Assembly (NCBI GenBank): GCA_030641525.1
Contig: DAOWHH010000003.1
Span: 1 to 53,557, forward strand
Direction of reading: 5' to 3'
DNA: 53,557 bases
Source of the DNA: a bacterium
GTDB lineage: Bacteria > Patescibacteriota > Minisyncoccia > Phycocordibacterales > UBA12079
Part shown: positions 1 to 53,557 of the stretch, in pieces
How the letters are laid out: each line of letters opens with the position of its first letter
How positions within the stretch are numbered: the stretch's first letter is position 1
Notes under the pieces: generated by a model
What the model saw: the letters and a program-made list of their open reading frames with translations, nothing else
The model's database searches: none
Told to the model about the DNA's origin: nothing
Position numbers and translations under genes: made by a program

Positions 1-141
1 TAATACTTTAGCTACATCTCTAATTGAAGACTTTTGCCACAACATCTCTTGTATCGTTTCTCTTTCTTCAATCGCCAAATGTTTATATTTCATATACTTC
101 TATTTTACTAGAAGTGTTGCACTTACTTGTTGAACTAAAGT
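1..141 (-). mobile_element. IS30-family insertion sequence, left end plus 5' part of the transposase (ATG at 93 on -), truncated by the window edge
   Basis: Exact reverse complement of 53417-53557. Encodes MKYKHLAIEERETIQEMLWQKSSIRDVAKVL, which resembles the IS30 N-terminal HTH. The end sequence ACTTTAGTTCAACAAGTAAGTGCAACAC resembles an IS30 terminal IR. Confidence 0.85.
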
Positions 142-179
142 AAAAGTTTATATGCAAAGTATATAATTTCATAAAATTA

Positions 180-210
180 AAAAGGCGGGTACCTAAGGTA
201 CCCGCCTTTT
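180..210. repeat. Perfect palindrome AAAAGGCGGGTACCT-A-AGGTACCCGCCTTTT (REP-like or terminator)
   Basis: 15-bp arms with a 1-nt centre; each arm contains the palindrome GGTACC. A related AAAAGGCG...CGCTTTTC hairpin lies at about 12065-12094. Confidence 0.75.
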
Positions 211-248
211 CCTTTCAACTTTCAATTTTTTACTTTATACTGTCTTGT

Positions 249-839
249 ATGTATTTAATTGTAGGTTTAGGAAATCCTGGGGAAGAATATGAAAAAACTC
301 GTCATAATTTAGGACGAATTCTTTTGGATTATTATGTTAAAAAAAATAATTTTCCTGATTGGGATTTGAGTAGTAAAAAAACTAATCTTTTTTCTGAAGG
401 AAAAATAGGAAAGAAATCTGTTAAATTATTAAAGCCAGAAAAATTTATGAATAATTCAGGCAAGTCTATTCTAGGTGCTGTACTCAAACACAAAGTAAAA
501 TCAGAAAATCTAGTGATTGTTTATGATGATTTAGATTTAGCTTTAGGAGAAATAAAAATTTCCTTTAATAGGGGAGCGGGGGGACATAAGGGGATTGAAT
601 CTATTATTAAAAGTTTGGAGACAAAAAAATTTATTAGAGTGAGAGTAGGAATTACTCCTACTACCCCAACAGGAAAATTGAAAAAACCAAAAGGAGAGAA
701 AAAGATTTTAGATTTTCTTATGTCTGACTTTTCTAAAAAAGATATGGAAATAATCAAAAAAACTAAAACTAAAATTGTTAAGATTTTAGATACTTTGATT
801 TTAGAAGGACGAGCTACAACAATGAATAAATTTAATTAA
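249..839 (+). CDS. pth: Peptidyl-tRNA hydrolase
   Basis: LIVGLGNPG..Y..TRHN, FMNNSG, DDLDL, GGHKG motifs. Confidence 0.97.
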   Translation: MYLIVGLGNPGEEYEKTRHNLGRILLDYYVKKNNFPDWDLSSKKTNLFSEGKIGKKSVKLLKPEKFMNNSGKSILGAVLKHKVKSENLVIVYDDLDLALGEIKISFNRGAGGHKGIESIIKSLETKKFIRVRVGITPTTPTGKLKKPKGEKKILDFLMSDFSKKDMEIIKKTKTKIVKILDTLILEGRATTMNKFN

Positions 840-847
840 AAAAAAAC

Positions 848-907
848 CTCCGGAGGTTGAACCTCCGGAGATAAAAATAAAAACCTCCGGAGGTTCAACC
901 TCCGGAG
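848..907. repeat. REP-like family A inverted doublet (848-870 and 885-907) between convergent pth and rpsA
   Basis: CTCCGGAGGTTGAACCTCCGGAG followed by its reverse complement. Confidence 0.92.
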
Positions 908-925
908 GTTTTTTAATTTATTTGA

Positions 926-2062
926 TTAGGAAACAAATGATAATATCATTTTTTGTGTTTCTGGTTCAAAGATACTTATTTTAAAAGTATAAGATTTTCC
1001 TAATCCTAATGTTTCTCTTAATTTTTCTTCACTTTCAAATTCAGACATATGTACTAATCCTGCTACTCCCTCTTCTATACTGGCTAAAGCTCCATGTTTA
1101 TTGAATTTGATAATAACTCCATTAACCTCATCTCCTTTTTTGTATTTACTTTTTGCTTTTTCCCAAGGGTTTTGACTCAAAGCTTTTATTGAAAGAGATA
1201 TTTTATCATTTTCAATTTCAATTATTTTTACTTTTATTTTGTCTCCTGGTTTAAATAAGGTTTTAGGATCTTCAACTAATGACCAACTTATTTCTGAAAT
1301 ATGAACTAATCCTTCTAATTCATCTTCAATTTTGATGAAAATACCAAAATCTACTGCGCTGGTAACCTCACCTTCAATTTCATCACCGACTGTATATTTT
1401 CCTGTAATTTCTTTCTTTTCAGTTTGATCTAGATTTTTCTCTGAGAAAATTAATTTTCCTTCTTTAGGTAGGGCCCCAATAATTGCTACTGGTAAAGATT
1501 GACCTATTAATTTTTTAAGTTCTTCTAGGATTCTATCTTTATTTCCATCTATAACTCGTGGATAATGTTCAGATTTTAATTGAGAAGCTGGTAAAAATCC
1601 TTGAATACCTTGCCATTCTATTATTAAACCTCCTTTATTAGCTTCTTTTACAGGTAATTCCAAAATAGTTTTGGAATTCATAGCTGTTTCAGCTTCACTC
1701 CAAACTATAGCCTGTCTAGCTTCTTTAAGAGATAATTCAATATATCCATCTTCTCCTGCAATGTTGACTATCTTAGCAACTATATTATCTTCAACATTTA
1801 CATTTTTCAATACATCACGAACAGCATTATATTCTCTACCAAAAATAATTCCTGTTCCAAAAGGTGGTAAATCTACATAGACGGATGATTTATCAATACT
1901 TATTACTTTTCCCTCAATCATAGAATTGATTTGAGGAGGTGTTTGTATTTTGTCAAAGAATCCAGACATCAAAGTTTCTTTTTCGTCTGATTTTTTCTTT
2001 AAAATACTCTTTGTTTTAAATATCTTTTTAAGATTAGTTTCATCGCTTGGTTCTTTATTCAT
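926..2062 (-). CDS. rpsA: 30S ribosomal protein S1 (four S1 domains)
   Basis: Repeated S1 motifs: NKGGLI..GFLPASQL, DFGIFI..EGLVHISEISW, HGALA..GLVHMSE. Confidence 0.92.
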   Translation of the reverse strand: MNKEPSDETNLKKIFKTKSILKKKSDEKETLMSGFFDKIQTPPQINSMIEGKVISIDKSSVYVDLPPFGTGIIFGREYNAVRDVLKNVNVEDNIVAKIVNIAGEDGYIELSLKEARQAIVWSEAETAMNSKTILELPVKEANKGGLIIEWQGIQGFLPASQLKSEHYPRVIDGNKDRILEELKKLIGQSLPVAIIGALPKEGKLIFSEKNLDQTEKKEITGKYTVGDEIEGEVTSAVDFGIFIKIEDELEGLVHISEISWSLVEDPKTLFKPGDKIKVKIIEIENDKISLSIKALSQNPWEKAKSKYKKGDEVNGVIIKFNKHGALASIEEGVAGLVHMSEFESEEKLRETLGLGKSYTFKISIFEPETQKMILSFVS

Positions 2063-2296
2063 AATTCTTAAATAAAATAGAATGTTTTTTTGCTTTTTCT
2101 GTCAAAACTGTTATGCAAAAAAGATTAATTTCTATTTTGATTAATAATAATATAACTATATAGTATACTTAAAAAATTTATATTGTAAACGTTTTTATTT
2201 AAAATAAATTAGTAGTCCTTTTTTTTTCTTTATGGTAATATAGTGGACAATAAATAAAAAAGTAGCAGGCAGTAAGTAATAAGTATTAAGCTAAAA

Positions 2297-2339
2297 TTCA
2301 CTCTCTAAATCAAAACTTCGTTTTGATTTAGAGAGTGAA
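2297..2339. repeat. 20-bp-arm hairpin (TTC/GAA loop) nested between inverted heptamer arrays
   Basis: TTCACTCTCTAAATCAAAAC-TTC-GTTTTGATTTAGAGAGTGAA, flanked by AAGTA-type repeats upstream and TACTTAA-type repeats downstream. Confidence 0.8.
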
Positions 2340-2411
2340 CATTCTTTAGAATGTTTTAGCTGCGAATTTTGCATACTTAATACTTTCTACTTAATACTTG
2401 ATACTTAATTT

Positions 2412-3353
2412 ATGTTTATAATAAAATACAAAAAAATATTTTTTGGAATCTCAACTATATTGGTAGCTTTATCTATTTTTTCTATTTTCTATTTTGGTCT
2501 TAATTTCGGTATTGATTTTAAAGGTGGGGCTATTACAGAAATTGCTTATTTAGAATCAGAAGATGTTTTGGTAGAAATGCCTAGTATTGAAGATCTAAAA
2601 CTTGATTTGCAAAAAATGGAGTTAGGAAGTTTTATTATTCAAGAAGTTTCCACTGTTGCGAAAAATGAGATAGGAGGAATTATTTTAAGAACAAGAGATC
2701 TTTCTGAATCAGAGAGATTGTCTGTTGTTGATATTTTAAATCAAGAAGGTAAATATAAAATAGAAGAAAAAAGATATAATTCTGTTGGACCTACTATAGG
2801 TGAAGAATTAAAAGATAAAGCAATTTGGGCGATTTTGATAGTAGTATTAGCAATTATCTTTTTTATTACTTTTGCTTTTCGTAGAGTAATAGAAGTGAGT
2901 AATACAGCTAATAGAGTGTCTTCTTGGAAGTATGCTTTAGCCGCCATTATAGCCTTGGTTCATGATATTGTTATTCCAACAGGTATTTATGCTTATTTAG
3001 GAAGTATTTTTATAGATTACCAGATTAATACTATTTTTATTATGGCTATTTTAGCTATTTTAGGTTTTTCTGTTAATGATACAATTGTAGTTTTTGATAG
3101 GGTGCGTGAAAATTTAATTTCTTCAAAAAAAGGAAATTTTGACGATATAATTGGAAAAAGTTTAAAACAAACAATTACTCGTTCCATTAATACATCATTA
3201 ACGACTTTAATCGTACTTTTGTCATTATATTTCTTTGGAGGAGAAGCTACTAAACAATTTGCATTGATTCTATCAATAGGAGTAGTGTTTGGAACTTATT
3301 CTTCTATTTTCTTGGCAACACCACTATTAACATTATTGAGGAATAAGAAATAA
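2412..3353 (+). CDS. secF: Protein translocase subunit SecF
   Basis: LNFGIDFKGG, VGPTIGEEL, HDI, GFSVNDTIVVFDRVREN, RSINTS, GTYSSIF. Confidence 0.96.
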   Translation: MFIIKYKKIFFGISTILVALSIFSIFYFGLNFGIDFKGGAITEIAYLESEDVLVEMPSIEDLKLDLQKMELGSFIIQEVSTVAKNEIGGIILRTRDLSESERLSVVDILNQEGKYKIEEKRYNSVGPTIGEELKDKAIWAILIVVLAIIFFITFAFRRVIEVSNTANRVSSWKYALAAIIALVHDIVIPTGIYAYLGSIFIDYQINTIFIMAILAILGFSVNDTIVVFDRVRENLISSKKGNFDDIIGKSLKQTITRSINTSLTTLIVLLSLYFFGGEATKQFALILSIGVVFGTYSSIFLATPLLTLLRNKK

Positions 3354-3599
3354 TTAAAATTCACTATTTTAAAAATTCACCTAAGGTCTAATTCACCTAA
3401 TAAAAGGTCAAAGGTTAAATCTATCTAAGGCAGATAATTTAAAAATTAAAGTTATTTTACTTTTTGAATTAAGCATTTTATTAGATCTTAGGTGAATTAG
3501 GTGAATTAGAAATTTAATTAACTTGAGATTATTTATAAAATTAAAAATTTTATACACTTAATACTTACTACTTACTACTTAATACTGTATACTTAAATT

Positions 3600-4484
3600 A
3601 TGTTATTAAGAGAGATTCAGGAAGCTAAAAAAAATAAAAGAGCAATAGGTCATTTTAATGTTTCTAATCTTGAGATGTTTAAAGCTATACTTCTTGCGGC
3701 TAATGAATTATCAGAAAAAAATGGAAAACCAATTCCGATAATTCTTGGGTTTTCAGAAAACGAAAGGAAATATATAGGAACAGAACAAGCCATAGCTTTT
3801 GCTCAAAATTTTAAAGCAGAAACTAATTATCCTATTTTTACAAGTGCCGATCATTGTCATAGTCAAGAAAGTGCTGAAGATGCAGCTAGAGCTGGTTTTG
3901 ATGCTGTTGTTATAGATAATTCTAGATTACCATTATTGGAAAATATTGAATTTACCAAAAAAACAGTTTTAGCATTAAAAAAAATTCGCTTTGATATTGT
4001 CACTGAAGGGGAAATAGGTTTTATTGGGGCTTCATCTAAAATATTAAAAGAAATTCCAGAAGGGATAAGTGTAAATAAGGAACAATTTACTACCGTAGAA
4101 GATGCTCAAAAATTCGTTATGGAAACAGGAGTAGATTTATTTTCGCCTGCGGTAGGAAATATACATGGAGTTTTGAAAGATTCTTCTAATCCAGCTTTAG
4201 ATATTGAAAAAATTAAACAAATTGCTCAATCTATGAAAAACCCACTTGTTTTACATGGTGCTTCAGGTGTTTCAGATGAGGATATTAAGAAATCAATTGA
4301 AGCAGGGATATCTGTTATTCATATTAGTACGGAATTAAGGATGGCTTTCAAAAATGGAATTGAATCTTTAGTAACAAATTATTTTCCTAATCATCCTGAA
4401 GAAATAGCCCCTTATAAAATAATGGAACCAGTAATTTCTTCAGTAAAAGAGGTTGTAGTAAAAAAACTTAGATTATTCACATAG
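3600..4484 (+). CDS. fba: Class II fructose-bisphosphate aldolase
   Basis: ADH, EGEIG, AVGNIHG and LVLHGASG metal-binding motifs. Confidence 0.93.
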   Translation: MLLREIQEAKKNKRAIGHFNVSNLEMFKAILLAANELSEKNGKPIPIILGFSENERKYIGTEQAIAFAQNFKAETNYPIFTSADHCHSQESAEDAARAGFDAVVIDNSRLPLLENIEFTKKTVLALKKIRFDIVTEGEIGFIGASSKILKEIPEGISVNKEQFTTVEDAQKFVMETGVDLFSPAVGNIHGVLKDSSNPALDIEKIKQIAQSMKNPLVLHGASGVSDEDIKKSIEAGISVIHISTELRMAFKNGIESLVTNYFPNHPEEIAPYKIMEPVISSVKEVVVKKLRLFT

Positions 4485-4530
4485 TATTAGGTATCAAGTA
4501 GCAAGTAGCAAGTAGCAAGTAGCAAGTATT
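4483..4530 (+). repeat. Heptamer tandem repeat (CAAGTAG)n
   Basis: tatcaagtagcaagtagcaagtagcaagtagcaagtatt directly after the fba stop. Confidence 0.85.
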
Positions 4531-4646
4531 ATTTTTTCTTGATTTTATGTGTTTTTTCCTTTATACTGTGTCTAAATTGAGTATTTTAATACTCAATTTT
4601 GAACTTTTAACTTTACGAACTTTATAAACTTTACAAACTAATTATT

Positions 4647-5312
4647 ATGTCATTAACTTTAAATATCAAAAAAAGGGATACTTCTGAATTGTTTCCTAAA
4701 GCAAATAAAATAGAAAGTTTAACTCAATCTTTGAAAGGGGTTTTTTATGGTAAGGAAGAAGAAACTACTTCCATTACTATTCCTTATGCTGATTTTAAAA
4801 AAGTTTGGAGAGAAGCGAGGGGGTCTTCAATTATTATATTAAAAGGAATAGGAGATGATAAGGAAGCTATTATTCAAGATATAGATTTTGATCCTATTAC
4901 AGATAATCCTCGTCATGTTGATTTTTATATTATAGAAAGAGGTAAGGCTATGGAAATAGAAATCCCTCTTGAGTTTGTAGGTATAGCTCCTGCGGTTAAA
5001 GAATTAAATGGAGTTCTTGTAAAAGTTCTGCATGAATTGAAAATAGAAGTTTTACCTAAGGATTTACCAAAAAGTATAGAGGTGGATATTTCTAGTTTAA
5101 TTGATTTTGAAAGTCGTATATTAGCAAAGGATTTGAAATTACCTATTTCTGGAAAAATAATAGGAGATGAAAATGAAGTAGTAGCTGTTGTTAATCCTCC
5201 AGTAGAAGAGGTTGAAGAAACAAAAGAAGAAGCTGAAACAGATATTTCGTCTGTGGAGGTAGAAAAGAAAGGAAAAACTGAAGAAGAAGCAAAGACTGAA
5301 GAGGGAAAATAA
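4647..5312 (+). CDS. rplY: 50S ribosomal protein L25/CTC
   Basis: GVFYGK, DP....HVDFY, IPLEFVG.APAVK..G, LPKDLP..IEVDIS, acidic tail. Confidence 0.93.
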   Translation: MSLTLNIKKRDTSELFPKANKIESLTQSLKGVFYGKEEETTSITIPYADFKKVWREARGSSIIILKGIGDDKEAIIQDIDFDPITDNPRHVDFYIIERGKAMEIEIPLEFVGIAPAVKELNGVLVKVLHELKIEVLPKDLPKSIEVDISSLIDFESRILAKDLKLPISGKIIGDENEVVAVVNPPVEEVEETKEEAETDISSVEVEKKGKTEEEAKTEEGK

Positions 5313-5361
5313 AAGATAGTTAAAATATGCCTCTGGCAGGTTTTTGGTTAATCTTGGTTAT

Positions 5362-5417
5362 AAAAATAATTACTGCACAAAATCCACGACCGTGGATTTT
5401 GTGCAGTAATTATTTTT
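5362..5417. repeat. Perfect palindrome with 27-bp arms (family D, core CCACGACCGTGG)
   Basis: AAAAATAATTACTGCACAAAATCCACG-AC-CGTGGATTTTGTGCAGTAATTATTTTT; a second copy lies at 34031-34066. Confidence 0.88.
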
Positions 5418-5455
5418 GATTTGAAAAAGTTTGGAAATTAGCCTAAAAAACTAAA

Positions 5456-5478
5456 ACTTGGACCTCCAAGGTCCAAGT
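5456..5478. repeat. Palindrome family C, ACTTGGACCT-CCA-AGGTCCAAGT
   Basis: 10-bp arms; a copy with one mismatch lies at about 8228-8250. Confidence 0.8.
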
Positions 5479-5559
5479 AATAATAAATAAAAAAATTAAT
5501 AAAGTAATACATTTTATTTTGACTAATTTTTTTATTTATTTTTTGGTACAATATATATA

Positions 5560-6951
5560 ATGCAAAAATATTTTATTGTTAGTTTTTTTATTTTATTATT
5601 TCTAATATCTTCAGATATGATATTGGCTTTTGAATGTAAAATTTCGGATATAGAGGGAAAGAGTGATGAAGAATTAAAAGCTATTTCTGATCAATGTGAG
5701 ATAGAAGCACAAGAACAGAAAATTTTATTAGATCTAAAACAAAGAGAATCTGTCACAATAGAAAGAGATATTTCTATATTAGATTCTAAAATAACAAAAA
5801 CAGATTTAGGTATTAAAGCTACTAAAGTAAAAATATATCAAATAGGACAAGAAATTGAGGAAAAAGAAGGAAATATTATTATGCTTTCCGAACAAGCAGA
5901 AGAAACAACGGATAATTTATCGGTTTTAGTAAAAAGAGCTAATGAATTGGATTCATATTCTTATTTAGAAGCTATGCTTTCTGAAGATAGTATTTCTCGT
6001 TTTTTTATAGATACTAATAATTTTGATGTTATAAAAAACGATCTTTATAATAAACTTTCAGAATTAAAAAATATAAAAAAAGAAACACAGGATACCAAAA
6101 CTCTTTTAGAGGAAACTGAAAAAAATGAAAGAGGACTTAAATTTACTCAAGAAAAAGAAAAAAGACAGGTTGTCTCATATAAAGATGAAAAAGAGGATTT
6201 ATTAGATTTGAATAGAGATCAAGAACTTGAGTATAAATTAAAAATAGCAGAAAAAGAAAGAGTAAAAAAAGCTATTAGTAATAGATTATTTCGAACTGTG
6301 GGAGGGGTTGAGTTAACTTTTGGTGAAGCTTTAAGTTTAATTCAGCCTTACGAAGAAAGGATTGGAATAGAAGCTGCTTTAACTCTTTCAATTTTATCAC
6401 AAGAATCAGGGATAGATGGAATGATAGGTAAAAACCAAGGTCGTTGTACATATAATCAAGAAGCCACTAATAAATCTGGAACAGTGATGAGTAATTCTCA
6501 GAAATCTTCTTTTTTGAAAATACTTGAAGAATTAAATATGGATTCAAACACCACTCCGGTTTCTTGTCCGATTTATTCTGACGGAGCTTATGGTGGGGCT
6601 ATGGGACCATCTCAATTTATGCCTAATACTTGGTGGGATTTTGAAAATGAAACAGGTTATAAAAATAGGGTAGCAAAAGTTTTAGATAAATTTGTTCCAT
6701 CACCGTTTGATAATTTAGATGCTTTCACAGGAACTGCATTATATCTAAGTGATGCTATGGATAGATGTGAAACTGCTTTTACCAGTCGTTTTGATCTTTG
6801 GAGTTGTTCGGCAGCTAAATATTATTCAGGTCTTTATAATACAACAAGTAATACTCTAACAAGACATATGAGACCTACATATAGTTATGGTTATAAGGTA
6901 GCCAAGAGAGCTGAACAATTTCAGAAGGATATAGATTTACTTAATAATTGA
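5560..6951 (+). CDS. Secreted coiled-coil protein with a C-terminal lytic murein transglycosylase (MltB/SLT-like) domain
   Basis: Signal peptide, long coiled coil, SQESG (putative catalytic Glu), YGGAMGPSQFMPNTW. Confidence 0.8.
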   Translation: MQKYFIVSFFILLFLISSDMILAFECKISDIEGKSDEELKAISDQCEIEAQEQKILLDLKQRESVTIERDISILDSKITKTDLGIKATKVKIYQIGQEIEEKEGNIIMLSEQAEETTDNLSVLVKRANELDSYSYLEAMLSEDSISRFFIDTNNFDVIKNDLYNKLSELKNIKKETQDTKTLLEETEKNERGLKFTQEKEKRQVVSYKDEKEDLLDLNRDQELEYKLKIAEKERVKKAISNRLFRTVGGVELTFGEALSLIQPYEERIGIEAALTLSILSQESGIDGMIGKNQGRCTYNQEATNKSGTVMSNSQKSSFLKILEELNMDSNTTPVSCPIYSDGAYGGAMGPSQFMPNTWWDFENETGYKNRVAKVLDKFVPSPFDNLDAFTGTALYLSDAMDRCETAFTSRFDLWSCSAAKYYSGLYNTTSNTLTRHMRPTYSYGYKVAKRAEQFQKDIDLLNN

Positions 6952-7027
6952 AATTAAAATATTTAAAAAATCAGCTATCCGATAGCCATTGGCTATCGGA
7001 TAGCTGATTTTTTAAATATTTTAATTT
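6951..7027. repeat. Perfect 77-bp palindrome (38-bp arms) with family B core GCTATCCGATAGCCA-T-TGGCTATCGGATAGC
   Basis: Arms checked base by base; the core recurs at 8270, about 9365 and 12435. Confidence 0.92.
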
Positions 7028-7077
7028 TGAATGGATTTGTTGATAAACAAGAATTGAAATTAATAAAATATGTATAT

Positions 7078-7124
7078 AAAAAACGACTTGAATTTAATTA
7101 TAAAAAAAATTAAATCAAGTCGTT
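7078..7124 (-). terminator. Putative terminator of the lipoprotein gene
   Basis: AACGACTTGA...TCAAGTCGTT stem with a T-run on the - strand. Confidence 0.55.
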
Positions 7125-7150
7125 ATAAGTTGAAAGAAGATTTTTTCTTC

Positions 7151-7771
7151 TTATTGGATAGTGGTTGTGAAAGAGAATCTTCCACCAAGACCAGACCAAT
7201 TAGAGACACTAACTTCACATGAATAATCTCCCTCTTCTAATAATAAGAGTTCTAAGTCATTATCACCGAAAGTTAATAACTCTTTTATATCTGAAAATGT
7301 CTCCTCATATTCGTTTTCGCAAAAAAGAAAAGCTGAAGAGTTTTCCAAATCTGCACTCCCAATTATATTCACTGTAACATAAACTCCTGGAGGGAAATAG
7401 ATTCCAGAAGGTGAATAGACCCCTGGATACCCAAACACATTAACACGATATAAGATATTATCTGATGATGTATCGCTTGGTATATCAGGTATGTCATCTG
7501 AAGTATCGTCTGGTATGCCGTCTGATACATCAGGTATGTCATCCGAAGCATCACTTGGTACATCAGATATGTCATCTGAAGTATCGCTCGATACATCAAG
7601 TACATCGTCTGGTACATCGGATATATCGTCTGATGTATCGCCTGATATTATATCTGGCATAGCATTAAATAAATTATTGTCTCCATCAATTTCTTCTTCA
7701 GAACAGCCACTGAAAGCAATAAAAATAATAATTACCCAAAAAATTAAGTGGGTTTTTTTGAGATATTTCAT
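7151..7771 (-). CDS. Putative lipoprotein with acidic 11-aa (33-bp) repeats
   Basis: Lipobox-like IAFSG-C, SDD(I/T)(S/P)DV(P/S) repeats, SD-like AAGGGG upstream. Confidence 0.75.
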   Translation of the reverse strand: MKYLKKTHLIFWVIIIFIAFSGCSEEEIDGDNNLFNAMPDIISGDTSDDISDVPDDVLDVSSDTSDDISDVPSDASDDIPDVSDGIPDDTSDDIPDIPSDTSSDNILYRVNVFGYPGVYSPSGIYFPPGVYVTVNIIGSADLENSSAFLFCENEYEETFSDIKELLTFGDNDLELLLLEEGDYSCEVSVSNWSGLGGRFSFTTTIQ

Positions 7772-7860
7772 TTCAACCCCTTTTGAGAAGATTATTTATT
7801 CTAGTCGGAAACTCCGACCTTTTTCAACTTCAATGAACAATTAACTCATATCTGTTTATC

Positions 7861-7889
7861 ATTTTACTAAGTATATAAACAAATGTCAA
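7861..7889 (-). promoter_or_regulatory. Sigma70-type promoter of the lipoprotein gene
   Basis: TTGACA-17 bp-TAAAAT on the - strand. Confidence 0.7.
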
Positions 7890-8007
7890 GGGATTATGGT
7901 GATATGTATATATGGCAATTTTTCTCATTATAAAGGGAAATCGCCATATATATGTATATTACTAAATTTAATTGATTTTTAGTTTATATTTGGTATAATA
8001 AACCACG

Positions 8008-8217
8008 ATGAAAATTGATACACATCCAGAATATTTTCCAAAAGCAAAAGTAAAATGTGCTTGTGGTAGTGAATTTGAAGTAGGTTCAACTCTAAAAGAA
8101 ATAGAGGTGGAGATTTGTGGTGAATGTCATCCTTTTTATACAGGTAACGAAAAGATAATTGATACAGCAGGAAGAGTAGAAAAATTCAAAACTAGAATGA
8201 AGGCGAAGAAGAAATAA
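8008..8217 (+). CDS. rpmE: 50S ribosomal protein L31 (Zn-binding type)
   Basis: [25 protein letters not shown]. Confidence 0.97.
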
Positions 8218-8269
8218 ATAGTCATTTACTTGGTCCTCCAAGGTCCAAGTAAAATATCCTTAAAAATCA

Positions 8270-8300
8270 GCTATCCGATAGCCACTGGCTATCGGATAGC
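8270..8300. repeat. Family B double palindrome
   Basis: GCTATCCGATAGCCACTGGCTATCGGATAGC. Confidence 0.9.
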
Positions 8301-8357
8301 TGATTTTTTTAAATATTTTTCTTGATTATAAGAAATAATTAGGATATTCTTATTGCA

Positions 8358-9359
8358 GTGATAGAAAAACAAAAAAAAGAAAATTTAGAAAAAGAGAATC
8401 AAAATATTGATGAGAAAGTTTTTAATTTGGAAGGATATAAACTAAATCCAAAAACATCTTTTTTAGCTCAAGAGTATGAAAAGATTTCTCATAAAGAAAA
8501 CCAAACGAGAAAGATGTTTGAAAAAGATCCGACTTTGAAAGATTTAGCTAATGAAGAATTGGTTGATTTTGAGTCTCGTAAAAAATCTATCATAGAACAA
8601 ATTAAAGAAATAATTGAATTAACCAAGGAAGAAGAAAAATTTCCTAACGAAATTATTTTAGAAATACGAGCAGGAGCAGGTGGAGACGAAGCATCTTTAT
8701 TTGCTTATAATTTATCTGAAATGTATGAAAGATATGCTGAAAACCAAAATTGGACTTTTAAAAGATTAGATATTTCCCTTAGTTCATCTGGAGGTTATAA
8801 AGAAGCTAGTTTTGAAATAAAAGGTAAAGATGTTTATAAAAAACTTCGTTTTGAAACAGGAGTACACAGAGTTCAGAGAATACCATCAACAGAAAAAATG
8901 GGTAGAGTTCATACTTCAACTGCTTCGGTAGCTATTATGCCTATAAAAAAACATTCTGAAATAATTCTTAGTCCTGATGATTATGAAATGGAATTTTCTA
9001 GGTCTAGTGGAGCTGGTGGTCAGAATGTAAATAAAGTTGAAACAGCAGTAAGGATTGTACATAAAAAAACAGGGATAGATGCTCGTTGTACTGCAGAAAG
9101 AAGTCAGGCAAAAAATCGTGAAAAAGCGATGTCTATTCTTATTGCTAAATTACAACAAAAAAAAGATGAAGAAGAAGCATCAAAATATTCTTCAGAAAGA
9201 TCTTCTCAAATAGGAACTGCTGATCGTTCAGAAAAAATTAGAACTTATAATTATTTGCAAGATCGTATTACAGATCATCGTATTAAAAAATCTTGGCATA
9301 ATATTGAGAAGATATTAGCAGGAGGACTTGATCCTATTATAGAAAACTTTGAAGAATAA
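8358..9359 (+). CDS. prfA: Peptide chain release factor 1
   Basis: EIRAGAGGDEA, ETGVHRVQRIPSTE (PxT motif), GAGGQNVNK, IRTYN. Confidence 0.95.
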   Translation: MIEKQKKENLEKENQNIDEKVFNLEGYKLNPKTSFLAQEYEKISHKENQTRKMFEKDPTLKDLANEELVDFESRKKSIIEQIKEIIELTKEEEKFPNEIILEIRAGAGGDEASLFAYNLSEMYERYAENQNWTFKRLDISLSSSGGYKEASFEIKGKDVYKKLRFETGVHRVQRIPSTEKMGRVHTSTASVAIMPIKKHSEIILSPDDYEMEFSRSSGAGGQNVNKVETAVRIVHKKTGIDARCTAERSQAKNREKAMSILIAKLQQKKDEEEASKYSSERSSQIGTADRSEKIRTYNYLQDRITDHRIKKSWHNIEKILAGGLDPIIENFEE

Positions 9360-9407
9360 ATTGTCGGCTATACGATAGCCTATGACTATCGTATAGCCGA
9401 CAATTTA
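9357..9407. repeat. Family B variant palindrome that includes the prfA stop codon
   Basis: TAAATTGTCGGCTATACGATAG-cctatga-CTATCGTATAGCCGACAATTTA. Confidence 0.8.
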
Positions 9408-9476
9408 CTCTATTTATTAGAAATAAAGTTTTGTAATTTAAAAATATTTGTTAGAATATAGTATAATATAAAATAT

Positions 9477-10157
9477 ATGATTTACTTTGATAAAGTGACA
9501 AAGATATATCAGGACGGTATGAAGGTAATTGATGATGTGAGTTTATCTATTGAACCAGAAGAATTTATTTCCATAGTTGGTCATTCTGGAGCTGGTAAAA
9601 CAACATTATTAAAAATGTTATTAGCTGAAGAAAGTCCATCAGATGGGTTTATTTTTTTTGAATCACAAGATATAAATAAAATAAAAGAAAATAAAATTTA
9701 TAAACATCGCCAAAAGATAGGAGTTGTTTTTCAAGATTTTCGTCTTTTATCAAACCGTACAGTTTATGAAAATATTGCTTTTGCAATGGAAGCTGCTGGA
9801 AAAACTAATGATGAAATCATTTCTGATGTTCCTTATGTATTAAAATTAGTTGGTTTGGAGGGAAAGACTCAAAATTTTCCTCAAGAACTTTCTGGTGGAG
9901 AACAACAAAGGGTTGCTATTGCTCGAGCCATAGTTAATCAACCTGATGTATTAATAGCTGATGAACCTACTGGTAATTTAGATCCAAATAATGCAAAAGA
10001 TATAATTGACATTTTACAAAAGGTAAATGAATTAGGTACAACTGTCATTTTAACTACTCATAATAAAAGTATTATAGAAAATTTAGGAAAAAAAAGAGTA
10101 GTGACAATGGAAAATGGTAAAATAATTCGTGATAAAAGTGGTGGATACATTTTATAA
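9477..10157 (+). CDS. ftsE: Cell division ATP-binding protein FtsE
   Basis: GHSGAGKTT, VVFQDFRLL, LSGGEQQRVAIARA, ADEPTGNLD; upstream of ftsX. Confidence 0.94.
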   Translation: MIYFDKVTKIYQDGMKVIDDVSLSIEPEEFISIVGHSGAGKTTLLKMLLAEESPSDGFIFFESQDINKIKENKIYKHRQKIGVVFQDFRLLSNRTVYENIAFAMEAAGKTNDEIISDVPYVLKLVGLEGKTQNFPQELSGGEQQRVAIARAIVNQPDVLIADEPTGNLDPNNAKDIIDILQKVNELGTTVILTTHNKSIIENLGKKRVVTMENGKIIRDKSGGYIL

Positions 10158-10269
10158 AATTCACCTAAGGTGAATTGGGAATTTAAATATTATTATCAGG
10201 GTTAATTAAAACTTTATAAATTCTAACTTTACAAACTTTAAGAACTTTATAAACTTTTAACTCAATTAT

Positions 10270-11193
10270 ATGTTAATTGTAAATATAAAAAGAATAATAA
10301 AAACTGGTTTCATTAATTTTTTTCGCAATAGTACAGTATCTATATCAGCTATTTTTGTTATGATGACAACTTTATCTGTTGTGATCTTTCTTCTGCTTAG
10401 TAATGTTTTATTTAATTCTGCTATTGAGCAAATAAAAAATAAAATAGATATAAATGTTTATATAAAAACTTCTGTTAGTCCTGATGAAATTTTAATATTG
10501 AAAGATTCTTTAGAGCTTTTACCACAAGTTGAAGATATTGAATATATTTCCCGTGAACAAGTTCTTGTAAATTTTAGAGAACGACATAGAGATGATAATC
10601 TTACTCTTCAAGCGTTAGATGAATTAGAAGAAAATCCTTTAGGGGCTGTTTTGAATATTAAGGCAAAAGAAATTAATCAATACGAAGGTATTGCTGACTT
10701 TTTGGAGTCTGAAACAGCCTTATCTATAGAAAGCGAAAAGATAATTGAAAAAGTTAATTACCATAATAATAAAATTGCTATCGATAAATTATATAAAATT
10801 ACAAATGCTGTGGAAAGTTTTGGTTTTTCAACAACAATAATACTTATTATTATCACTATTTTAATCACTTTTAACACTATTCGTTTAACTATTTTTATTT
10901 CACGAAAAGAAATAAAAGTAATGAAATTAGTTGGAGCAAATAATAATTTTATTAGAGGATCTTTTGTTTTTGAAGGTATTATATATGGTGTTATTTCAGC
11001 TACTATAGCCTCAATAATTTTTTACCCTATTCTTTTTTGGATAAATCCATTTATAGAAAATATGTTTTTTCTAGATTTACTTGCTTATTATTCATCTCAT
11101 TTTTTCCAAATTTTATTCATCACCTTATTTATGGGAATGAGTTTGGGTATAATTTCTAGTTTATTGGCTGTACGAACATATTTGAAGAAGTAG
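10270..11193 (+). CDS. ftsX: Cell division permease FtsX
   Basis: Four TM segments, ENPL, FNTIRLTI..R.EI..MKLVGA...IRGSF..EG. Confidence 0.93.
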   Translation: MLIVNIKRIIKTGFINFFRNSTVSISAIFVMMTTLSVVIFLLLSNVLFNSAIEQIKNKIDINVYIKTSVSPDEILILKDSLELLPQVEDIEYISREQVLVNFRERHRDDNLTLQALDELEENPLGAVLNIKAKEINQYEGIADFLESETALSIESEKIIEKVNYHNNKIAIDKLYKITNAVESFGFSTTIILIIITILITFNTIRLTIFISRKEIKVMKLVGANNNFIRGSFVFEGIIYGVISATIASIIFYPILFWINPFIENMFFLDLLAYYSSHFFQILFITLFMGMSLGIISSLLAVRTYLKK

Positions 11194-11223
11194 TTGATAT
11201 TTATTAATTTTTAATCCTCTTTT

Positions 11224-11232
11224 TTATCCACA
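11224..11232 (+). promoter_or_regulatory. Consensus DnaA box TTATCCACA
   Basis: Exact consensus 18 bp upstream of a -35 element; a single 9-mer, so it could be chance. Confidence 0.4.
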
Positions 11233-11250
11233 ACATTTTTGTTGTTTATA

Positions 11251-11356
11251 TTGACAAAAACAACCAGTTGCTATACTATAATGACATACCTTGCTCGAGG
11301 TTAATTCGAGTTTACTATCCGCAAAACCTAGCTTTCGCTAGGTTTTTGCTTTTTTA
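11251..11356 (+). ncRNA. Putative small RNA unit antisense to the 3' end of the NYN gene
   Basis: TTGACA(11251)-17-TACTAT(11274), internal hairpin CTCGAggttaatTCGAG, terminator AAAACCTAGC-TTTC-GCTAGGTTTT plus T-run, no ORF in the track. Confidence 0.5.
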
Positions 11357-11999
11357 CAAAAGCAATATCTTTCTTTATATCTTGAGCGTTTATTATCTTA
11401 TCTACTGATTCTCTTAATTCTTTTGTTATATGTCCTCCTTTTATTAAAATTATTTTCTTACCCTGACTTTTTAAAAATTTATTTAAATAAATAAAATCAG
11501 CATCTCCTGAAAATAAACAACAAGTATCATATTTTTCTAATAATTTTATAGTATCAACTGCAATTTCAACATCAAAATTACATTTTGGAAGTAAAACATA
11601 TTCACCGTCTTTATCATTAAAAATACTTCTTGTATTAACATCTCTTTCTTCTTCTTTTAGATGATGATGAACCCATTGTATTTTTTTAGTAAAATTTCTT
11701 CTTTTACCAAAAATCTCTTTTGATTTATATAAAAAACCTAATGAACTTGGTTTTTTATGATTATGCCCATAATAAAATCTAGTATCTTTAGAAAAAATAT
11801 CAGCAAAATCTTTTAACATTTTCAAATCTATTGAAATTGTTTCATCTTCGGCTATTTTTTCTTTTTCCAATCCTTGAGTGTCTTCACTAAACCAATTATT
11901 TACATTACCAAAATCAATAAAAGAAAAGATTTTTCCAAATTCTTTATTAATTCCTAATCGTTCTTTGATGACTTGTTTTTTTAATTCTTCTATATCCAT
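11328..11999 (-). CDS. NYN domain (LabA/DUF88, PIN-like) protein
   Basis: FIDFGNV, RFYYG, KCNFDVEIAVD, LFSGDADF, GKKII. Confidence 0.9.
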   Translation of the reverse strand: MDIEELKKQVIKERLGINKEFGKIFSFIDFGNVNNWFSEDTQGLEKEKIAEDETISIDLKMLKDFADIFSKDTRFYYGHNHKKPSSLGFLYKSKEIFGKRRNFTKKIQWVHHHLKEEERDVNTRSIFNDKDGEYVLLPKCNFDVEIAVDTIKLLEKYDTCCLFSGDADFIYLNKFLKSQGKKIILIKGGHITKELRESVDKIINAQDIKKDIAFVKKQKPSES

Positions 12000-12343
12000 A
12001 ATATTTTTTAACTAATTATCTCTATTCTATCATAAATTCACCTTTGATAAATCTGGTATTTAAGGAAAAGGCGACCGCAAAACGGCCGCTTTTCAACTTC
12101 TCTCTTTCTTCAAAATTATTTTTATAAACAACTTTTCTAGAAATCTAATTATCTTTCAACTTCCCTTTTTGGACTGTTTATTCTCCCTTTAAGAGAGTTG
12201 ATTTATAAAAATAATTTTCTCTTTTTTATCCCCATAATTTAAGTTTTTTGGGAATTTTTTTTGGTGTTCTGCGATATAATAATTAATGTGAGATGTGTCT
12301 ATAAAAGGCAACATTTTTGGTGTTTTTTAATACCATGTAATTT

Positions 12344-15300
12344 TTGTTTGTGATGTTTAAAAATCTACTTAGAACAAAAAAAATAACAACCTTATCTAAT
12401 CAGCAGGTAGGTAGAAAAACGACAAAATATTTTTGGCTATCGGATAGCCAGTGGCTATCCGATAGCCAACAAAAATATTTTGTCGTTTTTTTGATAATGA
12501 TATTTTCTGTTTTATCTCCTTTAAATTTTATCTATTCAGCCTTTAATCCTGAAATTAATTATCAAGGAAAATTAACTGATTCGGCCAATGTAGCCGTAGC
12601 AGATGGTGATTATAATTTAGAATTTAAACTTTATACAATTTCTAGTGGGGGGTCAGCTATATGGACTGAAAGTCTTATTGATACAGATAAGGTGACTGTG
12701 ACGAATGGACTTTTTAGTGTTCTTCTTGGAAATGTGACAGCAATTTCTGGAGTAGATTTTAGTCAGGATCTTTATTTGGGAGTTAATGTTGGAGGAACTG
12801 GTTCTCCTGTTTGGGATGGAGAAATGGTTCCACGAAAACAAATTGCTTCTGTTCCTTCTTCTTTTGAAGCTGATAAATTAGATGGATTAGATTCTACCCA
12901 ATTTCTTCGTTCGGATACAACAAATATTATTGGAGGTAATTTTGATATGGGTGGTTTTAATTTAACTAATGGAGGAACAGCTACTTTCGCAAATTTTATT
13001 GCTACTTCAACGACTGCATCTTCAATTTTTCCTTTGGCTTCTACCACTCAATTAACAGTTTCTAATGATACTTGGTTAGCAGTAGATGGAGGAAATGTAG
13101 GAATTGGGACGGATAGTCCTTCGGTGGAACTAGATGTTGTAGGAGACATAAATGCAACAGGAAGTATTTATTTAGATACTGGTAATCTAGGAGTTGGTAT
13201 TGTAAGCACAACATATAAAGCACAAATGCATGAACAAAGTGGAGCTGGCTCAATATTACAATTTACTAATACAGATTCTGGTACTACTGATGTTGATGGT
13301 AGTTATGTAGGAATAGCTGGGAGTGAATCTTTAGGAATTTGGCAATATGAAAATGATTATATGTACTTTGGAACAAATAATGATGAAGTAGCAAGATTTC
13401 ACGCTTCTGGAGGTTTTTCTTTTGGTGATAATTATGTTTCAACTGATCCGGGGGTAGATAATATGATTATTGAGGGGAATGTAGGGATTGGGACGAGTAG
13501 TCCATTATCAATGTTATCAGTTAGATCTACAGGAACAACTGACCTCCTAAACCTTACCGAAACAGACGGAGAGGAAGTCTTCACAGTTTTGGAGAATGGG
13601 AATGTCGGTATTGGAACGGATAGTCCGGAGGAGGCTTTGGATGTTGTTGGTGGAGCTATTCGATTGGAAGCAAATCAATATTTAAAATGGGATTATAATT
13701 CAGCACAAGCAAATTCGAGAATTTGGGGGATACATACAGACCAGCAAGTATACGGAGATTTCGCTATTACGACAGCAGATGGGCAAGATGACAACTTTGA
13801 TTTAACTAGATTCTATATTGATTCTTCTGGTAATGTCGGTATTGGAACAGATAGTCCAAATACTCTTTTTGAGATAGCAAAAAACGATAGAGAGAATGGT
13901 GCAGTTATGAGAATCACAAATAGTGCTCAGAGTTCAGCTTGGACAACAGGGGATATTGTAGGTACTTTGGATTTTTATGCTTCCGATACCTCTGCCCCTG
14001 CTACAAGAGCTAAAGTAATAGCTATAGATACTTTTAACACAGCAGCTACAAACCCTTCAAACGTAGGTCTTGATTTCTATACCACAGATACGAATTCACT
14101 TAATTTTGCAATGAGAATTGATTCTTCTGGGAATGTAGGGATTGGGACGAGTAGTCCATCATCAATGTTATCAGTTAGATCTACAGGAACAACTGACCTC
14201 CTAAACCTTACCGAAACAGACGGAGAGGAAGTCTTCACAGTTTTGGAGAATGGAAATGTAGGAATTGGAAATACAGCACCAATATCTGAACTAGAAATTG
14301 GTTTGGATACAGGGGGACATTCAAATTTAATTACAATAGGAAAAGGATATGATGTTGAGAGTGGCATTCAATGGTCGAGAGCAGGGATTATTGATTCTCA
14401 AATAACGAATGATGCTTCAGAAAATATGATTTTTGCTACAGATATTAGCAATAGTATTGGTGGAGGTGATTTTAAATTTAGGAGTAATGGTGGAACTGAA
14501 TTAATGGTTATTGAAACAGGTGGTAATGTCGGAATTGGGACGGATAGTCCTGATGGTCCTTTTGAGGTTGTTGGTGTTGGTAATGCTACAACAGGAGAGT
14601 CAGTAAAATTTGCAACATCTGATTGGGATACTGGGACAAGTGCTGGTTCAGCTCTGCGTATAAACATGGGTGCTGATACTGGAAATACCTATTCCATTAT
14701 TCAGTCTGTAAGTGGTGGTAATTCATTAGTTGCTGATTTAGCTATTAATCCAACAGGTGGAAATGTAGGTATTGGGACGGATAGTCCAAGTGATGTTTTG
14801 CAAGTTAAAACTGGTACTGCTAAAGAAGGTATTAATATAAAAGGAATTGATATAACAAATAATAATCCACAAGGTGCTTTAAGTTTTTCAGACTCTAGCA
14901 ATGTTCCAGTTGCAAAAATTGTAGGATATAGGGGAAATACTTTTGATGACGGAGATATTGCATTTGAAGTTTCGCAAGGAGCTTCGTTTAGTGAAGCAAT
15001 GAGGATTGATCAAACAGGCAATGTAGGAATTGGGACGAGTAGTCCTAGTGTTAATCTACATGTGAATGATTCTTCAGATGCTTATATTAGAATAACTGGT
15101 GGTGACGCAGGAAAAGCAGTTTTACAATTAGGAGATCAAACTGATGGGAATGAAGCAAGAATTACATACACTGCTTCAGATAGGTCTTTAGGGTTATATA
15201 CTGCTGATACTGAAAGAATGAGAATTGATAAAAGTGGCAATGTAGGTATTGGGACGAGTAGTCCTGATGAATTATTGCATATTGAAACTTCTACAGATGC

Positions 15301-18300
15301 GGATTTAAGAATAGAATCAACAGGAGATAGTTATTATTCAAGAGTTTTATTTGGTGTTGAAAGTGGAAGTGATACATCAATGGGAACTTATGATGATAGT
15401 TATGCAGGAGTTTCTGAATATGCTGGAAAATTTGTAACTCAAACTTTTGAAAGACCTATCGTATTTGCTGCTTTTGGGACTACAGAAAATGACACAATTC
15501 AATTTTATACTGGGGGAAGAGATGCTGCAGATAAAAGAATGGTTATTGATGAAAATGGGAATGTTGGGATTGGAACAGATAGTCCAGGATATAAGTTATC
15601 GATAAACGGCTCAGGGTCAGTCCCTGTTTTATATTCTACAGGAGAGGTCACTGGTTCTGTAGCACAAATTCGTGGGTCTGGAACTGGTGGTAGTCAGTTG
15701 CAAATTACTGAGGCAGGACAAATAAGCTGGTTTATTGGAGTTGATGATGGGGAAACCACTCTTAAAATTAGAGATTCTGCTCAGGCTAATGCTCCTAATC
15801 TTGCTATAGATTCTTCTGGCAATGTAACTATCACAGGAACTATTTCTGAAGGAGGTTCTTTGTTGTCAGCTCTGTATGCTCCTTATGCGGAAAGAGGTTC
15901 TAATATTGATGGAGCAGGTTTGACTTGGGATGGTTCGGAATTGGATGTGGATGCTTTAGCAGTGAAGAGAATTCATTTGAAAAAATCAGCCGAAACAGAG
16001 AATTTAATAACTGCTCAAGTGATTGGTTGGGATGCACAAGAATATGTGGATTCTGATGTTTATACTCACAGCACTTCATCTAATAATGAAAGAGTGACTG
16101 TGCTTTCTGATGGTGTGTATAAAATAGAATCAAATGTAAATTATGTAAATACAGGTGCTGCTCGTGTGACAATGTATATGCAATTGAGAGTAAATGGTTC
16201 AAATGAATTAACCACAAGAGTAAAATCATATTCTCGTGGTTCTATTTATGGGGATAATAATTTAAAATTATCTACAATTGTTTCTCTTTCCGCTAATGAT
16301 TATGTTGATTTGTATGGAGGTTATGATGATGTAGATCAAACTACTGCTGTAAATACAACAGTAGGACAATCTGAATTTATTATTTCAAAGATTGGTACAG
16401 AGGCGATAGCAAATACTTGGAGACCGATTGATGACACTGCTGTTGATGGAGTGACGACTGAATCCATTAGTTCTAATTGGGCTTATGATCATTTGAATGA
16501 TACTACTGATCCTCATTTAATATCCAGTTTTACCTCTGGTAATTTGAATGTGGCTAGATTGCCGACTGGTGGAGCTTGGAATCTTACTTCTGATTTGAAT
16601 ATTGATAGTAATAAATTGGTTATTGATAATTCTTCTGGTTATGTCGGTATTGGGACGGATAGTCCTGGAAGTTTATTGCAATTAGTAGAGGCTGGGTCAG
16701 GAGTGCAAACTATGTTGGGGATACATGGTAGTACAGTAGGTGTTTTGGGCAATGGAGCTGAAATACATTTGTCGGCTGGTGTTACGACCCTGAGGGGGGC
16801 AAAAATAACCGCGATTAATACTGGAGGGTCAAGTAATGATCATGCTCTTACTTTTTCGACTTCTGCTAGTGCGTCAGTTCCGGCAGAAAGGATGAGGATA
16901 GATTCTTCTGGAAATGTAGGCATTGGAACGGATAGTCCTTCTAGTGATTTAGAAATAGAAGATACTTCAAACCCAACATTAAAATTGGATTTAGAAGCAA
17001 ACCCTGCTGATGGAGATAATATTTCAACCATTTATTTTGAAGCAGGGGGCTATCAGGCAGGAAGAATAAGGTCTGTGTCTGAATATGCTTGGCCTACTTC
17101 AAGAAGGGCTGGATTGGCTTTTGATGTTCTTGCTATGTCTGCAGAAGTTAATAACGCTATGTATATAAATTATTTGGGCAATGTAGGTATTGGTACAGAT
17201 AGTCCGACTGGTAAATTAGATATAGAGGATTTAACTGCTTCGGCTAATGTGGATATTGATATACGTTCAGCAGTTGATGGTAGTACAAGATTAAGATTTG
17301 GAGATGCTGATGATAATTATATTGGTGGAATAAATTATGATCATACTACTGATGATATGTTTTTCTTGGCAAATAATGCAAACAGAATGGTTATTGATTC
17401 TGGTGGAAATGTTGGAATTGGGACGGAGACTACTACTTTTGATGAAGGCGTAGGGAAAGTAGCAATTTTAGGTTCTAAATCTGGAAATAGTGGAGGATTA
17501 AATATAATAGATGATTCAGCTCAAGCAGTTGGAACAGGAGGACATATTGTTTTTGGGGGTAAGTACACAGATGGTGGGTCTTATGCATTAGGAGCTAAAA
17601 TTGAAGCAGAAAAAACTGTTTCTACTACTGAAAATTATGGTTTTGATTTAGCTTTTTATGCAAGAACACATGGCGCTAATTTAGATAATTCAGAAAAGAT
17701 GAGAATAACTTCTTCTGGCAATGTCGGAATTGGGACAAGTAGTCCATTATCAATGTTATCAGTTAGGTCTACAGGAACAACTGACCTCCTAAACCTTACC
17801 GAAACAGACGGAGAGGAAGTCTTCACAGTTTTGGAGAATGGAAATGTCGGTATTGGTACGGATAGTCCAGGGGCGAAGTTGGAAGTGGTAAATGGAACAG
17901 GAATAAAAATCACAAATTCAGCAGCAAGTTTATTATTTTTAAGAAGAACAAGTAGTTTAACTTCTGCTATGCACTTTGGAAATGATGATGATGATATTTA
18001 TCTTGGATTAGGAGGAGATGAGAAATTTCATATTGCAACAACAGATGATATACAAGCAAGTTCAATGTTTACAATACAACAAGATGGGAATGTCGGGATT
18101 GGGACGGATAGTCCAACAAGGAAATTATTTGTTGAATTTACAGATACTACTGATTATTCGTCAGGTGGGACTATTTTGGATGGTATTCTGATAGGTAATA
18201 CTCAGGCAAATACTGGAGGTGGTGGTGCTCTTACATTCCTAGGGGAAGCAGATGATACAGCACAAGCCGTTGCGACTATAACCGGGGTTGTAACTTCAGC

Positions 18301-21300
18301 CGATAATATGGATTTAGTTTTTGAAACTGAGGGTTCAGGAACAAGAGCAGAAAGAATGCGTATTAATTCTTCTGGTAATGTCGGTATTGGGACGAGTAGT
18401 CCAGATGGAATTTTACATACAGCTGTATCTGACACATCTAATATATTTACATTAGAAAGAGTGGATACATCTATAGGTACAGATAATATTATTGCCGATA
18501 TAAAAATGAAGGGTGGGGAAACTACTCTTGGAACGGTTGGAAGAATAATTGTTTCTGCAGAAAGTCCGTGGAGTGCAGATAGTTCCCCCGCTGTTATGAG
18601 GTTTTTTACTAATCCTAGTGGAGCTACTAATGCTTTGGAAAGAATGAGAATTGATTCTTCTGGAAATGTTGGGATTGGAACGAGTAGTCCATTATCAATG
18701 TTATCAGTTAGGTCTACAGGAACAACTGACCTCCTAAACCTTACCGAAACAGACGGAGAGGAAGTCTTCACAGTTTTGGAGAATGGAAATGTAGGGATTG
18801 GAACGGATAGTCCAGGGAAAAAATTTACTATTGCTATTCAAGATGTAGCAGATCCAGGATCCACTGCAATACAAACTGAAAATTTGTCAGGAACGCCAAG
18901 GTTTGCATTAAATAATTTAAATGATGGCGGTTGGACAACATATGATTATTATGGAGGTTCTTATAATTCGGGAATAACCCAGAAAGATGGAAATGTTGGG
19001 ATTGGAGATAGTAGTCCAACAGATACTCTTCATGTACAAGCATCAGCAGGAAATCAGGTGCGTATTGAAGGTACAGGTGTTGATTCAGACGCAGAGATGC
19101 ATTTTGATAATGATGCACAAAGTTGGTCTATAGGTATTGATGGGTCAGATAGTAACTCGTTGAAATTATCGACTGGGGTAAATGTTGGGACTGGAGATAA
19201 GGTTACCATTCAGTCAGGTGGGAATGTAGGAATAGGAGAAACATCTCCCGAAGCTAAATTGCATATAAAAAAAGCAGATACTGGTCAAACACCTCCTGTA
19301 ACTTCAAATATGATTCTTGAAGATACTGCTGCTACTAATTATTTTACTTTTTTAGATGCAACTGCAAATTCAATACAGGGATTAATAATGACTGATGGGG
19401 CAGGTGCTGATGGTTATGTAATTTATGATTCTGATGGAAAAGGTATGAGATTTCAATCAGGTACTGATGAAGTGGCGAGATTTTGGGCAAGTGGTGGTTT
19501 TGCATTTGGAGATACTTTTATAGATACAGACCCTGGAGTTGATAATATGATTGTTGAGGGCAATGTCGGGATTGGGACGAGTAGTCCAGATAGAAATTTA
19601 GATATTTTATCTACTTCAGGAACTGCAGATATGGAGTTAGCAACTAATGATGTACAAAATTCGTTTTTTAAATTTACATCAGATAAGGACGGTACAGGAA
19701 TGAATGGTTTTATTGGTATTGATTATTCAGAAGATAATTTCAAAATAACAAGAGATGGTTTTGATGGGAGTGCAAAGGGAATTATAATTGATGGAGATGG
19801 TGAGGTTGGAATTGGGACATCAACCCCTTCAGAAAAATTGGAAGTATTAGGAAATGTTTTGCAATCACCTATTGATCCTGTTTTGGAGGGGAGTTTAGGA
19901 ATTGGAGGTAATCCTTATTCAGTTTATGTCTCAGGAAGATATGCTTATGTTGTTGATATTGATAGTGATGATTTAAAAATAATTGATATTTCTGACCCGT
20001 CTTCGCCATCCCTTAGTGGAAGCTTAAGTATAGGAGCCTATCCCAGAGATGTATATGTTTCTGGGAAATATGCTTATGTTGTTGATTCAGGTAGTGATGA
20101 CCTTAAAATAATAGATATCTCTAATCCATCTTTACCAACTCTTGCCGGAAGTTTATCTATTGGAACAGATCCTCATTCAATTTATGTTTCAGGAAAATAT
20201 GCTTATGTTGTTTATTATGGCAGTGATGACCTTAAAATAATAGATATCTCTAATCCATCTTTACCAACTCTTACCGGAAGTTTATCTATCGGATCAGGTC
20301 CTCTTTCGGTTTATGTCTCAGGAAAATATGCTTATGTTATTGATTATGTTAGTCGTGACCTTAAAGTAATTGATATTTCTGACCCTTCTTCGCCATCCCT
20401 TAGTGGAAGCTTAGGTGTAGGAAGTAATCCTGTATCAATATATGTTTCAGGTAGCTATGCTTATGTTGTTGATACTATTAGTGATGATCTTAAAATAATA
20501 GATGTTTCTGACCCGTCTTCGCCATCCCTTAGTGGAAGCTTAAGTATAGGAGCCTCTCCCAGAGATGTATATGTTTCTGGGAAATATGCTTATGTTGTTG
20601 ATTCAGGTAGTGATGACCTTAAAATAATAGATATCTCTAATCCATCTTTACCAACTCTTGCCGGAAGTTTAGGGATTGGAGGTAGTCCTTATTCAGTTTA
20701 TGTCTCAGGAAGATATGCTTATGTCATTGACACTGACAGTGATGATCTTAAAGTAATAGATATTTCTGGAATGGAAACTACTTCAATGATAGCTCATTCA
20801 TTGGAAGCAGGAAATTTGCAGGTTAGGAATGATATTATTGCTCAAGGACAGCTTCAAGTGACAGGTGGAATAACAGCTGGAAGTGGAGGAATATATTCTA
20901 CTGGACCAGTGGGTGTTTTTGCTTCTACTACTGCTGCGGCACTTACGATTAATCAACATTTAACAGGTGATCTTTTGAATGTTTTTGATAATACTGGTAG
21001 CGAGATATTTACGATTGAGGAGGGTGGAAATGTTGGGATTGGGGATTCTACTCCTACTTATCAATTAACATTGTCAACAGATTCAGCATATAAATTATCA
21101 TCAGGTACATGGTCATATACCTCTGATGAAAAATTAAAAGATATTAATGGTGATTTTACTAGAGGTTTAGAAGCTTTAGATGACCTATATCCAGTCTATT
21201 TTAATTTTAAAAAAGATAATGAAATAGGAGCTTTAAGTGATAGAGAATATATTGGTTTAATTGCTCAAGATATACAAAAAACTGTTCCTGAAGCTGTGAC

Positions 21301-22456
21301 ACAAGGTGAAGATGGTTATTTGAAAGTTGAACAAGACGCTATTATGTGGACAATGTTAAATGCAATAAAAGAACTGAACCTAAAAGTAGGTGAAGGTTTT
21401 TCAAATATAGCTGAAAATTTTGGAATAGGAACACCTATTGCTTATAGGAAATTACATATTGAGGAGGCTAGTGATAATCCACAAGTGAGGGTTGCTTATG
21501 ATGAAGATAATTTTGCTGAGATGCAAGTTTCGGCTGCAGGAGATTTAGCTATTACTACTCAAGGTGCAGATATTCGTTTTCCTGATGAAAATGTGTCAAT
21601 TTGTTCGGGTGGAGCTTGTTCAATAGATGTTGCTTCAATGGATGGAACAGGTAATTTAGCAGTTGAAAATATTGCTTTTGTTGCTGGGGCTTTAGGGGTG
21701 GGAACAAGTGAACCTCAACGAGTAGTTGATATTTTTGAAACTTATACTGATCCTCAATTAAGAATTTCTTATGATGAAGATTTGTATTCTGAATTTAATG
21801 TTTCGGCTACTGGAGATTTAGTTATTTCTGCGGAAGGAGGTGATATTTCAGTATTGGATGAAAACTTTAAGATTTGTTCTGGAAAAGGTTGTCCTAAAAA
21901 TGCGGATGAGTTAAAAGGTACAGGTAATTTGTTGGTTGAAAATAATTTATTAGCTCTCGGGAATGTGGGAATAAATACTACTTCACCAAGTTATACATTA
22001 GATGTAAATGGAACTTTGCGTGCCAAAGGTATTACTGATGCTTCAGATGAGAGATTAAAAAAGAATATACAAAGTCTTTCTTTGGATGAATCTGTTTTGG
22101 CTAAAGTTTTGAAATTAAGAGGGGTTAGTTATAATTGGAGGGATAACGAATCAGACAACTCTAAACCTACGGTTGGGCAAGGACAGATTGGTTTGATAGC
22201 TCAAGAACTTGAGAGAGAATATCCAGAATTGGTTGATACAGATAAAGAAGGTTTCAAATCTATTCAATATGGTAAATTTACAGCTGTTCTTCTTGAAGCT
22301 GTGAAAGAAATATTTGATATGAGTAGTAAGATAGAATATAGGAGTGCGAGATTGGAGAATAAGATGGTTCAATTGGAGAAAGAAAATCAAGATTTACAAA
22401 AGGGAATTCTAAAATTAGAAAATCGTATCAAAATTTTAGAAGAAAAAATGATCTAG
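12344..22456 (+). CDS. Giant secreted fibre/adhesin-like protein: about 25-30 GNVGIGT-delimited modules, a C1q/BclA-like domain, 7 LVIVD repeats and two peptidase S74 chaperone domains (start probably ATG 12353)
   Basis: Signal peptide, INYQGKLTD N-terminal domain, repeated GNVGIGT(D/S)SP, seven 43-aa YAYV..LKIIDISDP repeats, SDEKLK/SDERLK...IGLIAQ domains, C-terminal coiled coil. Confidence 0.9.
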   Translation: MFVMFKNLLRTKKITTLSNQQVGRKTTKYFWLSDSQWLSDSQQKYFVVFLIMIFSVLSPLNFIYSAFNPEINYQGKLTDSANVAVADGDYNLEFKLYTISSGGSAIWTESLIDTDKVTVTNGLFSVLLGNVTAISGVDFSQDLYLGVNVGGTGSPVWDGEMVPRKQIASVPSSFEADKLDGLDSTQFLRSDTTNIIGGNFDMGGFNLTNGGTATFANFIATSTTASSIFPLASTTQLTVSNDTWLAVDGGNVGIGTDSPSVELDVVGDINATGSIYLDTGNLGVGIVSTTYKAQMHEQSGAGSILQFTNTDSGTTDVDGSYVGIAGSESLGIWQYENDYMYFGTNNDEVARFHASGGFSFGDNYVSTDPGVDNMIIEGNVGIGTSSPLSMLSVRSTGTTDLLNLTETDGEEVFTVLENGNVGIGTDSPEEALDVVGGAIRLEANQYLKWDYNSAQANSRIWGIHTDQQVYGDFAITTADGQDDNFDLTRFYIDSSGNVGIGTDSPNTLFEIAKNDRENGAVMRITNSAQSSAWTTGDIVGTLDFYASDTSAPATRAKVIAIDTFNTAATNPSNVGLDFYTTDTNSLNFAMRIDSSGNVGIGTSSPSSMLSVRSTGTTDLLNLTETDGEEVFTVLENGNVGIGNTAPISELEIGLDTGGHSNLITIGKGYDVESGIQWSRAGIIDSQITNDASENMIFATDISNSIGGGDFKFRSNGGTELMVIETGGNVGIGTDSPDGPFEVVGVGNATTGESVKFATSDWDTGTSAGSALRINMGADTGNTYSIIQSVSGGNSLVADLAINPTGGNVGIGTDSPSDVLQVKTGTAKEGINIKGIDITNNNPQGALSFSDSSNVPVAKIVGYRGNTFDDGDIAFEVSQGASFSEAMRIDQTGNVGIGTSSPSVNLHVNDSSDAYIRITGGDAGKAVLQLGDQTDGNEARITYTASDRSLGLYTADTERMRIDKSGNVGIGTSSPDELLHIETSTDADLRIESTGDSYYSRVLFGVESGSDTSMGTYDDSYAGVSEYAGKFVTQTFERPIVFAAFGTTENDTIQFYTGGRDAADKRMVIDENGNVGIGTDSPGYKLSINGSGSVPVLYSTGEVTGSVAQIRGSGTGGSQLQITEAGQISWFIGVDDGETTLKIRDSAQANAPNLAIDSSGNVTITGTISEGGSLLSALYAPYAERGSNIDGAGLTWDGSELDVDALAVKRIHLKKSAETENLITAQVIGWDAQEYVDSDVYTHSTSSNNERVTVLSDGVYKIESNVNYVNTGAARVTMYMQLRVNGSNELTTRVKSYSRGSIYGDNNLKLSTIVSLSANDYVDLYGGYDDVDQTTAVNTTVGQSEFIISKIGTEAIANTWRPIDDTAVDGVTTESISSNWAYDHLNDTTDPHLISSFTSGNLNVARLPTGGAWNLTSDLNIDSNKLVIDNSSGYVGIGTDSPGSLLQLVEAGSGVQTMLGIHGSTVGVLGNGAEIHLSAGVTTLRGAKITAINTGGSSNDHALTFSTSASASVPAERMRIDSSGNVGIGTDSPSSDLEIEDTSNPTLKLDLEANPADGDNISTIYFEAGGYQAGRIRSVSEYAWPTSRRAGLAFDVLAMSAEVNNAMYINYLGNVGIGTDSPTGKLDIEDLTASANVDIDIRSAVDGSTRLRFGDADDNYIGGINYDHTTDDMFFLANNANRMVIDSGGNVGIGTETTTFDEGVGKVAILGSKSGNSGGLNIIDDSAQAVGTGGHIVFGGKYTDGGSYALGAKIEAEKTVSTTENYGFDLAFYARTHGANLDNSEKMRITSSGNVGIGTSSPLSMLSVRSTGTTDLLNLTETDGEEVFTVLENGNVGIGTDSPGAKLEVVNGTGIKITNSAASLLFLRRTSSLTSAMHFGNDDDDIYLGLGGDEKFHIATTDDIQASSMFTIQQDGNVGIGTDSPTRKLFVEFTDTTDYSSGGTILDGILIGNTQANTGGGGALTFLGEADDTAQAVATITGVVTSADNMDLVFETEGSGTRAERMRINSSGNVGIGTSSPDGILHTAVSDTSNIFTLERVDTSIGTDNIIADIKMKGGETTLGTVGRIIVSAESPWSADSSPAVMRFFTNPSGATNALERMRIDSSGNVGIGTSSPLSMLSVRSTGTTDLLNLTETDGEEVFTVLENGNVGIGTDSPGKKFTIAIQDVADPGSTAIQTENLSGTPRFALNNLNDGGWTTYDYYGGSYNSGITQKDGNVGIGDSSPTDTLHVQASAGNQVRIEGTGVDSDAEMHFDNDAQSWSIGIDGSDSNSLKLSTGVNVGTGDKVTIQSGGNVGIGETSPEAKLHIKKADTGQTPPVTSNMILEDTAATNYFTFLDATANSIQGLIMTDGAGADGYVIYDSDGKGMRFQSGTDEVARFWASGGFAFGDTFIDTDPGVDNMIVEGNVGIGTSSPDRNLDILSTSGTADMELATNDVQNSFFKFTSDKDGTGMNGFIGIDYSEDNFKITRDGFDGSAKGIIIDGDGEVGIGTSTPSEKLEVLGNVLQSPIDPVLEGSLGIGGNPYSVYVSGRYAYVVDIDSDDLKIIDISDPSSPSLSGSLSIGAYPRDVYVSGKYAYVVDSGSDDLKIIDISNPSLPTLAGSLSIGTDPHSIYVSGKYAYVVYYGSDDLKIIDISNPSLPTLTGSLSIGSGPLSVYVSGKYAYVIDYVSRDLKVIDISDPSSPSLSGSLGVGSNPVSIYVSGSYAYVVDTISDDLKIIDVSDPSSPSLSGSLSIGASPRDVYVSGKYAYVVDSGSDDLKIIDISNPSLPTLAGSLGIGGSPYSVYVSGRYAYVIDTDSDDLKVIDISGMETTSMIAHSLEAGNLQVRNDIIAQGQLQVTGGITAGSGGIYSTGPVGVFASTTAAALTINQHLTGDLLNVFDNTGSEIFTIEEGGNVGIGDSTPTYQLTLSTDSAYKLSSGTWSYTSDEKLKDINGDFTRGLEALDDLYPVYFNFKKDNEIGALSDREYIGLIAQDIQKTVPEAVTQGEDGYLKVEQDAIMWTMLNAIKELNLKVGEGFSNIAENFGIGTPIAYRKLHIEEASDNPQVRVAYDEDNFAEMQVSAAGDLAITTQGADIRFPDENVSICSGGACSIDVASMDGTGNLAVENIAFVAGALGVGTSEPQRVVDIFETYTDPQLRISYDEDLYSEFNVSATGDLVISAEGGDISVLDENFKICSGKGCPKNADELKGTGNLLVENNLLALGNVGINTTSPSYTLDVNGTLRAKGITDASDERLKKNIQSLSLDESVLAKVLKLRGVSYNWRDNESDNSKPTVGQGQIGLIAQELEREYPELVDTDKEGFKSIQYGKFTAVLLEAVKEIFDMSSKIEYRSARLENKMVQLEKENQDLQKGILKLENRIKILEEKMI
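12415..12490. repeat. Family B palindrome inside the 5' coding region of the giant gene
   Basis: AAAAACGACAAAATATTTTT-GGCTATCGGATAGCCAGTGGCTATCCGATAGCC-aac-AAAAATATTTTGTCGTTTTT; encodes WLSDSQWLSDSQ. Confidence 0.88.
13507..18786 (+). repeat. Four near-identical 93-bp cassettes (13507-13599, 14161-14253, 17749-17841, 18694-18786)
   Basis: ATCAATGTTATCAGTTAG(A/G)TCTACAGG...GGAGAATGG; encodes SMLSVRSTGTTDLLNLTETDGEEVFTVLENG. Confidence 0.92.
19890..20767 (+). repeat. Seven 129-bp LVIVD repeats (beta-propeller)
   Basis: 43-aa period; near-identical DNA blocks 516 bp apart (e.g. 19994 and 20510). Confidence 0.88.
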
Positions 22457-22491
22457 ATTTTCGATTAATCAAATTTCTTATAAAGAAATCT

Positions 22492-22500
22492 TGTGGATAA
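22492..22500 (-). promoter_or_regulatory. Consensus DnaA box (TGTGGATAA on +)
   Basis: Exact consensus just downstream of the giant gene. Confidence 0.4.
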
Positions 22501-22612
22501 CTCATATTAATTAAAGGTTGTATTTAAAAAGGTATTTTGTAGTTTGACATCAAAACTATTAGTCTAGCTTGACTTTTTTATACTAAAGTATAAACTTTAG
22601 ATAAGTAACTTC

Positions 22613-22635
22613 ACTGGGCCTTGTGCCCAGTTTTT
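22613..22635 (+). terminator. Intrinsic terminator ACTGGGC-cttgt-GCCCAGT-TTTT
   Basis: GC-rich stem followed by a T-run. Confidence 0.7.
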
Positions 22636-22649
22636 CCGTTTTAGGGTTT

Positions 22650-22805
22650 TTAAATTCTTTCTACTTCATCTTTTATACTATCTAGACTAACAAACCAAGA
22701 TTTATATTTAATTTCTGAAGCACAGTTATTATTATAAGCAATAAATTTTATGTGTTTTTGGGCTTTAAGTATATTTTCCTTAGTTATAAGAAAATCACTG
22801 TCTCC
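22650..22805 (-). pseudogene. Probable C-terminal remnant of a second NYN domain gene
   Basis: GDSDFL...IKFIAY..NCASEIK...FVSLDSIKDEVE resembles the NYN C-terminus after the SGDxDF motif; no N-terminal motifs upstream. Confidence 0.55.
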
Positions 22806-22872
22806 AATTTTCGGTTTTTCAATTTTCATTACATATAATTGTCTCACAATAACATCTTTAAATCAAAAAAGT

Positions 22873-22903
22873 AAAAAGGTGATTGCGAAGCAATCACCTT
22901 TTT
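22873..22903. terminator. Hairpin AAAAAGGTGATT-GCGAAGC-AATCACCTTTTT
   Basis: Perfect stem with a GAA loop and A/T runs on both sides. Confidence 0.65.
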
Positions 22904-23010
22904 TGACTAACAACTAAAAACTATCAACTAATTTTTTTGTCCACGGAAATATTATTTATATATTATAAAATGTTATATAATGATAAGTAATCTAATTTTT
23001 AGAGAAATTT

Positions 23011-25077
23011 ATGTTCAATCAATTCATTGAACTTATTAAGAATACTACAACGATTACAGTAGGGACAGTAATTGGTTTTTTGGGTAGTGGTGATGTCAGT
23101 CTTTTAGAAACCCCACCAATAGATTTTTTAAAAAGTCCCTCTGAAATAACACAGGAATTATCAGATTCTGGTGTTTTAGAATTTTCTCAAAAAGCTACTA
23201 TCAATGAAGCTTTTGTTCAGGAACCTCTTGAGACAGAAGGAATTGAAATTGAAGAATCTGTTGTTGAAGAATTACCTAATATGGCTGATGAATCTGAATC
23301 TGAAATTGAAGAATCTGTTATTGAGGAATCACCTAGCGTGACTGATGAATCTGAAGAAGATGAGATTATTTATTTTGAAAGAGATGAGGATCCAAAAGAA
23401 ATTATATTTCGTAGGCCGAGCTCAGATGCAGATAGTAATTTATTTGTTGATACATCGGATGTTCAGCCTGTAATTTCAACTCAAATTGATGTTGAGTTAG
23501 AATTAGTGGAGCCTATTATTCGCTCTGTAAATCCTATAAAACCTGAAAAAGAAATAAAGCCATTAGATGTTTCTCTTATCTTAAATACAAATTTTGATAC
23601 ATTTGATGCCAATCTTCAGATTAAAGAAGTGACTGAAGATGATTATAGTTTTTATGTTTTGTATACATTTCGTTCTTTAGAAATAAAAGATAGAGTTTGG
23701 ATTGTTGTTTTGAAAGAAAATACTTTAGTGGTTACTAAAGATGTTTTAGGTGATGGAGATTTAGGAAATTATCTTTCAGATGAATTAAGTGAAGTTGTTG
23801 ATAATGAAATGATTTTTTTGAAAGAAGTACAAGAAATTCAAAGAAATAAACTTCTTGCTGATGTTGTTGAAGGTGCAAAGAAAAAAGCTACGGCTTCAGT
23901 TTATGATAGTTTAATAGGTAAGATTCTTGATACAAGTTTGAATGATTTTAGTGGCTATATCCCTGTAATTGTAGAAGAAGAATTAGCGGTTTTGACGAAG
24001 GAGAAAATTGAGGAGGTTGAAGAGCCCACCGACACTGAAAGCTCTGACGTGACAAAGGAAATTGATGGAGTTGATAATGAAGCTCCTGTTATCACTATAA
24101 TTGGTAATAATCCTGCTTTAATACAACTTGGTTCAAGTTATCTTGATTTAGGAGCTAATGCTATTGATAATATTAGTGGGACTTTGGGTGTTAAAACTGG
24201 AGGTGATGTGGTGGATACTACGAAAGCGGATTCGTATTTTGTGACATATACAGCAATTGATGAAGCAAATAACACAGCTCAAGTGACTAGAGAAGTTATA
24301 ATTTATGATTATGGTGAAATACCAGAAGTCCCAGAAGAAGAACCTATTGTTGAGTCCGCCGACACTGAAGGCTCTGGCGTGACAGAGGAAGATCCAGAAG
24401 TGATTATTGAAGAACCTGAAATAATAATTGACGAGGAGGAACCTGCCGACATTGAAGACTCTGGTGTGGCGGAAGAAGAAAAAGAAAAGGATAAAAAAGA
24501 AAAAGGTGAAGAAAAGATAATAGAAGACCTAGGTACAACAACTATTGAAGAATTGATTGAAGAAACCACCTCTGCTGAAGATGTGGTAGGTGAGGAAGAA
24601 GCAGAAGAACCTGTATTTGATGTAGTGGATGTGGTTGTTGAGTTTGTTGAAGAAAAAATAATAGAAGATATACCTGAAATGATTGAAAATGTAGTAGATG
24701 AAGTTATTGAACAAGTGTCTGATGTATCGGAAATTGTTGAAGATGTTGTTGAAGAATCTGTGAATGTGGTGATAGAACAAGGGGCTACTATAATCAAAGC
24801 TATTGGTATGAATAATTTATTAGGTAATGTTATATCGGTACAAGATAATAATTCTTCTCTTTTAGGTATTGCAGCAGATAAGTCATATAATGTTTTTTCC
24901 AAAATTATGAAAAAGATTAAATTTAAAAATATTTCTAATAATATTTCAAACCAATTAGGGAATATTATTAGTAGTGAATCAGATTATTCAAGGTCAGAAG
25001 AGGTGGATTTGAATTATAAACGAGGTAGTTTTATTTCTTTTATGGTTAATTATTTTGATGATCATAGGCCAAAGTAA
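23011..25077 (+). CDS. Acidic surface-type protein with a DUF5011 (Ig-like) domain
   Basis: DNEAPVITIIGNNP...YLDLGANAIDNISG...YFVTYTAIDEANN..QVTREV; Glu-rich low-complexity regions. Confidence 0.8.
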   Translation: MFNQFIELIKNTTTITVGTVIGFLGSGDVSLLETPPIDFLKSPSEITQELSDSGVLEFSQKATINEAFVQEPLETEGIEIEESVVEELPNMADESESEIEESVIEESPSVTDESEEDEIIYFERDEDPKEIIFRRPSSDADSNLFVDTSDVQPVISTQIDVELELVEPIIRSVNPIKPEKEIKPLDVSLILNTNFDTFDANLQIKEVTEDDYSFYVLYTFRSLEIKDRVWIVVLKENTLVVTKDVLGDGDLGNYLSDELSEVVDNEMIFLKEVQEIQRNKLLADVVEGAKKKATASVYDSLIGKILDTSLNDFSGYIPVIVEEELAVLTKEKIEEVEEPTDTESSDVTKEIDGVDNEAPVITIIGNNPALIQLGSSYLDLGANAIDNISGTLGVKTGGDVVDTTKADSYFVTYTAIDEANNTAQVTREVIIYDYGEIPEVPEEEPIVESADTEGSGVTEEDPEVIIEEPEIIIDEEEPADIEDSGVAEEEKEKDKKEKGEEKIIEDLGTTTIEELIEETTSAEDVVGEEEAEEPVFDVVDVVVEFVEEKIIEDIPEMIENVVDEVIEQVSDVSEIVEDVVEESVNVVIEQGATIIKAIGMNNLLGNVISVQDNNSSLLGIAADKSYNVFSKIMKKIKFKNISNNISNQLGNIISSESDYSRSEEVDLNYKRGSFISFMVNYFDDHRPK

Positions 25078-25168
25078 ATCAAAAATTTATAAAGTTTAAA
25101 ATGGGAAAAATTTGCAGAGCAAATTTTTCCAATTAAATTAAAAGGTTTAAATTTTTAATTAAGTTAGT

Positions 25169-26239
25169 ATGGAAAATAATAATAAAAAAATTAGAGTGGC
25201 TATAAACGGTTTAGGAAGAATTGGTAGAGCGTTTTTTAAGTTAGCCCAAGAGGAAAACCAAATTCAAATTGTAGCAATAAATGATTTGACTGATTTAGAC
25301 AATTTAGTATATTTACTAAAATACGATACTTCTTATGGTTTTTGGGATGCTGATTTAAAAATAAAATCTAAAGATATTTTAGAAATAAATAATCAAGAAA
25401 TTAAATTTTTTAATGAGCCAGATCCTCAATATTTACCGTGGAAGGATTTAGATATAGATATTGTTATTGAAGCGACAGGAATTTTTAATACTTATAAAAA
25501 ATCTAGTGCTCATATAAAAGCTGGTGCTAAAAGAATAATTTTAACTGCTCCGGCTAAAGATGAGGTTTCTGTTGCTGATAAAAATACTGATACAATTCAG
25601 GCTCCTAATTATAGTCAATTAGGAAAAACTGTTTTGATGGGAGTGAATGATGATGAATTAAAAACTTGCCAGATAAGTGCTAATGGCTCTTGTACCACGA
25701 ATGCCGTTAGTCCTATTTTACATATATTAAATCAGAAAATAGGAATTGAAAAAGCTATTCTTAATACTATTCACTCTTATACAGCTTCTCAAAAAATAGT
25801 AGATTCAGCTAATAAAAAAGATTTTAGGAGAGGGAGGGCTGGAGCTCAAAATATAGTACCTACAACAACTGGAGCGGCCATAGCCACTACATTGGCTATA
25901 AAAGAGTTGGTTGGTAAATTTGATGGTATGGCAATGAGAGTTCCTGTGATTTTAGGGTCTTTGATAGATTTAACTTTTATTACAAAAAAGAACACTAATA
26001 AGGAGGAAATAAACAATATTTTAAAGGAGGTTTCTAAAGATAAAGTATGGGAGGGGATTTTTAGTGTGACAGATGAATTATTAGTTTCTTCTGATATTAT
26101 AAATAAACCTTATGCTTCTCTTGTAGATTTATCTTTTACAAAAGTAGTTGACGGTAATTTAGTGAAAGTAATTGCTTGGTATGATAATGAAATGGGATAT
26201 GCCAATACACTCATTAAACATATTTTAAAAACATTATGA
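25169..26239 (+). CDS. gap: Glyceraldehyde-3-phosphate dehydrogenase, type I
   Basis: INGLGRIGR, SCTTN, PTTTGAA, WYDNE. Confidence 0.97.
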   Translation: MENNNKKIRVAINGLGRIGRAFFKLAQEENQIQIVAINDLTDLDNLVYLLKYDTSYGFWDADLKIKSKDILEINNQEIKFFNEPDPQYLPWKDLDIDIVIEATGIFNTYKKSSAHIKAGAKRIILTAPAKDEVSVADKNTDTIQAPNYSQLGKTVLMGVNDDELKTCQISANGSCTTNAVSPILHILNQKIGIEKAILNTIHSYTASQKIVDSANKKDFRRGRAGAQNIVPTTTGAAIATTLAIKELVGKFDGMAMRVPVILGSLIDLTFITKKNTNKEEINNILKEVSKDKVWEGIFSVTDELLVSSDIINKPYASLVDLSFTKVVDGNLVKVIAWYDNEMGYANTLIKHILKTL

Positions 26240-26679
26240 AAATATTAATTACATCAGATCACGCGGGTTTTGAATTAAAAAAAGAAATAATTTCTTATTT
26301 AAAAGAATTAAATTTTGAGGTTGAAGATAAAGGTCCTTTTGAATATCAATCAGAAGATGATTATCCTGATTTTATAAAACCAGTAGCTGATGAGGTTTCA
26401 AAAAACCCAGAGAAATTAAAAGCAATTGTAATTGGAGGTTCTGGGCAAGGGGAGGCTATTGTTGCTAATCGTTTGAAAAATGTTTATGCGGTAATTTATT
26501 ATGCTCATAATTTAGAGATTATAAAATTATCTCGTGAGCATAATAATGCTAATATTTTATCTTTAGGAGCAAGATTTATTTCTTCGGATGATGCTAAAGA
26601 AGCTGTTAAATTATGGCTAGAAACCCCATTTTCTGGAGATGAACGACATCTTCGTAGAATTAATAAAATAGATGTTTAA
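26236..26679 (+). CDS. rpiB: Ribose-5-phosphate isomerase B family protein
   Basis: SDHAGFELK, DDYPD, GGSGQG, SREHNNANIL, RHLRRI. Confidence 0.92.
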   Translation: MKILITSDHAGFELKKEIISYLKELNFEVEDKGPFEYQSEDDYPDFIKPVADEVSKNPEKLKAIVIGGSGQGEAIVANRLKNVYAVIYYAHNLEIIKLSREHNNANILSLGARFISSDDAKEAVKLWLETPFSGDERHLRRINKIDV

Positions 26680-26712
26680 ATCTGTCTGCCGGTAGACAGG
26701 GTGTAAAATGAT

Positions 26713-27438
26713 ATGAAGCAAAGACAAATAGAAATAATTCCAGCAATTCTTCCTAAAAATTTAAAAGAATTAGAAGACAAATTAAATTCTTTAAAAGAAG
26801 TTTATGCTAAGTTGGGTACTGATAAACCAACGGTTCAGGTTGATATTACTTATGGTGGTTTAATTTCTCTTTCAGAAAAATCTTTTGCATTTATTCATGA
26901 AATAATAATTCAAATGAAACCTATTTTGAGTAAATTTAACTTTAATTTTGAAATAGATGTTATTGTTGATTTTGAAGATGAAGAAGATTTTAAAATTTGG
27001 CGTGAATTAGATGTAGGTAGAATAATTTTTCATCATGAATCAAAACTTTCTAACAAATGGTTAAAGGATTTTAATTCAAATATAGAATTAGGTATATCTT
27101 TGAAACCAAAAACTTCTACTGAAGATATTTTTCAGTATTTAGAAAATATTGATGTTATTCAATTTATGGGGATAGATAATGTTGGATATCAAGGACAAAC
27201 TTTTAACCCTGATGTGATAAATAAAATAGAAGAATACAGAAAAGAAAATCCTGATATGATTATATCAGTAGATGGTGGGGTTAATTTAGAAAATGCTCAG
27301 AAATTAATTGATGCTGGTACAAATCGTTTGGTGATTGGCTCGGCGATTTTTGGGAAAAATAACTTTGCTTGTCAGCAAGCAGGTTCAGTTCAAGAAATCT
27401 TGGAAAAAATAAAAGAATTTGAAAATTTATCAAATTAA
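26713..27438 (+). CDS. rpe: Ribulose-phosphate 3-epimerase family protein
   Basis: IIPAIL, QVDI..G, QFMG...GYQGQ.F, ISVDGGVN, LVIGSAIF. Confidence 0.88.
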   Translation: MKQRQIEIIPAILPKNLKELEDKLNSLKEVYAKLGTDKPTVQVDITYGGLISLSEKSFAFIHEIIIQMKPILSKFNFNFEIDVIVDFEDEEDFKIWRELDVGRIIFHHESKLSNKWLKDFNSNIELGISLKPKTSTEDIFQYLENIDVIQFMGIDNVGYQGQTFNPDVINKIEEYRKENPDMIISVDGGVNLENAQKLIDAGTNRLVIGSAIFGKNNFACQQAGSVQEILEKIKEFENLSN

Positions 27439-27444
27439 AAAAAT

Positions 27445-28284
27445 ATGATTAAAGAAGAAAAAGAAAAATTAAAAAAAATAGCAAAAACTATTCGTGAAGA
27501 AATTATTAAAATGATTTCAGAGGCTGGTTCTGGTCATACAGCAGGATCTCTTGATATGGTGGAAATTTTGGTAGCAATATATTTTAATATTTTAAAATAT
27601 GATCCAAAAAATCCCGATTGGAAAGATAGAGATTATCTTATTTACTCTCATGGGCATACTTGCCCAGCTCTTTATGCTGTAATGGCTGAGGTTGGGTTTT
27701 TTCCAAAATCAGAATTAAGAACATTAAGGAAATTAGGGTCCCCTTTACAAGGTCACCCTCATAAAGAATGGTTAAAAGGTTTAGAAACAAGTTCTGGTCC
27801 CCTTGGTGAAGGGCTTTCGCAGGCAATTGGTATGGCTCTGGCTCATCGTATAAATGTAAATTTTCAAAATTCTGATGATAAATATTTTTATTGTTTGATG
27901 TCTGATGGTGAATTTCAGGAAGGACAAACTTGGGAGGCCTTAATGTTGGCTGGTAAAGAAAAATTAAATAAACTTATTGCTATAGTAGATAGAAATAATA
28001 TACAAATTAGTGGAAATACTGAGGATGTTATGCCTTTAGAATCTTTTAAAAATAAATTAGAATCTTTTAATTGGAGTGTTATGGAAATAGATGGTCATAA
28101 TTTTGAAGAAATTATAGGTGCGATTGAAGATGCAAAAAAGGTTTTAGATAAACCAATAATTATTATAGCTAATACTATTGCTGGTAAAGGTTTTAAAGAA
28201 TTTGAGGGTGATTATCGTTGGCATGGTAAAGTTCCCACTCCAGAACAAGCCAAAGAAATACTTAATGATTCAATAGGAAAATAA
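27445..28284 (+). CDS. Transketolase, N-terminal (TPP-binding) subunit
   Basis: SGHTAGSL, LQGHP, SSGPLGEGLS, SDGEFQEGQTWEA, WHGK. Confidence 0.93.
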   Translation: MIKEEKEKLKKIAKTIREEIIKMISEAGSGHTAGSLDMVEILVAIYFNILKYDPKNPDWKDRDYLIYSHGHTCPALYAVMAEVGFFPKSELRTLRKLGSPLQGHPHKEWLKGLETSSGPLGEGLSQAIGMALAHRINVNFQNSDDKYFYCLMSDGEFQEGQTWEALMLAGKEKLNKLIAIVDRNNIQISGNTEDVMPLESFKNKLESFNWSVMEIDGHNFEEIIGAIEDAKKVLDKPIIIIANTIAGKGFKEFEGDYRWHGKVPTPEQAKEILNDSIGK

Positions 28285-28287
28285 AAC

Positions 28288-28370
28288 CTCCGGAGGTTGA
28301 ACCTCCGGAGGTAAATATGGAGAGGTTGTTGAGCCTCTCCAGAAAATCTCCGGAGGTTCAACCTCCGGAG
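28288..28370. repeat. Family A inverted doublet upstream of the RAYT, with a degenerate third hairpin between the copies
   Basis: Copies at 28288-28310 and 28348-28370; TGGAGAGGttgttgagCCTCTCCA at 28318-28341. Confidence 0.92.
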
Positions 28371-28434
28371 GTTTTAAAAAAAATATTAGAGGGACAAGAT
28401 CTCCAGAAGTTTATTAATTAAATAATTTATTTCT

Positions 28435-29103
28435 ATGAAAAAACCCTCTTTTTTAAATAACCATATTTATCATATCTATAATCGTGGAGTAGAGAAAAGG
28501 AATATCTTTTTAGATGATCATGATTATTTTCAATTTATTCATAATCTCTATGAATTCAATGATGTAAATCCTGTTTCTAAATTAAAAAATAGTATCTTTC
28601 AATCTACGGAGGTTGAAAGAGAAAATAATAAAAATGAAAGAGAACCGTTAGTTGAAATATTAGCTTTTGTATTAATGCCGAATCATTATCATTTATTATT
28701 GAGGCAATTAGTGGATGATGGTATATCTAGGTTTTTGCAAAAAATAGGAACAGGGTTTACTATGAGTTTTAATCAGAAATATGATAGGGTAGGTTGTTTA
28801 TTCCAAGGAAGATTTAAAGCTGTTTTAGTTGAAGAAGAAAGTCATCTTTTATATCTTCCTATGTATATACATTTAAATCCTATTAAAATCTCCGGAGGTT
28901 CAACCTCCGGAGATTGGGAGTTTCTGAAAAATTATAGGTGGAGTAGTTTACATGATTATATTGGAAAAAAGAATTTTCCATCAGTAATTTCAAAAGAATT
29001 TTTATTGGATACATTGGGGAGTTCAAAAGAATATCAAGAAGAATTAAAAAGTTGGTTGAAAAAAGATAATAATTTTAAAGATATAATAGATGAAATCAAA
29101 TAA
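28435..29103 (+). CDS. REP-associated tyrosine transposase (RAYT; HUH Y1, IS200-like fold)
   Basis: YHIYNRG..K..IF, MPNHYHLL (HUH), G.LFQGRFKA, YIHLNP (catalytic Tyr), YRWSS; flanked by palindromes. Confidence 0.92.
   Translation: MKKPSFLNNHIYHIYNRGVEKRNIFLDDHDYFQFIHNLYEFNDVNPVSKLKNSIFQSTEVERENNKNEREPLVEILAFVLMPNHYHLLLRQLVDDGISRFLQKIGTGFTMSFNQKYDRVGCLFQGRFKAVLVEEESHLLYLPMYIHLNPIKISGGSTSGDWEFLKNYRWSSLHDYIGKKNFPSVISKEFLLDTLGSSKEYQEELKSWLKKDNNFKDIIDEIK
28890..28912. repeat. Family A element inside the RAYT coding sequence
   Basis: CTCCGGAGGTTCAACCTCCGGAG, read as SGGSTSG. Confidence 0.92.
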
Positions 29104-29121
29104 TTTTGATTTTTATAGATA

Positions 29122-29146
29122 TTCCGGAGGTTGAACCTCCGGAGGT
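29122..29146. repeat. Family A element downstream of the RAYT
   Basis: TTCCGGAGGTTGAACCTCCGGAGGT. Confidence 0.9.
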
Positions 29147-29195
29147 AAATTCAAAAAAGGTTGAATTTCACGGATTTTTTTATTATGTTTAATAT

Positions 29196-30278
29196 ATGAA
29201 TAGAAAAAAAGGAAAGAAAAAGGTGTTTGTAGGTATGTCGGGAGGAGTGGATTCTTCTTTAACTGCTGCTTTACTCAAAAAACAAGACTATGATGTAGTT
29301 GGTGTTTTTATAAAGGTTTGGCAACCGGATTTTGTGGAATGTTCATGGATGGAAGATCGTTTAGATGCGATGAGAGTTTGTGCTACTTTAGATATTCCTT
29401 TTTTGGATTTGGATTTGGAGGATATATACAAAAAGGAAGTTTTTGATTATATGATCAATGAATATGAAAAAGGTAGGACACCTAACCCAGATGTGATGTG
29501 TAATAAGAAAATTAAATTTGGTGGATTTTTAAAATTTGCTTTAGAAAAAGGAGCTGATTATATTGCTACTGGTCATTATGTTAGATTACAAAAGGGAAAG
29601 CTTTTAAAGGGTATAGATGGAAACAAAGATCAATCTTATTTTTTATGGACTTTGACTCAAAAACAATTAAAACATTGTGTATTTCCTATAGGTGAATATA
29701 CAAAACCACAAGTAAGAAAATTGGCGAAAAAATTTAATTTAAGTACTGCTCAAAAAAAAGAAAGTCAAGGTTTGTGTTTTGTTGGGAAGGTAGATATGAA
29801 AGAGTTTTTAGAAAGATTTATTCCAAGAAAAAAAGGTAATGTTTTGAATCAAAAAGGAGAAACCATAGGTGAACATGACGGTGTATATTATTATACTTTA
29901 GGACAAAGACACGGATTTGAAATTACAAAAAAGAGGATTGATGATAAAGCTTATTATATAATAAGGAAAGATTTTGAAAAAAATACACTGATTGTTTCAG
30001 ATAATCAATCTCCGGAGGTTGAACCTCCGGAGATTGGGGTTAAGGGTGGGGGAATAGAGTTGAGTAATGTTAATTGGATATCTGGGAAAAGTCCTGATAT
30101 AAATAAAAAATATTTAGCTAGAATAAGGTATAGGCAGTCACTATTATTGTGTAATTTAAAAGAAAAGGAAGGAAAATTAATAATTAATTTTGATAAAACT
30201 CAAAAAACAGCTTCAGAAGGTCAGTCTGTCGTTATTTATGATGGAGATATTTGTTTAGGGGGAGGGGTTATAAATTAG
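29196..30278 (+). CDS. mnmA: tRNA 2-thiouridylase MnmA
   Basis: MSGGVDSS, TPNPDVMCN, ATGHY, KDQSYFL, ESQGLCF, YTLGQR, GQSVVIY. Confidence 0.97.
   Translation: MNRKKGKKKVFVGMSGGVDSSLTAALLKKQDYDVVGVFIKVWQPDFVECSWMEDRLDAMRVCATLDIPFLDLDLEDIYKKEVFDYMINEYEKGRTPNPDVMCNKKIKFGGFLKFALEKGADYIATGHYVRLQKGKLLKGIDGNKDQSYFLWTLTQKQLKHCVFPIGEYTKPQVRKLAKKFNLSTAQKKESQGLCFVGKVDMKEFLERFIPRKKGNVLNQKGETIGEHDGVYYYTLGQRHGFEITKKRIDDKAYYIIRKDFEKNTLIVSDNQSPEVEPPEIGVKGGGIELSNVNWISGKSPDINKKYLARIRYRQSLLLCNLKEKEGKLIINFDKTQKTASEGQSVVIYDGDICLGGGVIN
30006..30036. repeat. Family A element inside mnmA
   Basis: CAATCTCCGGAGGTTGAACCTCCGGAGATTG, read as QSPEVEPPEI. Confidence 0.92.
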
Positions 30279-30511
30279 TCAAAAGTTCGTAAAGTTCATA
30301 AGGTTGAAAGTCTAAACTAATAATTCTCAATTTCCAATTCACAATTTTCAACCAATGGATTGATTTTGGGTTTAAAAATTCACTGAAAATTGAAAATTAG
30401 AATTCTTCATTAAGAAAATAAATTATGTTTTGTGATAAGTGTTATTATTATTAAAATCTGGAGAGGTTAAACCCCCTGAAGATTTCTTTTGTAGATTTTA
30501 GAATAAAAAAA

Positions 30512-30591
30512 CTGACTTAAATATTATTATTTAAGTCAGGTTTTAAGATTTTAAAATAAAATATCTGACCTAAATATTAATATTTAAGTCA
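30512..30591. terminator. Two related tandem hairpins TGAC(T/C)TAAATA...TATTTAAGTCA downstream of the minus-strand orphan gene
   Basis: Hairpins at 30512-30539 and 30566-30591. Confidence 0.55.
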
Positions 30592-30595
30592 ATTA

Positions 30596-31216
30596 TTAAA
30601 ATTTCACGGTAACAGCAACTCCTCTATAATCAAAACCAATAATAGGATAGATCTCCCATGTTGACATAGGGTATTTTATTTGAATACAATTTAAGATAGT
30701 AGCCGATATGATAATCCCTCCTATTAATTTTGTATTACCACCAGATTTCTCTATACCATAAAAATCGGTATATTCACCGTTAGAATGAATCTCATTATGT
30801 TTCCCGTTTATAGCTACATTAAAAATAGGATAAAAAATTGCCCACATCATAGCTCCAGTGGAAAAAGAACTATTTTTCCATTTATCATCAGACAGTAAAT
30901 AAGTTGCCCAAGAAATGTCAGAAATATACCCTGCCAAACAAATCCTTCTTTTTTTATAATCAGGAATATCCTCAGGTAGAACATATATAAAGTGCATTGG
31001 CATCCCTTTTTTTCCAAATAAAGGGTTATTTCTCCATTCTATATCCACCCCATAAGCTCTGGCTGTTAAATGATGAGCAAATTCATGTGATATACCTACT
31101 GCAATTGCACCAAGCAAACCTGAACTACCATTTTCAACTCCTTCCCAAAATTCAACAGCATGAGCTGAAGAATTAATAAATGAAAAAGCAAGAATTAATA
31201 ATATTATCTTTTTCAT
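30596..31216 (-). CDS. Hypothetical exported/membrane protein with an HExxH motif (start corrected to ATG 31216)
   Basis: SD-like GGGGG before MKKIILL signal peptide; HEFAH; the track's TTG at 31291 is part of a TTGACA -35 element. Confidence 0.7.
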   Translation of the reverse strand: MKKIILLILAFSFINSSAHAVEFWEGVENGSSGLLGAIAVGISHEFAHHLTARAYGVDIEWRNNPLFGKKGMPMHFIYVLPEDIPDYKKRRICLAGYISDISWATYLLSDDKWKNSSFSTGAMMWAIFYPIFNVAINGKHNEIHSNGEYTDFYGIEKSGGNTKLIGGIIISATILNCIQIKYPMSTWEIYPIIGFDYRGVAVTVKF

Positions 31217-31338
31217 ATATCCCCCTAAAGAATATCTGATTTTCAATAAAAACTTTGATAATAATATAGCTATTAAATATATAATTGTCAAGGAATATGA
31301 TAGTCGTTTTATAATTATACTTTTGATATAATAAAAGT

Positions 31339-32187
31339 GTGAACGAAAAGAAACAAATATATATTGTAAAAGCTAATGGTGATAAAGAACTTTTTGATGA
31401 GAAAAAACTGGAAGCTTCAATGAAAAGGGCAGGTGCTGATTTTAAAATAATTACCGAAATAATTAGGGTAATTAAAAGTGAATTAAAAGACGGTATGACA
31501 ACTGCTGAGATTTATCGTCAAGCTTTTAGATTACTTAATGTTGGTGCCGCTACTCCTGCAATTAAATATTCTTTGAGAAAGGCTGTTATGGAGTTGGGTC
31601 CTCAGGGTTTTGCTTTTGAAGATTTTGTTGGAGCTATTTTTAAAGCTTTGGGTTTTAAAGTTCGTTTAAGACAAACAATTGGTGGTTTATGTGTTCAACA
31701 TGAAGTTGATATTTTAGCTGAAAATGAGGAAAAATTTTTAATTGGTGAAATAAAGTTTCACAATCGTCAAGGAATTAAATCAGATTTAAAGGTAGTTTTG
31801 TATGTAAAAGAGAGGTTTGATGATATAAGTAAGGGTGAATTCTACGGAAATATAAACAAGAGTTTAAAGATAGAAAAATGGCTTATTACTAATACGAAAT
31901 TTACTACCAATGGTATTCAATATGCTGAGTGTCATCCAGACTTGCATTTAATGAGTTGGAATTATCCGAAAAGAGGTAATTTACAAGAACTAATTACTGA
32001 ATCAGGGTTATATCCTTTAACTACATTAAAAACATTAAGCTCAAAGGATAAACAAATATTTTTAAAAAATAATATTGTATTATGTAGAGATATATTAAAA
32101 GGAGGTGAAAGATTGTTTAATTTATTAGGTATATCTCTTGATAAATTAGAAGGTACAATAAAAGAGATTAATAAATTATTAAATTAA
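31339..32187 (+). CDS. ATP-cone domain plus Mrr-like PD-(D/E)xK restriction endonuclease domain protein
   Basis: IVKANGDKELFDEKKL (ATP cone), GFAFEDFV, HEVDILA..GEIKFH, LITNTKFT. Confidence 0.85.
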   Translation: MNEKKQIYIVKANGDKELFDEKKLEASMKRAGADFKIITEIIRVIKSELKDGMTTAEIYRQAFRLLNVGAATPAIKYSLRKAVMELGPQGFAFEDFVGAIFKALGFKVRLRQTIGGLCVQHEVDILAENEEKFLIGEIKFHNRQGIKSDLKVVLYVKERFDDISKGEFYGNINKSLKIEKWLITNTKFTTNGIQYAECHPDLHLMSWNYPKRGNLQELITESGLYPLTTLKTLSSKDKQIFLKNNIVLCRDILKGGERLFNLLGISLDKLEGTIKEINKLLN

Positions 32188-32205
32188 AAATAGAAAGTAA
32201 AATTT

Positions 32206-32754
32206 ATGTATGATTTTATAAAATTTAAAGAAGATATTAATAATATAAAAAATTGGTTAATTAAAGAATTTTCTAATATTAGAACAGGAATTATATCTAT
32301 TTCTATATTGGATAATGTAAAATCAGAAAATTACGGTGTATTAACTCCGATAAACCAATTAGCTAATATTGCAATAGAAGATGTTAAAACTTTAAGAATT
32401 AGTCCTTGGGATCAATCGCAGATTAAAGAAATAGAAAAGGCAATTATAAATGCAAATTTAGGAGTTTCAATAGCGGTAGATGATAAGGGAATTAGATTAT
32501 CTTTTTCGGATTTGACAGGAGAAAGAAGGGTAGAACTTGTAAAAAATGCTAAAGATAAATTAGAACAGGCTAAAATTTCTTTAAGAGTAGAGAGAGATAA
32601 GGTTTGGAATGATATCCAAGATAAAGAAAAAAAGGATGAAATCACTCAAGATGATAAATTTAGATTGAAAGATGAAATGCAAAAAATTATTGATGATGAA
32701 ACGAAGGTTTTGGTTGAATTATTTGAGAAAAAGGAGAAAGAGATAAAGGATTAA
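32206..32754 (+). CDS. frr: Ribosome recycling factor
   Basis: IRTG..S..LD, PWD, IEKAI, LT.ERR.ELVK, KKEKEI. Confidence 0.95.
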   Translation: MYDFIKFKEDINNIKNWLIKEFSNIRTGIISISILDNVKSENYGVLTPINQLANIAIEDVKTLRISPWDQSQIKEIEKAIINANLGVSIAVDDKGIRLSFSDLTGERRVELVKNAKDKLEQAKISLRVERDKVWNDIQDKEKKDEITQDDKFRLKDEMQKIIDDETKVLVELFEKKEKEIKD

Positions 32755-32900
32755 AATGCAAAAACCAAATATCAAAAATCAAAATGATAATGAAAAAAGC
32801 AAAAACTTTAAAGTAATAAACAAATTAAGTGAAACAAGGTTTATGGCTTTAAGTTAATTATTTTGTTAGAATTAAGAATCATTTATTTTGATTTTTTATT

Positions 32901-33998
32901 ATGTCTATTTTAATCTTTATTATAGTTCTTGCGTTTCTTATCCTAGTTCACGAATTAGGGCATTTTATTTTTGCTAAAAAATCAGGGATGTTGGTTGAGG
33001 AATTTTCTATTGGTTTTCCGCCTCATATTTTCAGTTTTAAAAAAGGAGAAACTAAATATTCTATTGGAGCCATTCCTTTTGGTGGTTATGTTAAAATATT
33101 TGGTGAAGATTATCTTGAATCAAACAGTTCAGAAGAAAAGAATTCTCACAGACGTTTTACTAATCAATCTAAAAAAGCACAAGCATTGGTGTTAGCAGCT
33201 GGAGTATTTTTTAATTTTTTGTTGGCGTGGGTTCTTTTTTCTATGGCTTTTGTTTCTGGAATGCCTGTTTCTGCTAGTCAATTTGAAAATGAATCAATAC
33301 AGGATCCTGCTTTAGTTTTAATTAATGTTTTAAAAGATTCTCCTGCTTATAATGCAGGTTTGAAAGTAGGTGATAATATTTTATATTTAAATGATGGAAT
33401 TGAATCTCTTCAAGATTTTACAAACATTGAAGATGTTACGGGTTTTATTGCCACTCGAGGAGAAAAAGAAATTGAAGTTTTGTATAAAAGAGGGGGGGAG
33501 ACTAATTTAACCAATCTTATTCCTCAGGATGATTTAATTGAAGGTAAATCAGCCATAGGTGTATCTTTGGACATAATGGGAATTGTTGATTTCCCTATTC
33601 ATCTTGCAATAATAGAAGGAGCTAAAACAACAGCCTCTTTATCGGTAGCAACAATAATTGGTTTAAGTAGTTTTGTGGGAGGAATTTTTACAGGTAATAG
33701 TGATTTATCTCAAATATCTGGTCCTATTGGAATAATTTCTATGGTAGGAACTGCTTTTGATTTTGGTTTTCTGTATTTGATAAGTTTCATTGCCCTTATT
33801 TCTATAAATTTAGCTGTGATAAATTTGATTCCTATTCCTGCTCTTGATGGTGGGCGTCTTTTATTTGTTTTGATTGAGGCTATAAAAGGTACTCCTATCA
33901 AATCAAAATTAGCAAATGTTTTTAATTTAGCTGGGTTTTTATTTCTAATACTTTTGATGTTGATTATCACCATTAGTGATATTTCTAAATTTTTCTAA
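32901..33998 (+). CDS. rseP: RIP metalloprotease RseP (M50, PDZ)
   Basis: HELGHF, FSIGFPP, PFGGYV, SGPIGI, NLIPIPALDGG. Confidence 0.95.
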   Translation: MSILIFIIVLAFLILVHELGHFIFAKKSGMLVEEFSIGFPPHIFSFKKGETKYSIGAIPFGGYVKIFGEDYLESNSSEEKNSHRRFTNQSKKAQALVLAAGVFFNFLLAWVLFSMAFVSGMPVSASQFENESIQDPALVLINVLKDSPAYNAGLKVGDNILYLNDGIESLQDFTNIEDVTGFIATRGEKEIEVLYKRGGETNLTNLIPQDDLIEGKSAIGVSLDIMGIVDFPIHLAIIEGAKTTASLSVATIIGLSSFVGGIFTGNSDLSQISGPIGIISMVGTAFDFGFLYLISFIALISINLAVINLIPIPALDGGRLLFVLIEAIKGTPIKSKLANVFNLAGFLFLILLMLIITISDISKFF

Positions 33999-34030
33999 AA
34001 AATAAAAAAGTACATTTTATTTTTTTATTT

Positions 34031-34157
34031 ACTGCACAAAAACTACGACCGTGGTTTTTGTGCAGTTTTTGTTAATCAGGTTTTTAGAATCGGAGGTTCT
34101 GAAATCGGAGGTCCAACCTCCGATTCCACAATCTCCGGAGGTTGGACCTCCGGAGAT
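34031..34157. repeat. Palindrome cluster: one family D copy plus family A variants
   Basis: 34031-34066 ACTGCACAAAAACTACGACCGTGGTTTTTGTGCAGT; 34103-34125 AATCGGAGGTCCAACCTCCGATT; 34131-34157 ATCTCCGGAGGTTGGACCTCCGGAGAT. Confidence 0.88.
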
Positions 34158-34359
34158 GATTATGAAGACGGGAGGTGCGATCTCCACAGATTATAAATCA
34201 AAAATAAATTTGGAGAGACATAATCTTTCTGAATTTTATAAATATAAAGCTGTAATAAGATTATTGGTATGAGGGTTGATAAATAGATATAATATCTATA
34301 TTATATAAAGCAGTATTGTTTTTCTTTAGTAAAATTTAATCTTTGAAGGAGTTGGTGAT

Positions 34360-34947
34360 ATGAACGAGAATAACGACATTTTGTCAGAGTTATTTGAAAA
34401 ATATATGGGATATCTTGATCTTTGTAGCTTTCCACAGGAAATTTTGGATGTTTTTCGAGGAAAGAAAATGGAGTTGTTAAGTAAGGTTTCCGAAGTGAAA
34501 ATTCCTAGAAAATTTCTTGAATTTGTTCCAATTATACCGTTTAAGATAATTAATCTGAGAGATCAGATAAAAAAGGTGAGAGGATCTAGCGGTTCGCTTA
34601 TTGAAGAGAACCTGTTTGATATTGCTGAAAATTTACCAGACGAGCCATATTTTATTTATGGTGTTGAAATTGGGATGTATACTAAAGGTACCCCTCCCCA
34701 GATAGCCGAGTTGCTTATTGAAAGAGTAAAAAGATCCCCACTTACTCTTGCTGAGGGAATGGGTGTTATTTTTTATTATCCTGAAATTCTTAGAAACTGC
34801 TACCTTGATTGTATTGGGACGCGATACGAGAAACGTAACAAAATACCTCATATCTTATTGCGTGAAGGAAAAATAAGATTAGGTTTAGGAGGAGAAAAAC
34901 TTTTCAGTAGCCAATGGGGCTCACCTTCTTGTTTTGGGCGAGTTTAA
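34360..34947 (+). CDS. Hypothetical protein (possibly DUF5701-like)
   Basis: SD AAGGAG; PYFIYGVE.G, SPLTLAEG...PEIL, C.GTR, WGSPSC; has its own promoter and terminator. Confidence 0.65.
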   Translation: MNENNDILSELFEKYMGYLDLCSFPQEILDVFRGKKMELLSKVSEVKIPRKFLEFVPIIPFKIINLRDQIKKVRGSSGSLIEENLFDIAENLPDEPYFIYGVEIGMYTKGTPPQIAELLIERVKRSPLTLAEGMGVIFYYPEILRNCYLDCIGTRYEKRNKIPHILLREGKIRLGLGGEKLFSSQWGSPSCFGRV

Positions 34948-34969
34948 TGTTAGTAGTAAATTTAGAGAG

Positions 34970-34997
34970 AAAGGCAGAAATAATCTGCCTTTTTTTT
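34970..34997 (+). terminator. Intrinsic terminator
   Basis: AAAGGCAGA-aataa-TCTGCCTTT followed by a T-run. Confidence 0.75.
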
Positions 34998-35027
34998 ATT
35001 TTAAACCTACCTGTCTGGTAAACAGAT

Positions 35028-35052
35028 CTCCGGAGGTTGAACCTCCGGAGGT
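35028..35052. repeat. Family A element upstream of proS
   Basis: CTCCGGAGGTTGAACCTCCGGAGGT. Confidence 0.92.
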
Positions 35053-35100
35053 TTATTTTATTTTGATAAAATTATCATAATGAGGTAATATTATATTTAT

Positions 35101-36330
35101 ATGAAACAAAGTAAATTATTTACAAAAACTAGAAGGGAGACCCCTAAAGATGAAATTGCAAAAAATGCTCAATTATTAATTAGGGCTGGTTTTATTAATA
35201 AAGAAATGGCAGGGGTTTATTCTTATTTACCTTTGGGTTTAAAAGTTTTAAAAAAAATTGAAAATATTATAAGAGAAGAAATAAATGCTATTGGTGGTCA
35301 AGAACTTCTAATGTCTTCCCTACATCCAAAAGAAAATTGGGAAAAAACAGGAAGATGGGATTCTTTGGATGTTTTATATAAAGTGACGGATTCGTTGGAA
35401 AGAGAAAATGCTTTGGGTCCTACTCATGAAGAAATAGTTGTTCCGTTAGCAAAACCTTTCATATCTTCTTACCGAGATTTACCATTTTCTGTTTATCATT
35501 TTCAAAATAAGTTTAGAAAGGAAGTCAGAGCTAAATCAGGAATTCTGAGAGGAAGGGAATTTATAATGAAAGATTTGTATTCATTTCATAGTACAAAAGA
35601 AGATTTTGAAGAATATTATCAAAAAGCTAAAGAAGCATATATAAATATTTTTGACAGAGTTGGAATTGGTGAGTTAACGCATATTGCTTTTGCTTCGGGA
35701 GGAAGTTTTTCAAAATATTCCCATGAATTTCAAACTATATCTTCTACAGGAGAAGATGTGATTTATATTTGTAAAAAATGTTCCGTGGCTATAAATAAAG
35801 AAATTATTGATAAGCAAAAGGAATGTCCAGAATGTGAAGGAGATGATTTTGAAGAAAAAAAATCAATTGAAGTTGGAAATATTTTTGACCTAAAAACAAA
35901 GTTTTCTGATCCTTTTGGATTGGAATATAAAGATATAGATGGAAATAGGAAACCTGTTTTGATGGGTTGTTATGGAATAGGTTTAGGACGAGTATTGGGA
36001 ACAATCGTTGAAACTCTCTCAGATGACAAAGGAATTATTTGGCCAAAATCAGTTGCTCCTTTCAGAGTTCATTTATTGAGTTTGGACCAAAATCAAAAAT
36101 CAAAAGAGATTTATGACGATTTAATTAAGAAAGGAATTGAAGTTTTATTTGATGATAGAGAAGGTGTTTCGGCTGGAGAAAAGTTCAAAGATTCTGATTT
36201 AATTGGTATTCCTTATAGAATAATAATTAGCGAAAAAAGTTTAAAGAGCGGAGGAGTTGAATTAAAGAAAAGAAATGAAGATAAATCTGATATTATTAAG
36301 ATTGAAGAAATAATTTCAAAAATTGATTAA
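35101..36330 (+). CDS. proS: Prolyl-tRNA synthetase (short form, no editing insertion)
   Basis: LLIRAGFI, LGPTHEE, KFRKE.R...G.LRGREF.MKD, MGCYGIG. Confidence 0.96.
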   Translation: MKQSKLFTKTRRETPKDEIAKNAQLLIRAGFINKEMAGVYSYLPLGLKVLKKIENIIREEINAIGGQELLMSSLHPKENWEKTGRWDSLDVLYKVTDSLERENALGPTHEEIVVPLAKPFISSYRDLPFSVYHFQNKFRKEVRAKSGILRGREFIMKDLYSFHSTKEDFEEYYQKAKEAYINIFDRVGIGELTHIAFASGGSFSKYSHEFQTISSTGEDVIYICKKCSVAINKEIIDKQKECPECEGDDFEEKKSIEVGNIFDLKTKFSDPFGLEYKDIDGNRKPVLMGCYGIGLGRVLGTIVETLSDDKGIIWPKSVAPFRVHLLSLDQNQKSKEIYDDLIKKGIEVLFDDREGVSAGEKFKDSDLIGIPYRIIISEKSLKSGGVELKKRNEDKSDIIKIEEIISKID

Positions 36331-36335
36331 TCTGT

Positions 36336-37412
36336 ATGAAAAAGATTATAAAAAAAATAAAAAAAAAGTTAAAAAATCTTTTTTCTAATGATATAGGAAT
36401 TGATTTAGGAACAGCTAATACTTTAGTTTACGTACAGGATAGGGGTATTGTGTTGAATGAACCTTCTGTTGTAGCTTTAAATAGCAAGACAGGAAGAGTT
36501 GTAGCTGTGGGTCTACAAGCTCAAAAAATGATAGGGAGAACCCCTGCTCATATTACAGCCATAAAACCTTTAGTTGATGGTGTTATTTCTGATTTTGAAG
36601 TGACAGAGGAAATGATTATATATTTGCTAAACAAAGCTCAGAAAAATTCAAAAAAGATACTCGGTCCAAGAGTTTTGGTAGGTATTCCTTCTGGAATTAC
36701 TAATGTGGAAACAAGAGCAGTAAAAGATGCCGTTAAAAATGCTGGGGCTAGAAATGTTCATATTGTGGAAGAACCAATGGTGGCAGCTATTGGAAGCCGT
36801 TTACCTATTAAAGAAGCTATAGGTAGTGTGATAATTGATATCGGTGGAGGAACCACTGATATAGCAATTATATCTTTAGGAGGAGTTATTAATTCTAAAA
36901 ATTTAAGAGTGGCAGGAGATAAATTTAATGAAGATATTATTCAGTATATGAGAAGTCAATTTAAGATCTTAATTGGTGAAAAAACTGCCGAAAGATTAAA
37001 AATGGATATTTGTTCTGTAATACCTTTAGACGAAGCATTGGAAACAACAGTAAGAGGTAGAGATTTGGTGACAGGATTACCTAAAGAAGTTAAAGTAAAT
37101 GATACTCATATAAGAAAAGCCGTTTCACAATCAATCGTACTTTTATTAGATGCTATAAAGGATGTTTTAGAAACTACTCCGCCTGAAATTATATCTGATA
37201 TTTTAAATAGAGGTATTTATCTTACAGGAGGGGGGGCTTTAATAAAAAACCTTGATGTTCTTTTAAAGGAAGTAATAAAAGTTCCTGTTTATGTAGTAGA
37301 CGACCCTTTAACATCAGTTGCTCGTGGTACAGGAATAATTTTAGCTGATTTATTTAAGTTTAAAGATATTCTTATTCAAGAAGAAGATGGTATACCTCTC
37401 AAAACCTCATAG
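36336..37412 (+). CDS. mreB: Rod shape-determining protein MreB
   Basis: IGIDLGTANT, EEP..AAIG, DIGGGTT, LTGGGAL. Confidence 0.97.
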   Translation: MKKIIKKIKKKLKNLFSNDIGIDLGTANTLVYVQDRGIVLNEPSVVALNSKTGRVVAVGLQAQKMIGRTPAHITAIKPLVDGVISDFEVTEEMIIYLLNKAQKNSKKILGPRVLVGIPSGITNVETRAVKDAVKNAGARNVHIVEEPMVAAIGSRLPIKEAIGSVIIDIGGGTTDIAIISLGGVINSKNLRVAGDKFNEDIIQYMRSQFKILIGEKTAERLKMDICSVIPLDEALETTVRGRDLVTGLPKEVKVNDTHIRKAVSQSIVLLLDAIKDVLETTPPEIISDILNRGIYLTGGGALIKNLDVLLKEVIKVPVYVVDDPLTSVARGTGIILADLFKFKDILIQEEDGIPLKTS

Positions 37413-38181
37413 AAAAATAACTGTAAAGAAAAAGGTATTGTCATTGGTTGTTTTGTTATTGTTGATTTTGTCTTTTTATTTTGGAAAATTATCTTTTTTA
37501 GCAAACTCTATTCAATTTGTCAGTTATCCTTTTTTTGAGATTAAAAATGGATTATTTTTATTTGTTGAAGATATTACTTCGTTTTTTGAATTTAAAACTA
37601 ATTTAGTAAAAGAAAATTCATTTTTGAAACAAGAATTATGGGATATAAATATAGAATTGATAAATAAAAATTTAATTTTGGCAGAAAATAAAGAATTAAA
37701 AGAATTATTAGGGATGAAAATAGATGATCGTAAATTTATTTTAGCCAATGTTATTTCTAAACCTAAAATATCCTTGTATGATTCTTTTATATTAGATATA
37801 GGAGAATCAGATAAAGTTAAGAAAGGAGATCGAGTTTTAGCAGGAACAAATGTGGTTATTGGAGAGATAGAAGAAGTTTATTCAAATTCTTCAAAAGTAA
37901 AATTATACTCATATTTTCAAGATGAATTAAATGTAGCAATAGGTTTTAATAAAATTATTAGTGAAGCTAAAGGAAAGGGAGGAGGAGTTTTTGAGATAAA
38001 ATTACCTCAAGGGATAAAAGTGAATAAAGGTGATATGATTACTTTTCCTGAGATGGATTTAATAATTTTAGGTAAAGTTGAAGAAATAATTACTTATCCA
38101 GAAGATCCTTTTCAGAGTATTTTATTTAAAAGTCCAGTTAATGTTTTTGAATTAAGATGGGTTCAAATTTTACAAGAATAA
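37387..38181 (+). CDS. mreC: Rod shape-determining protein MreC
   Basis: N-terminal TM, coiled coil (ENKELKELL), ILDIG...V.KGD; follows mreB. Confidence 0.88.
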   Translation: MVYLSKPHRKITVKKKVLSLVVLLLLILSFYFGKLSFLANSIQFVSYPFFEIKNGLFLFVEDITSFFEFKTNLVKENSFLKQELWDINIELINKNLILAENKELKELLGMKIDDRKFILANVISKPKISLYDSFILDIGESDKVKKGDRVLAGTNVVIGEIEEVYSNSSKVKLYSYFQDELNVAIGFNKIISEAKGKGGGVFEIKLPQGIKVNKGDMITFPEMDLIILGKVEEIITYPEDPFQSILFKSPVNVFELRWVQILQE

Positions 38182-38420
38182 TAGCAGTTACTATATCTTT
38201 TTTAGGTGTTTTTGTTTTACCTTGGTGGTTTTTTATTTTTTTATTATTTTTCTTTTTTGTTAAATTTCCTTCATTTTATGAAGGACTGATAATAGCTTTA
38301 ATTGCAGATTTATTGTATTCAGTTCCTAGGGATATTTTTTTGAATTTACCTGTATTTTTTATATTTGCATGTTTGTTTTTTTTCTTGAGTCCAATAATAA
38401 AAAAACAATTACGAATTTAA
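38157..38420 (+). CDS. Small membrane protein in the mreD position
   Basis: Hydrophobic, EGLIIALIADLLY; synteny between mreC and PBP2. Confidence 0.65.
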   Translation: MGSNFTRIIAVTISFLGVFVLPWWFFIFLLFFFFVKFPSFYEGLIIALIADLLYSVPRDIFLNLPVFFIFACLFFFLSPIIKKQLRI

Positions 38421-38450
38421 ATCTCCGGAGGTTGAACCTCCGGAGATTTA
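38418..38450. repeat. Family A element overlapping a stop codon
   Basis: TAAATCTCCGGAGGTTGAACCTCCGGAGATTTA, a perfect 33-bp palindrome. Confidence 0.92.
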
Positions 38451-38480
38451 GAATAGGAGGAAATATGCTAGAATGGAAAG

Positions 38481-40172
38481 ATGAAGAGGAAAATGAAGAG
38501 AAAAAATCTGAAATCAAGAGAAGATATCAGTTTAGATAATGTTTTTTTAGATTCAAGTAATTTACCTAGTTTTGATACTCATCAATTTGAGGGGCAAATG
38601 GAAAAAACTATATCAAGAAAGCCTATAATTTTTTTAGGACTTTTCTTTCTTTTAATTTTATTTTTATATACTTTTAAAATTAGAGATCTACAATTAAATC
38701 AAGGAGAGTATTTTTTAACAAGAGGAAATAATAATCGTTTAGAACATTCTATTATCTTTTCAGAAAGAGGTATTATTTATGATAGAAATGGAAAAGAATT
38801 AGTTTGGAATTCAGCCTTAAAAGAAGAAGATCAGGATTTTTATAAAAGAGAATATTCAGATTACAAAGGTTTAGCTCATATTTTAGGTTATGTTAGTTAT
38901 CCATTAAAAGATAGTGGTGGTAATTATTTTCAAGAAGAATACATAGGAAAAAGTGGTATAGAAAATTTTTTTAATGAAAAAATGAATGGTGAAAATGGAT
39001 TAAAAATAATAGAAAAAGATGCTCTTTCTAATATAAAATCAGAATCTTTTATAAAATCATCTATAAGTGGAGAAAATATCACCTTATCTATTGATGCTAG
39101 AATTCAAGATATTTTATATACCTTCATTTCTGACTTATCTAGAGATGTTGGCTTTAAGGGGGGAGTGAGTATTCTTATGGGTGTTGAAAACGGTGAAATT
39201 TTAGCCATGGTATCTTTCCCTGAATATGATTTAAAAACAATATCTGACGGAGAAAATAAAGAAGAAATTGAAAAATTTTTATCAAATGAAAATAAGCCGT
39301 TTTTGAACAGAGCTACTATGGGACTTTTTACTCCAGGCTCAATTGTTAAACCTTTTTTGGCTTTAGCTGCTTTAAATGAAGAAATTATTGGTCCATACAA
39401 AAGTATTTTGAGTACTGGTTCTATTTTTATTCCCAATCCTTATTATCCAGAACTGAAAACAGTTTTTAAAGATTGGAAAGCTCATGGTTGGACAGATATG
39501 AGAGAAGCAATTGCTGTTTCTTCTGATGTTTATTTTTACGCGATTGGTGGAGGGTATGAAGATCAGACAGGTTTAGGTATTAATAGAATTAATGAGTATG
39601 TTAAATTATTTGGTTTTAGTGAAGAAACTGGAATTGAAGCTTTTATTGAAGAAAGAGGAGTTATTCCAAATCCTAAATGGAAAGCTGAAGTTTTTGACGG
39701 CGAAGATTGGTTGATTGGTAATACTTATCATACAGCTATTGGACAATATGGTTTTCAAATTACACCTTTGCAAGCAATTAGAGCTGTGACTGCAATAGCT
39801 AATGAAGGTAAACTTTTTCGTCCAACTATTTTGATAGTAGAAACTAAGAACAATGATTATAAGAAAATAAATATCAAAGAAGAGTATTTTGAAATAATAA
39901 AACAAGGAATGCGACAAGCTGTCACTGAAGGAACAGCATTGGGTTTAAATTTACCTTTTTTAGAAATATCAGCTAAAACAGGAACTGCTGAACGAGGGAT
40001 AAATAATGAAAAAGTAAATTCTTGGGTTATTGGTTTTTACCCTTCTGATAAACCTAAATATACTTTTGTTGCAATGATGGAAGAAGGACCAAGTGAGAAT
40101 CAGCTCGGAGGGCTTTATATAATGCGACAGCTTTTTGAATGGATGAATGTGAATACACCTGAGTATTTATGA
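38481..40172 (+). CDS. mrdA: Penicillin-binding protein 2
   Basis: RGIIYDRNG, PGSIVK (SxxK), SSD, KTGTA; follows mreBCD. Confidence 0.9.
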   Translation: MKRKMKRKNLKSREDISLDNVFLDSSNLPSFDTHQFEGQMEKTISRKPIIFLGLFFLLILFLYTFKIRDLQLNQGEYFLTRGNNNRLEHSIIFSERGIIYDRNGKELVWNSALKEEDQDFYKREYSDYKGLAHILGYVSYPLKDSGGNYFQEEYIGKSGIENFFNEKMNGENGLKIIEKDALSNIKSESFIKSSISGENITLSIDARIQDILYTFISDLSRDVGFKGGVSILMGVENGEILAMVSFPEYDLKTISDGENKEEIEKFLSNENKPFLNRATMGLFTPGSIVKPFLALAALNEEIIGPYKSILSTGSIFIPNPYYPELKTVFKDWKAHGWTDMREAIAVSSDVYFYAIGGGYEDQTGLGINRINEYVKLFGFSEETGIEAFIEERGVIPNPKWKAEVFDGEDWLIGNTYHTAIGQYGFQITPLQAIRAVTAIANEGKLFRPTILIVETKNNDYKKINIKEEYFEIIKQGMRQAVTEGTALGLNLPFLEISAKTGTAERGINNEKVNSWVIGFYPSDKPKYTFVAMMEEGPSENQLGGLYIMRQLFEWMNVNTPEYL

Positions 40173-40255
40173 GTCAAAAATTGTGCTGAGCTTGTAATAA
40201 TAATCATTATTGATATAATTAATTTTGAAATTATTTTAAAAAACACAAAAACGTC

Positions 40256-40714
40256 ATGAAAGAATATTTAACTAAAAAAAAATATAAAGAACTAGAAGAA
40301 GAGCTTGGTTTGTTAAAAACTACAAGAAGACAAGAAGTAGCTACTGCTTTAAAAGAGGCGAGGTCTTTGGGTGATTTAAGTGAAAATGCTGAATATCATC
40401 AAGCTAGAGAAGATCAGGCCAATATCGAAAAAAGAATAGAAGAATTAGAAATTATCTTGAAAGATGTTGAAATAGTAAGAGGGGATGTGTTTACTAAAGT
40501 AGAAGTAGGAGCTAATGTTGTTGTTCAAAAAAGTGACAGTAAAACCTCTGTAGAATATTTAATTGTGGGTAGTCAGGAAGCTAATATGGCTGAAAATAAA
40601 ATTTCAATTTCTTCTCCTTTAGTTCAAGCGATGTTAGGTAAGAAAAAAGGTGAATTATTCTCTTTTAAATCTCCCAAAAGCGAACAAAGTTATAAAATAA
40701 TTAATATTAAGTAG
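40256..40714 (+). CDS. greA: Transcription elongation factor GreA
   Basis: GDLSENAEY, KISISSPL...LGKK. Confidence 0.96.
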   Translation: MKEYLTKKKYKELEEELGLLKTTRRQEVATALKEARSLGDLSENAEYHQAREDQANIEKRIEELEIILKDVEIVRGDVFTKVEVGANVVVQKSDSKTSVEYLIVGSQEANMAENKISISSPLVQAMLGKKKGELFSFKSPKSEQSYKIINIK

Positions 40715-40808
40715 AAAGTAGAGGGTAGAAGGTGGAAAGTAGTGAAAAAATTTGCTCTGCAAGTTTTTCTCTACCACATTCTTCTTTCTATATTCTACCT
40801 ACTAAACC

Positions 40809-42278
40809 ATGACTTCTTTAGAAGAAATTCGTCAAACACGATTAGAAAAAAAAGATAAATTAGAAAAAAACGGAATGAATCCTTATCCTATTGATGTGGA
40901 TTTTTCTCATTCTTTAAAAGAAGTTATTGAAAAATTTGAAGAGGGTTTAGAAATAAAATTAGTGGGAAGAATTATGTCTTTGCGTCCGCAAGGAGCTTTG
41001 GTATTTTTTAATTTTTCAGATGGGACAGAAGTTTTTCAAGGGTTATTAAAAAAGGATGTCATTGGTGAAAAAGATTTTGCCTTTTTTGAAGAAGTAGTTG
41101 ATATTGGCGATTTTATAGAAGTAAGTGGAAAATTGTTTTTGACTAAAAAAGAACAGCAATCTATTGAAATTTCAGCTTGGAGAATAATTTCTAAAAGTTT
41201 ACGACCTCTTCCTGAAAAATGGCATGGTCTACAAGACATAGAACAAAAATATAGAAAAAGATATTTGGATATTTTAATGGACAAAGAAACTTTTGATTTA
41301 TTTAAAACTCGTACAAAAATAATTTCAAAAATAAGGGAAATTTTGAACAATGAAGGTTTTATGGAGGTGGAAACTCCTATTTTACAAAACCAAGCTTCGG
41401 GAGCGATGGCTGATACATTTAAAACACATCATAATGATTACGATATTGATATGGTGTTAAGAATTTCTTTAGAAGCTGAATTAAAAATGATTATGGGAGG
41501 AGGTTATCCTGCTGTTTACGAAATAGGGAAAAACTTCAGAAATGAAGGTTCGGATTCTACTCATATGCAAGAATTTACGATGTTAGAGTGGTATAAAGCA
41601 TATAAAAACTTAGGATATAATCTTGAATTAACAGAAAGAATGATAAAGATTATTGCTAAAGATATAATAGGTAAAATGCAATTTAAGATTAAGGATTCAA
41701 ATGATAATGAGGTTGAAGTTGATTTAGACACAAAATGGAAGAAAATAAGGTTTAATGATTTAGTAAAAGAGAATACTGGTTGGAATCCAAAGGGAGCTAG
41801 TAGAAAAGAAATTGAAGAAAATGCTCTAAAATTAGGATTTGATAAAAAAGAAATTGCTAATATTTCTGATGGAAATTTGTTAGATTTTATATTCAAAAAG
41901 AGTTCTAGAAATAAAATAATCAATCCTACTTTCGTTACTCATTATCCTGGATCATTAAAACCTTTGGCAATACAAAACGAAGACGGAACGGCTGAAGTTG
42001 CTCAATTGATAATTGCGGGGGCTGAAATTACTAATCAATATGCTGAATTAGTTGATCCTGTGATTCAAAAAGAATTATTAGAAAAGCAAGCAGAATTAAA
42101 AAAATCAGGAGATAGGGAAACTATGGATTTAAATAATGAATTTATTGAAGCTATGGAATATGGAATGCCTCCAATGACAGGTTTTGGTATGGGAATTGAT
42201 AGATTAGTTGCTATTTTAACAGAGAAGTCTAATTTAAGAGATACGGTTTTCTTTCCTATAATGCGTCTAAAAGAATAA
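40809..42278 (+). CDS. lysS: Lysyl-tRNA synthetase, class II
   Basis: PLPEKWHGL, YRKRYLD, FRNEG, YGMPP..G.GMGIDRL. Confidence 0.96.
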   Translation: MTSLEEIRQTRLEKKDKLEKNGMNPYPIDVDFSHSLKEVIEKFEEGLEIKLVGRIMSLRPQGALVFFNFSDGTEVFQGLLKKDVIGEKDFAFFEEVVDIGDFIEVSGKLFLTKKEQQSIEISAWRIISKSLRPLPEKWHGLQDIEQKYRKRYLDILMDKETFDLFKTRTKIISKIREILNNEGFMEVETPILQNQASGAMADTFKTHHNDYDIDMVLRISLEAELKMIMGGGYPAVYEIGKNFRNEGSDSTHMQEFTMLEWYKAYKNLGYNLELTERMIKIIAKDIIGKMQFKIKDSNDNEVEVDLDTKWKKIRFNDLVKENTGWNPKGASRKEIEENALKLGFDKKEIANISDGNLLDFIFKKSSRNKIINPTFVTHYPGSLKPLAIQNEDGTAEVAQLIIAGAEITNQYAELVDPVIQKELLEKQAELKKSGDRETMDLNNEFIEAMEYGMPPMTGFGMGIDRLVAILTEKSNLRDTVFFPIMRLKE

Positions 42279-42317
42279 GAATTGCTTTTAGATAAAGTTT
42301 TTGTTAGTATATTGCCT

Positions 42318-42764
42318 ATGTTAAAGATAAGATTACAAAGAGTTGGTAGAAAACACGACCCATCTTATAGGGTCATTTTAACTGATTCCAGACAAGGACC
42401 CAAAAGTGGTAATTTTATAGAAAATCTTGGATTTTACGATACTATAAGGAAAATAAAGCAAATTAAGGCTGATAGGGTAAAATATTGGATTTCAAAAGGA
42501 GCTCAATTATCTGATACAGTACATAATATTATGGTGAGCGAAAAGATAATTGAAGGAAAAAAAATAAATGTTTTACCTAAAAAGTCTCCTATAGTTAAAG
42601 AGAAGGATAAAGAAGAAGAGGATAAAGTAGTTGAAGAAAAATCTCAAGAAATTTCAACTGAAGAATCTACTGAAATAAAGGAAGAAATAGTAGAAGCTCC
42701 TGCAGAAGAAGTTAAAATTGAAGATCCTAAACCTGAGGTCGGACAAGAAAAAAAGAAAGAATAA
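42318..42764 (+). CDS. rpsP: 30S ribosomal protein S16 with an acidic tail (start corrected to ATG 42318)
   Basis: MLKIRLQRVGRK..P.YR...DSR, YWISKGAQLSDTV. Confidence 0.95.
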   Translation: MLKIRLQRVGRKHDPSYRVILTDSRQGPKSGNFIENLGFYDTIRKIKQIKADRVKYWISKGAQLSDTVHNIMVSEKIIEGKKINVLPKKSPIVKEKDKEEEDKVVEEKSQEISTEESTEIKEEIVEAPAEEVKIEDPKPEVGQEKKKE

Positions 42765-42785
42765 TTAAAATGAAAAAATATAAAT

Positions 42786-42873
42786 CTCCGGAGGTTCAAC
42801 CTCCGGAGATTTTTAATTATATCAAATATTGACATTGCATTGATAAACCTCCGGAGGTTGAACCTCCGGAGGT
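42786..42873. repeat. Family A inverted doublet (42786-42808 and 42849-42871)
   Basis: A TTCAA-orientation copy followed by a TTGAA-orientation copy. Confidence 0.92.
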
Positions 42874-42884
42874 TTAAAAACTTA

Positions 42885-42913
42885 TTGACATTTTTTACAC
42901 TATAGGTTAGTAT
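42885..42913 (+). promoter_or_regulatory. Putative rpoB operon promoter
   Basis: TTGACA-17-TAGTAT. Confidence 0.65.
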
Positions 42914-42989
42914 CTACATTAATAAGATTTTGTCTGTTTTATTGAGTTACGATAGAGATGATATTTATAAATATATTATATGGAGTAAT

Positions 42990-43152
42990 CATATAATTCC
43001 ATCGATCGGACATAATAAAAATAAATATTACATAATCATTTTTATTAGTCCTCACTCGAAATTATATGAAACAAGCATATAATTCCATCGATCGGACATA
43101 ATAAAAATAAATATTACATAATCATTTTTATTAGTCCTCACTCGAAATTATA
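42990..43152 (+). repeat. Perfect 77-bp direct repeat, two copies (42990-43066 and 43076-43152), in the rpoB leader
   Basis: Identical copies with an 86-bp period; each contains a GGAC-A-TAATAAAAAT...ATTTTTATTA-GTCC stem. Confidence 0.9.
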
Positions 43153-43391
43153 AGCAGTATATCCGATAAAAGGAGTAGTGTTCTTGTTGTCGTAGTGTTT
43201 ATTTCTATCTGGAAAGATAAAAATAAATTATTATCGTATATATAAAAAGCAAACCCTCATATCAATCCCAATATTATATAAATAATATATAAGATTAATT
43301 ATAATCTTTGTATAACACAATTTATATAATAATTTGTCCAAAGGACAATGTTAAGATTAGTGTGGAGGCGAGCATATAATTTTTTAAATAC

Positions 43392-46300
43392 ATGACAAAA
43401 CTAAAAAAAAGGGAACAAAAGTTTTTTAAAAAATATAGAAAATCATTAACAGAACTTCCTAATTTAGTAGAATCTCAATTATTTTCCTACAAAGATTTTG
43501 TGAAAAATGGTATTGCTGAGGTTTTATCCGAATTTACTCCTATAGAAGATTATTCTGGTAAAAAATTTATATTTGAATTTCTTGATTTTGAGTTTGAAGA
43601 ATCTCAAACTGATGAATTTTATGCTAAAGAAAATAAACAATCTTACCAAGCAAATATCAAAGCTAAGGTAAAACTAACTAATAAAATATTAAAAATTGAA
43701 AAAGAACAGGAAATTTTCTTGACAGATTTTCCTATGATGACAGAACATGGAACATTTATTATTAATGGTATAGAAAGGGTAATTGTTCCTCAATTATCTA
43801 GGTCATTCGGAATGTTTTTTACTGCTCAAGATATTAAAGGAGGAAAATATTTTGGAGCAAAAATTATTCCTTATAGAGGTTCTTGGATAGAAATAGATTC
43901 TGAACCTGATGGTTTAATTTATGTAAAAATAGATAGAAAAAGAAAATTCCCAATAAGTTCTCTTTTAAGAATTTTTACATCCGAAGGTAAAGATATAATT
44001 TCTTTATTCAAGAGTAAAGAAGCAAAAGAAATTATAAAAAAATGTATAGAAAATGATCCTGCTAAAAATAGAAGTGAATCATTTACTGAAATTCATAAAA
44101 GACTAAGAGATGGGGAATTAACAACTGCTAGCCATGCGGAAGTTTTTGTTAATGCTATTTTTGCCGAAGATAGATATGATTTACATAAAGTAGGACGATT
44201 TTATTTTAATAAAAGATTTGGTAAATCAATGGATAAAAAAGAACTTCAGCGAAAAAATATTTCTATTGATGATATTGTGACAACTATTGAACATATAATA
44301 AGTTTAAATAATAATCCAGAAGCTCTACCAGATGATATTGATCATTTAGGTTCTCGTCGTTTACGATATTTTGGGGAGATGGTTCAACAAAAATTCAGAG
44401 TAGGAATGTTTCAAATTAAAAGAAATATTCAAGATAGAATGTCTATTGTTGGAGTAGATGTGACATTACCAATGCAATTTATTAGCACTAGACCTTTACA
44501 AGCTAGGATTAAAGAATTTTTTACTACCAACCAACTTTCTCAATTTATGCATCAAGATAATATTTTGATGGAATTGGAACATTTAAGAACAGTGTCGGCT
44601 TTAGGTCCAGGAGGATTAGTTAGAGAAAGAGCTAGTATAGATGTGAGAGATGTTCACCCTTCTCATTATGGTAGATTGTGTCCAGTTCAAACTCCAGAAG
44701 GTCCTAATATTGGATTGATATTAAGATTGGCTAATTACGCACGAGTGAATGATTTTGGAATGATAGAAACTCCCTATGCTAAAGTTTCAAAAGGAAAAAT
44801 TACAAATGAAATAGTATTTTTGAATGCAACAGAAGAACAAAAATATAATATAGCAGATGCTACTGTTGAAAGAGATGAAAAAGGAAAAATATTAAATGAT
44901 GTGGTTGATGTTAGAATTGAAGGAAGTCCAGGATTAGTTAAAAAAGAGGATGTAAATTTTGTGGATGTCTCTACTAAACAGGCATTTTCAGTTGTCACAT
45001 CAATGATTCCTTTTTTGAATCATGATGATGCTAACAGAGCTTTGATGGGATCTAATATGCAAAAACAATCAGTCCCTTGTATTAAACCAGATATGCCTTT
45101 AGTAGCAACAGGAATTGAAGAAGATGCAGCTAGAGCGACAGGAAGAATTATTATTGCAGAAGAAAATGGAGTTATTTCTTATGTGGATGGAAGAACAATT
45201 AAAGTAAAAAATAGTAGTGGTAAAGAAAAAGAATATAAATTGATTAATTTTATGAGGACTAATAATTTTTCCTCTATGAGCCATAGACCTTTAGTCGATT
45301 TAAATCAAAAAGTAAAGAAAGGTGATATTTTAGCAGATGTTTCTTCTACAGATCAAGGGCAAATAGCTTTGGGGCAAAATATTTTGATTGCATTTATGTC
45401 TTGGTATGGGGCTAATTATGAAGATGCTATTATTTTATCTAGTCGTTTAGTTAAAGAAGATAAATTTACCAGTATTCAAGTGGAAGAATTTGTGGAAGAT
45501 GTTAGAGATACTAAATTAGGTGAAGAAGTGACAACTCATGATATTCCAAATGTTGGAGAAGCTAAATTAAAAAATCTAGATGAAGATGGAATTATTAGAA
45601 TTGGAGCAGAGGTTCAACCTGGAGATATTTTAGTTGGTAAAATCACACCAAAAGGAGAAACTCAATTAACTCCAGAAGAAAGATTATTAAGATCTATTTT
45701 TGGAGAAAAAGCTCAAGAAGTAAAAGATACTTCATTGAGAGTGAAAGGTGGTAAAAGAGGTTTTGTTATAAATGTAAAAGTATTTTCAAGAGATAAAGGA
45801 GAAATTAACGAACCAGGTGTTATAAAAAGAATTTATGTTGAGATAGCTCAATTAAGAAATATTTCTGTTGGAGATAAATTAGCAGGAAGACATGGAAATA
45901 AGGGGGTTATTTCAAGAATTCTTCCTGAAGAAGATATGCCTTATATGGCAGACGGAACACCTGTAGATATTATTTTAACACCATTAGGAGTACCTTCTCG
46001 TATGAATTTGGGGCAGATTTTAGAATTACATTTAGGAATGGCTGCTCACACTTTAAATTATCAAGCGGTTGTTCCTCCTTTTGCAGGAGCAACTGAAGAT
46101 GAAATTAAAGATGAATTAGAAAAAGCTGGGCTTAATAGAAATGGAACAATGACTTTATATGACGGCTTAACTGGTGAAACTTTTGATCAGGAAGTAGCTG
46201 TGGGTTATATGTATATGCTTAAACTTCATCACATGGTGGATGATAAAATGCATATGAGAGCTATTGGTCCATATTCTCTTATTAATCAACAACCTTTGGG

Positions 46301-46553
46301 AGGAAAAGCTCAAAGAGGGGGTCAAAGATTTGGAGAGATGGAAGTCTGGGCTTTATTGGGTCATGGAACAGCTCATATTTTGAGAGAAGTTTTGACTATA
46401 AAATCTGATGATATTGTAGGTAGATCGGCAGCTTTTGATGCAATCGTAAAAGGGACTGCAATACCTGATCCGAATATACCAGCATCTTTTAATGTATTAG
46501 TAAATAATTTAAGAGGATTAGCCCTTGATATTGACTTGAAAAGTAAAAAGTAA
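43392..46553 (+). CDS. rpoB: RNA polymerase beta subunit
   Basis: FIINGIERV, TPEGPNIGL, HDDANRALMGSNMQ, GDKLAGRHGNKG, GGQRFGEMEVWAL. Confidence 0.99.
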   Translation: MTKLKKREQKFFKKYRKSLTELPNLVESQLFSYKDFVKNGIAEVLSEFTPIEDYSGKKFIFEFLDFEFEESQTDEFYAKENKQSYQANIKAKVKLTNKILKIEKEQEIFLTDFPMMTEHGTFIINGIERVIVPQLSRSFGMFFTAQDIKGGKYFGAKIIPYRGSWIEIDSEPDGLIYVKIDRKRKFPISSLLRIFTSEGKDIISLFKSKEAKEIIKKCIENDPAKNRSESFTEIHKRLRDGELTTASHAEVFVNAIFAEDRYDLHKVGRFYFNKRFGKSMDKKELQRKNISIDDIVTTIEHIISLNNNPEALPDDIDHLGSRRLRYFGEMVQQKFRVGMFQIKRNIQDRMSIVGVDVTLPMQFISTRPLQARIKEFFTTNQLSQFMHQDNILMELEHLRTVSALGPGGLVRERASIDVRDVHPSHYGRLCPVQTPEGPNIGLILRLANYARVNDFGMIETPYAKVSKGKITNEIVFLNATEEQKYNIADATVERDEKGKILNDVVDVRIEGSPGLVKKEDVNFVDVSTKQAFSVVTSMIPFLNHDDANRALMGSNMQKQSVPCIKPDMPLVATGIEEDAARATGRIIIAEENGVISYVDGRTIKVKNSSGKEKEYKLINFMRTNNFSSMSHRPLVDLNQKVKKGDILADVSSTDQGQIALGQNILIAFMSWYGANYEDAIILSSRLVKEDKFTSIQVEEFVEDVRDTKLGEEVTTHDIPNVGEAKLKNLDEDGIIRIGAEVQPGDILVGKITPKGETQLTPEERLLRSIFGEKAQEVKDTSLRVKGGKRGFVINVKVFSRDKGEINEPGVIKRIYVEIAQLRNISVGDKLAGRHGNKGVISRILPEEDMPYMADGTPVDIILTPLGVPSRMNLGQILELHLGMAAHTLNYQAVVPPFAGATEDEIKDELEKAGLNRNGTMTLYDGLTGETFDQEVAVGYMYMLKLHHMVDDKMHMRAIGPYSLINQQPLGGKAQRGGQRFGEMEVWALLGHGTAHILREVLTIKSDDIVGRSAAFDAIVKGTAIPDPNIPASFNVLVNNLRGLALDIDLKSKK

Positions 46554-46633
46554 AAAAATTTACTGACAATTATAAATTAATACATTATTACAAAATTATT
46601 TCTAGATGTAATTAACCAATAAATTTTAAAAAA

Positions 46634-49600
46634 ATGCAAAAAAATAATCCAACAATTAAAGAGGATCGCACAGCAACAAGTCATAAACATGATGAAGGTG
46701 CTCGTGTTGATTTTGATTTTATCTCTTTAAAATTAGCATCACCAGAGAAAATTCTAAAATGGTCATATGGGGAAGTGACTAAGCCTGAAACTATAAATTA
46801 CAGAACACAAAGAAGTGAGAAAGGTGGTTTATTTGATGAAAAGATATTTGGACCTGATAAGGATTATGAATGTTATTGTGGACGCTATAAAGGAATTAGA
46901 TATAAAGGAATAGTGTGTGAAAAATGTGGAGTTGAAATAACTAGATCAATTGTTCGAAGAGAAAGAATGGGACATATAGAATTAGCATCACCAGTGTCTC
47001 ATATTTGGTTTTTGAAAAGTATTCCTTCTAGAATTGCTTTAGTTTTGGATATTAATATGGGTGATTTAAGAAAGGTTATTTATTTTGCTGGCTATATAGT
47101 GACAAAGGTAAACGAAGAAGAAAGAAAAAGGATTTTGAAAGAAGTTGATTCTGAATTTAAAATAAAAATAAAAAAGTTATTAGATACTAAAACTAAAACT
47201 AAGATAAAAGAATTATTAGTAGAAGTTAAGAAAAATATAGATTCTATTCAGGAAGGAGTTGTTTTCGATGAAATTTTATATAATAAATATTCTTTTAAAT
47301 ATGGAGCAATGTTTGAAGCGGGTATAGGAGCTGAATCAATTTATGATATATGTAAAACAATTAATTTAGTTGAGTTAAAAGAACAATTAGAAAAAGATCT
47401 AGAAAAAGCTGGTTCAATCAAAAAAATTAAATTAAATAAAAGATTAGCATTGATTAGTTCTATGATAGAATCAGGAGTTCGTCCAGAATGGATGTTTCTT
47501 AGTCATATTCCTGTAATTCCACCAGCATTAAGGCCTATGGTTGTATTAAGTGGTGGTCGTCACGCTACATCAGATGTTAATGATTTATATAGAAGAGTTA
47601 TAAATAGAAATAACCGTTTGAAAAAATTATTAGAAATCAATGCACCTGATGTTATTTTAAGAAATGAAAAAAGAATTCTTCAAGAAGCGGTTGACTCATT
47701 AATAGATAATTCTATTAGATATACAGGAACTGGTGGTGCTATGAGTCAATACCAAAGAAGACCTCTTAAATCTTTAGCTGATAATTTAAAGGGTAAACAA
47801 GGTTTATTCAGACAAAATCTTTTAGGAAAAAGAGTTGATTATTCAGGTCGTTCTGTAATTGTGGTGGGTCCTCATTTAGATTTAGATCAATGTGGCTTAC
47901 CTAAAAGAATGGCTCTTGAATTATTTAAACCTTTTGTTATTTCAAGAATTTTGAAAGATGAATTGGCTCATAATATAAAATGGGCAAATCGTTTAATAGA
48001 TGAAAAATCTTCAGAGGTATGGGCTATCTTAGAAGATGTCATTAAAAATAAATATGTACTATTAAACCGTGCTCCTACTTTACATAGATTGGGAATTCAA
48101 GCTTTCAAACCTTTATTAATAGAAGGTAAATCAATTCAAGTTCATCCTTTGGTTTGTGCAGCTTTTAATGCTGACTTTGATGGCGATATGATGGCTGTTC
48201 ATTTACCTTTGACCAAAAAAGCTCAAATTGAAGCAAAAGAAATAATGACAGCTGATAAAAATATTTTGAAACCAGGAACAGGAGAACCTATAGTTGAACC
48301 AAAATTAGATATGACATTAGGTTGTTATTGGATGACTAAGATAAAAGAAGGGTCAAAAGGAGAAGGAAAATATTTCTCAAGTGTTAATGAAGCAATTACA
48401 AATTATGATTTTGGTGAATTAGACTTGAAGGCAAAAATAAATATTTTGGCACCTGATCATGAAAAATATTCAATATTTAATAAAGAGATTTTTGAAACAA
48501 CAGTAGGTAGATTATTATTTAATAGTATTTTACCAAAAGATTATCCATTTATTAATGAAGTTATTAGTAAAAAAGATTTATCCAATCTAACTTATCTTTT
48601 GATAGAAAAATATGGTATTAATAATATTTCTTCAATCTTAGGAAAAATAAAAGATTTTGGATTCAAATATTCTACTAAATCAGGAATTACATGGGGTATA
48701 GATAATATTATGATTCCTGAAGATAAAGAGAAACTTATTCTAGATGCAAAAAAGAAATCAACTGAAATATGGTCTCAATATAACGAAGGTTTACTTACTA
48801 AAGAAGAAAGACATAGAAAAAACATAGAAATTTGGCATAATACAAAAGATGATTTGGAAAAACTTATTCCTGAAACATTAGATGAAAACGGATCTGCTTA
48901 TAATATGTGGAATTCAGGAGCTAGAGGATCTCTAGGTCAATTTACTCAAATGGCTGGAATGAGAGGACTTATTCAAAATACATCAGGAGAAACTATTGAG
49001 TTTCCTGTTATTTCATGTTTGAAAGAAGGATTAACTCCTATTGAATATTTTACGACTACTCATGGTTCTAGAAAAGGTTTGGCTGATACAGCTTTGAATA
49101 CTGCTAAAGCTGGATATTTAACAAGAAAATTATTTGATGTAGCTCAAGATGTAGTTATTCTTGAAGAAGATTGTAAAACGAAAGAATATATTATTTTAAG
49201 TAAAGAAAATATTTCTGGAATAGAAATATCTCTATCTAAAAATATAAATGGAAGAGTGTTAGCTAAAGATGTGGAAGATAAAAAAGGAAAAGTTTTATTT
49301 AAAAAAGGTCATTTACTTACCAAGAATGATGCAAAAATTATTGAAGAGATGGATGTAGAAGAAGTAGCTGTTAAATCTCCAATGACTTGTAAGACTTCAA
49401 GAGGAATTTGTCAAAAATGTTATGGTGTTGATTTAGGAACTAATCAATTAATAGATCTAGGAGAAGCTGTAGGAACAATCGCTGCTCAAGCTATTGGTGA
49501 ACCCGGAACACAGCTAACTATGAGAACTTTCCATACAGGGGGAACTGCTTCAGTAGGAGGTGATATTACACAAGGACTTCCTAGAGTTGAAGAGATTTTT

Positions 49601-50356
49601 GAAAAAAGATCTCCTAAAATACCTGCTATTGTATCAAAGATAGATGGGGAAGTGACAAGTGTAATAGAAAATGAATCTGAAGAGAAGAAAATTATTATTC
49701 TTCCAGATATAGAAAGCCGTTCTACAGGTACTAAATCTAAACAAGAAACTGAGTATATTTTACCTTATAATAGAATGTCTTTAGTTAAGGTTGGAGATAA
49801 AATTAAAAAAGGAGATGTACTAACAGATGGTTCTGTTGATATTTCAGAATTATTTAAGTATGCAGGAAAGGAAAAAACTCAAGAGTATATAATTAAAGAA
49901 ACAATAAAAATTTACGAATTACAAGGAGCAGCTACTTCTCGAAAACACGTAGAAGTAATCATAAAGCAAATGTTATCAAGAAGAAAGATTAAAAGTAGTG
50001 GGGATACAAATCTTTCTGTGGGGGCAGTTGTTGAAGATTCTCAATTAAGAGATGCTAATGCAAAAGTTAAAGATAAAGGATTAACAGAAGCCAAAGCTGA
50101 ACAATTAGCTTTGGGAATAACGGAAGTTTCTCTTTCTAGAAATAGTTTTCTATCATCAGTTTCTTTTCAAAACACTACAAAAATGTTAATAAATGCTTCA
50201 TTGAGAGGAGCAGAAGATAAAATGCTTGGATTAAAAGAAAATGTTATTGTAGGAAGACTTGTTCCAGCTGGTTCTGGTTTTAAAGGAAGTAAGAAATGGA
50301 AGATGGTGCAAGGAGTTAAGGAAGATGGTGAAAATGTGAGTGAAAACGAAGATTAG
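46634..50356 (+). CDS. rpoC: RNA polymerase beta' subunit
   Basis: Zn finger, LLGKRVDYSGRS, NADFDGD, GEPGTQLTMRTFH. Confidence 0.99.
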   Translation: MQKNNPTIKEDRTATSHKHDEGARVDFDFISLKLASPEKILKWSYGEVTKPETINYRTQRSEKGGLFDEKIFGPDKDYECYCGRYKGIRYKGIVCEKCGVEITRSIVRRERMGHIELASPVSHIWFLKSIPSRIALVLDINMGDLRKVIYFAGYIVTKVNEEERKRILKEVDSEFKIKIKKLLDTKTKTKIKELLVEVKKNIDSIQEGVVFDEILYNKYSFKYGAMFEAGIGAESIYDICKTINLVELKEQLEKDLEKAGSIKKIKLNKRLALISSMIESGVRPEWMFLSHIPVIPPALRPMVVLSGGRHATSDVNDLYRRVINRNNRLKKLLEINAPDVILRNEKRILQEAVDSLIDNSIRYTGTGGAMSQYQRRPLKSLADNLKGKQGLFRQNLLGKRVDYSGRSVIVVGPHLDLDQCGLPKRMALELFKPFVISRILKDELAHNIKWANRLIDEKSSEVWAILEDVIKNKYVLLNRAPTLHRLGIQAFKPLLIEGKSIQVHPLVCAAFNADFDGDMMAVHLPLTKKAQIEAKEIMTADKNILKPGTGEPIVEPKLDMTLGCYWMTKIKEGSKGEGKYFSSVNEAITNYDFGELDLKAKINILAPDHEKYSIFNKEIFETTVGRLLFNSILPKDYPFINEVISKKDLSNLTYLLIEKYGINNISSILGKIKDFGFKYSTKSGITWGIDNIMIPEDKEKLILDAKKKSTEIWSQYNEGLLTKEERHRKNIEIWHNTKDDLEKLIPETLDENGSAYNMWNSGARGSLGQFTQMAGMRGLIQNTSGETIEFPVISCLKEGLTPIEYFTTTHGSRKGLADTALNTAKAGYLTRKLFDVAQDVVILEEDCKTKEYIILSKENISGIEISLSKNINGRVLAKDVEDKKGKVLFKKGHLLTKNDAKIIEEMDVEEVAVKSPMTCKTSRGICQKCYGVDLGTNQLIDLGEAVGTIAAQAIGEPGTQLTMRTFHTGGTASVGGDITQGLPRVEEIFEKRSPKIPAIVSKIDGEVTSVIENESEEKKIIILPDIESRSTGTKSKQETEYILPYNRMSLVKVGDKIKKGDVLTDGSVDISELFKYAGKEKTQEYIIKETIKIYELQGAATSRKHVEVIIKQMLSRRKIKSSGDTNLSVGAVVEDSQLRDANAKVKDKGLTEAKAEQLALGITEVSLSRNSFLSSVSFQNTTKMLINASLRGAEDKMLGLKENVIVGRLVPAGSGFKGSKKWKMVQGVKEDGENVSENED

Positions 50357-50412
50357 GTTAATTATTTGTTGAACAAAGGATGAAAGATAACAATTTTTAA
50401 TTTTATTTATTT

Positions 50413-52215
50413 ATGACCAATATTGAAGAAATTAAAAATAATTTGAATATAGTTGATGTTCTGGGAACATATATAAAATTAGAAAAAGCGGGTTCTAATT
50501 TTAAGGCTTGTTGTCCATTTCATAATGAAAAAACACCTTCTTTTTTTGTTTCTCCAGATAGAGGGACATATAAATGTTTTGGTTGTGGTGAAGGAGGAGA
50601 TATCTTTTCATTTGTGGAAAAATTTGAAGGAATAGATTTTAAAAGTTCTTTAAAAATATTAGCAGAAAAAGCAGGTGTAGAATTGAAAAGGGAAGATAAA
50701 AAAAAGGTAAGTGAGAAAAATAGAATTTATGATATCTTGGAAAAAACAACTACTTTTTTTGAAAAAAACTTAAAAGAGGATCCAGTTGCTATAAAATATT
50801 TAAAGGATAGAGGGGTAAACGACAGTATTATTAAACAATTCCGATTAGGCCTTACAAAAAAAGGTTGGCAAAATTTATATACTTTTTTAAAAAATAATAC
50901 TTATTCTGATATAGAAATAGAAAAAGCAGGTCTTATTAAAAAACGCGAAGGAAAAGAAGGGTTTTATGACAGATTTAGAGACAGGATAATTTTTCCTTTA
51001 TTTGATAATTCAGAAAAAGTCATTGCTTTCTCTGGACGTTCTTTTATAAGAGATAATGAAGAAGATAATCAAAATTATGTTGAACAAGCTAAATACCTAA
51101 ATAGTCCAGAAACACTGTTGTTTAATAAATCAAATATTTTATATGCGTATAATTTTGCAAAAAGAAAGATAAGAGAGATAGATTTTACAATTTTAGTTGA
51201 AGGACAAATGGATTTATTGATGTGTCATCAATCTGGATATAATAATACAGTAGCTAGTTCGGGGACATCTTTAACAATAGGTCATATACAATTATTAAAA
51301 AGATTATCAGATAAGCTTATTATTGCTTTTGATGGGGATGAAGCAGGATTTAATTCAGCCTGCAGAGTTGCTAAATTAGCTTTAGCTAATGGAATGGAAG
51401 TGAAATTGATGGCTTTATCTAACGGACTTGATCCAGCTGATGTTCTTTCAAAAGATAAAAAAGAATGGCAAGAAGCAATGAAAAACGCTAAACATATAAT
51501 TGATTATTATTTAGATAAATTAATAAATGATATAAAAGATAAAAGAAAATTAGCAAAAGAAATACAAGAAAAAGTTTTACCTTTAATATTAGTTATAGAT
51601 AGTGAAATAGGAAAATCTGTTTTTGTGGAAGATGTGGCTAATAAACTTGATGTCACTAAAGAAGCAATTTGGACAGAATTAAATAAAATAAAGATTGACT
51701 TACCAAATAATATTAAATACCATAAAAATGAATTAATTGAAGAGTTCTTTCTTAATAAACAAAAACATAAAAAACGTAATATATTAAGACAATTATCAGG
51801 AATATATTGGTGGCAAAAAAGTTTAAAAACTCCAATAATTGATTTATTAGAATTAGAGGAAAAAATAAAAAAAATAATTGGAAATGATATTTTAAATAAA
51901 ATACAAAAAATACCAGATAAGATAAAAAATGAAATAATATTTGAAGCTGAAATATTTTATGAAAAACTAGAATTATCAACAAATGACCATAACCCGCCTG
52001 CCGAACAGATAGATTCTGTGAACGGACAAAAAGAATTAAAAGAAAAGATAAACGAATTATTGATAAGTTTAGAAATAGAATTATTAAATGAAAATATGGA
52101 AAATATTATGTCAGAACAAAAGGAAGCTCAAATACAAGGAAATAAAAAAGAAGCTGAAGAAAAATTCATAATATATAATGAATTATCAAAAAAGAAAGAA
52201 AAATTAAAAAATTAA
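50413..52215 (+). CDS. dnaG: DNA primase
   Basis: [45 protein letters not shown]. Confidence 0.97.
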
Positions 52216-52216
52216 G

Positions 52217-53416
52217 ATGATTAAAAAAACAAAGAAAAAATCAATAAAAAAACCTATTGTCAAGAAAAAATCTATTTCTCGCAAAAAAACTCCTGCTAAA
52301 AAGGTGACGAAAAAAGTAATTACAAAGCAGACTAAAAAAACTAAGGGTGAGATTCAGATGGCTAAATCACAGGAATTAATAAAGAAAGGTAAAAAGGTAG
52401 GTTTTATAACCTATGATAATATCTTAAAAGAATTTCCTTTTATTGAAGATGATGTTTTGTTTTTAGAAGAATTATATGAACAATTTGAAAGTTCAGGAAT
52501 TGATGTTTTGGAAGGTGGTGGTATGTTGGAAGCAGATTCAGATATTTTACCAAAAGTTCCTAAATACGGTCGTTCTCATAATTCTATTCAAATATATCTC
52601 AAGGAAATTGGACAATATGAATTATTAACTCAATCTCAAGAGGTTAGTTTGGCGAAAAGAATTGAACAAGGAGATCAAGAAGCTAAAAATTTACTGGCTA
52701 GGGCTAATTTACGCTTGGTTGTTTCTATTGCTAAAAAATATGCTGGACGAAGTCAAGATTTAACTTTATTAGATTTAATTCAAGAAGGGAGTCTTGGTTT
52801 ATTTAAAGCTGTTGATAAATTTGATTATACAAAAGGATTTAAATTTTCCACATATGCAACTTGGTGGATTAGACAAGCTATAACTCGTGCTTTAGCGGAT
52901 CAATCTAGAACAATTAGAATTCCTGTGCATATGGTTGAAACTATAGCTAAATACAAACAAGTGTCAAGAAAATTAACTCAAGATTTAGGAAGAAAACCTC
53001 TTCCCGAAGAAATAGCTGTTGAAATGGAATTACCAATTGATAAGGTTTATAATATTTTTAGAATAGATAGAAAAATTGTATCATTAGAAAATCCTATTAG
53101 TGGTGATGGTGATAATGATGGAAAATCTACTATTGAGGATTTTGTAGCTGACGAAACAATTGTTTCTCCTGAAAAAGATTCTTCAAAAAGAATATTAAAT
53201 GATCAAATCAAAGATATTTTAGGTGATTTGAGTTCAAAAGAAAGAAAAATATTAGAAATGAGAAGTGGAATTGAAGATGGAATTAATCATACTTTAGAGG
53301 AAGTCGGTAAGGAATTTGGAGTGACACGAGAAAGAATTCGTCAAATAGAAGCTAAGGCTTATGAAAAAATTAGGCAAAGTGATAAGGTTGATAGATTGAG
53401 GAATTTGGATTTTTAA
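52217..53416 (+). CDS. rpoD: Primary sigma factor RpoD with a Lys-rich N-terminus
   Basis: [47 protein letters not shown]. Confidence 0.96.
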
Positions 53417-53557
53417 ACTTTAGTTCAACAAGTAAGTGCAACACTTCTAGTAAAATAGAAGTATATGAAATATAAACATTTGGCGATTGAAGAAAGAGAA
53501 ACGATACAAGAGATGTTGTGGCAAAAGTCTTCAATTAGAGATGTAGCTAAAGTATTA
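53417..53557 (+). mobile_element. IS30-family insertion sequence, left end plus 5' part of the transposase (ATG 53465), truncated
   Basis: Inverted copy of 1-141; begins immediately after the rpoD stop codon. Confidence 0.85.

What the first reader, a model, noticed from the sequence alone, without database searches (positions are those of the whole stretch)
28288..29146. RAYT transposase with a non-canonical double-palindrome REP family dispersed across the contig
Seen: a HUH/Y1 protein (MPNHYH, YIHLNP, YRWSS) is bracketed by the 23-bp core CTCCGGAGGTT(G/C)AACCTCCGGAG. This core occurs at 848, 885, 28288, 28348, 28890, 29122 (1 mismatch), 30010, 34133 (1 mismatch), 35028, 38423, 42786 and 42849. 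The fullest unit is two 12-bp palindromes in tandem (ACCTCCGGAGGT-tga-ACCTCCGGAGGT, 15-bp period), so it can fold as one long hairpin or as two short ones. Three loci are inverted doublets. No external GTAG foot is present; GGAG lies inside the stem. Known: RAYTs/TnpA(REP) are flanked by their cognate REPs and REPINs. Inference: this is a recently active RAYT-REP system of a distinct architecture in a CPR genome.
Basis: partly seen in the sequence, partly recalled or inferred. Interest (0 to 1): 0.85.

Follow-up and report, generated by a model that had tools for sequence, protein, structure and literature searches.

The report
RAYT transposase with own palindromic repeats
A domesticated single-strand-DNA transposase gene in a tiny-genome (CPR-type) bacterium is surrounded by, and even carries in its own reading frame, copies of a 23-base hairpin repeat that it most likely spreads: a known kind of system, seen here in a new form and lineage.

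Summary
All 12 listed copies of CTCCGGAGGTTSAACCTCCGGAG exist (0 expected by chance). The 584.6-kb genome holds 22 copies, 12 of them on this contig. None was found in 60 relatives.

ORF 28435-29103 is a HUH/Y1 protein whose nearest solved structure is E. coli TnpA(REP). The catalytic Tyr is Y144 of YIHLNP, not YRWSS.

A second paralog (37% identity) has its own, different palindrome family of about 19 copies.

In 31 loci from relatives and 80 other CPR loci, homologs carry locus-specific perfect palindromes upstream, downstream and in frame at recurrent loops. A GC-rich 15-mer is shared between flank and own CDS in 24/31 and 36/80 loci, against 21/930 and 16/6320 cross pairs.

RAYT-less relatives lack large palindrome families. 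One keeps a decayed solo palindrome where the gene sits in its kin.

Verdict: a genuine RAYT-REP system and a new variant of a known kind. In-frame REPs inside tnpA(REP) genes were already reported for another subclass (PMC6006769).

The parts
28435..29103 (+). RAYT1: HUH/Y1 (TnpA-Y1 class 2) gene, 222 aa. HUH is H84/H86, nucleophile Y144, N148.
   Evidence: ORF. Pfam Y1_Tnp scores 26.2 bits against a cut-off of 23. NF047646 scores 50.7 bits against 80. The AF2 model has pLDDT 87.5. The Foldseek top hit is 4ER8, E 4.1e-7. Invariant columns are N83 H84 H86 Y144 N148 S170.
28288..28310 (.). REP1 copy (centre G), 8 nt after the stop of the transketolase N-half gene. It is the left member of the upstream doublet.
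28319..28340 (.). Variant hairpin GGAGAGGTTGTTGAGCCTCTCC in the spacer of the doublet.
   Evidence: Sequence. It folds as the inner hairpin of the 91-nt structure.
28348..28370 (.). REP1 copy (centre C), right member of the upstream doublet. The stretch 28284-28374 folds as a REPIN-like long hairpin of -42.4 kcal/mol.
28603..28617 (+). Remnant half copy TCTACGGAGGTTGAA inside RAYT1 (encodes STEVE), at the 'pre-HUH' loop. Orthologs carry full palindromes at this site.
28890..28912 (+). REP1 copy in frame inside RAYT1 (ISGGSTSG), between the Y motif and the WSS motif. The full palindrome is AATCTCC...GGAGATT, 28887-28915.
   Evidence: It falls in a model loop at residues 154-159.
29122..29144 (.). 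REP1 copy (1 mismatch), 19 nt after the RAYT1 stop codon.
30010..30032 (+). REP1 copy in frame inside mnmA (29196-30278). It encodes SPEVEPPE in the linker between PF20259 and PF20258.
848..907 (.). REP1 inverted doublet (848-870 centre G, 885-907 centre C) between two convergent ORFs.
34103..34155 (.). Degenerate REP1-like hairpin (AATCGGAGGTCCAACCTCCGATT) followed by REP1 copy 34133-34155 (TTGGA apex).
35028..35050 (.). REP1 copy, called as a bidirectional terminator-like site.
38423..38445 (.). REP1 copy 36 nt upstream of the ORF that starts at 38481.
   Evidence: Logan contigs break here.
42786..42871 (.). REP1 inverted doublet (42786-42808 centre C, 42849-42871 centre G).
5454..5480 (.). 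Copy of the second family, REP2 (ACTTGGACCTCCAAGGTCCAAGT). It is cognate to the paralog RAYT2 on contig C2, not to RAYT1.
8226..8252 (.). REP2 copy.

Best explanation
This is a REP-RAYT system. ORF 28435-29103 encodes a single-copy, vertically inherited HUH/Y1 single-strand DNA endonuclease/transposase of the TnpA(REP)/RAYT kind.

The 23-31-bp perfect palindrome AA-Y-CTCCGGAGGTTSAACCTCCGGAG-R-TT (REP1) is its cognate non-autonomous element.

Inferred mechanism, by analogy with E. coli TnpA(REP) and IS608:
- On transiently single-stranded DNA the repeat folds into a 12-14-bp hairpin.
- The enzyme binds the hairpin and cleaves next to it. A metal held by H84/H86/N148 is used, and Y144 forms a 5'-phosphotyrosine link.
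- The enzyme rejoins the strand elsewhere. This seeds or replaces copies, preferentially close to its own gene.

Consequences:
- Copies that land in intergenic DNA persist. Many sit just after stop codons and look like terminators.
- Copies that land in frame in tolerant loops also persist. Hosts include MnmA, SecA, enolase, TsaD, PriA, HolB and the RAYT itself.
- The repeat sequence drifts and is homogenised within each genome, so each RAYT lineage has its own palindrome.

Shown here: anatomy, fold, copy distribution, species specificity, co-variation, and decay where the gene is lost. Inferred: catalysis, the cleavage site, and the way copies spread.
For: (1) Protein.
- Pfam Y1_Tnp is above its cut-off.
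- The best PDB sequence hit and the best fold hit are both 4ER8 TnpA(REP): E 0.057, and Foldseek E 4.1e-7 with TM 0.66 on the target.
- The HUH, Y and N residues align with H59/H61, Y115 and N119 of the E. coli enzyme and are invariant in 31 homologs.

(2) Repeat.
- 12 copies in the window against 0 expected.
- 22 in the genome: 13 exact and 9 with one mismatch.
- 31 copies with the looser 15-nt core.
- 25 of those 31 lie outside ORFs of 100 aa or more, although about 82% of the genome is in such ORFs.
- The hairpin energy is -15 kcal/mol, z about -7.

(3) Link to the gene.
- Copies lie at -148, -86 and +20 nt of the gene and inside it.
- 10 of 22 copies lie within 15 kb of it (p about 6e-8).

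(4) Specificity.
- 0 of 60 relatives hold the 23-mer at up to 1 mismatch.
- Three other genomes' palindromes were found 8, 5 and 9 times in their own genome. In the four other genomes tested each, they were found 0 times, apart from a single one-mismatch hit.

(5) A second paralog in the same genome (37% identity) is flanked by a different palindrome. That family has about 19 copies, 13 of 18 on the two contigs next to the paralog.

(6) Co-variation.
- A 15-mer with at least 6 G/C is shared between the flanks and the locus's own CDS in 24 of 31 loci, against 21 of 930 cross pairs.
- In 80 further CPR loci the figures are 36 of 80 against 16 of 6320.

(7) Loss.
- No Y1_Tnp was found in G008, G019 or G029.
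- Families of 6 or more copies were seen only in the RAYT-bearing G000 and G011. The largest were 5 copies in G019 (400 kb read) and 3 in G008 (311 kb read).
- In G008 the transketolase gene and mnmA are 41 bp apart, with one imperfect palindrome where G000, G002, G007, G010 and G012 have the RAYT.
- G008's related repeats are imperfect relics.
Against: - The protein scores below NCBIfam's REP_Tyr_transpos cut-off (50.7 against 80 bits).
- The sequence match to 4ER8 is weak (E 0.057).
- REP1 has no 5' GT[AG]G guide and no bulge. Both were needed for binding and cleavage by the E. coli enzyme (passages of PMC3479197). Recognition must therefore differ, and it is untested.
- Copy numbers are small, 5-31 per genome.
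- The nearest upstream and downstream copies are inverted in 19 loci and direct in 18. There is no fixed end arrangement as in REPtrons or IS200.
- RAYT-less G008 still has two perfect palindromes present 3 times each, and G019 has one present 5 times. Only part of those genomes was read.
- The census compares 2 genomes with 2.
- 15 of the 31 core copies have a TTGGA apex. They lie mostly on other contigs (C3, C5, C13), and none borders RAYT1.
- No mobility was observed. The public contigs show no clean joint that removes a copy.
- The genome is 87% complete, so copy counts are lower bounds.
Confidence: 0.8

Rival explanations
1. The hairpins are host regulatory structures, such as intrinsic terminators or mRNA-stabilising stem-loops. 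They are kept alike by selection and short-tract gene conversion. The Y1 protein merely happens to sit among them.
For: - Many intergenic copies lie 8-60 nt after a stop codon.
- The six best terminator-like sites in 27400-43100 are all REP1 copies. That scan found 21 sites against 5.8 expected.
- Gene conversion of REPs is an old proposal (Higgins 1988, seen only as a reference title).
Against: - It does not explain why each of more than 100 homologous genes has its own palindrome on both sides and in frame inside.
- It does not explain why two paralogs in one genome each sit amid their own family.
- It does not explain why copies lie in frame inside essential genes.
- It does not explain why the family is degenerate where the gene is gone.
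- A terminator role can be secondary to RAYT-driven spread.
Confidence: 0.07
2. The gene with its flanking hairpins is an autonomous IS200-like insertion sequence, and the dispersed hairpins are its solo ends or MITEs. On this reading it is a selfish, horizontally moving element rather than a resident RAYT.
For: - Hairpins lie on both sides of the gene, as at IS200/IS605 ends.
- Relatives have up to 13 matches per genome.
- Some homologous frames hold stop codons (4 rows).
Against: - The two copies in G000 are only 37% identical.
- RAYT1 orthologs (63-72% identity) keep the same neighbours (transketolase N-half, then RAYT, then mnmA) in G002, G007, G010 and G012, which span three genera.
- The Y motif is Y-x3-N-P as in class 2, not the Y-x3-Q of IS200 (Table 1 of PMC6006769).
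- The ends have no fixed orientation.
Confidence: 0.08
3. The internal, in-frame copies are not merely tolerated insertions. They are functional sites through which the enzyme senses or limits itself, for example by binding or cutting its own gene or transcript. Selection would then keep them matched to the enzyme's specificity.
For: - 23 of 31 loci have a perfect palindrome inside the CDS.
- In 80 further loci, 26 have one at the pre-HUH loop, 12 after the Y motif, 13 in the tail and only 2 between HUH and Y.
- At the post-Y site six orthologs keep the same frame. Four of them carry the stem of their own genome's current repeat.
- The two RAYT genes of G000 hold 3 copies and 1 remnant in about 1.35 kb.
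Against: - The sites coincide with low-confidence, length-variable loops, where insertions are cheapest.
- 8 of 31 loci have no internal palindrome, and two orthologs carry decayed ones.
- Housekeeping genes carry such copies too.
- A bias to act near the gene, followed by purifying selection, would give the same picture.
Confidence: 0.25

Closest known systems
E. coli TnpA(REP)/RAYT with REP/BIME (PDB 4ER8; PMC3479197, passages read)
   Same: - HUH/Y1 fold; it is the best structural and sequence match in the PDB.
- HUH, the Tyr and the Asn of Y-x3-N-P align.
- The gene is flanked by its own hairpin repeats, which recur in the genome.
   Different: - REP1 is a perfect, bulge-free palindrome without a 5' GTAG.
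- The protein has about 60 more residues, in the form of an N-terminal extension and a helical tail.
- The genome holds tens of copies, not hundreds.
- Copies cluster near the gene.
- Copies lie inside the gene.
TnpA-Y1 subclass 2.4 of Quentin et al. 2018 (PMC6006769, sections 12 and 15 read)
   Same: REPs are inserted in frame inside the tnpA(REP) gene itself, besides the flanking copies. Its 'double foot' palindromic REPs are also alike.
   Different: - Motifs there are NH[IFV]H / WQ / YIxNNP. Here they are NHYH / FQ / YIHLNP.
- Insertions there lie between HuH and Y. Here they lie before HUH, after Y and in the tail.
- That subclass is reported from Cyanobacteria, Bacteroidetes and others, not from CPR.
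TnpA-Y1 subclass 2.1 (Bertels group 1; TIRYT) of the same paper
   Same: - The motif line NH[YF]H / FQ / Y[IV]HLNP and the SS tail motif match.
- Median length there is 238 aa; this protein has 222 aa (Table 1; alignment).
   Different: - The authors found no REP-like sequence near 2.1 genes. Here nearly every homolog has one.
- No HTH-type Pfam match in the tail at E up to 0.01.
- Assignment with the authors' own profiles could not be done.
REPIN-RAYT systems of Pseudomonas (Bertels and Rainey; PMC3116915 abstract only, PMC5581495 passages)
   Same: - Single-copy, vertically inherited RAYTs.
- Several RAYTs per genome, each with its own repeat family.
- Inverted doublets.
- Repeat populations tied to the presence of the gene.
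   Different: - Much smaller populations.
- Each unit is itself a perfect palindrome, so a doublet is not needed to form a long hairpin.
- Frequent in-frame copies in essential genes.
Rickettsia palindromic elements and other intragenic REPs (PMC3733652, passages)
   Same: Palindromic repeats are inserted in frame into housekeeping genes of a reduced genome and are tolerated in loops.
   Different: The units are much shorter (23-37 bp). A cognate Y1 gene sits next to them. No sequence comparison with RPEs was made here.

Membership tests
RAYT / TnpA(REP) | HUH motif and nucleophilic Tyr in a Y-x3-N-P helix on a Y1 (IS200-like) fold | tested here: met
   Pfam Y1_Tnp 26.2 bits against a cut-off of 23. 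N83 H84 H86 Y144 N148 are invariant in 31 sequences. They align to H59/H61/Y115/N119 of 4ER8. The top Foldseek hit is 4ER8.
RAYT / TnpA(REP) | Score over the curated NCBIfam equivalog cut-off (NF047646) | tested here: not met
   50.7 bits against a cut-off of 80.
RAYT / TnpA(REP) | Gene flanked by palindromes that recur, over-represented, elsewhere in the same genome | tested here: met
   Copies at -148, -86 and +20 nt. 22 copies in the genome and 0 expected in the window. The paralog has its own family.
RAYT / TnpA(REP) | Low copy number, divergent paralogs, vertical inheritance (not IS-like duplicates) | tested here: met
   Two paralogs at 37% identity. Orthologs keep the same gene neighbours in 4 relatives of 3 genera. 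No gene tree was built.
RAYT / TnpA(REP) | REP carries a 5' GT[AG]G guide at the foot of the hairpin | tested here: not met
   The REP1 consensus has no such tag. REP2 ends in CTAC...GTAG, but these bases form part of the stem, with CTAC at the 5' end.
RAYT / TnpA(REP) | Enzyme binds and cleaves its REP as single-stranded DNA | not testable with these tools
   Needs purified protein.
REPIN (inverted REP doublet) | Two REPs in inverted orientation, able to fold into one long hairpin | tested here: met
   Three doublets in the window. The stretch 28284-28374 folds at -42.4 kcal/mol, z -13.6. Most copies are singletons or overlapping tandems.
TnpA-Y1 subclass 2.1 (Quentin 2018) | Motifs NH[YF]H, FQ, Y[IV]HLNP, SS tail; length about 238 aa | tested here: met
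   NHYH, LFQG, YIHLNP, WSS; 222 aa, compared by eye with Table 1.
TnpA-Y1 subclass 2.1 (Quentin 2018) | C-terminal HTH-like domain (Bac_DnaA_C, HTH_23 or HTH_28 likeness) | tested here: inconclusive
   No such Pfam family at E up to 0.01. The model shows four helices at 172-221.
TnpA-Y1 subclass 2.1 (Quentin 2018) | Placement with the authors' HMM profiles or tree | not testable with these tools
   The profiles are not on hand and supplements are closed.
TnpA-Y1 subclass 2.4 (Quentin 2018) | Motifs NH[IFV]H, WQ, YIxNNP | tested here: not met
   NHYH, FQ, YIHLNP.
TnpA-Y1 subclass 2.4 (Quentin 2018) | [quoted passage not shown] | tested here: not met
   The copies are in frame, yes. Only 1 of 29 internal palindromes in 31 loci lies between HUH and Y, and only 2 of 80 loci have one there.
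IS200/IS605 TnpA | Y-x3-Q motif, near-identical multiple copies, fixed left and right end hairpins | tested here: not met
   Y-x3-N-P. 37% identity between the copies. End orientation is 19 inverted against 18 direct.

The most novel reading that the evidence does not exclude
In CPR bacteria a large, so far undescribed branch of RAYT-like enzymes does more than scatter hairpins: it overwrites resident ones.

At orthologous sites the stem has changed by compensatory multi-base swaps that match every other copy in that genome. Examples are TCC/GGA in G000 against TGT/ACA in G007. The sites concerned are two loops of the enzyme's own gene and a linker of mnmA.

This would be enzyme-driven concerted evolution of a repeat population. 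It would reach into the coding sequence of essential proteins and of the enzyme itself. The internal copies might also serve as self-recognition or self-limiting sites.
Probability: 0.3. Interest if true: 0.8.

Novelty: new variant of a known kind. Interest (0 to 1): 0.6.

Why it matters
REP-RAYT systems are known mainly from Proteobacteria. The protein class that this one resembles by its motifs (subclass 2.1, group 1) was reported to have no REPs.

Here it has them, in a lineage with some of the smallest and most streamlined bacterial genomes.

- Repeat populations can persist under strong genome reduction.
- They repeatedly add 7-13 residues to essential proteins: SecA, enolase, TsaD, PriA, HolB and MnmA in this genome.
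- Orthologous sites carry lineage-specific stems. This is a natural data set for testing how REP populations are homogenised, an open question since the 1980s.
- Perfect, GTAG-less hairpins imply a recognition mode different from the solved E. coli complex.
- In practice these repeats break assemblies. Gene callers and aligners should also expect the peptide inserts.

Tried and rejected
- The 12-mer sharing test was too noisy: A/T-rich words and shared apex cores gave 180 of 930 cross matches. It was replaced by 15- and 17-mers with a G/C floor.
- A fixed orientation of flanking copies was sought and not found: 19 inverted against 18 direct.
- A guide tetranucleotide outside REP1 was sought and not found.
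- Sequencing runs: six DNA contig runs from 3 studies were listed, and no RNA holder was listed.
- Four runs were laid at 85% likeness.
  - One 17.7-kb contig, possibly from the source sample, spans 27482-38448 with 2 differences.
  - Contigs end at the copies at 38423 and 42786/42849.
  - The listed joints have short sides (20-57 nt) and mostly come from other organisms. None cleanly removes a repeat or the gene.
  - Contigs cannot show rare variants.
- A 4-base deletion variant at 35048-35050 in one contig was not pursued.
- The last block of the script crashed after printing 9 of 18 linker rows. It was not re-run, because the hairpin table above it was complete.
- In one search the fifth sequence (L002:50-90) was mis-aimed and says nothing about REP2.
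- In one search one requested stretch did not exist.
- Not attempted: the search for homologous proteins, the search of protein representatives, complex prediction and the atlas search.
- Not built: a tree with reference RAYT groups, because no reference sequences were available without typing them from memory.
- Literature: six full-text searches listed no paper that treats RAYT or REP in CPR.
  - One preprint holds both terms once each (10.1101/2023.02.02.526783; seen in the listing only).
  - One mentions K07491 beside an archaeal rbcL (10.64898/2026.05.13.725050; passages read).
  - Only the top 10-15 rows of each listing were seen.
- Supplements were closed and not requested. Additional file 1 (Fig. 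S10) and Table S1 of PMC6006769, and Additional file 3 of PMC3733652, may bear on how new the internal sites and the host genes are.
Full report
OBSERVATION. The pattern CTCCGGAGGTTSAACCTCCGGAG occurs 12 times in the window, at exactly the listed places. One mismatch occurs at 29122 and one at 34133. No match was found in 100 dinucleotide shuffles. The window is contig C9 of an 18-contig, 584,555-base assembly with 29.6% G+C and 87% estimated completeness. Genome-wide there are 22 copies, 13 exact and 9 with one mismatch: 12 on C9, 6 on C3, 2 on C2, and 1 each on C5 and C13. With the 15-nt core GGAGGT[TC][GC][AG]ACCTCC there are 31 copies.

Oriented by the central base, the consensus is AA-Y-CTCCGGAGGTTG-R-ACCTCCGGAG-R-TT, and nothing is conserved beyond it. 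As single-stranded DNA one unit folds as a single hairpin with a 12-14-bp stem and a 3-nt loop, at about -15 kcal/mol (z about -7). The doublet upstream of the gene (28284-28374) folds as a REPIN-like 91-nt hairpin of -42.4 kcal/mol. The arm CTCCGGAG is itself self-complementary. This produces the 15-bp 'double palindrome' and overlapping triple arrays on C3 and C5. Relatives' repeats lack that property.

THE GENE. ORF 28435-29103 (222 aa) matches Pfam Y1_Tnp just above its cut-off (26.2 against 23 bits). It matches NCBIfam REP_Tyr_transpos below its cut-off (50.7 against 80).
- Its only PDB sequence hit is E. coli TnpA(REP), 4ER8, at E 0.057.
- An AlphaFold2 model built from 31 homologs has mean pLDDT 87.5. 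Its best Foldseek match is 4ER8 (E 4.1e-7), followed mostly by IS608 and ISDra2 transposases, with tRNA-His guanylyltransferase chains ranked among them.
- The alignment puts H84/H86 on H59/H61, Y144 on the nucleophile Y115 and N148 on N119 of the E. coli enzyme. The catalytic tyrosine is therefore that of YIHLNP, not of YRWSS.
- By its motifs (NHYH, FQ, YIHLNP, WSS tail; 222 aa) the protein fits the second motif line of subclass 2.1 of Quentin et al. 2018 (Table 1). That is a comparison by eye, not a test with their profiles.

Two copies are inside genes, in frame. The copy at 28890 encodes ISGGSTSG within the RAYT itself, between the Y motif and WSS. The copy at 30010 encodes SPEVEPPE in the linker between two domains of MnmA. 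A remnant half copy (28603-28617, STEVE) lies at a second place in the RAYT. Both places are loops of reduced confidence in the model: block means are 55-67 for residues 51-70 and 80 for residues 151-160.

Genome-wide, 6 of the 31 REP1-core copies and 7 of 19 copies of the second family lie inside ORFs of 100 aa or more. The host proteins are PriA, an RNase II/R-type enzyme, TsaD (two copies), SecA, DNA polymerase III delta', enolase, an LTD/PKD protein, MnmA and both RAYTs. The other copies are intergenic, although about 82% of the genome lies in such ORFs. Many sit 8-60 nt after a stop codon. The six best terminator-like sites in 27400-43100 are REP1 copies.

A SECOND SYSTEM IN THE SAME GENOME. 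A paralog at C2:73942-74535 (37% identity) is flanked by a different palindrome, CTACTT(G/A)GACCTCCAAGGTC(C/T)AAGTAG. It holds two half copies in frame (SAPRSK) at the same two places of the protein as in RAYT1. The 15-mer search for this family gave 21 hits at up to one mismatch. The exact-core listing gives 19 copies, and one of them is the same locus seen twice because the ends of C6 and C2 overlap by 141 nt. That leaves 18 copies, 13 of them on C2 and C6 beside the paralog (p about 3e-7). Likewise 12 of 22 REP1 copies lie on C9 (9.2% of the assembly, p about 9e-8), and 10 lie within 15 kb of RAYT1. Each family thus clusters around its own gene.

RELATIVES.
- The protein was found in 45 of 61 genomes of the order, counting G000, with up to 13 matches per genome.
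- The REP1 23-mer was found in none of the 60 relatives at up to one mismatch.
- In 31 loci (G000's two and 29 from relatives) nearly every homolog has its own perfect palindrome upstream, downstream and inside the CDS. These palindromes are of odd length, usually with centre S and apex T[TC]S[AG]A.
- A 15-mer with at least 6 G/C is shared between the flanks and the locus's own CDS in 24 of 31 loci, against 21 of 930 cross pairs. With 17-mers the figures are 20 of 31 against 7 of 930. All cross hits are between related loci.
- Three such palindromes searched in five genomes each were found only in their own genome (8, 5 and 9 copies), apart from a single one-mismatch hit elsewhere.
Of the best 80, many bear CPR names as deposited, many others are labelled only 'bacterium' or 'uncultured bacterium', and 12 bear other group labels: ten Gammaproteobacteria, one Bdellovibrionales and one Bathyarchaeia.
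- In those 80 loci, 57 have an upstream palindrome and 42 a downstream one. Sharing between flank and own CDS is 36 of 80 against 16 of 6320 cross pairs.

WHERE THE INTERNAL COPIES LIE. In the 31 loci, 23 hold at least one perfect internal palindrome (stem of 8 or more, G+C 30% or more). Of the 29 palindromes:
- 18 lie in the loop before the HUH strand;
- 7 are listed after the Y motif, one of which is really at the C-terminal end;
- 3 lie in the tail;
- 1 weak one lies between HUH and Y.

In the 80 further loci, the numbers of loci are 26, 12, 13 and 2. This differs from subclass 2.4, where in-frame REPs were reported between HuH and Y (section 12 of PMC6006769).

CONCERTED CHANGE AT ORTHOLOGOUS SITES. 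RAYT1 orthologs (63-72% identity) keep the order transketolase N-half, RAYT, mnmA in G002, G007, G010 and G012.

At the post-Y site six orthologs keep the same frame (G/R-G-S-T-S from GGT TCA ACC) and, in four of them, the same distance to the conserved DWEF codons. The stem, however, is that of the genome's own external repeat in L001 (CTCCGGAGG), L005 (CTGTGGAGG), L009 (TATCGAGG) and L010 (GATAGAGG). L004 and L006 carry imperfect or older versions. The pre-HUH site behaves alike in L003, L004, L005 and L007.

In mnmA, G003 carries its own repeat (GGAGAGGTCGGACCTCTCC) at the linker where G000 has REP1. G001 carries another type there, and RAYT-less G008 carries an imperfect one. Several relatives also carry in-frame doublets after ATGHYVRL.

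Either insertion recurs at the same permissive spots, or resident copies are replaced in place. The data do not decide between these.

LOSS.
- No Y1_Tnp was found in G008 (98% complete), G019 or G029.
- A census of perfect hairpins (stem of 9 or more, G+C 35% or more) found 123 in G000, against 1-6 in three Markov shuffles.
- Families of 6 or more copies occur only in G000 and G011 (3 RAYTs; 400 kb read). The largest families in G019 (400 kb read) and G008 (311 kb read) have 5 and 3 copies.
- In G008 the transketolase gene and mnmA are 41 bp apart, with one imperfect palindrome in between.
- G008's repeats of the RAYT1 type are imperfect relics.
- This is 2 genomes against 2, and only partial sequence was read, so it is supportive rather than conclusive.

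MECHANISM. Shown: a Y1/HUH protein with intact catalytic residues; a cognate, species-specific hairpin family concentrated around the gene; co-variation across more than 100 loci; decay after loss of the gene. Inferred from the E. coli and IS608 work (PMC3479197 passages): hairpin recognition on single-stranded DNA, metal-assisted cleavage by Y144, and rejoining elsewhere. The E. coli enzyme needs a 5' GTAG and a bulge, and both are absent here, so recognition must differ. Flanking copies are as often direct as inverted (19 against 18). That argues against IS-like fixed ends.

COMPARISON AND NOVELTY.
- Already in print: RAYT-REP association; several RAYTs per genome, each with its own REPs; REPs inside tnpA(REP) genes in frame (subclass 2.4); and REPs inside other genes.
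- New here, as far as six full-text searches show:
  - the system in CPR genomes;
  - its association with a subclass-2.1-like protein, a class for which the authors found no REPs;
  - perfect GTAG-less palindromes;
  - internal copies at other places of the protein;
  - strong clustering of copies near the gene;
  - lineage-specific stems at orthologous coding sites.
- I rate it a new variant of a known kind, with interest 0.6.

Noticed in passing
window 5454-5480 and 8226-8252; G000 contigs C2 and C6: A second palindrome family (ACTTGGACCTCCAAGGTCCAAGT, about 19 copies) is cognate to the paralog RAYT2 at C2:73942-74535. Two of its copies lie in this window.
   Followed up: yes
G000 C2:28945, C2:29740, C10:50889, C6:19947, and twice in RAYT2 (C2:74076, C2:74343): There is a 'coding' variant of REP2, CTTAGTGCTCCAAGGTCYAAGT, which encodes LSAPRSK. 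Its stem is weakened to 6 bp. It is found mostly inside ORFs (TsaD twice, SecA, RAYT2 twice).
   Followed up: partly
G000 contigs C3, C5, C13 and window 34133: REP1 splits into two apex types: TTSAA (16 core copies, 13 on C9) and TTGGA/TCCAA (15 copies, mostly on C3). None of the second type borders RAYT1. A further cognate gene may be missing from the 87%-complete assembly.
   Followed up: no
G000, many contigs: A third class of G+C-rich hairpins has a GCAAAGC or GCGAAGC apex (for example ATCGCAAAGCGAT x5, ACCGCAAAGCGGT x4, GTCGCAAAGCGAC x4). No Y1 gene was assigned to it. These may be terminators or another repeat family.
   Followed up: no
L036, L038, L043, L044, L045 (mnmA of relatives), after ATGHYVRL, about aa 135-160: In-frame palindromes, as doublets in L044 and L045 and as adjacent pairs in L036, L038 and L043, lie at one site of MnmA. 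They have genome-specific inner stems, mostly between ACTTGG...CCAAGT feet. G000 lacks them.
   Followed up: partly
L033 554-1450 (G008 transketolase N-half): The G008 protein has an extra segment, LEDLDVGCLSGKERK, that G000's lacks. It resembles peptides encoded by GGACATCSGATGTCC-type palindromes in other genomes.
   Followed up: no
L002 about 900-1200 (G000 C2, beside RAYT2): ARAGORN calls one tRNA-Leu. About 100 nt away its 5' half is repeated, followed by a different hairpin. This may be an integration scar or a broken duplicate.
   Followed up: partly
G000 C6 3' end and C2 3' end: The two contig ends overlap by exactly 141 nt in reverse complement, so C6 and C2 abut at the RAYT2 locus. 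The break falls at a REP2 copy.
   Followed up: yes
window 12344-22456: A single open frame of 3370 codons (TTG start) lies here. It was not examined.
   Followed up: no
relatives G001, G003, G007, G009, G010, G017, G033, G051, G057, G058: A second, distant Y1 class is present there: frames of about 225-230 aa (355 aa in G058) that match only residues 72/73-163/172 of RAYT1 at 27-34% identity. It was not found in G000.
   Followed up: no

Follow-up and report, generated by a model that had tools for sequence, protein, structure and literature searches.

In-frame copies of flanking REP palindromes inside a RAYT-like gene of a CPR bacterium and its relatives

The window, meaning the whole stretch of DNA that was analysed, comprises 53,557 nucleotides from a CPR bacterium (Patescibacteriota; Minisyncoccia; Phycocordibacterales; UBA12079), namely positions 1 to 53,557 of the forward strand of contig DAOWHH010000003.1 in assembly GCA_030641525.1. 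It contains a gene for a RAYT-like HUH-Y1 protein that is flanked by short palindromes (REPs) and carries copies of the same palindrome within its own reading frame. The next gene, mnmA, also carries one. The features of this region are listed below, with the strand given where one applies.

28288..28310, upstream flanking REP copy 1, centre G, perfect, found by pattern search
28318..28341, imperfect palindrome TGGAGAGG...CCTCTCCA between both upstream REPs, read from the sequence
28348..28370, upstream flanking REP copy 2, centre C, perfect, 65 nt 5' of the start codon
28435..29103, + strand, RAYT-like HUH-Y1 gene, 222 aa, HUH at residues 84-86, catalytic Tyr 144
28601..28617, + strand, half REP in frame (relic), STEVE at residues 57-61, in the loop between helix 28-40 and strand 73-80
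28890..28912, + strand, perfect in-frame REP with 0 mismatches, SGGSTSG at residues 153-159, in the coil after the Tyr helix
29122..29144, downstream flanking REP, 1 mismatch, 19 nt 3' of the stop codon
29196..30278, + strand, mnmA, the next gene (NF001138, 417 bits)
30010..30032, + strand, perfect in-frame REP in mnmA, SPEVEPPE, in a loop

The translation of the RAYT open reading frame contains ...YIHLNPIKISGGSTSGDWEF... and ...LPMYIHLNPIKISGGSTSGDWEFL..., and codon arithmetic places the HUH motif at H84-Y-H86 and the tyrosine motif, YIHLNP, at Y144 to P149. The protein matches Pfam family PF01797 (Y1_Tnp) over residues 69-146 at 26.2 bits against a gathering cut-off of 23, and the NCBIfam model NF047646 (REP_Tyr_transpos) at 50.7 bits, under the equivalog cut-off of 80. 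Pfam detected no DnaA-like HTH domain in it. Across an alignment of 85 homologues, H13, N83, H84, H86, G120, and Y144 are invariant and N148 is conserved in at least 90% of sequences. The YIHLNP of the window is the class 2 Y---NP signature, and Y[IV]NLNN replaces Y[IV]HLNP in one large clade of homologues. An AlphaFold2 model built from the 85-homologue alignment (mean pLDDT 89.4, pTM 0.86) sets HUH on strand 84-91 and Y144 on helix 135-151. The best Foldseek match to this model is 4ER8, E. coli TnpA-REP bound to a REP hairpin (E 3e-7, TM 0.67 for the target), followed at ranks 2-10 by chains of ISDra2 and IS608 TnpA (E 1e-4 to 1e-3). A sequence search of the PDB with the family profile gave a weak match to ISDra2 TnpA (E 0.04). 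From motifs and model, the gene is predicted to encode a Y1 HUH enzyme of the TnpA-REP type. The genome has a second RAYT paralogue of 37% identity, with a different flanking palindrome of its own that is present in 12 genome copies. The gene itself does not look mobile, judging from the 30-45% identity of its paralogues and its conserved neighbourhood.

The REP is a 23-nt palindrome, CTCCGGAGGTT[G/C]AACCTCCGGAG, made up of two 11-nt arms and one central base, G or C, which is the sole mark of its orientation. With the usual flanks included, the arms extend to 13-15 nt. These flanks are A/T-rich in the window (AAAT/AAAC ... ATT/GTT), and no GTAG or CGTC tetranucleotide lies at the foot of the hairpin beside the window's copies. 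The wider family consists of near-perfect, GC-rich palindromes of 23-31 nt with loops of 1-3 nt. When folded computationally as single-stranded DNA, the window copies reach -14.6 to -16.3 kcal/mol (z -6.8 to -7.4); the 35-nt stretch 28282-28316, which holds upstream copy 1, gives -14.6 kcal/mol (z -6.8). A search of the window with the 23-nt pattern CTCCGGAGGTTSAACCTCCGGAG, allowing up to 3 mismatches, returned 12 matches (0 or 1 mismatch apiece); 100 shuffles put the expectation at 0.00. Away from the RAYT and mnmA genes, the copies are the following.

848..907, REP pair, 848-870 with centre G and 885-907 with centre C
34107..34155, two adjoining variant REP copies within an 88-aa stop-to-stop frame, 34006-34269
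35028..35050, dispersed REP copy, found by pattern search
38423..38445, dispersed REP copy, found by pattern search
42786..42871, REP pair, 42786-42808 with centre C and 42849-42871 with centre G

The frame at 34006-34269 has no Pfam or NCBIfam match, is probably intergenic, and was left uncounted as a REP host gene. A terminator role for the REPs was also considered and set aside: a simple scan flags the two upstream copies as terminator-like on the minus strand only, and the internal copies are unflagged. Along the RAYT locus the centre bases alternate G-C-G-C-G. The imperfect palindrome between the upstream copies resembles, by eye, the REP of an orthologous RAYT locus (L007) in a related genome, G003. 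The assembly as a whole (584,555 bases in 18 contigs, about 30% G+C, 87% complete) holds 13 perfect copies, 10 of them on the window's contig, and 33 copies of a 15-nt core, 13 of them on that contig. Because the contig with 10 of the 13 perfect copies makes up 9% of the assembly (p ~1e-8 by binomial arithmetic), the copies are concentrated around the RAYT gene, with the caveat that repeats frequently assemble poorly.

A preliminary description of this DNA had claimed a perfect element translated in frame as SGGSTSG after YIHLNP and a half element encoding STEVE before the HUH motif, and both are indeed present. The perfect element starts three residues past YIHLNP, and its palindrome extends to 28887-28915, with a folding energy of -14.6 kcal/mol as DNA (z -7.2). 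The half element matches the half pattern AATCTACGGAGGTTGAA at 16 of 17 positions; at up to 2 mismatches this pattern has 22 matches in the window against 0.01 expected. The surrounding stretch, 28596-28630, still folds, and a 24-nt hairpin at its 5' end reaches -5.7 kcal/mol (z -3.8). The same description had proposed that the inserts are surface loops, and the AlphaFold model agrees, with both sites predicted as coil at the surface. Residues 41-72 form the coil between helix 28-40 and strand 73-80 (block pLDDT 81, 51, 70), here called loop 1, and residues 152-159 form the coil between the Tyr helix, 135-151, and helix 160-166 (block pLDDT 82), here called loop 2.

Comparison with orthologues clarifies the status of both copies. 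The half copy is beyond chance because the orthologous loci L003, L004, and L005 (66-72% identity) hold the complete palindrome at the homologous position, where it encodes S[TV]EV[QE]PPQ[IV]. Its sequence is TCTACGGAGGTTCAACCTCCGCAG in L003 and TCTGTGGAGGTTGAACCTCCACAG in L005, with L004 alike. The window's copy is without 12 nt of the right arm, which code for PPQI in the orthologues, and its left arm, CTACGG, is common to the window (L001) and L003. By this alignment, the half copy is a decayed, inherited REP copy. The loop-2 copies of L001, L004, L005, and L006 share the same frame, centre base, and right boundary (...DW[EK]FL), as one would expect of a single inherited insertion; the copy is absent in L003 and L007.

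A protein search of 61 genomes (G000, that of the window, and 60 relatives of the same order) found the family in 45, and 86 loci were analysed, 31 from initial searches and 55 added. Most partial matches, matches with internal stops, and a weak group covering only residues 73-168 were left out of the set, and the HUH and Tyr landmarks were placed by alignment to the family profile. From each palindrome within 150 nt of a gene end, a probe of 9 nt, the loop, and a further 9 nt was taken and searched in the coding sequence of the same locus with up to 3 substitutions. Flank palindromes are present at 80 of the 86 loci, and 42 of these 80 carry the cognate palindrome inside the gene, the internal copy being absent in the other 38. 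Whether homologues repeatedly carry their own flanking palindrome at the two loop positions was a test set beforehand by the preliminary description, and they do. Since each locus's own palindrome recurs at these positions in 42 of 80 loci, the window's case is not a one-off insertion. The copy lies in the loop before HUH at 37 loci, in the coil after the Tyr helix at 14, and in both at 9. These two loops hold 51 of the 53 cognate matches; one of the two found elsewhere lies upstream and counts as internal through a doubtful start codon, and none of the 53, across the 86 loci, lies between HUH and Tyr. As a non-cognate control, probes were run against genes from other loci and matched in 45 of 6800 pairs. 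The palindromes are specific to each locus (for example GGACATCSGATGTCC, GACGGACGTCSGACGTCCGTC, TTGAGAGGTCCGACCTCTCAA, and ATCCACGGAAGC-AAGG-GCTTCCGTGGAT), and as a result one peptide can appear in both loops of a protein, as NLRGPTSQ[IM]V does in L018. Arms of internal copies exceed those of the flank copies in some loci, measuring 18-20 nt in L005, L009, L010, and L011, and L008 is among the loci without any internal copy. Two homologues are damaged at an internal palindrome. One (L094, genome G048) is split into two frames by a frameshift at the loop-1 palindrome, and the other (L095, genome G010) stops inside the loop-2 palindrome at 162 aa, without the C-terminal part; both are single cases in draft assemblies. 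Two 47-residue N-terminal matches in G002 were considered as genes cut at loop 1, and they proved to be contig ends.

The palindromes change in sequence and keep their shape. Covariation was scored on 35 copies from ten loci, picked solely by the invariant tip GGTTSAACC. Nine of the 14 stem pairs, at outer positions, change on both sides, and the covariation score is 0.485 against 0.167 in shuffles, with 0 of 500 shuffles as high. Paired cells make up 90.6% of the total, compared with 33-49% after shifting the partner by 1-3 columns. The hairpin is kept through compensatory change. The in-gene and flank copies of a locus have a stem variant in common (window, CTCCGG; L005, CTGTGG). This does not hold for L006, whose in-gene copy matches the palindromes of its relatives and differs from its own flanks; in that case only, this speaks for vertical descent over recent re-insertion. 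Neighbouring copies across all loci are direct in 85 cases and inverted in 82, which rules out a fixed orientation scheme.

The history of the copies was followed on a quick tree of 85 proteins with the loop columns removed (L088, without HUH and Tyr, was left out), in which relatives are non-independent. Loop-1 copies need 17 changes on this tree where shuffles average 28 (none of 300 as low), and loop-2 copies need 9 against 13.1 (1 of 300 as low). By clade, in-gene copies occur in 24 of 29 rows, 13 of 17 (the window's clade), 5 of 29, and 0 of 9. Because the in-gene copies are clustered on the protein tree, the layout is largely inherited, with several gains or losses, and independent insertions need not be frequent. 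A separately assembled contig of 17,754 nt covers 28250-30150 with 0 differences, although it possibly comes from the source sample and is to that extent non-independent DNA. A 225-nt contig from another study covers 29976-30050, including the mnmA copy, also with 0 differences. Contigs of four public runs contained no form without an internal copy and no joint at a REP on 28250-30150; as contigs drop rare variants, this carries no information on mobility.

Genes other than the RAYT gene also contain REPs. Within this genome, the core copy lies inside 7 of 495 open reading frames of at least 100 aa, as against 42 of 80 RAYT genes. At the SPEVEPPE site of mnmA, the MnmA proteins of E. coli and S. 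pneumoniae are 6 residues shorter. The other hosts, identified by ORF position and Pfam name only, are a priA-like gene (2 copies), eno, holB (pol III delta'-like), an rnr-like RNB/S1 gene (at the C-terminal end), and a gene for an LTD/PKD protein (2 copies). Among 19 mnmA orthologues, 9 have in-frame GC-rich palindromes, which in most cases occupy one of two loops, around residues 133 and 276-283 (numbering of the window's protein), with an extra site near 298-301 in L109. In G003, mnmA carries in its second loop the REP that belongs to the orthologous RAYT locus of the same genome, at an insertion point slightly different from that in G000; the two may be separate insertion events. The in-gene copy of the RAYT gene was considered as the source of the mnmA copy and rejected: both are followed by ATTGGG, but the centre bases differ and the left flanks misfit. 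RAYT and mnmA lie on the same contig about 150 nt apart or less in G002, G007, and G010, their match ranges overlap in G012, and the adjacency is kept in five genomes.

Our preferred explanation, which we hold with a little more belief than doubt, is that the REPs are selfish, locally hopping elements whose in-gene copies last only where a loop tolerates them and are kept similar to the flanking ones. Copies would land in the enzyme's own gene as they do anywhere else, and the enzyme may act mostly near its place of synthesis. They would persist only where the protein puts up with extra residues (the long loop ahead of the HUH strand, the coil behind the Tyr helix) and where their frame and orientation bring in no stop codon. 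An established copy would then be inherited, after which it would either stay matched to the flanking copies or decay. The enzyme would move or refresh these palindromes, preferentially nearby; such movement is putative, and the link between enzyme and palindromes is drawn from their association in the sequence. Likeness could be kept through re-insertion or replacement at the same site, or through hairpin-templated correction. Enzymes of the IS608 type recognise single-stranded DNA hairpins and insert next to a short target matching the flank of the left end. By analogy, a used site would remain a target, so that the same loops would be re-used and the copies would stay alike. We lean towards this explanation on the strength of the palindrome family and its concentration near a TnpA-REP-like gene, the two-loop layout across relatives with copies that match the flanks of their own locus, the stem covariation, the in-frame copies in other genes, the higher share of RAYT genes than of other genes that carry a copy, the random orientation of neighbouring copies, the arm lost from the window's loop-1 copy and the damage to the L094 and L095 genes at their internal palindromes. 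What counts against it is the clustering of internal copies on the protein tree, the absence of any sign of movement in the contigs of the four runs, the L006 copy that follows its relatives, and the fact that inherited copies match their own flanks and stay perfect hairpins, which would also fit selection for function. The preliminary description had offered either self-targeting at tolerant loops or functional internal sites; the data lean to self-targeting in view of the in-frame copies in unrelated genes, the decay, and the gene damage.

Alternatively, the internal hairpins may be working parts. The enzyme would bind the hairpins of its own gene, as single-stranded DNA or mRNA, and so limit expression, or the four hairpins would together organise the substrate. 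We consider this unlikely. The same two positions recur in proteins 30-40% identical, each with its own palindrome, but 38 of the 80 flanked loci do without an internal copy and two clades have 5 of 29 and 0 of 9. Internal copies do remain perfect and co-vary with the flanks, yet the window's loop-1 copy is without one arm in a gene that is intact. For the up- and downstream copies, the spacing to the start and stop codons is stereotyped, whereas orientation relative to the flanks is random (85 direct, 82 inverted). Folding of the 13-14-pair internal stems as DNA, at -14.6 kcal/mol, would suit such a role; against this, genome-specific palindromes lie in frame likewise in mnmA, where no such role is expected.

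A second alternative, which we think about equally improbable, is that one or a few ancient insertions have since evolved in place. The enzyme would move nothing now; template-switching hairpin repair would keep the copies palindromic, and local gene conversion would keep them similar to the flanks. Against this stand the perfect consensus copies that cluster around the RAYT gene, both between genes and within several unrelated ones, and the invariance of the catalytic residues in 85 sequences, which is what an enzyme still in use would display. In its favour, the trait clusters on the tree, the loop-2 copies of L001, L004, L005, and L006 share frame, centre base, and right boundary, L001 and L003 have the CTACGG left arm of loop 1 in common, and the L006 internal copy is like those of its relatives and unlike its own flanks. 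The adjacency of mnmA to the RAYT gene in five genomes also fits evolution in place, but the mnmA loops of G000 and G003 hold their own genome's current REP at differing points, which looks like separate insertions.

More speculatively, and in our view rather doubtfully, the in-gene hairpins could form a feedback device in which the enzyme recognises them in its own gene, on the mRNA or on the lagging-strand template, tying the level of the enzyme to its own repeat family, so that the gene and its four hairpins would evolve a new specificity in one step. If true, this would explain the joint change of all copies at a locus. It would also make the REP association a trait of a lineage, resembling TnpA-Y1 subclass 2.1, that has been described as REP-less. 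An artefact, whether a chance match, a pseudogene, or a mis-assembled repeat, is scarcely credible: repeats do break assemblies, and two G002 contigs stop at RAYT residue 47, just before loop 1, but by chance one would expect 0.00-0.01 matches per window, the 222-aa frame is unbroken and conserved motifs border each insert on both sides, and the separately assembled contig, possibly from the source sample and so non-independent, has 0 differences over 28250-30150.

The arrangement matters for several reasons. Part of the enzyme's amino acid sequence is dictated by the DNA hairpin that it presumably recognises, and both change together. Some 80 loci with their own hairpins pair enzyme and hairpin in a kind of natural table, which could reveal the recognition rules of Y1 HUH enzymes. 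In these reduced genomes, the data show small palindromes built into essential proteins at a small number of tolerant loops, which makes them a source of variation in protein length among CPR bacteria. Should the link to subclass 2.1, drawn from motifs and discussed below, hold, a lineage thought to be REP-less has REPs.

Of the known systems, the closest in arrangement is subclass 2.4. Sections of Quentin et al. (2018, BMC Genomics, PMC6006769) on this subclass describe REPs inserted in tnpA-REP genes with the frame intact as a 'unique feature', as a rule in a variable region at the periphery, between HuH and Y, and also note REP inserts in unrelated genes. The preliminary description had held that the well-studied proteobacterial RAYTs have REPs only in their flanks; this stands for them, but the subclass 2.4 report (PMC6006769) means that in-frame, in-gene REPs have already been published. 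The REPs described here likewise flank the gene and sit inside it, in frame, in a variable peripheral part. Unlike those of subclass 2.4, the CPR inserts lie before HUH and after the Tyr helix, with 0 of 53 between HUH and Y, and the family motifs are NH[YF]H, FQ, and Y[IV]HLNP, where Table 1 of PMC6006769 gives NH[IFV]H, WQ, and YIxNNP for subclass 2.4. Its hosts are given there as Cyanobacteria, Bacteroidetes, and various phyla, with CPR unnamed in the text. A search of the literature on tnpAREP and reading frames found no further reports of in-gene REPs beyond subclass 2.4.

In motifs and length, the protein itself may be closer to TnpA-Y1 subclass 2.1 (Bertels RAYT group 1; 'TIRYT'), for which Table 1 of PMC6006769 lists NH[YF]H, FQ, Y[IV]HLNP, an SS tail, and a median length of 238 aa. 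The CPR family has PNH[YF]H, LFQG, Y[IV]HLNP, and WSS at 215-250 aa, motifs and lengths that agree when compared by eye. The difference is that the account of subclass 2.1 in PMC6006769 reports no REP-like sequences near its genes, whereas 80 of 86 loci here are flanked by palindromes.

E. coli TnpA-REP (RayT, with REP/BIME; 4ER8; Messing et al. 2012, PMC3479197) is the best fold match, with HUH, a single Tyr, and Y---NP. Its gene too is flanked by its own dispersed hairpins, with low copy number and divergent paralogues that each have their own repeat. The CPR family differs in that NF047646 falls below cut-off, the hairpin is without a GTAG tag, and the palindromes are almost perfect with 1-3-nt loops. 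A term search of the E. coli TnpA-REP study of Ton-Hoang et al. (2012, PMC3333891) gave no mention of internal copies. IS200/IS605 elements (IS608, ISDra2) have the same fold, but here a single palindrome serves as both ends in place of distinct left and right ones, and the gene looks non-mobile.

Palindromic repeats in frame in housekeeping genes recall the intragenic REPs discussed in parts of Di Nocera et al. (2013, PMC3733652), many of which lie in DNA replication and repair genes; that discussion also recalls the in-frame Rickettsia elements (RPE) and includes recB, where different REPs occur at about the same site in two Xanthomonas species (PMC3733652). Those elements are GTAG-/CGTC-tagged or longer and come from Proteobacteria and a few other phyla, whereas the present ones are untagged, measure 23-31 nt, and occur in CPR bacteria, and here the RAYT gene itself is the host gene most often carrying copies. 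No paper on REPs or RAYTs in CPR genomes was found in the literature searched. In-gene REPs are a known phenomenon from subclass 2.4, which the present case extends to CPR bacteria and to new positions in the protein.

The RAYT gene adjoins mnmA in five genomes from three genera, namely the genome of the window (28435-30278) and the related genomes G002, G007, G010, and G012. This shared adjacency indicates that the RAYT gene keeps one position in the chromosome and is not itself moving. Upstream of the gene, the two flanking REPs (28288..28310 and 28348..28370) enclose an imperfect palindrome, TGGAGAGG...CCTCTCCA, at 28318-28341. By eye this palindrome is similar to the REP that belongs to the orthologous RAYT locus in the related genome G003 (GGAGAGGTCSGACCTCTCC), and it may represent the fossil of a former variant of the repeat.

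Where copies overlap in tandem in the window's genome (C3:10488-10517, C3:57381-57410, and C5:10997-11026), the REP is readable as a unit with a period of 15 nt, made up of a 10-nt palindrome, CCTCCGGAGG, and a 5-nt spacer, TTSAA. As this period is a multiple of three, gain or loss of a single unit would preserve the reading frame. At 28596-28619, the relic half copy in loop 1 and the CTTTCAA upstream of it make up a new hairpin of 10 pairs centered on ACGG, with a folding energy of -5.7 kcal/mol (z -3.8).

Some RAYT homologues are damaged at these loops. One (L094, G048:C32) is frameshifted at its loop-1 palindrome, and another (L095, G010:C10) terminates within its loop-2 palindrome, at 162 residues. 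Two contigs of G002, C16 and C17 (L092 and L093), end in identical sequence at RAYT residue 47, just ahead of the expected loop 1. Assemblies seem to be broken by the in-gene repeats.

REP cores of both families also occur inside other ORFs of the window's genome, named here by Pfam only: PriA-like, LTD/PKD, enolase, pol III delta'-like, and RNB/S1.

REP cores in these ORFs (loci L032-L036)
C3:55417-55458
C18:10348-10446
C5:10439-10457
C3:51257-51275
C2:7625-7639

Within mnmA, related genomes carry in-frame palindromes that are genome specific (loci L097-L115; the window's copy lies at 30010-30032), and 9 of 19 orthologues contain at least one in-frame palindrome. Most of the sites fall in two loops, one near residue 133 and the other near residues 276-283 in the window's protein, and at residue 133 the palindromes are often inverted doublets.
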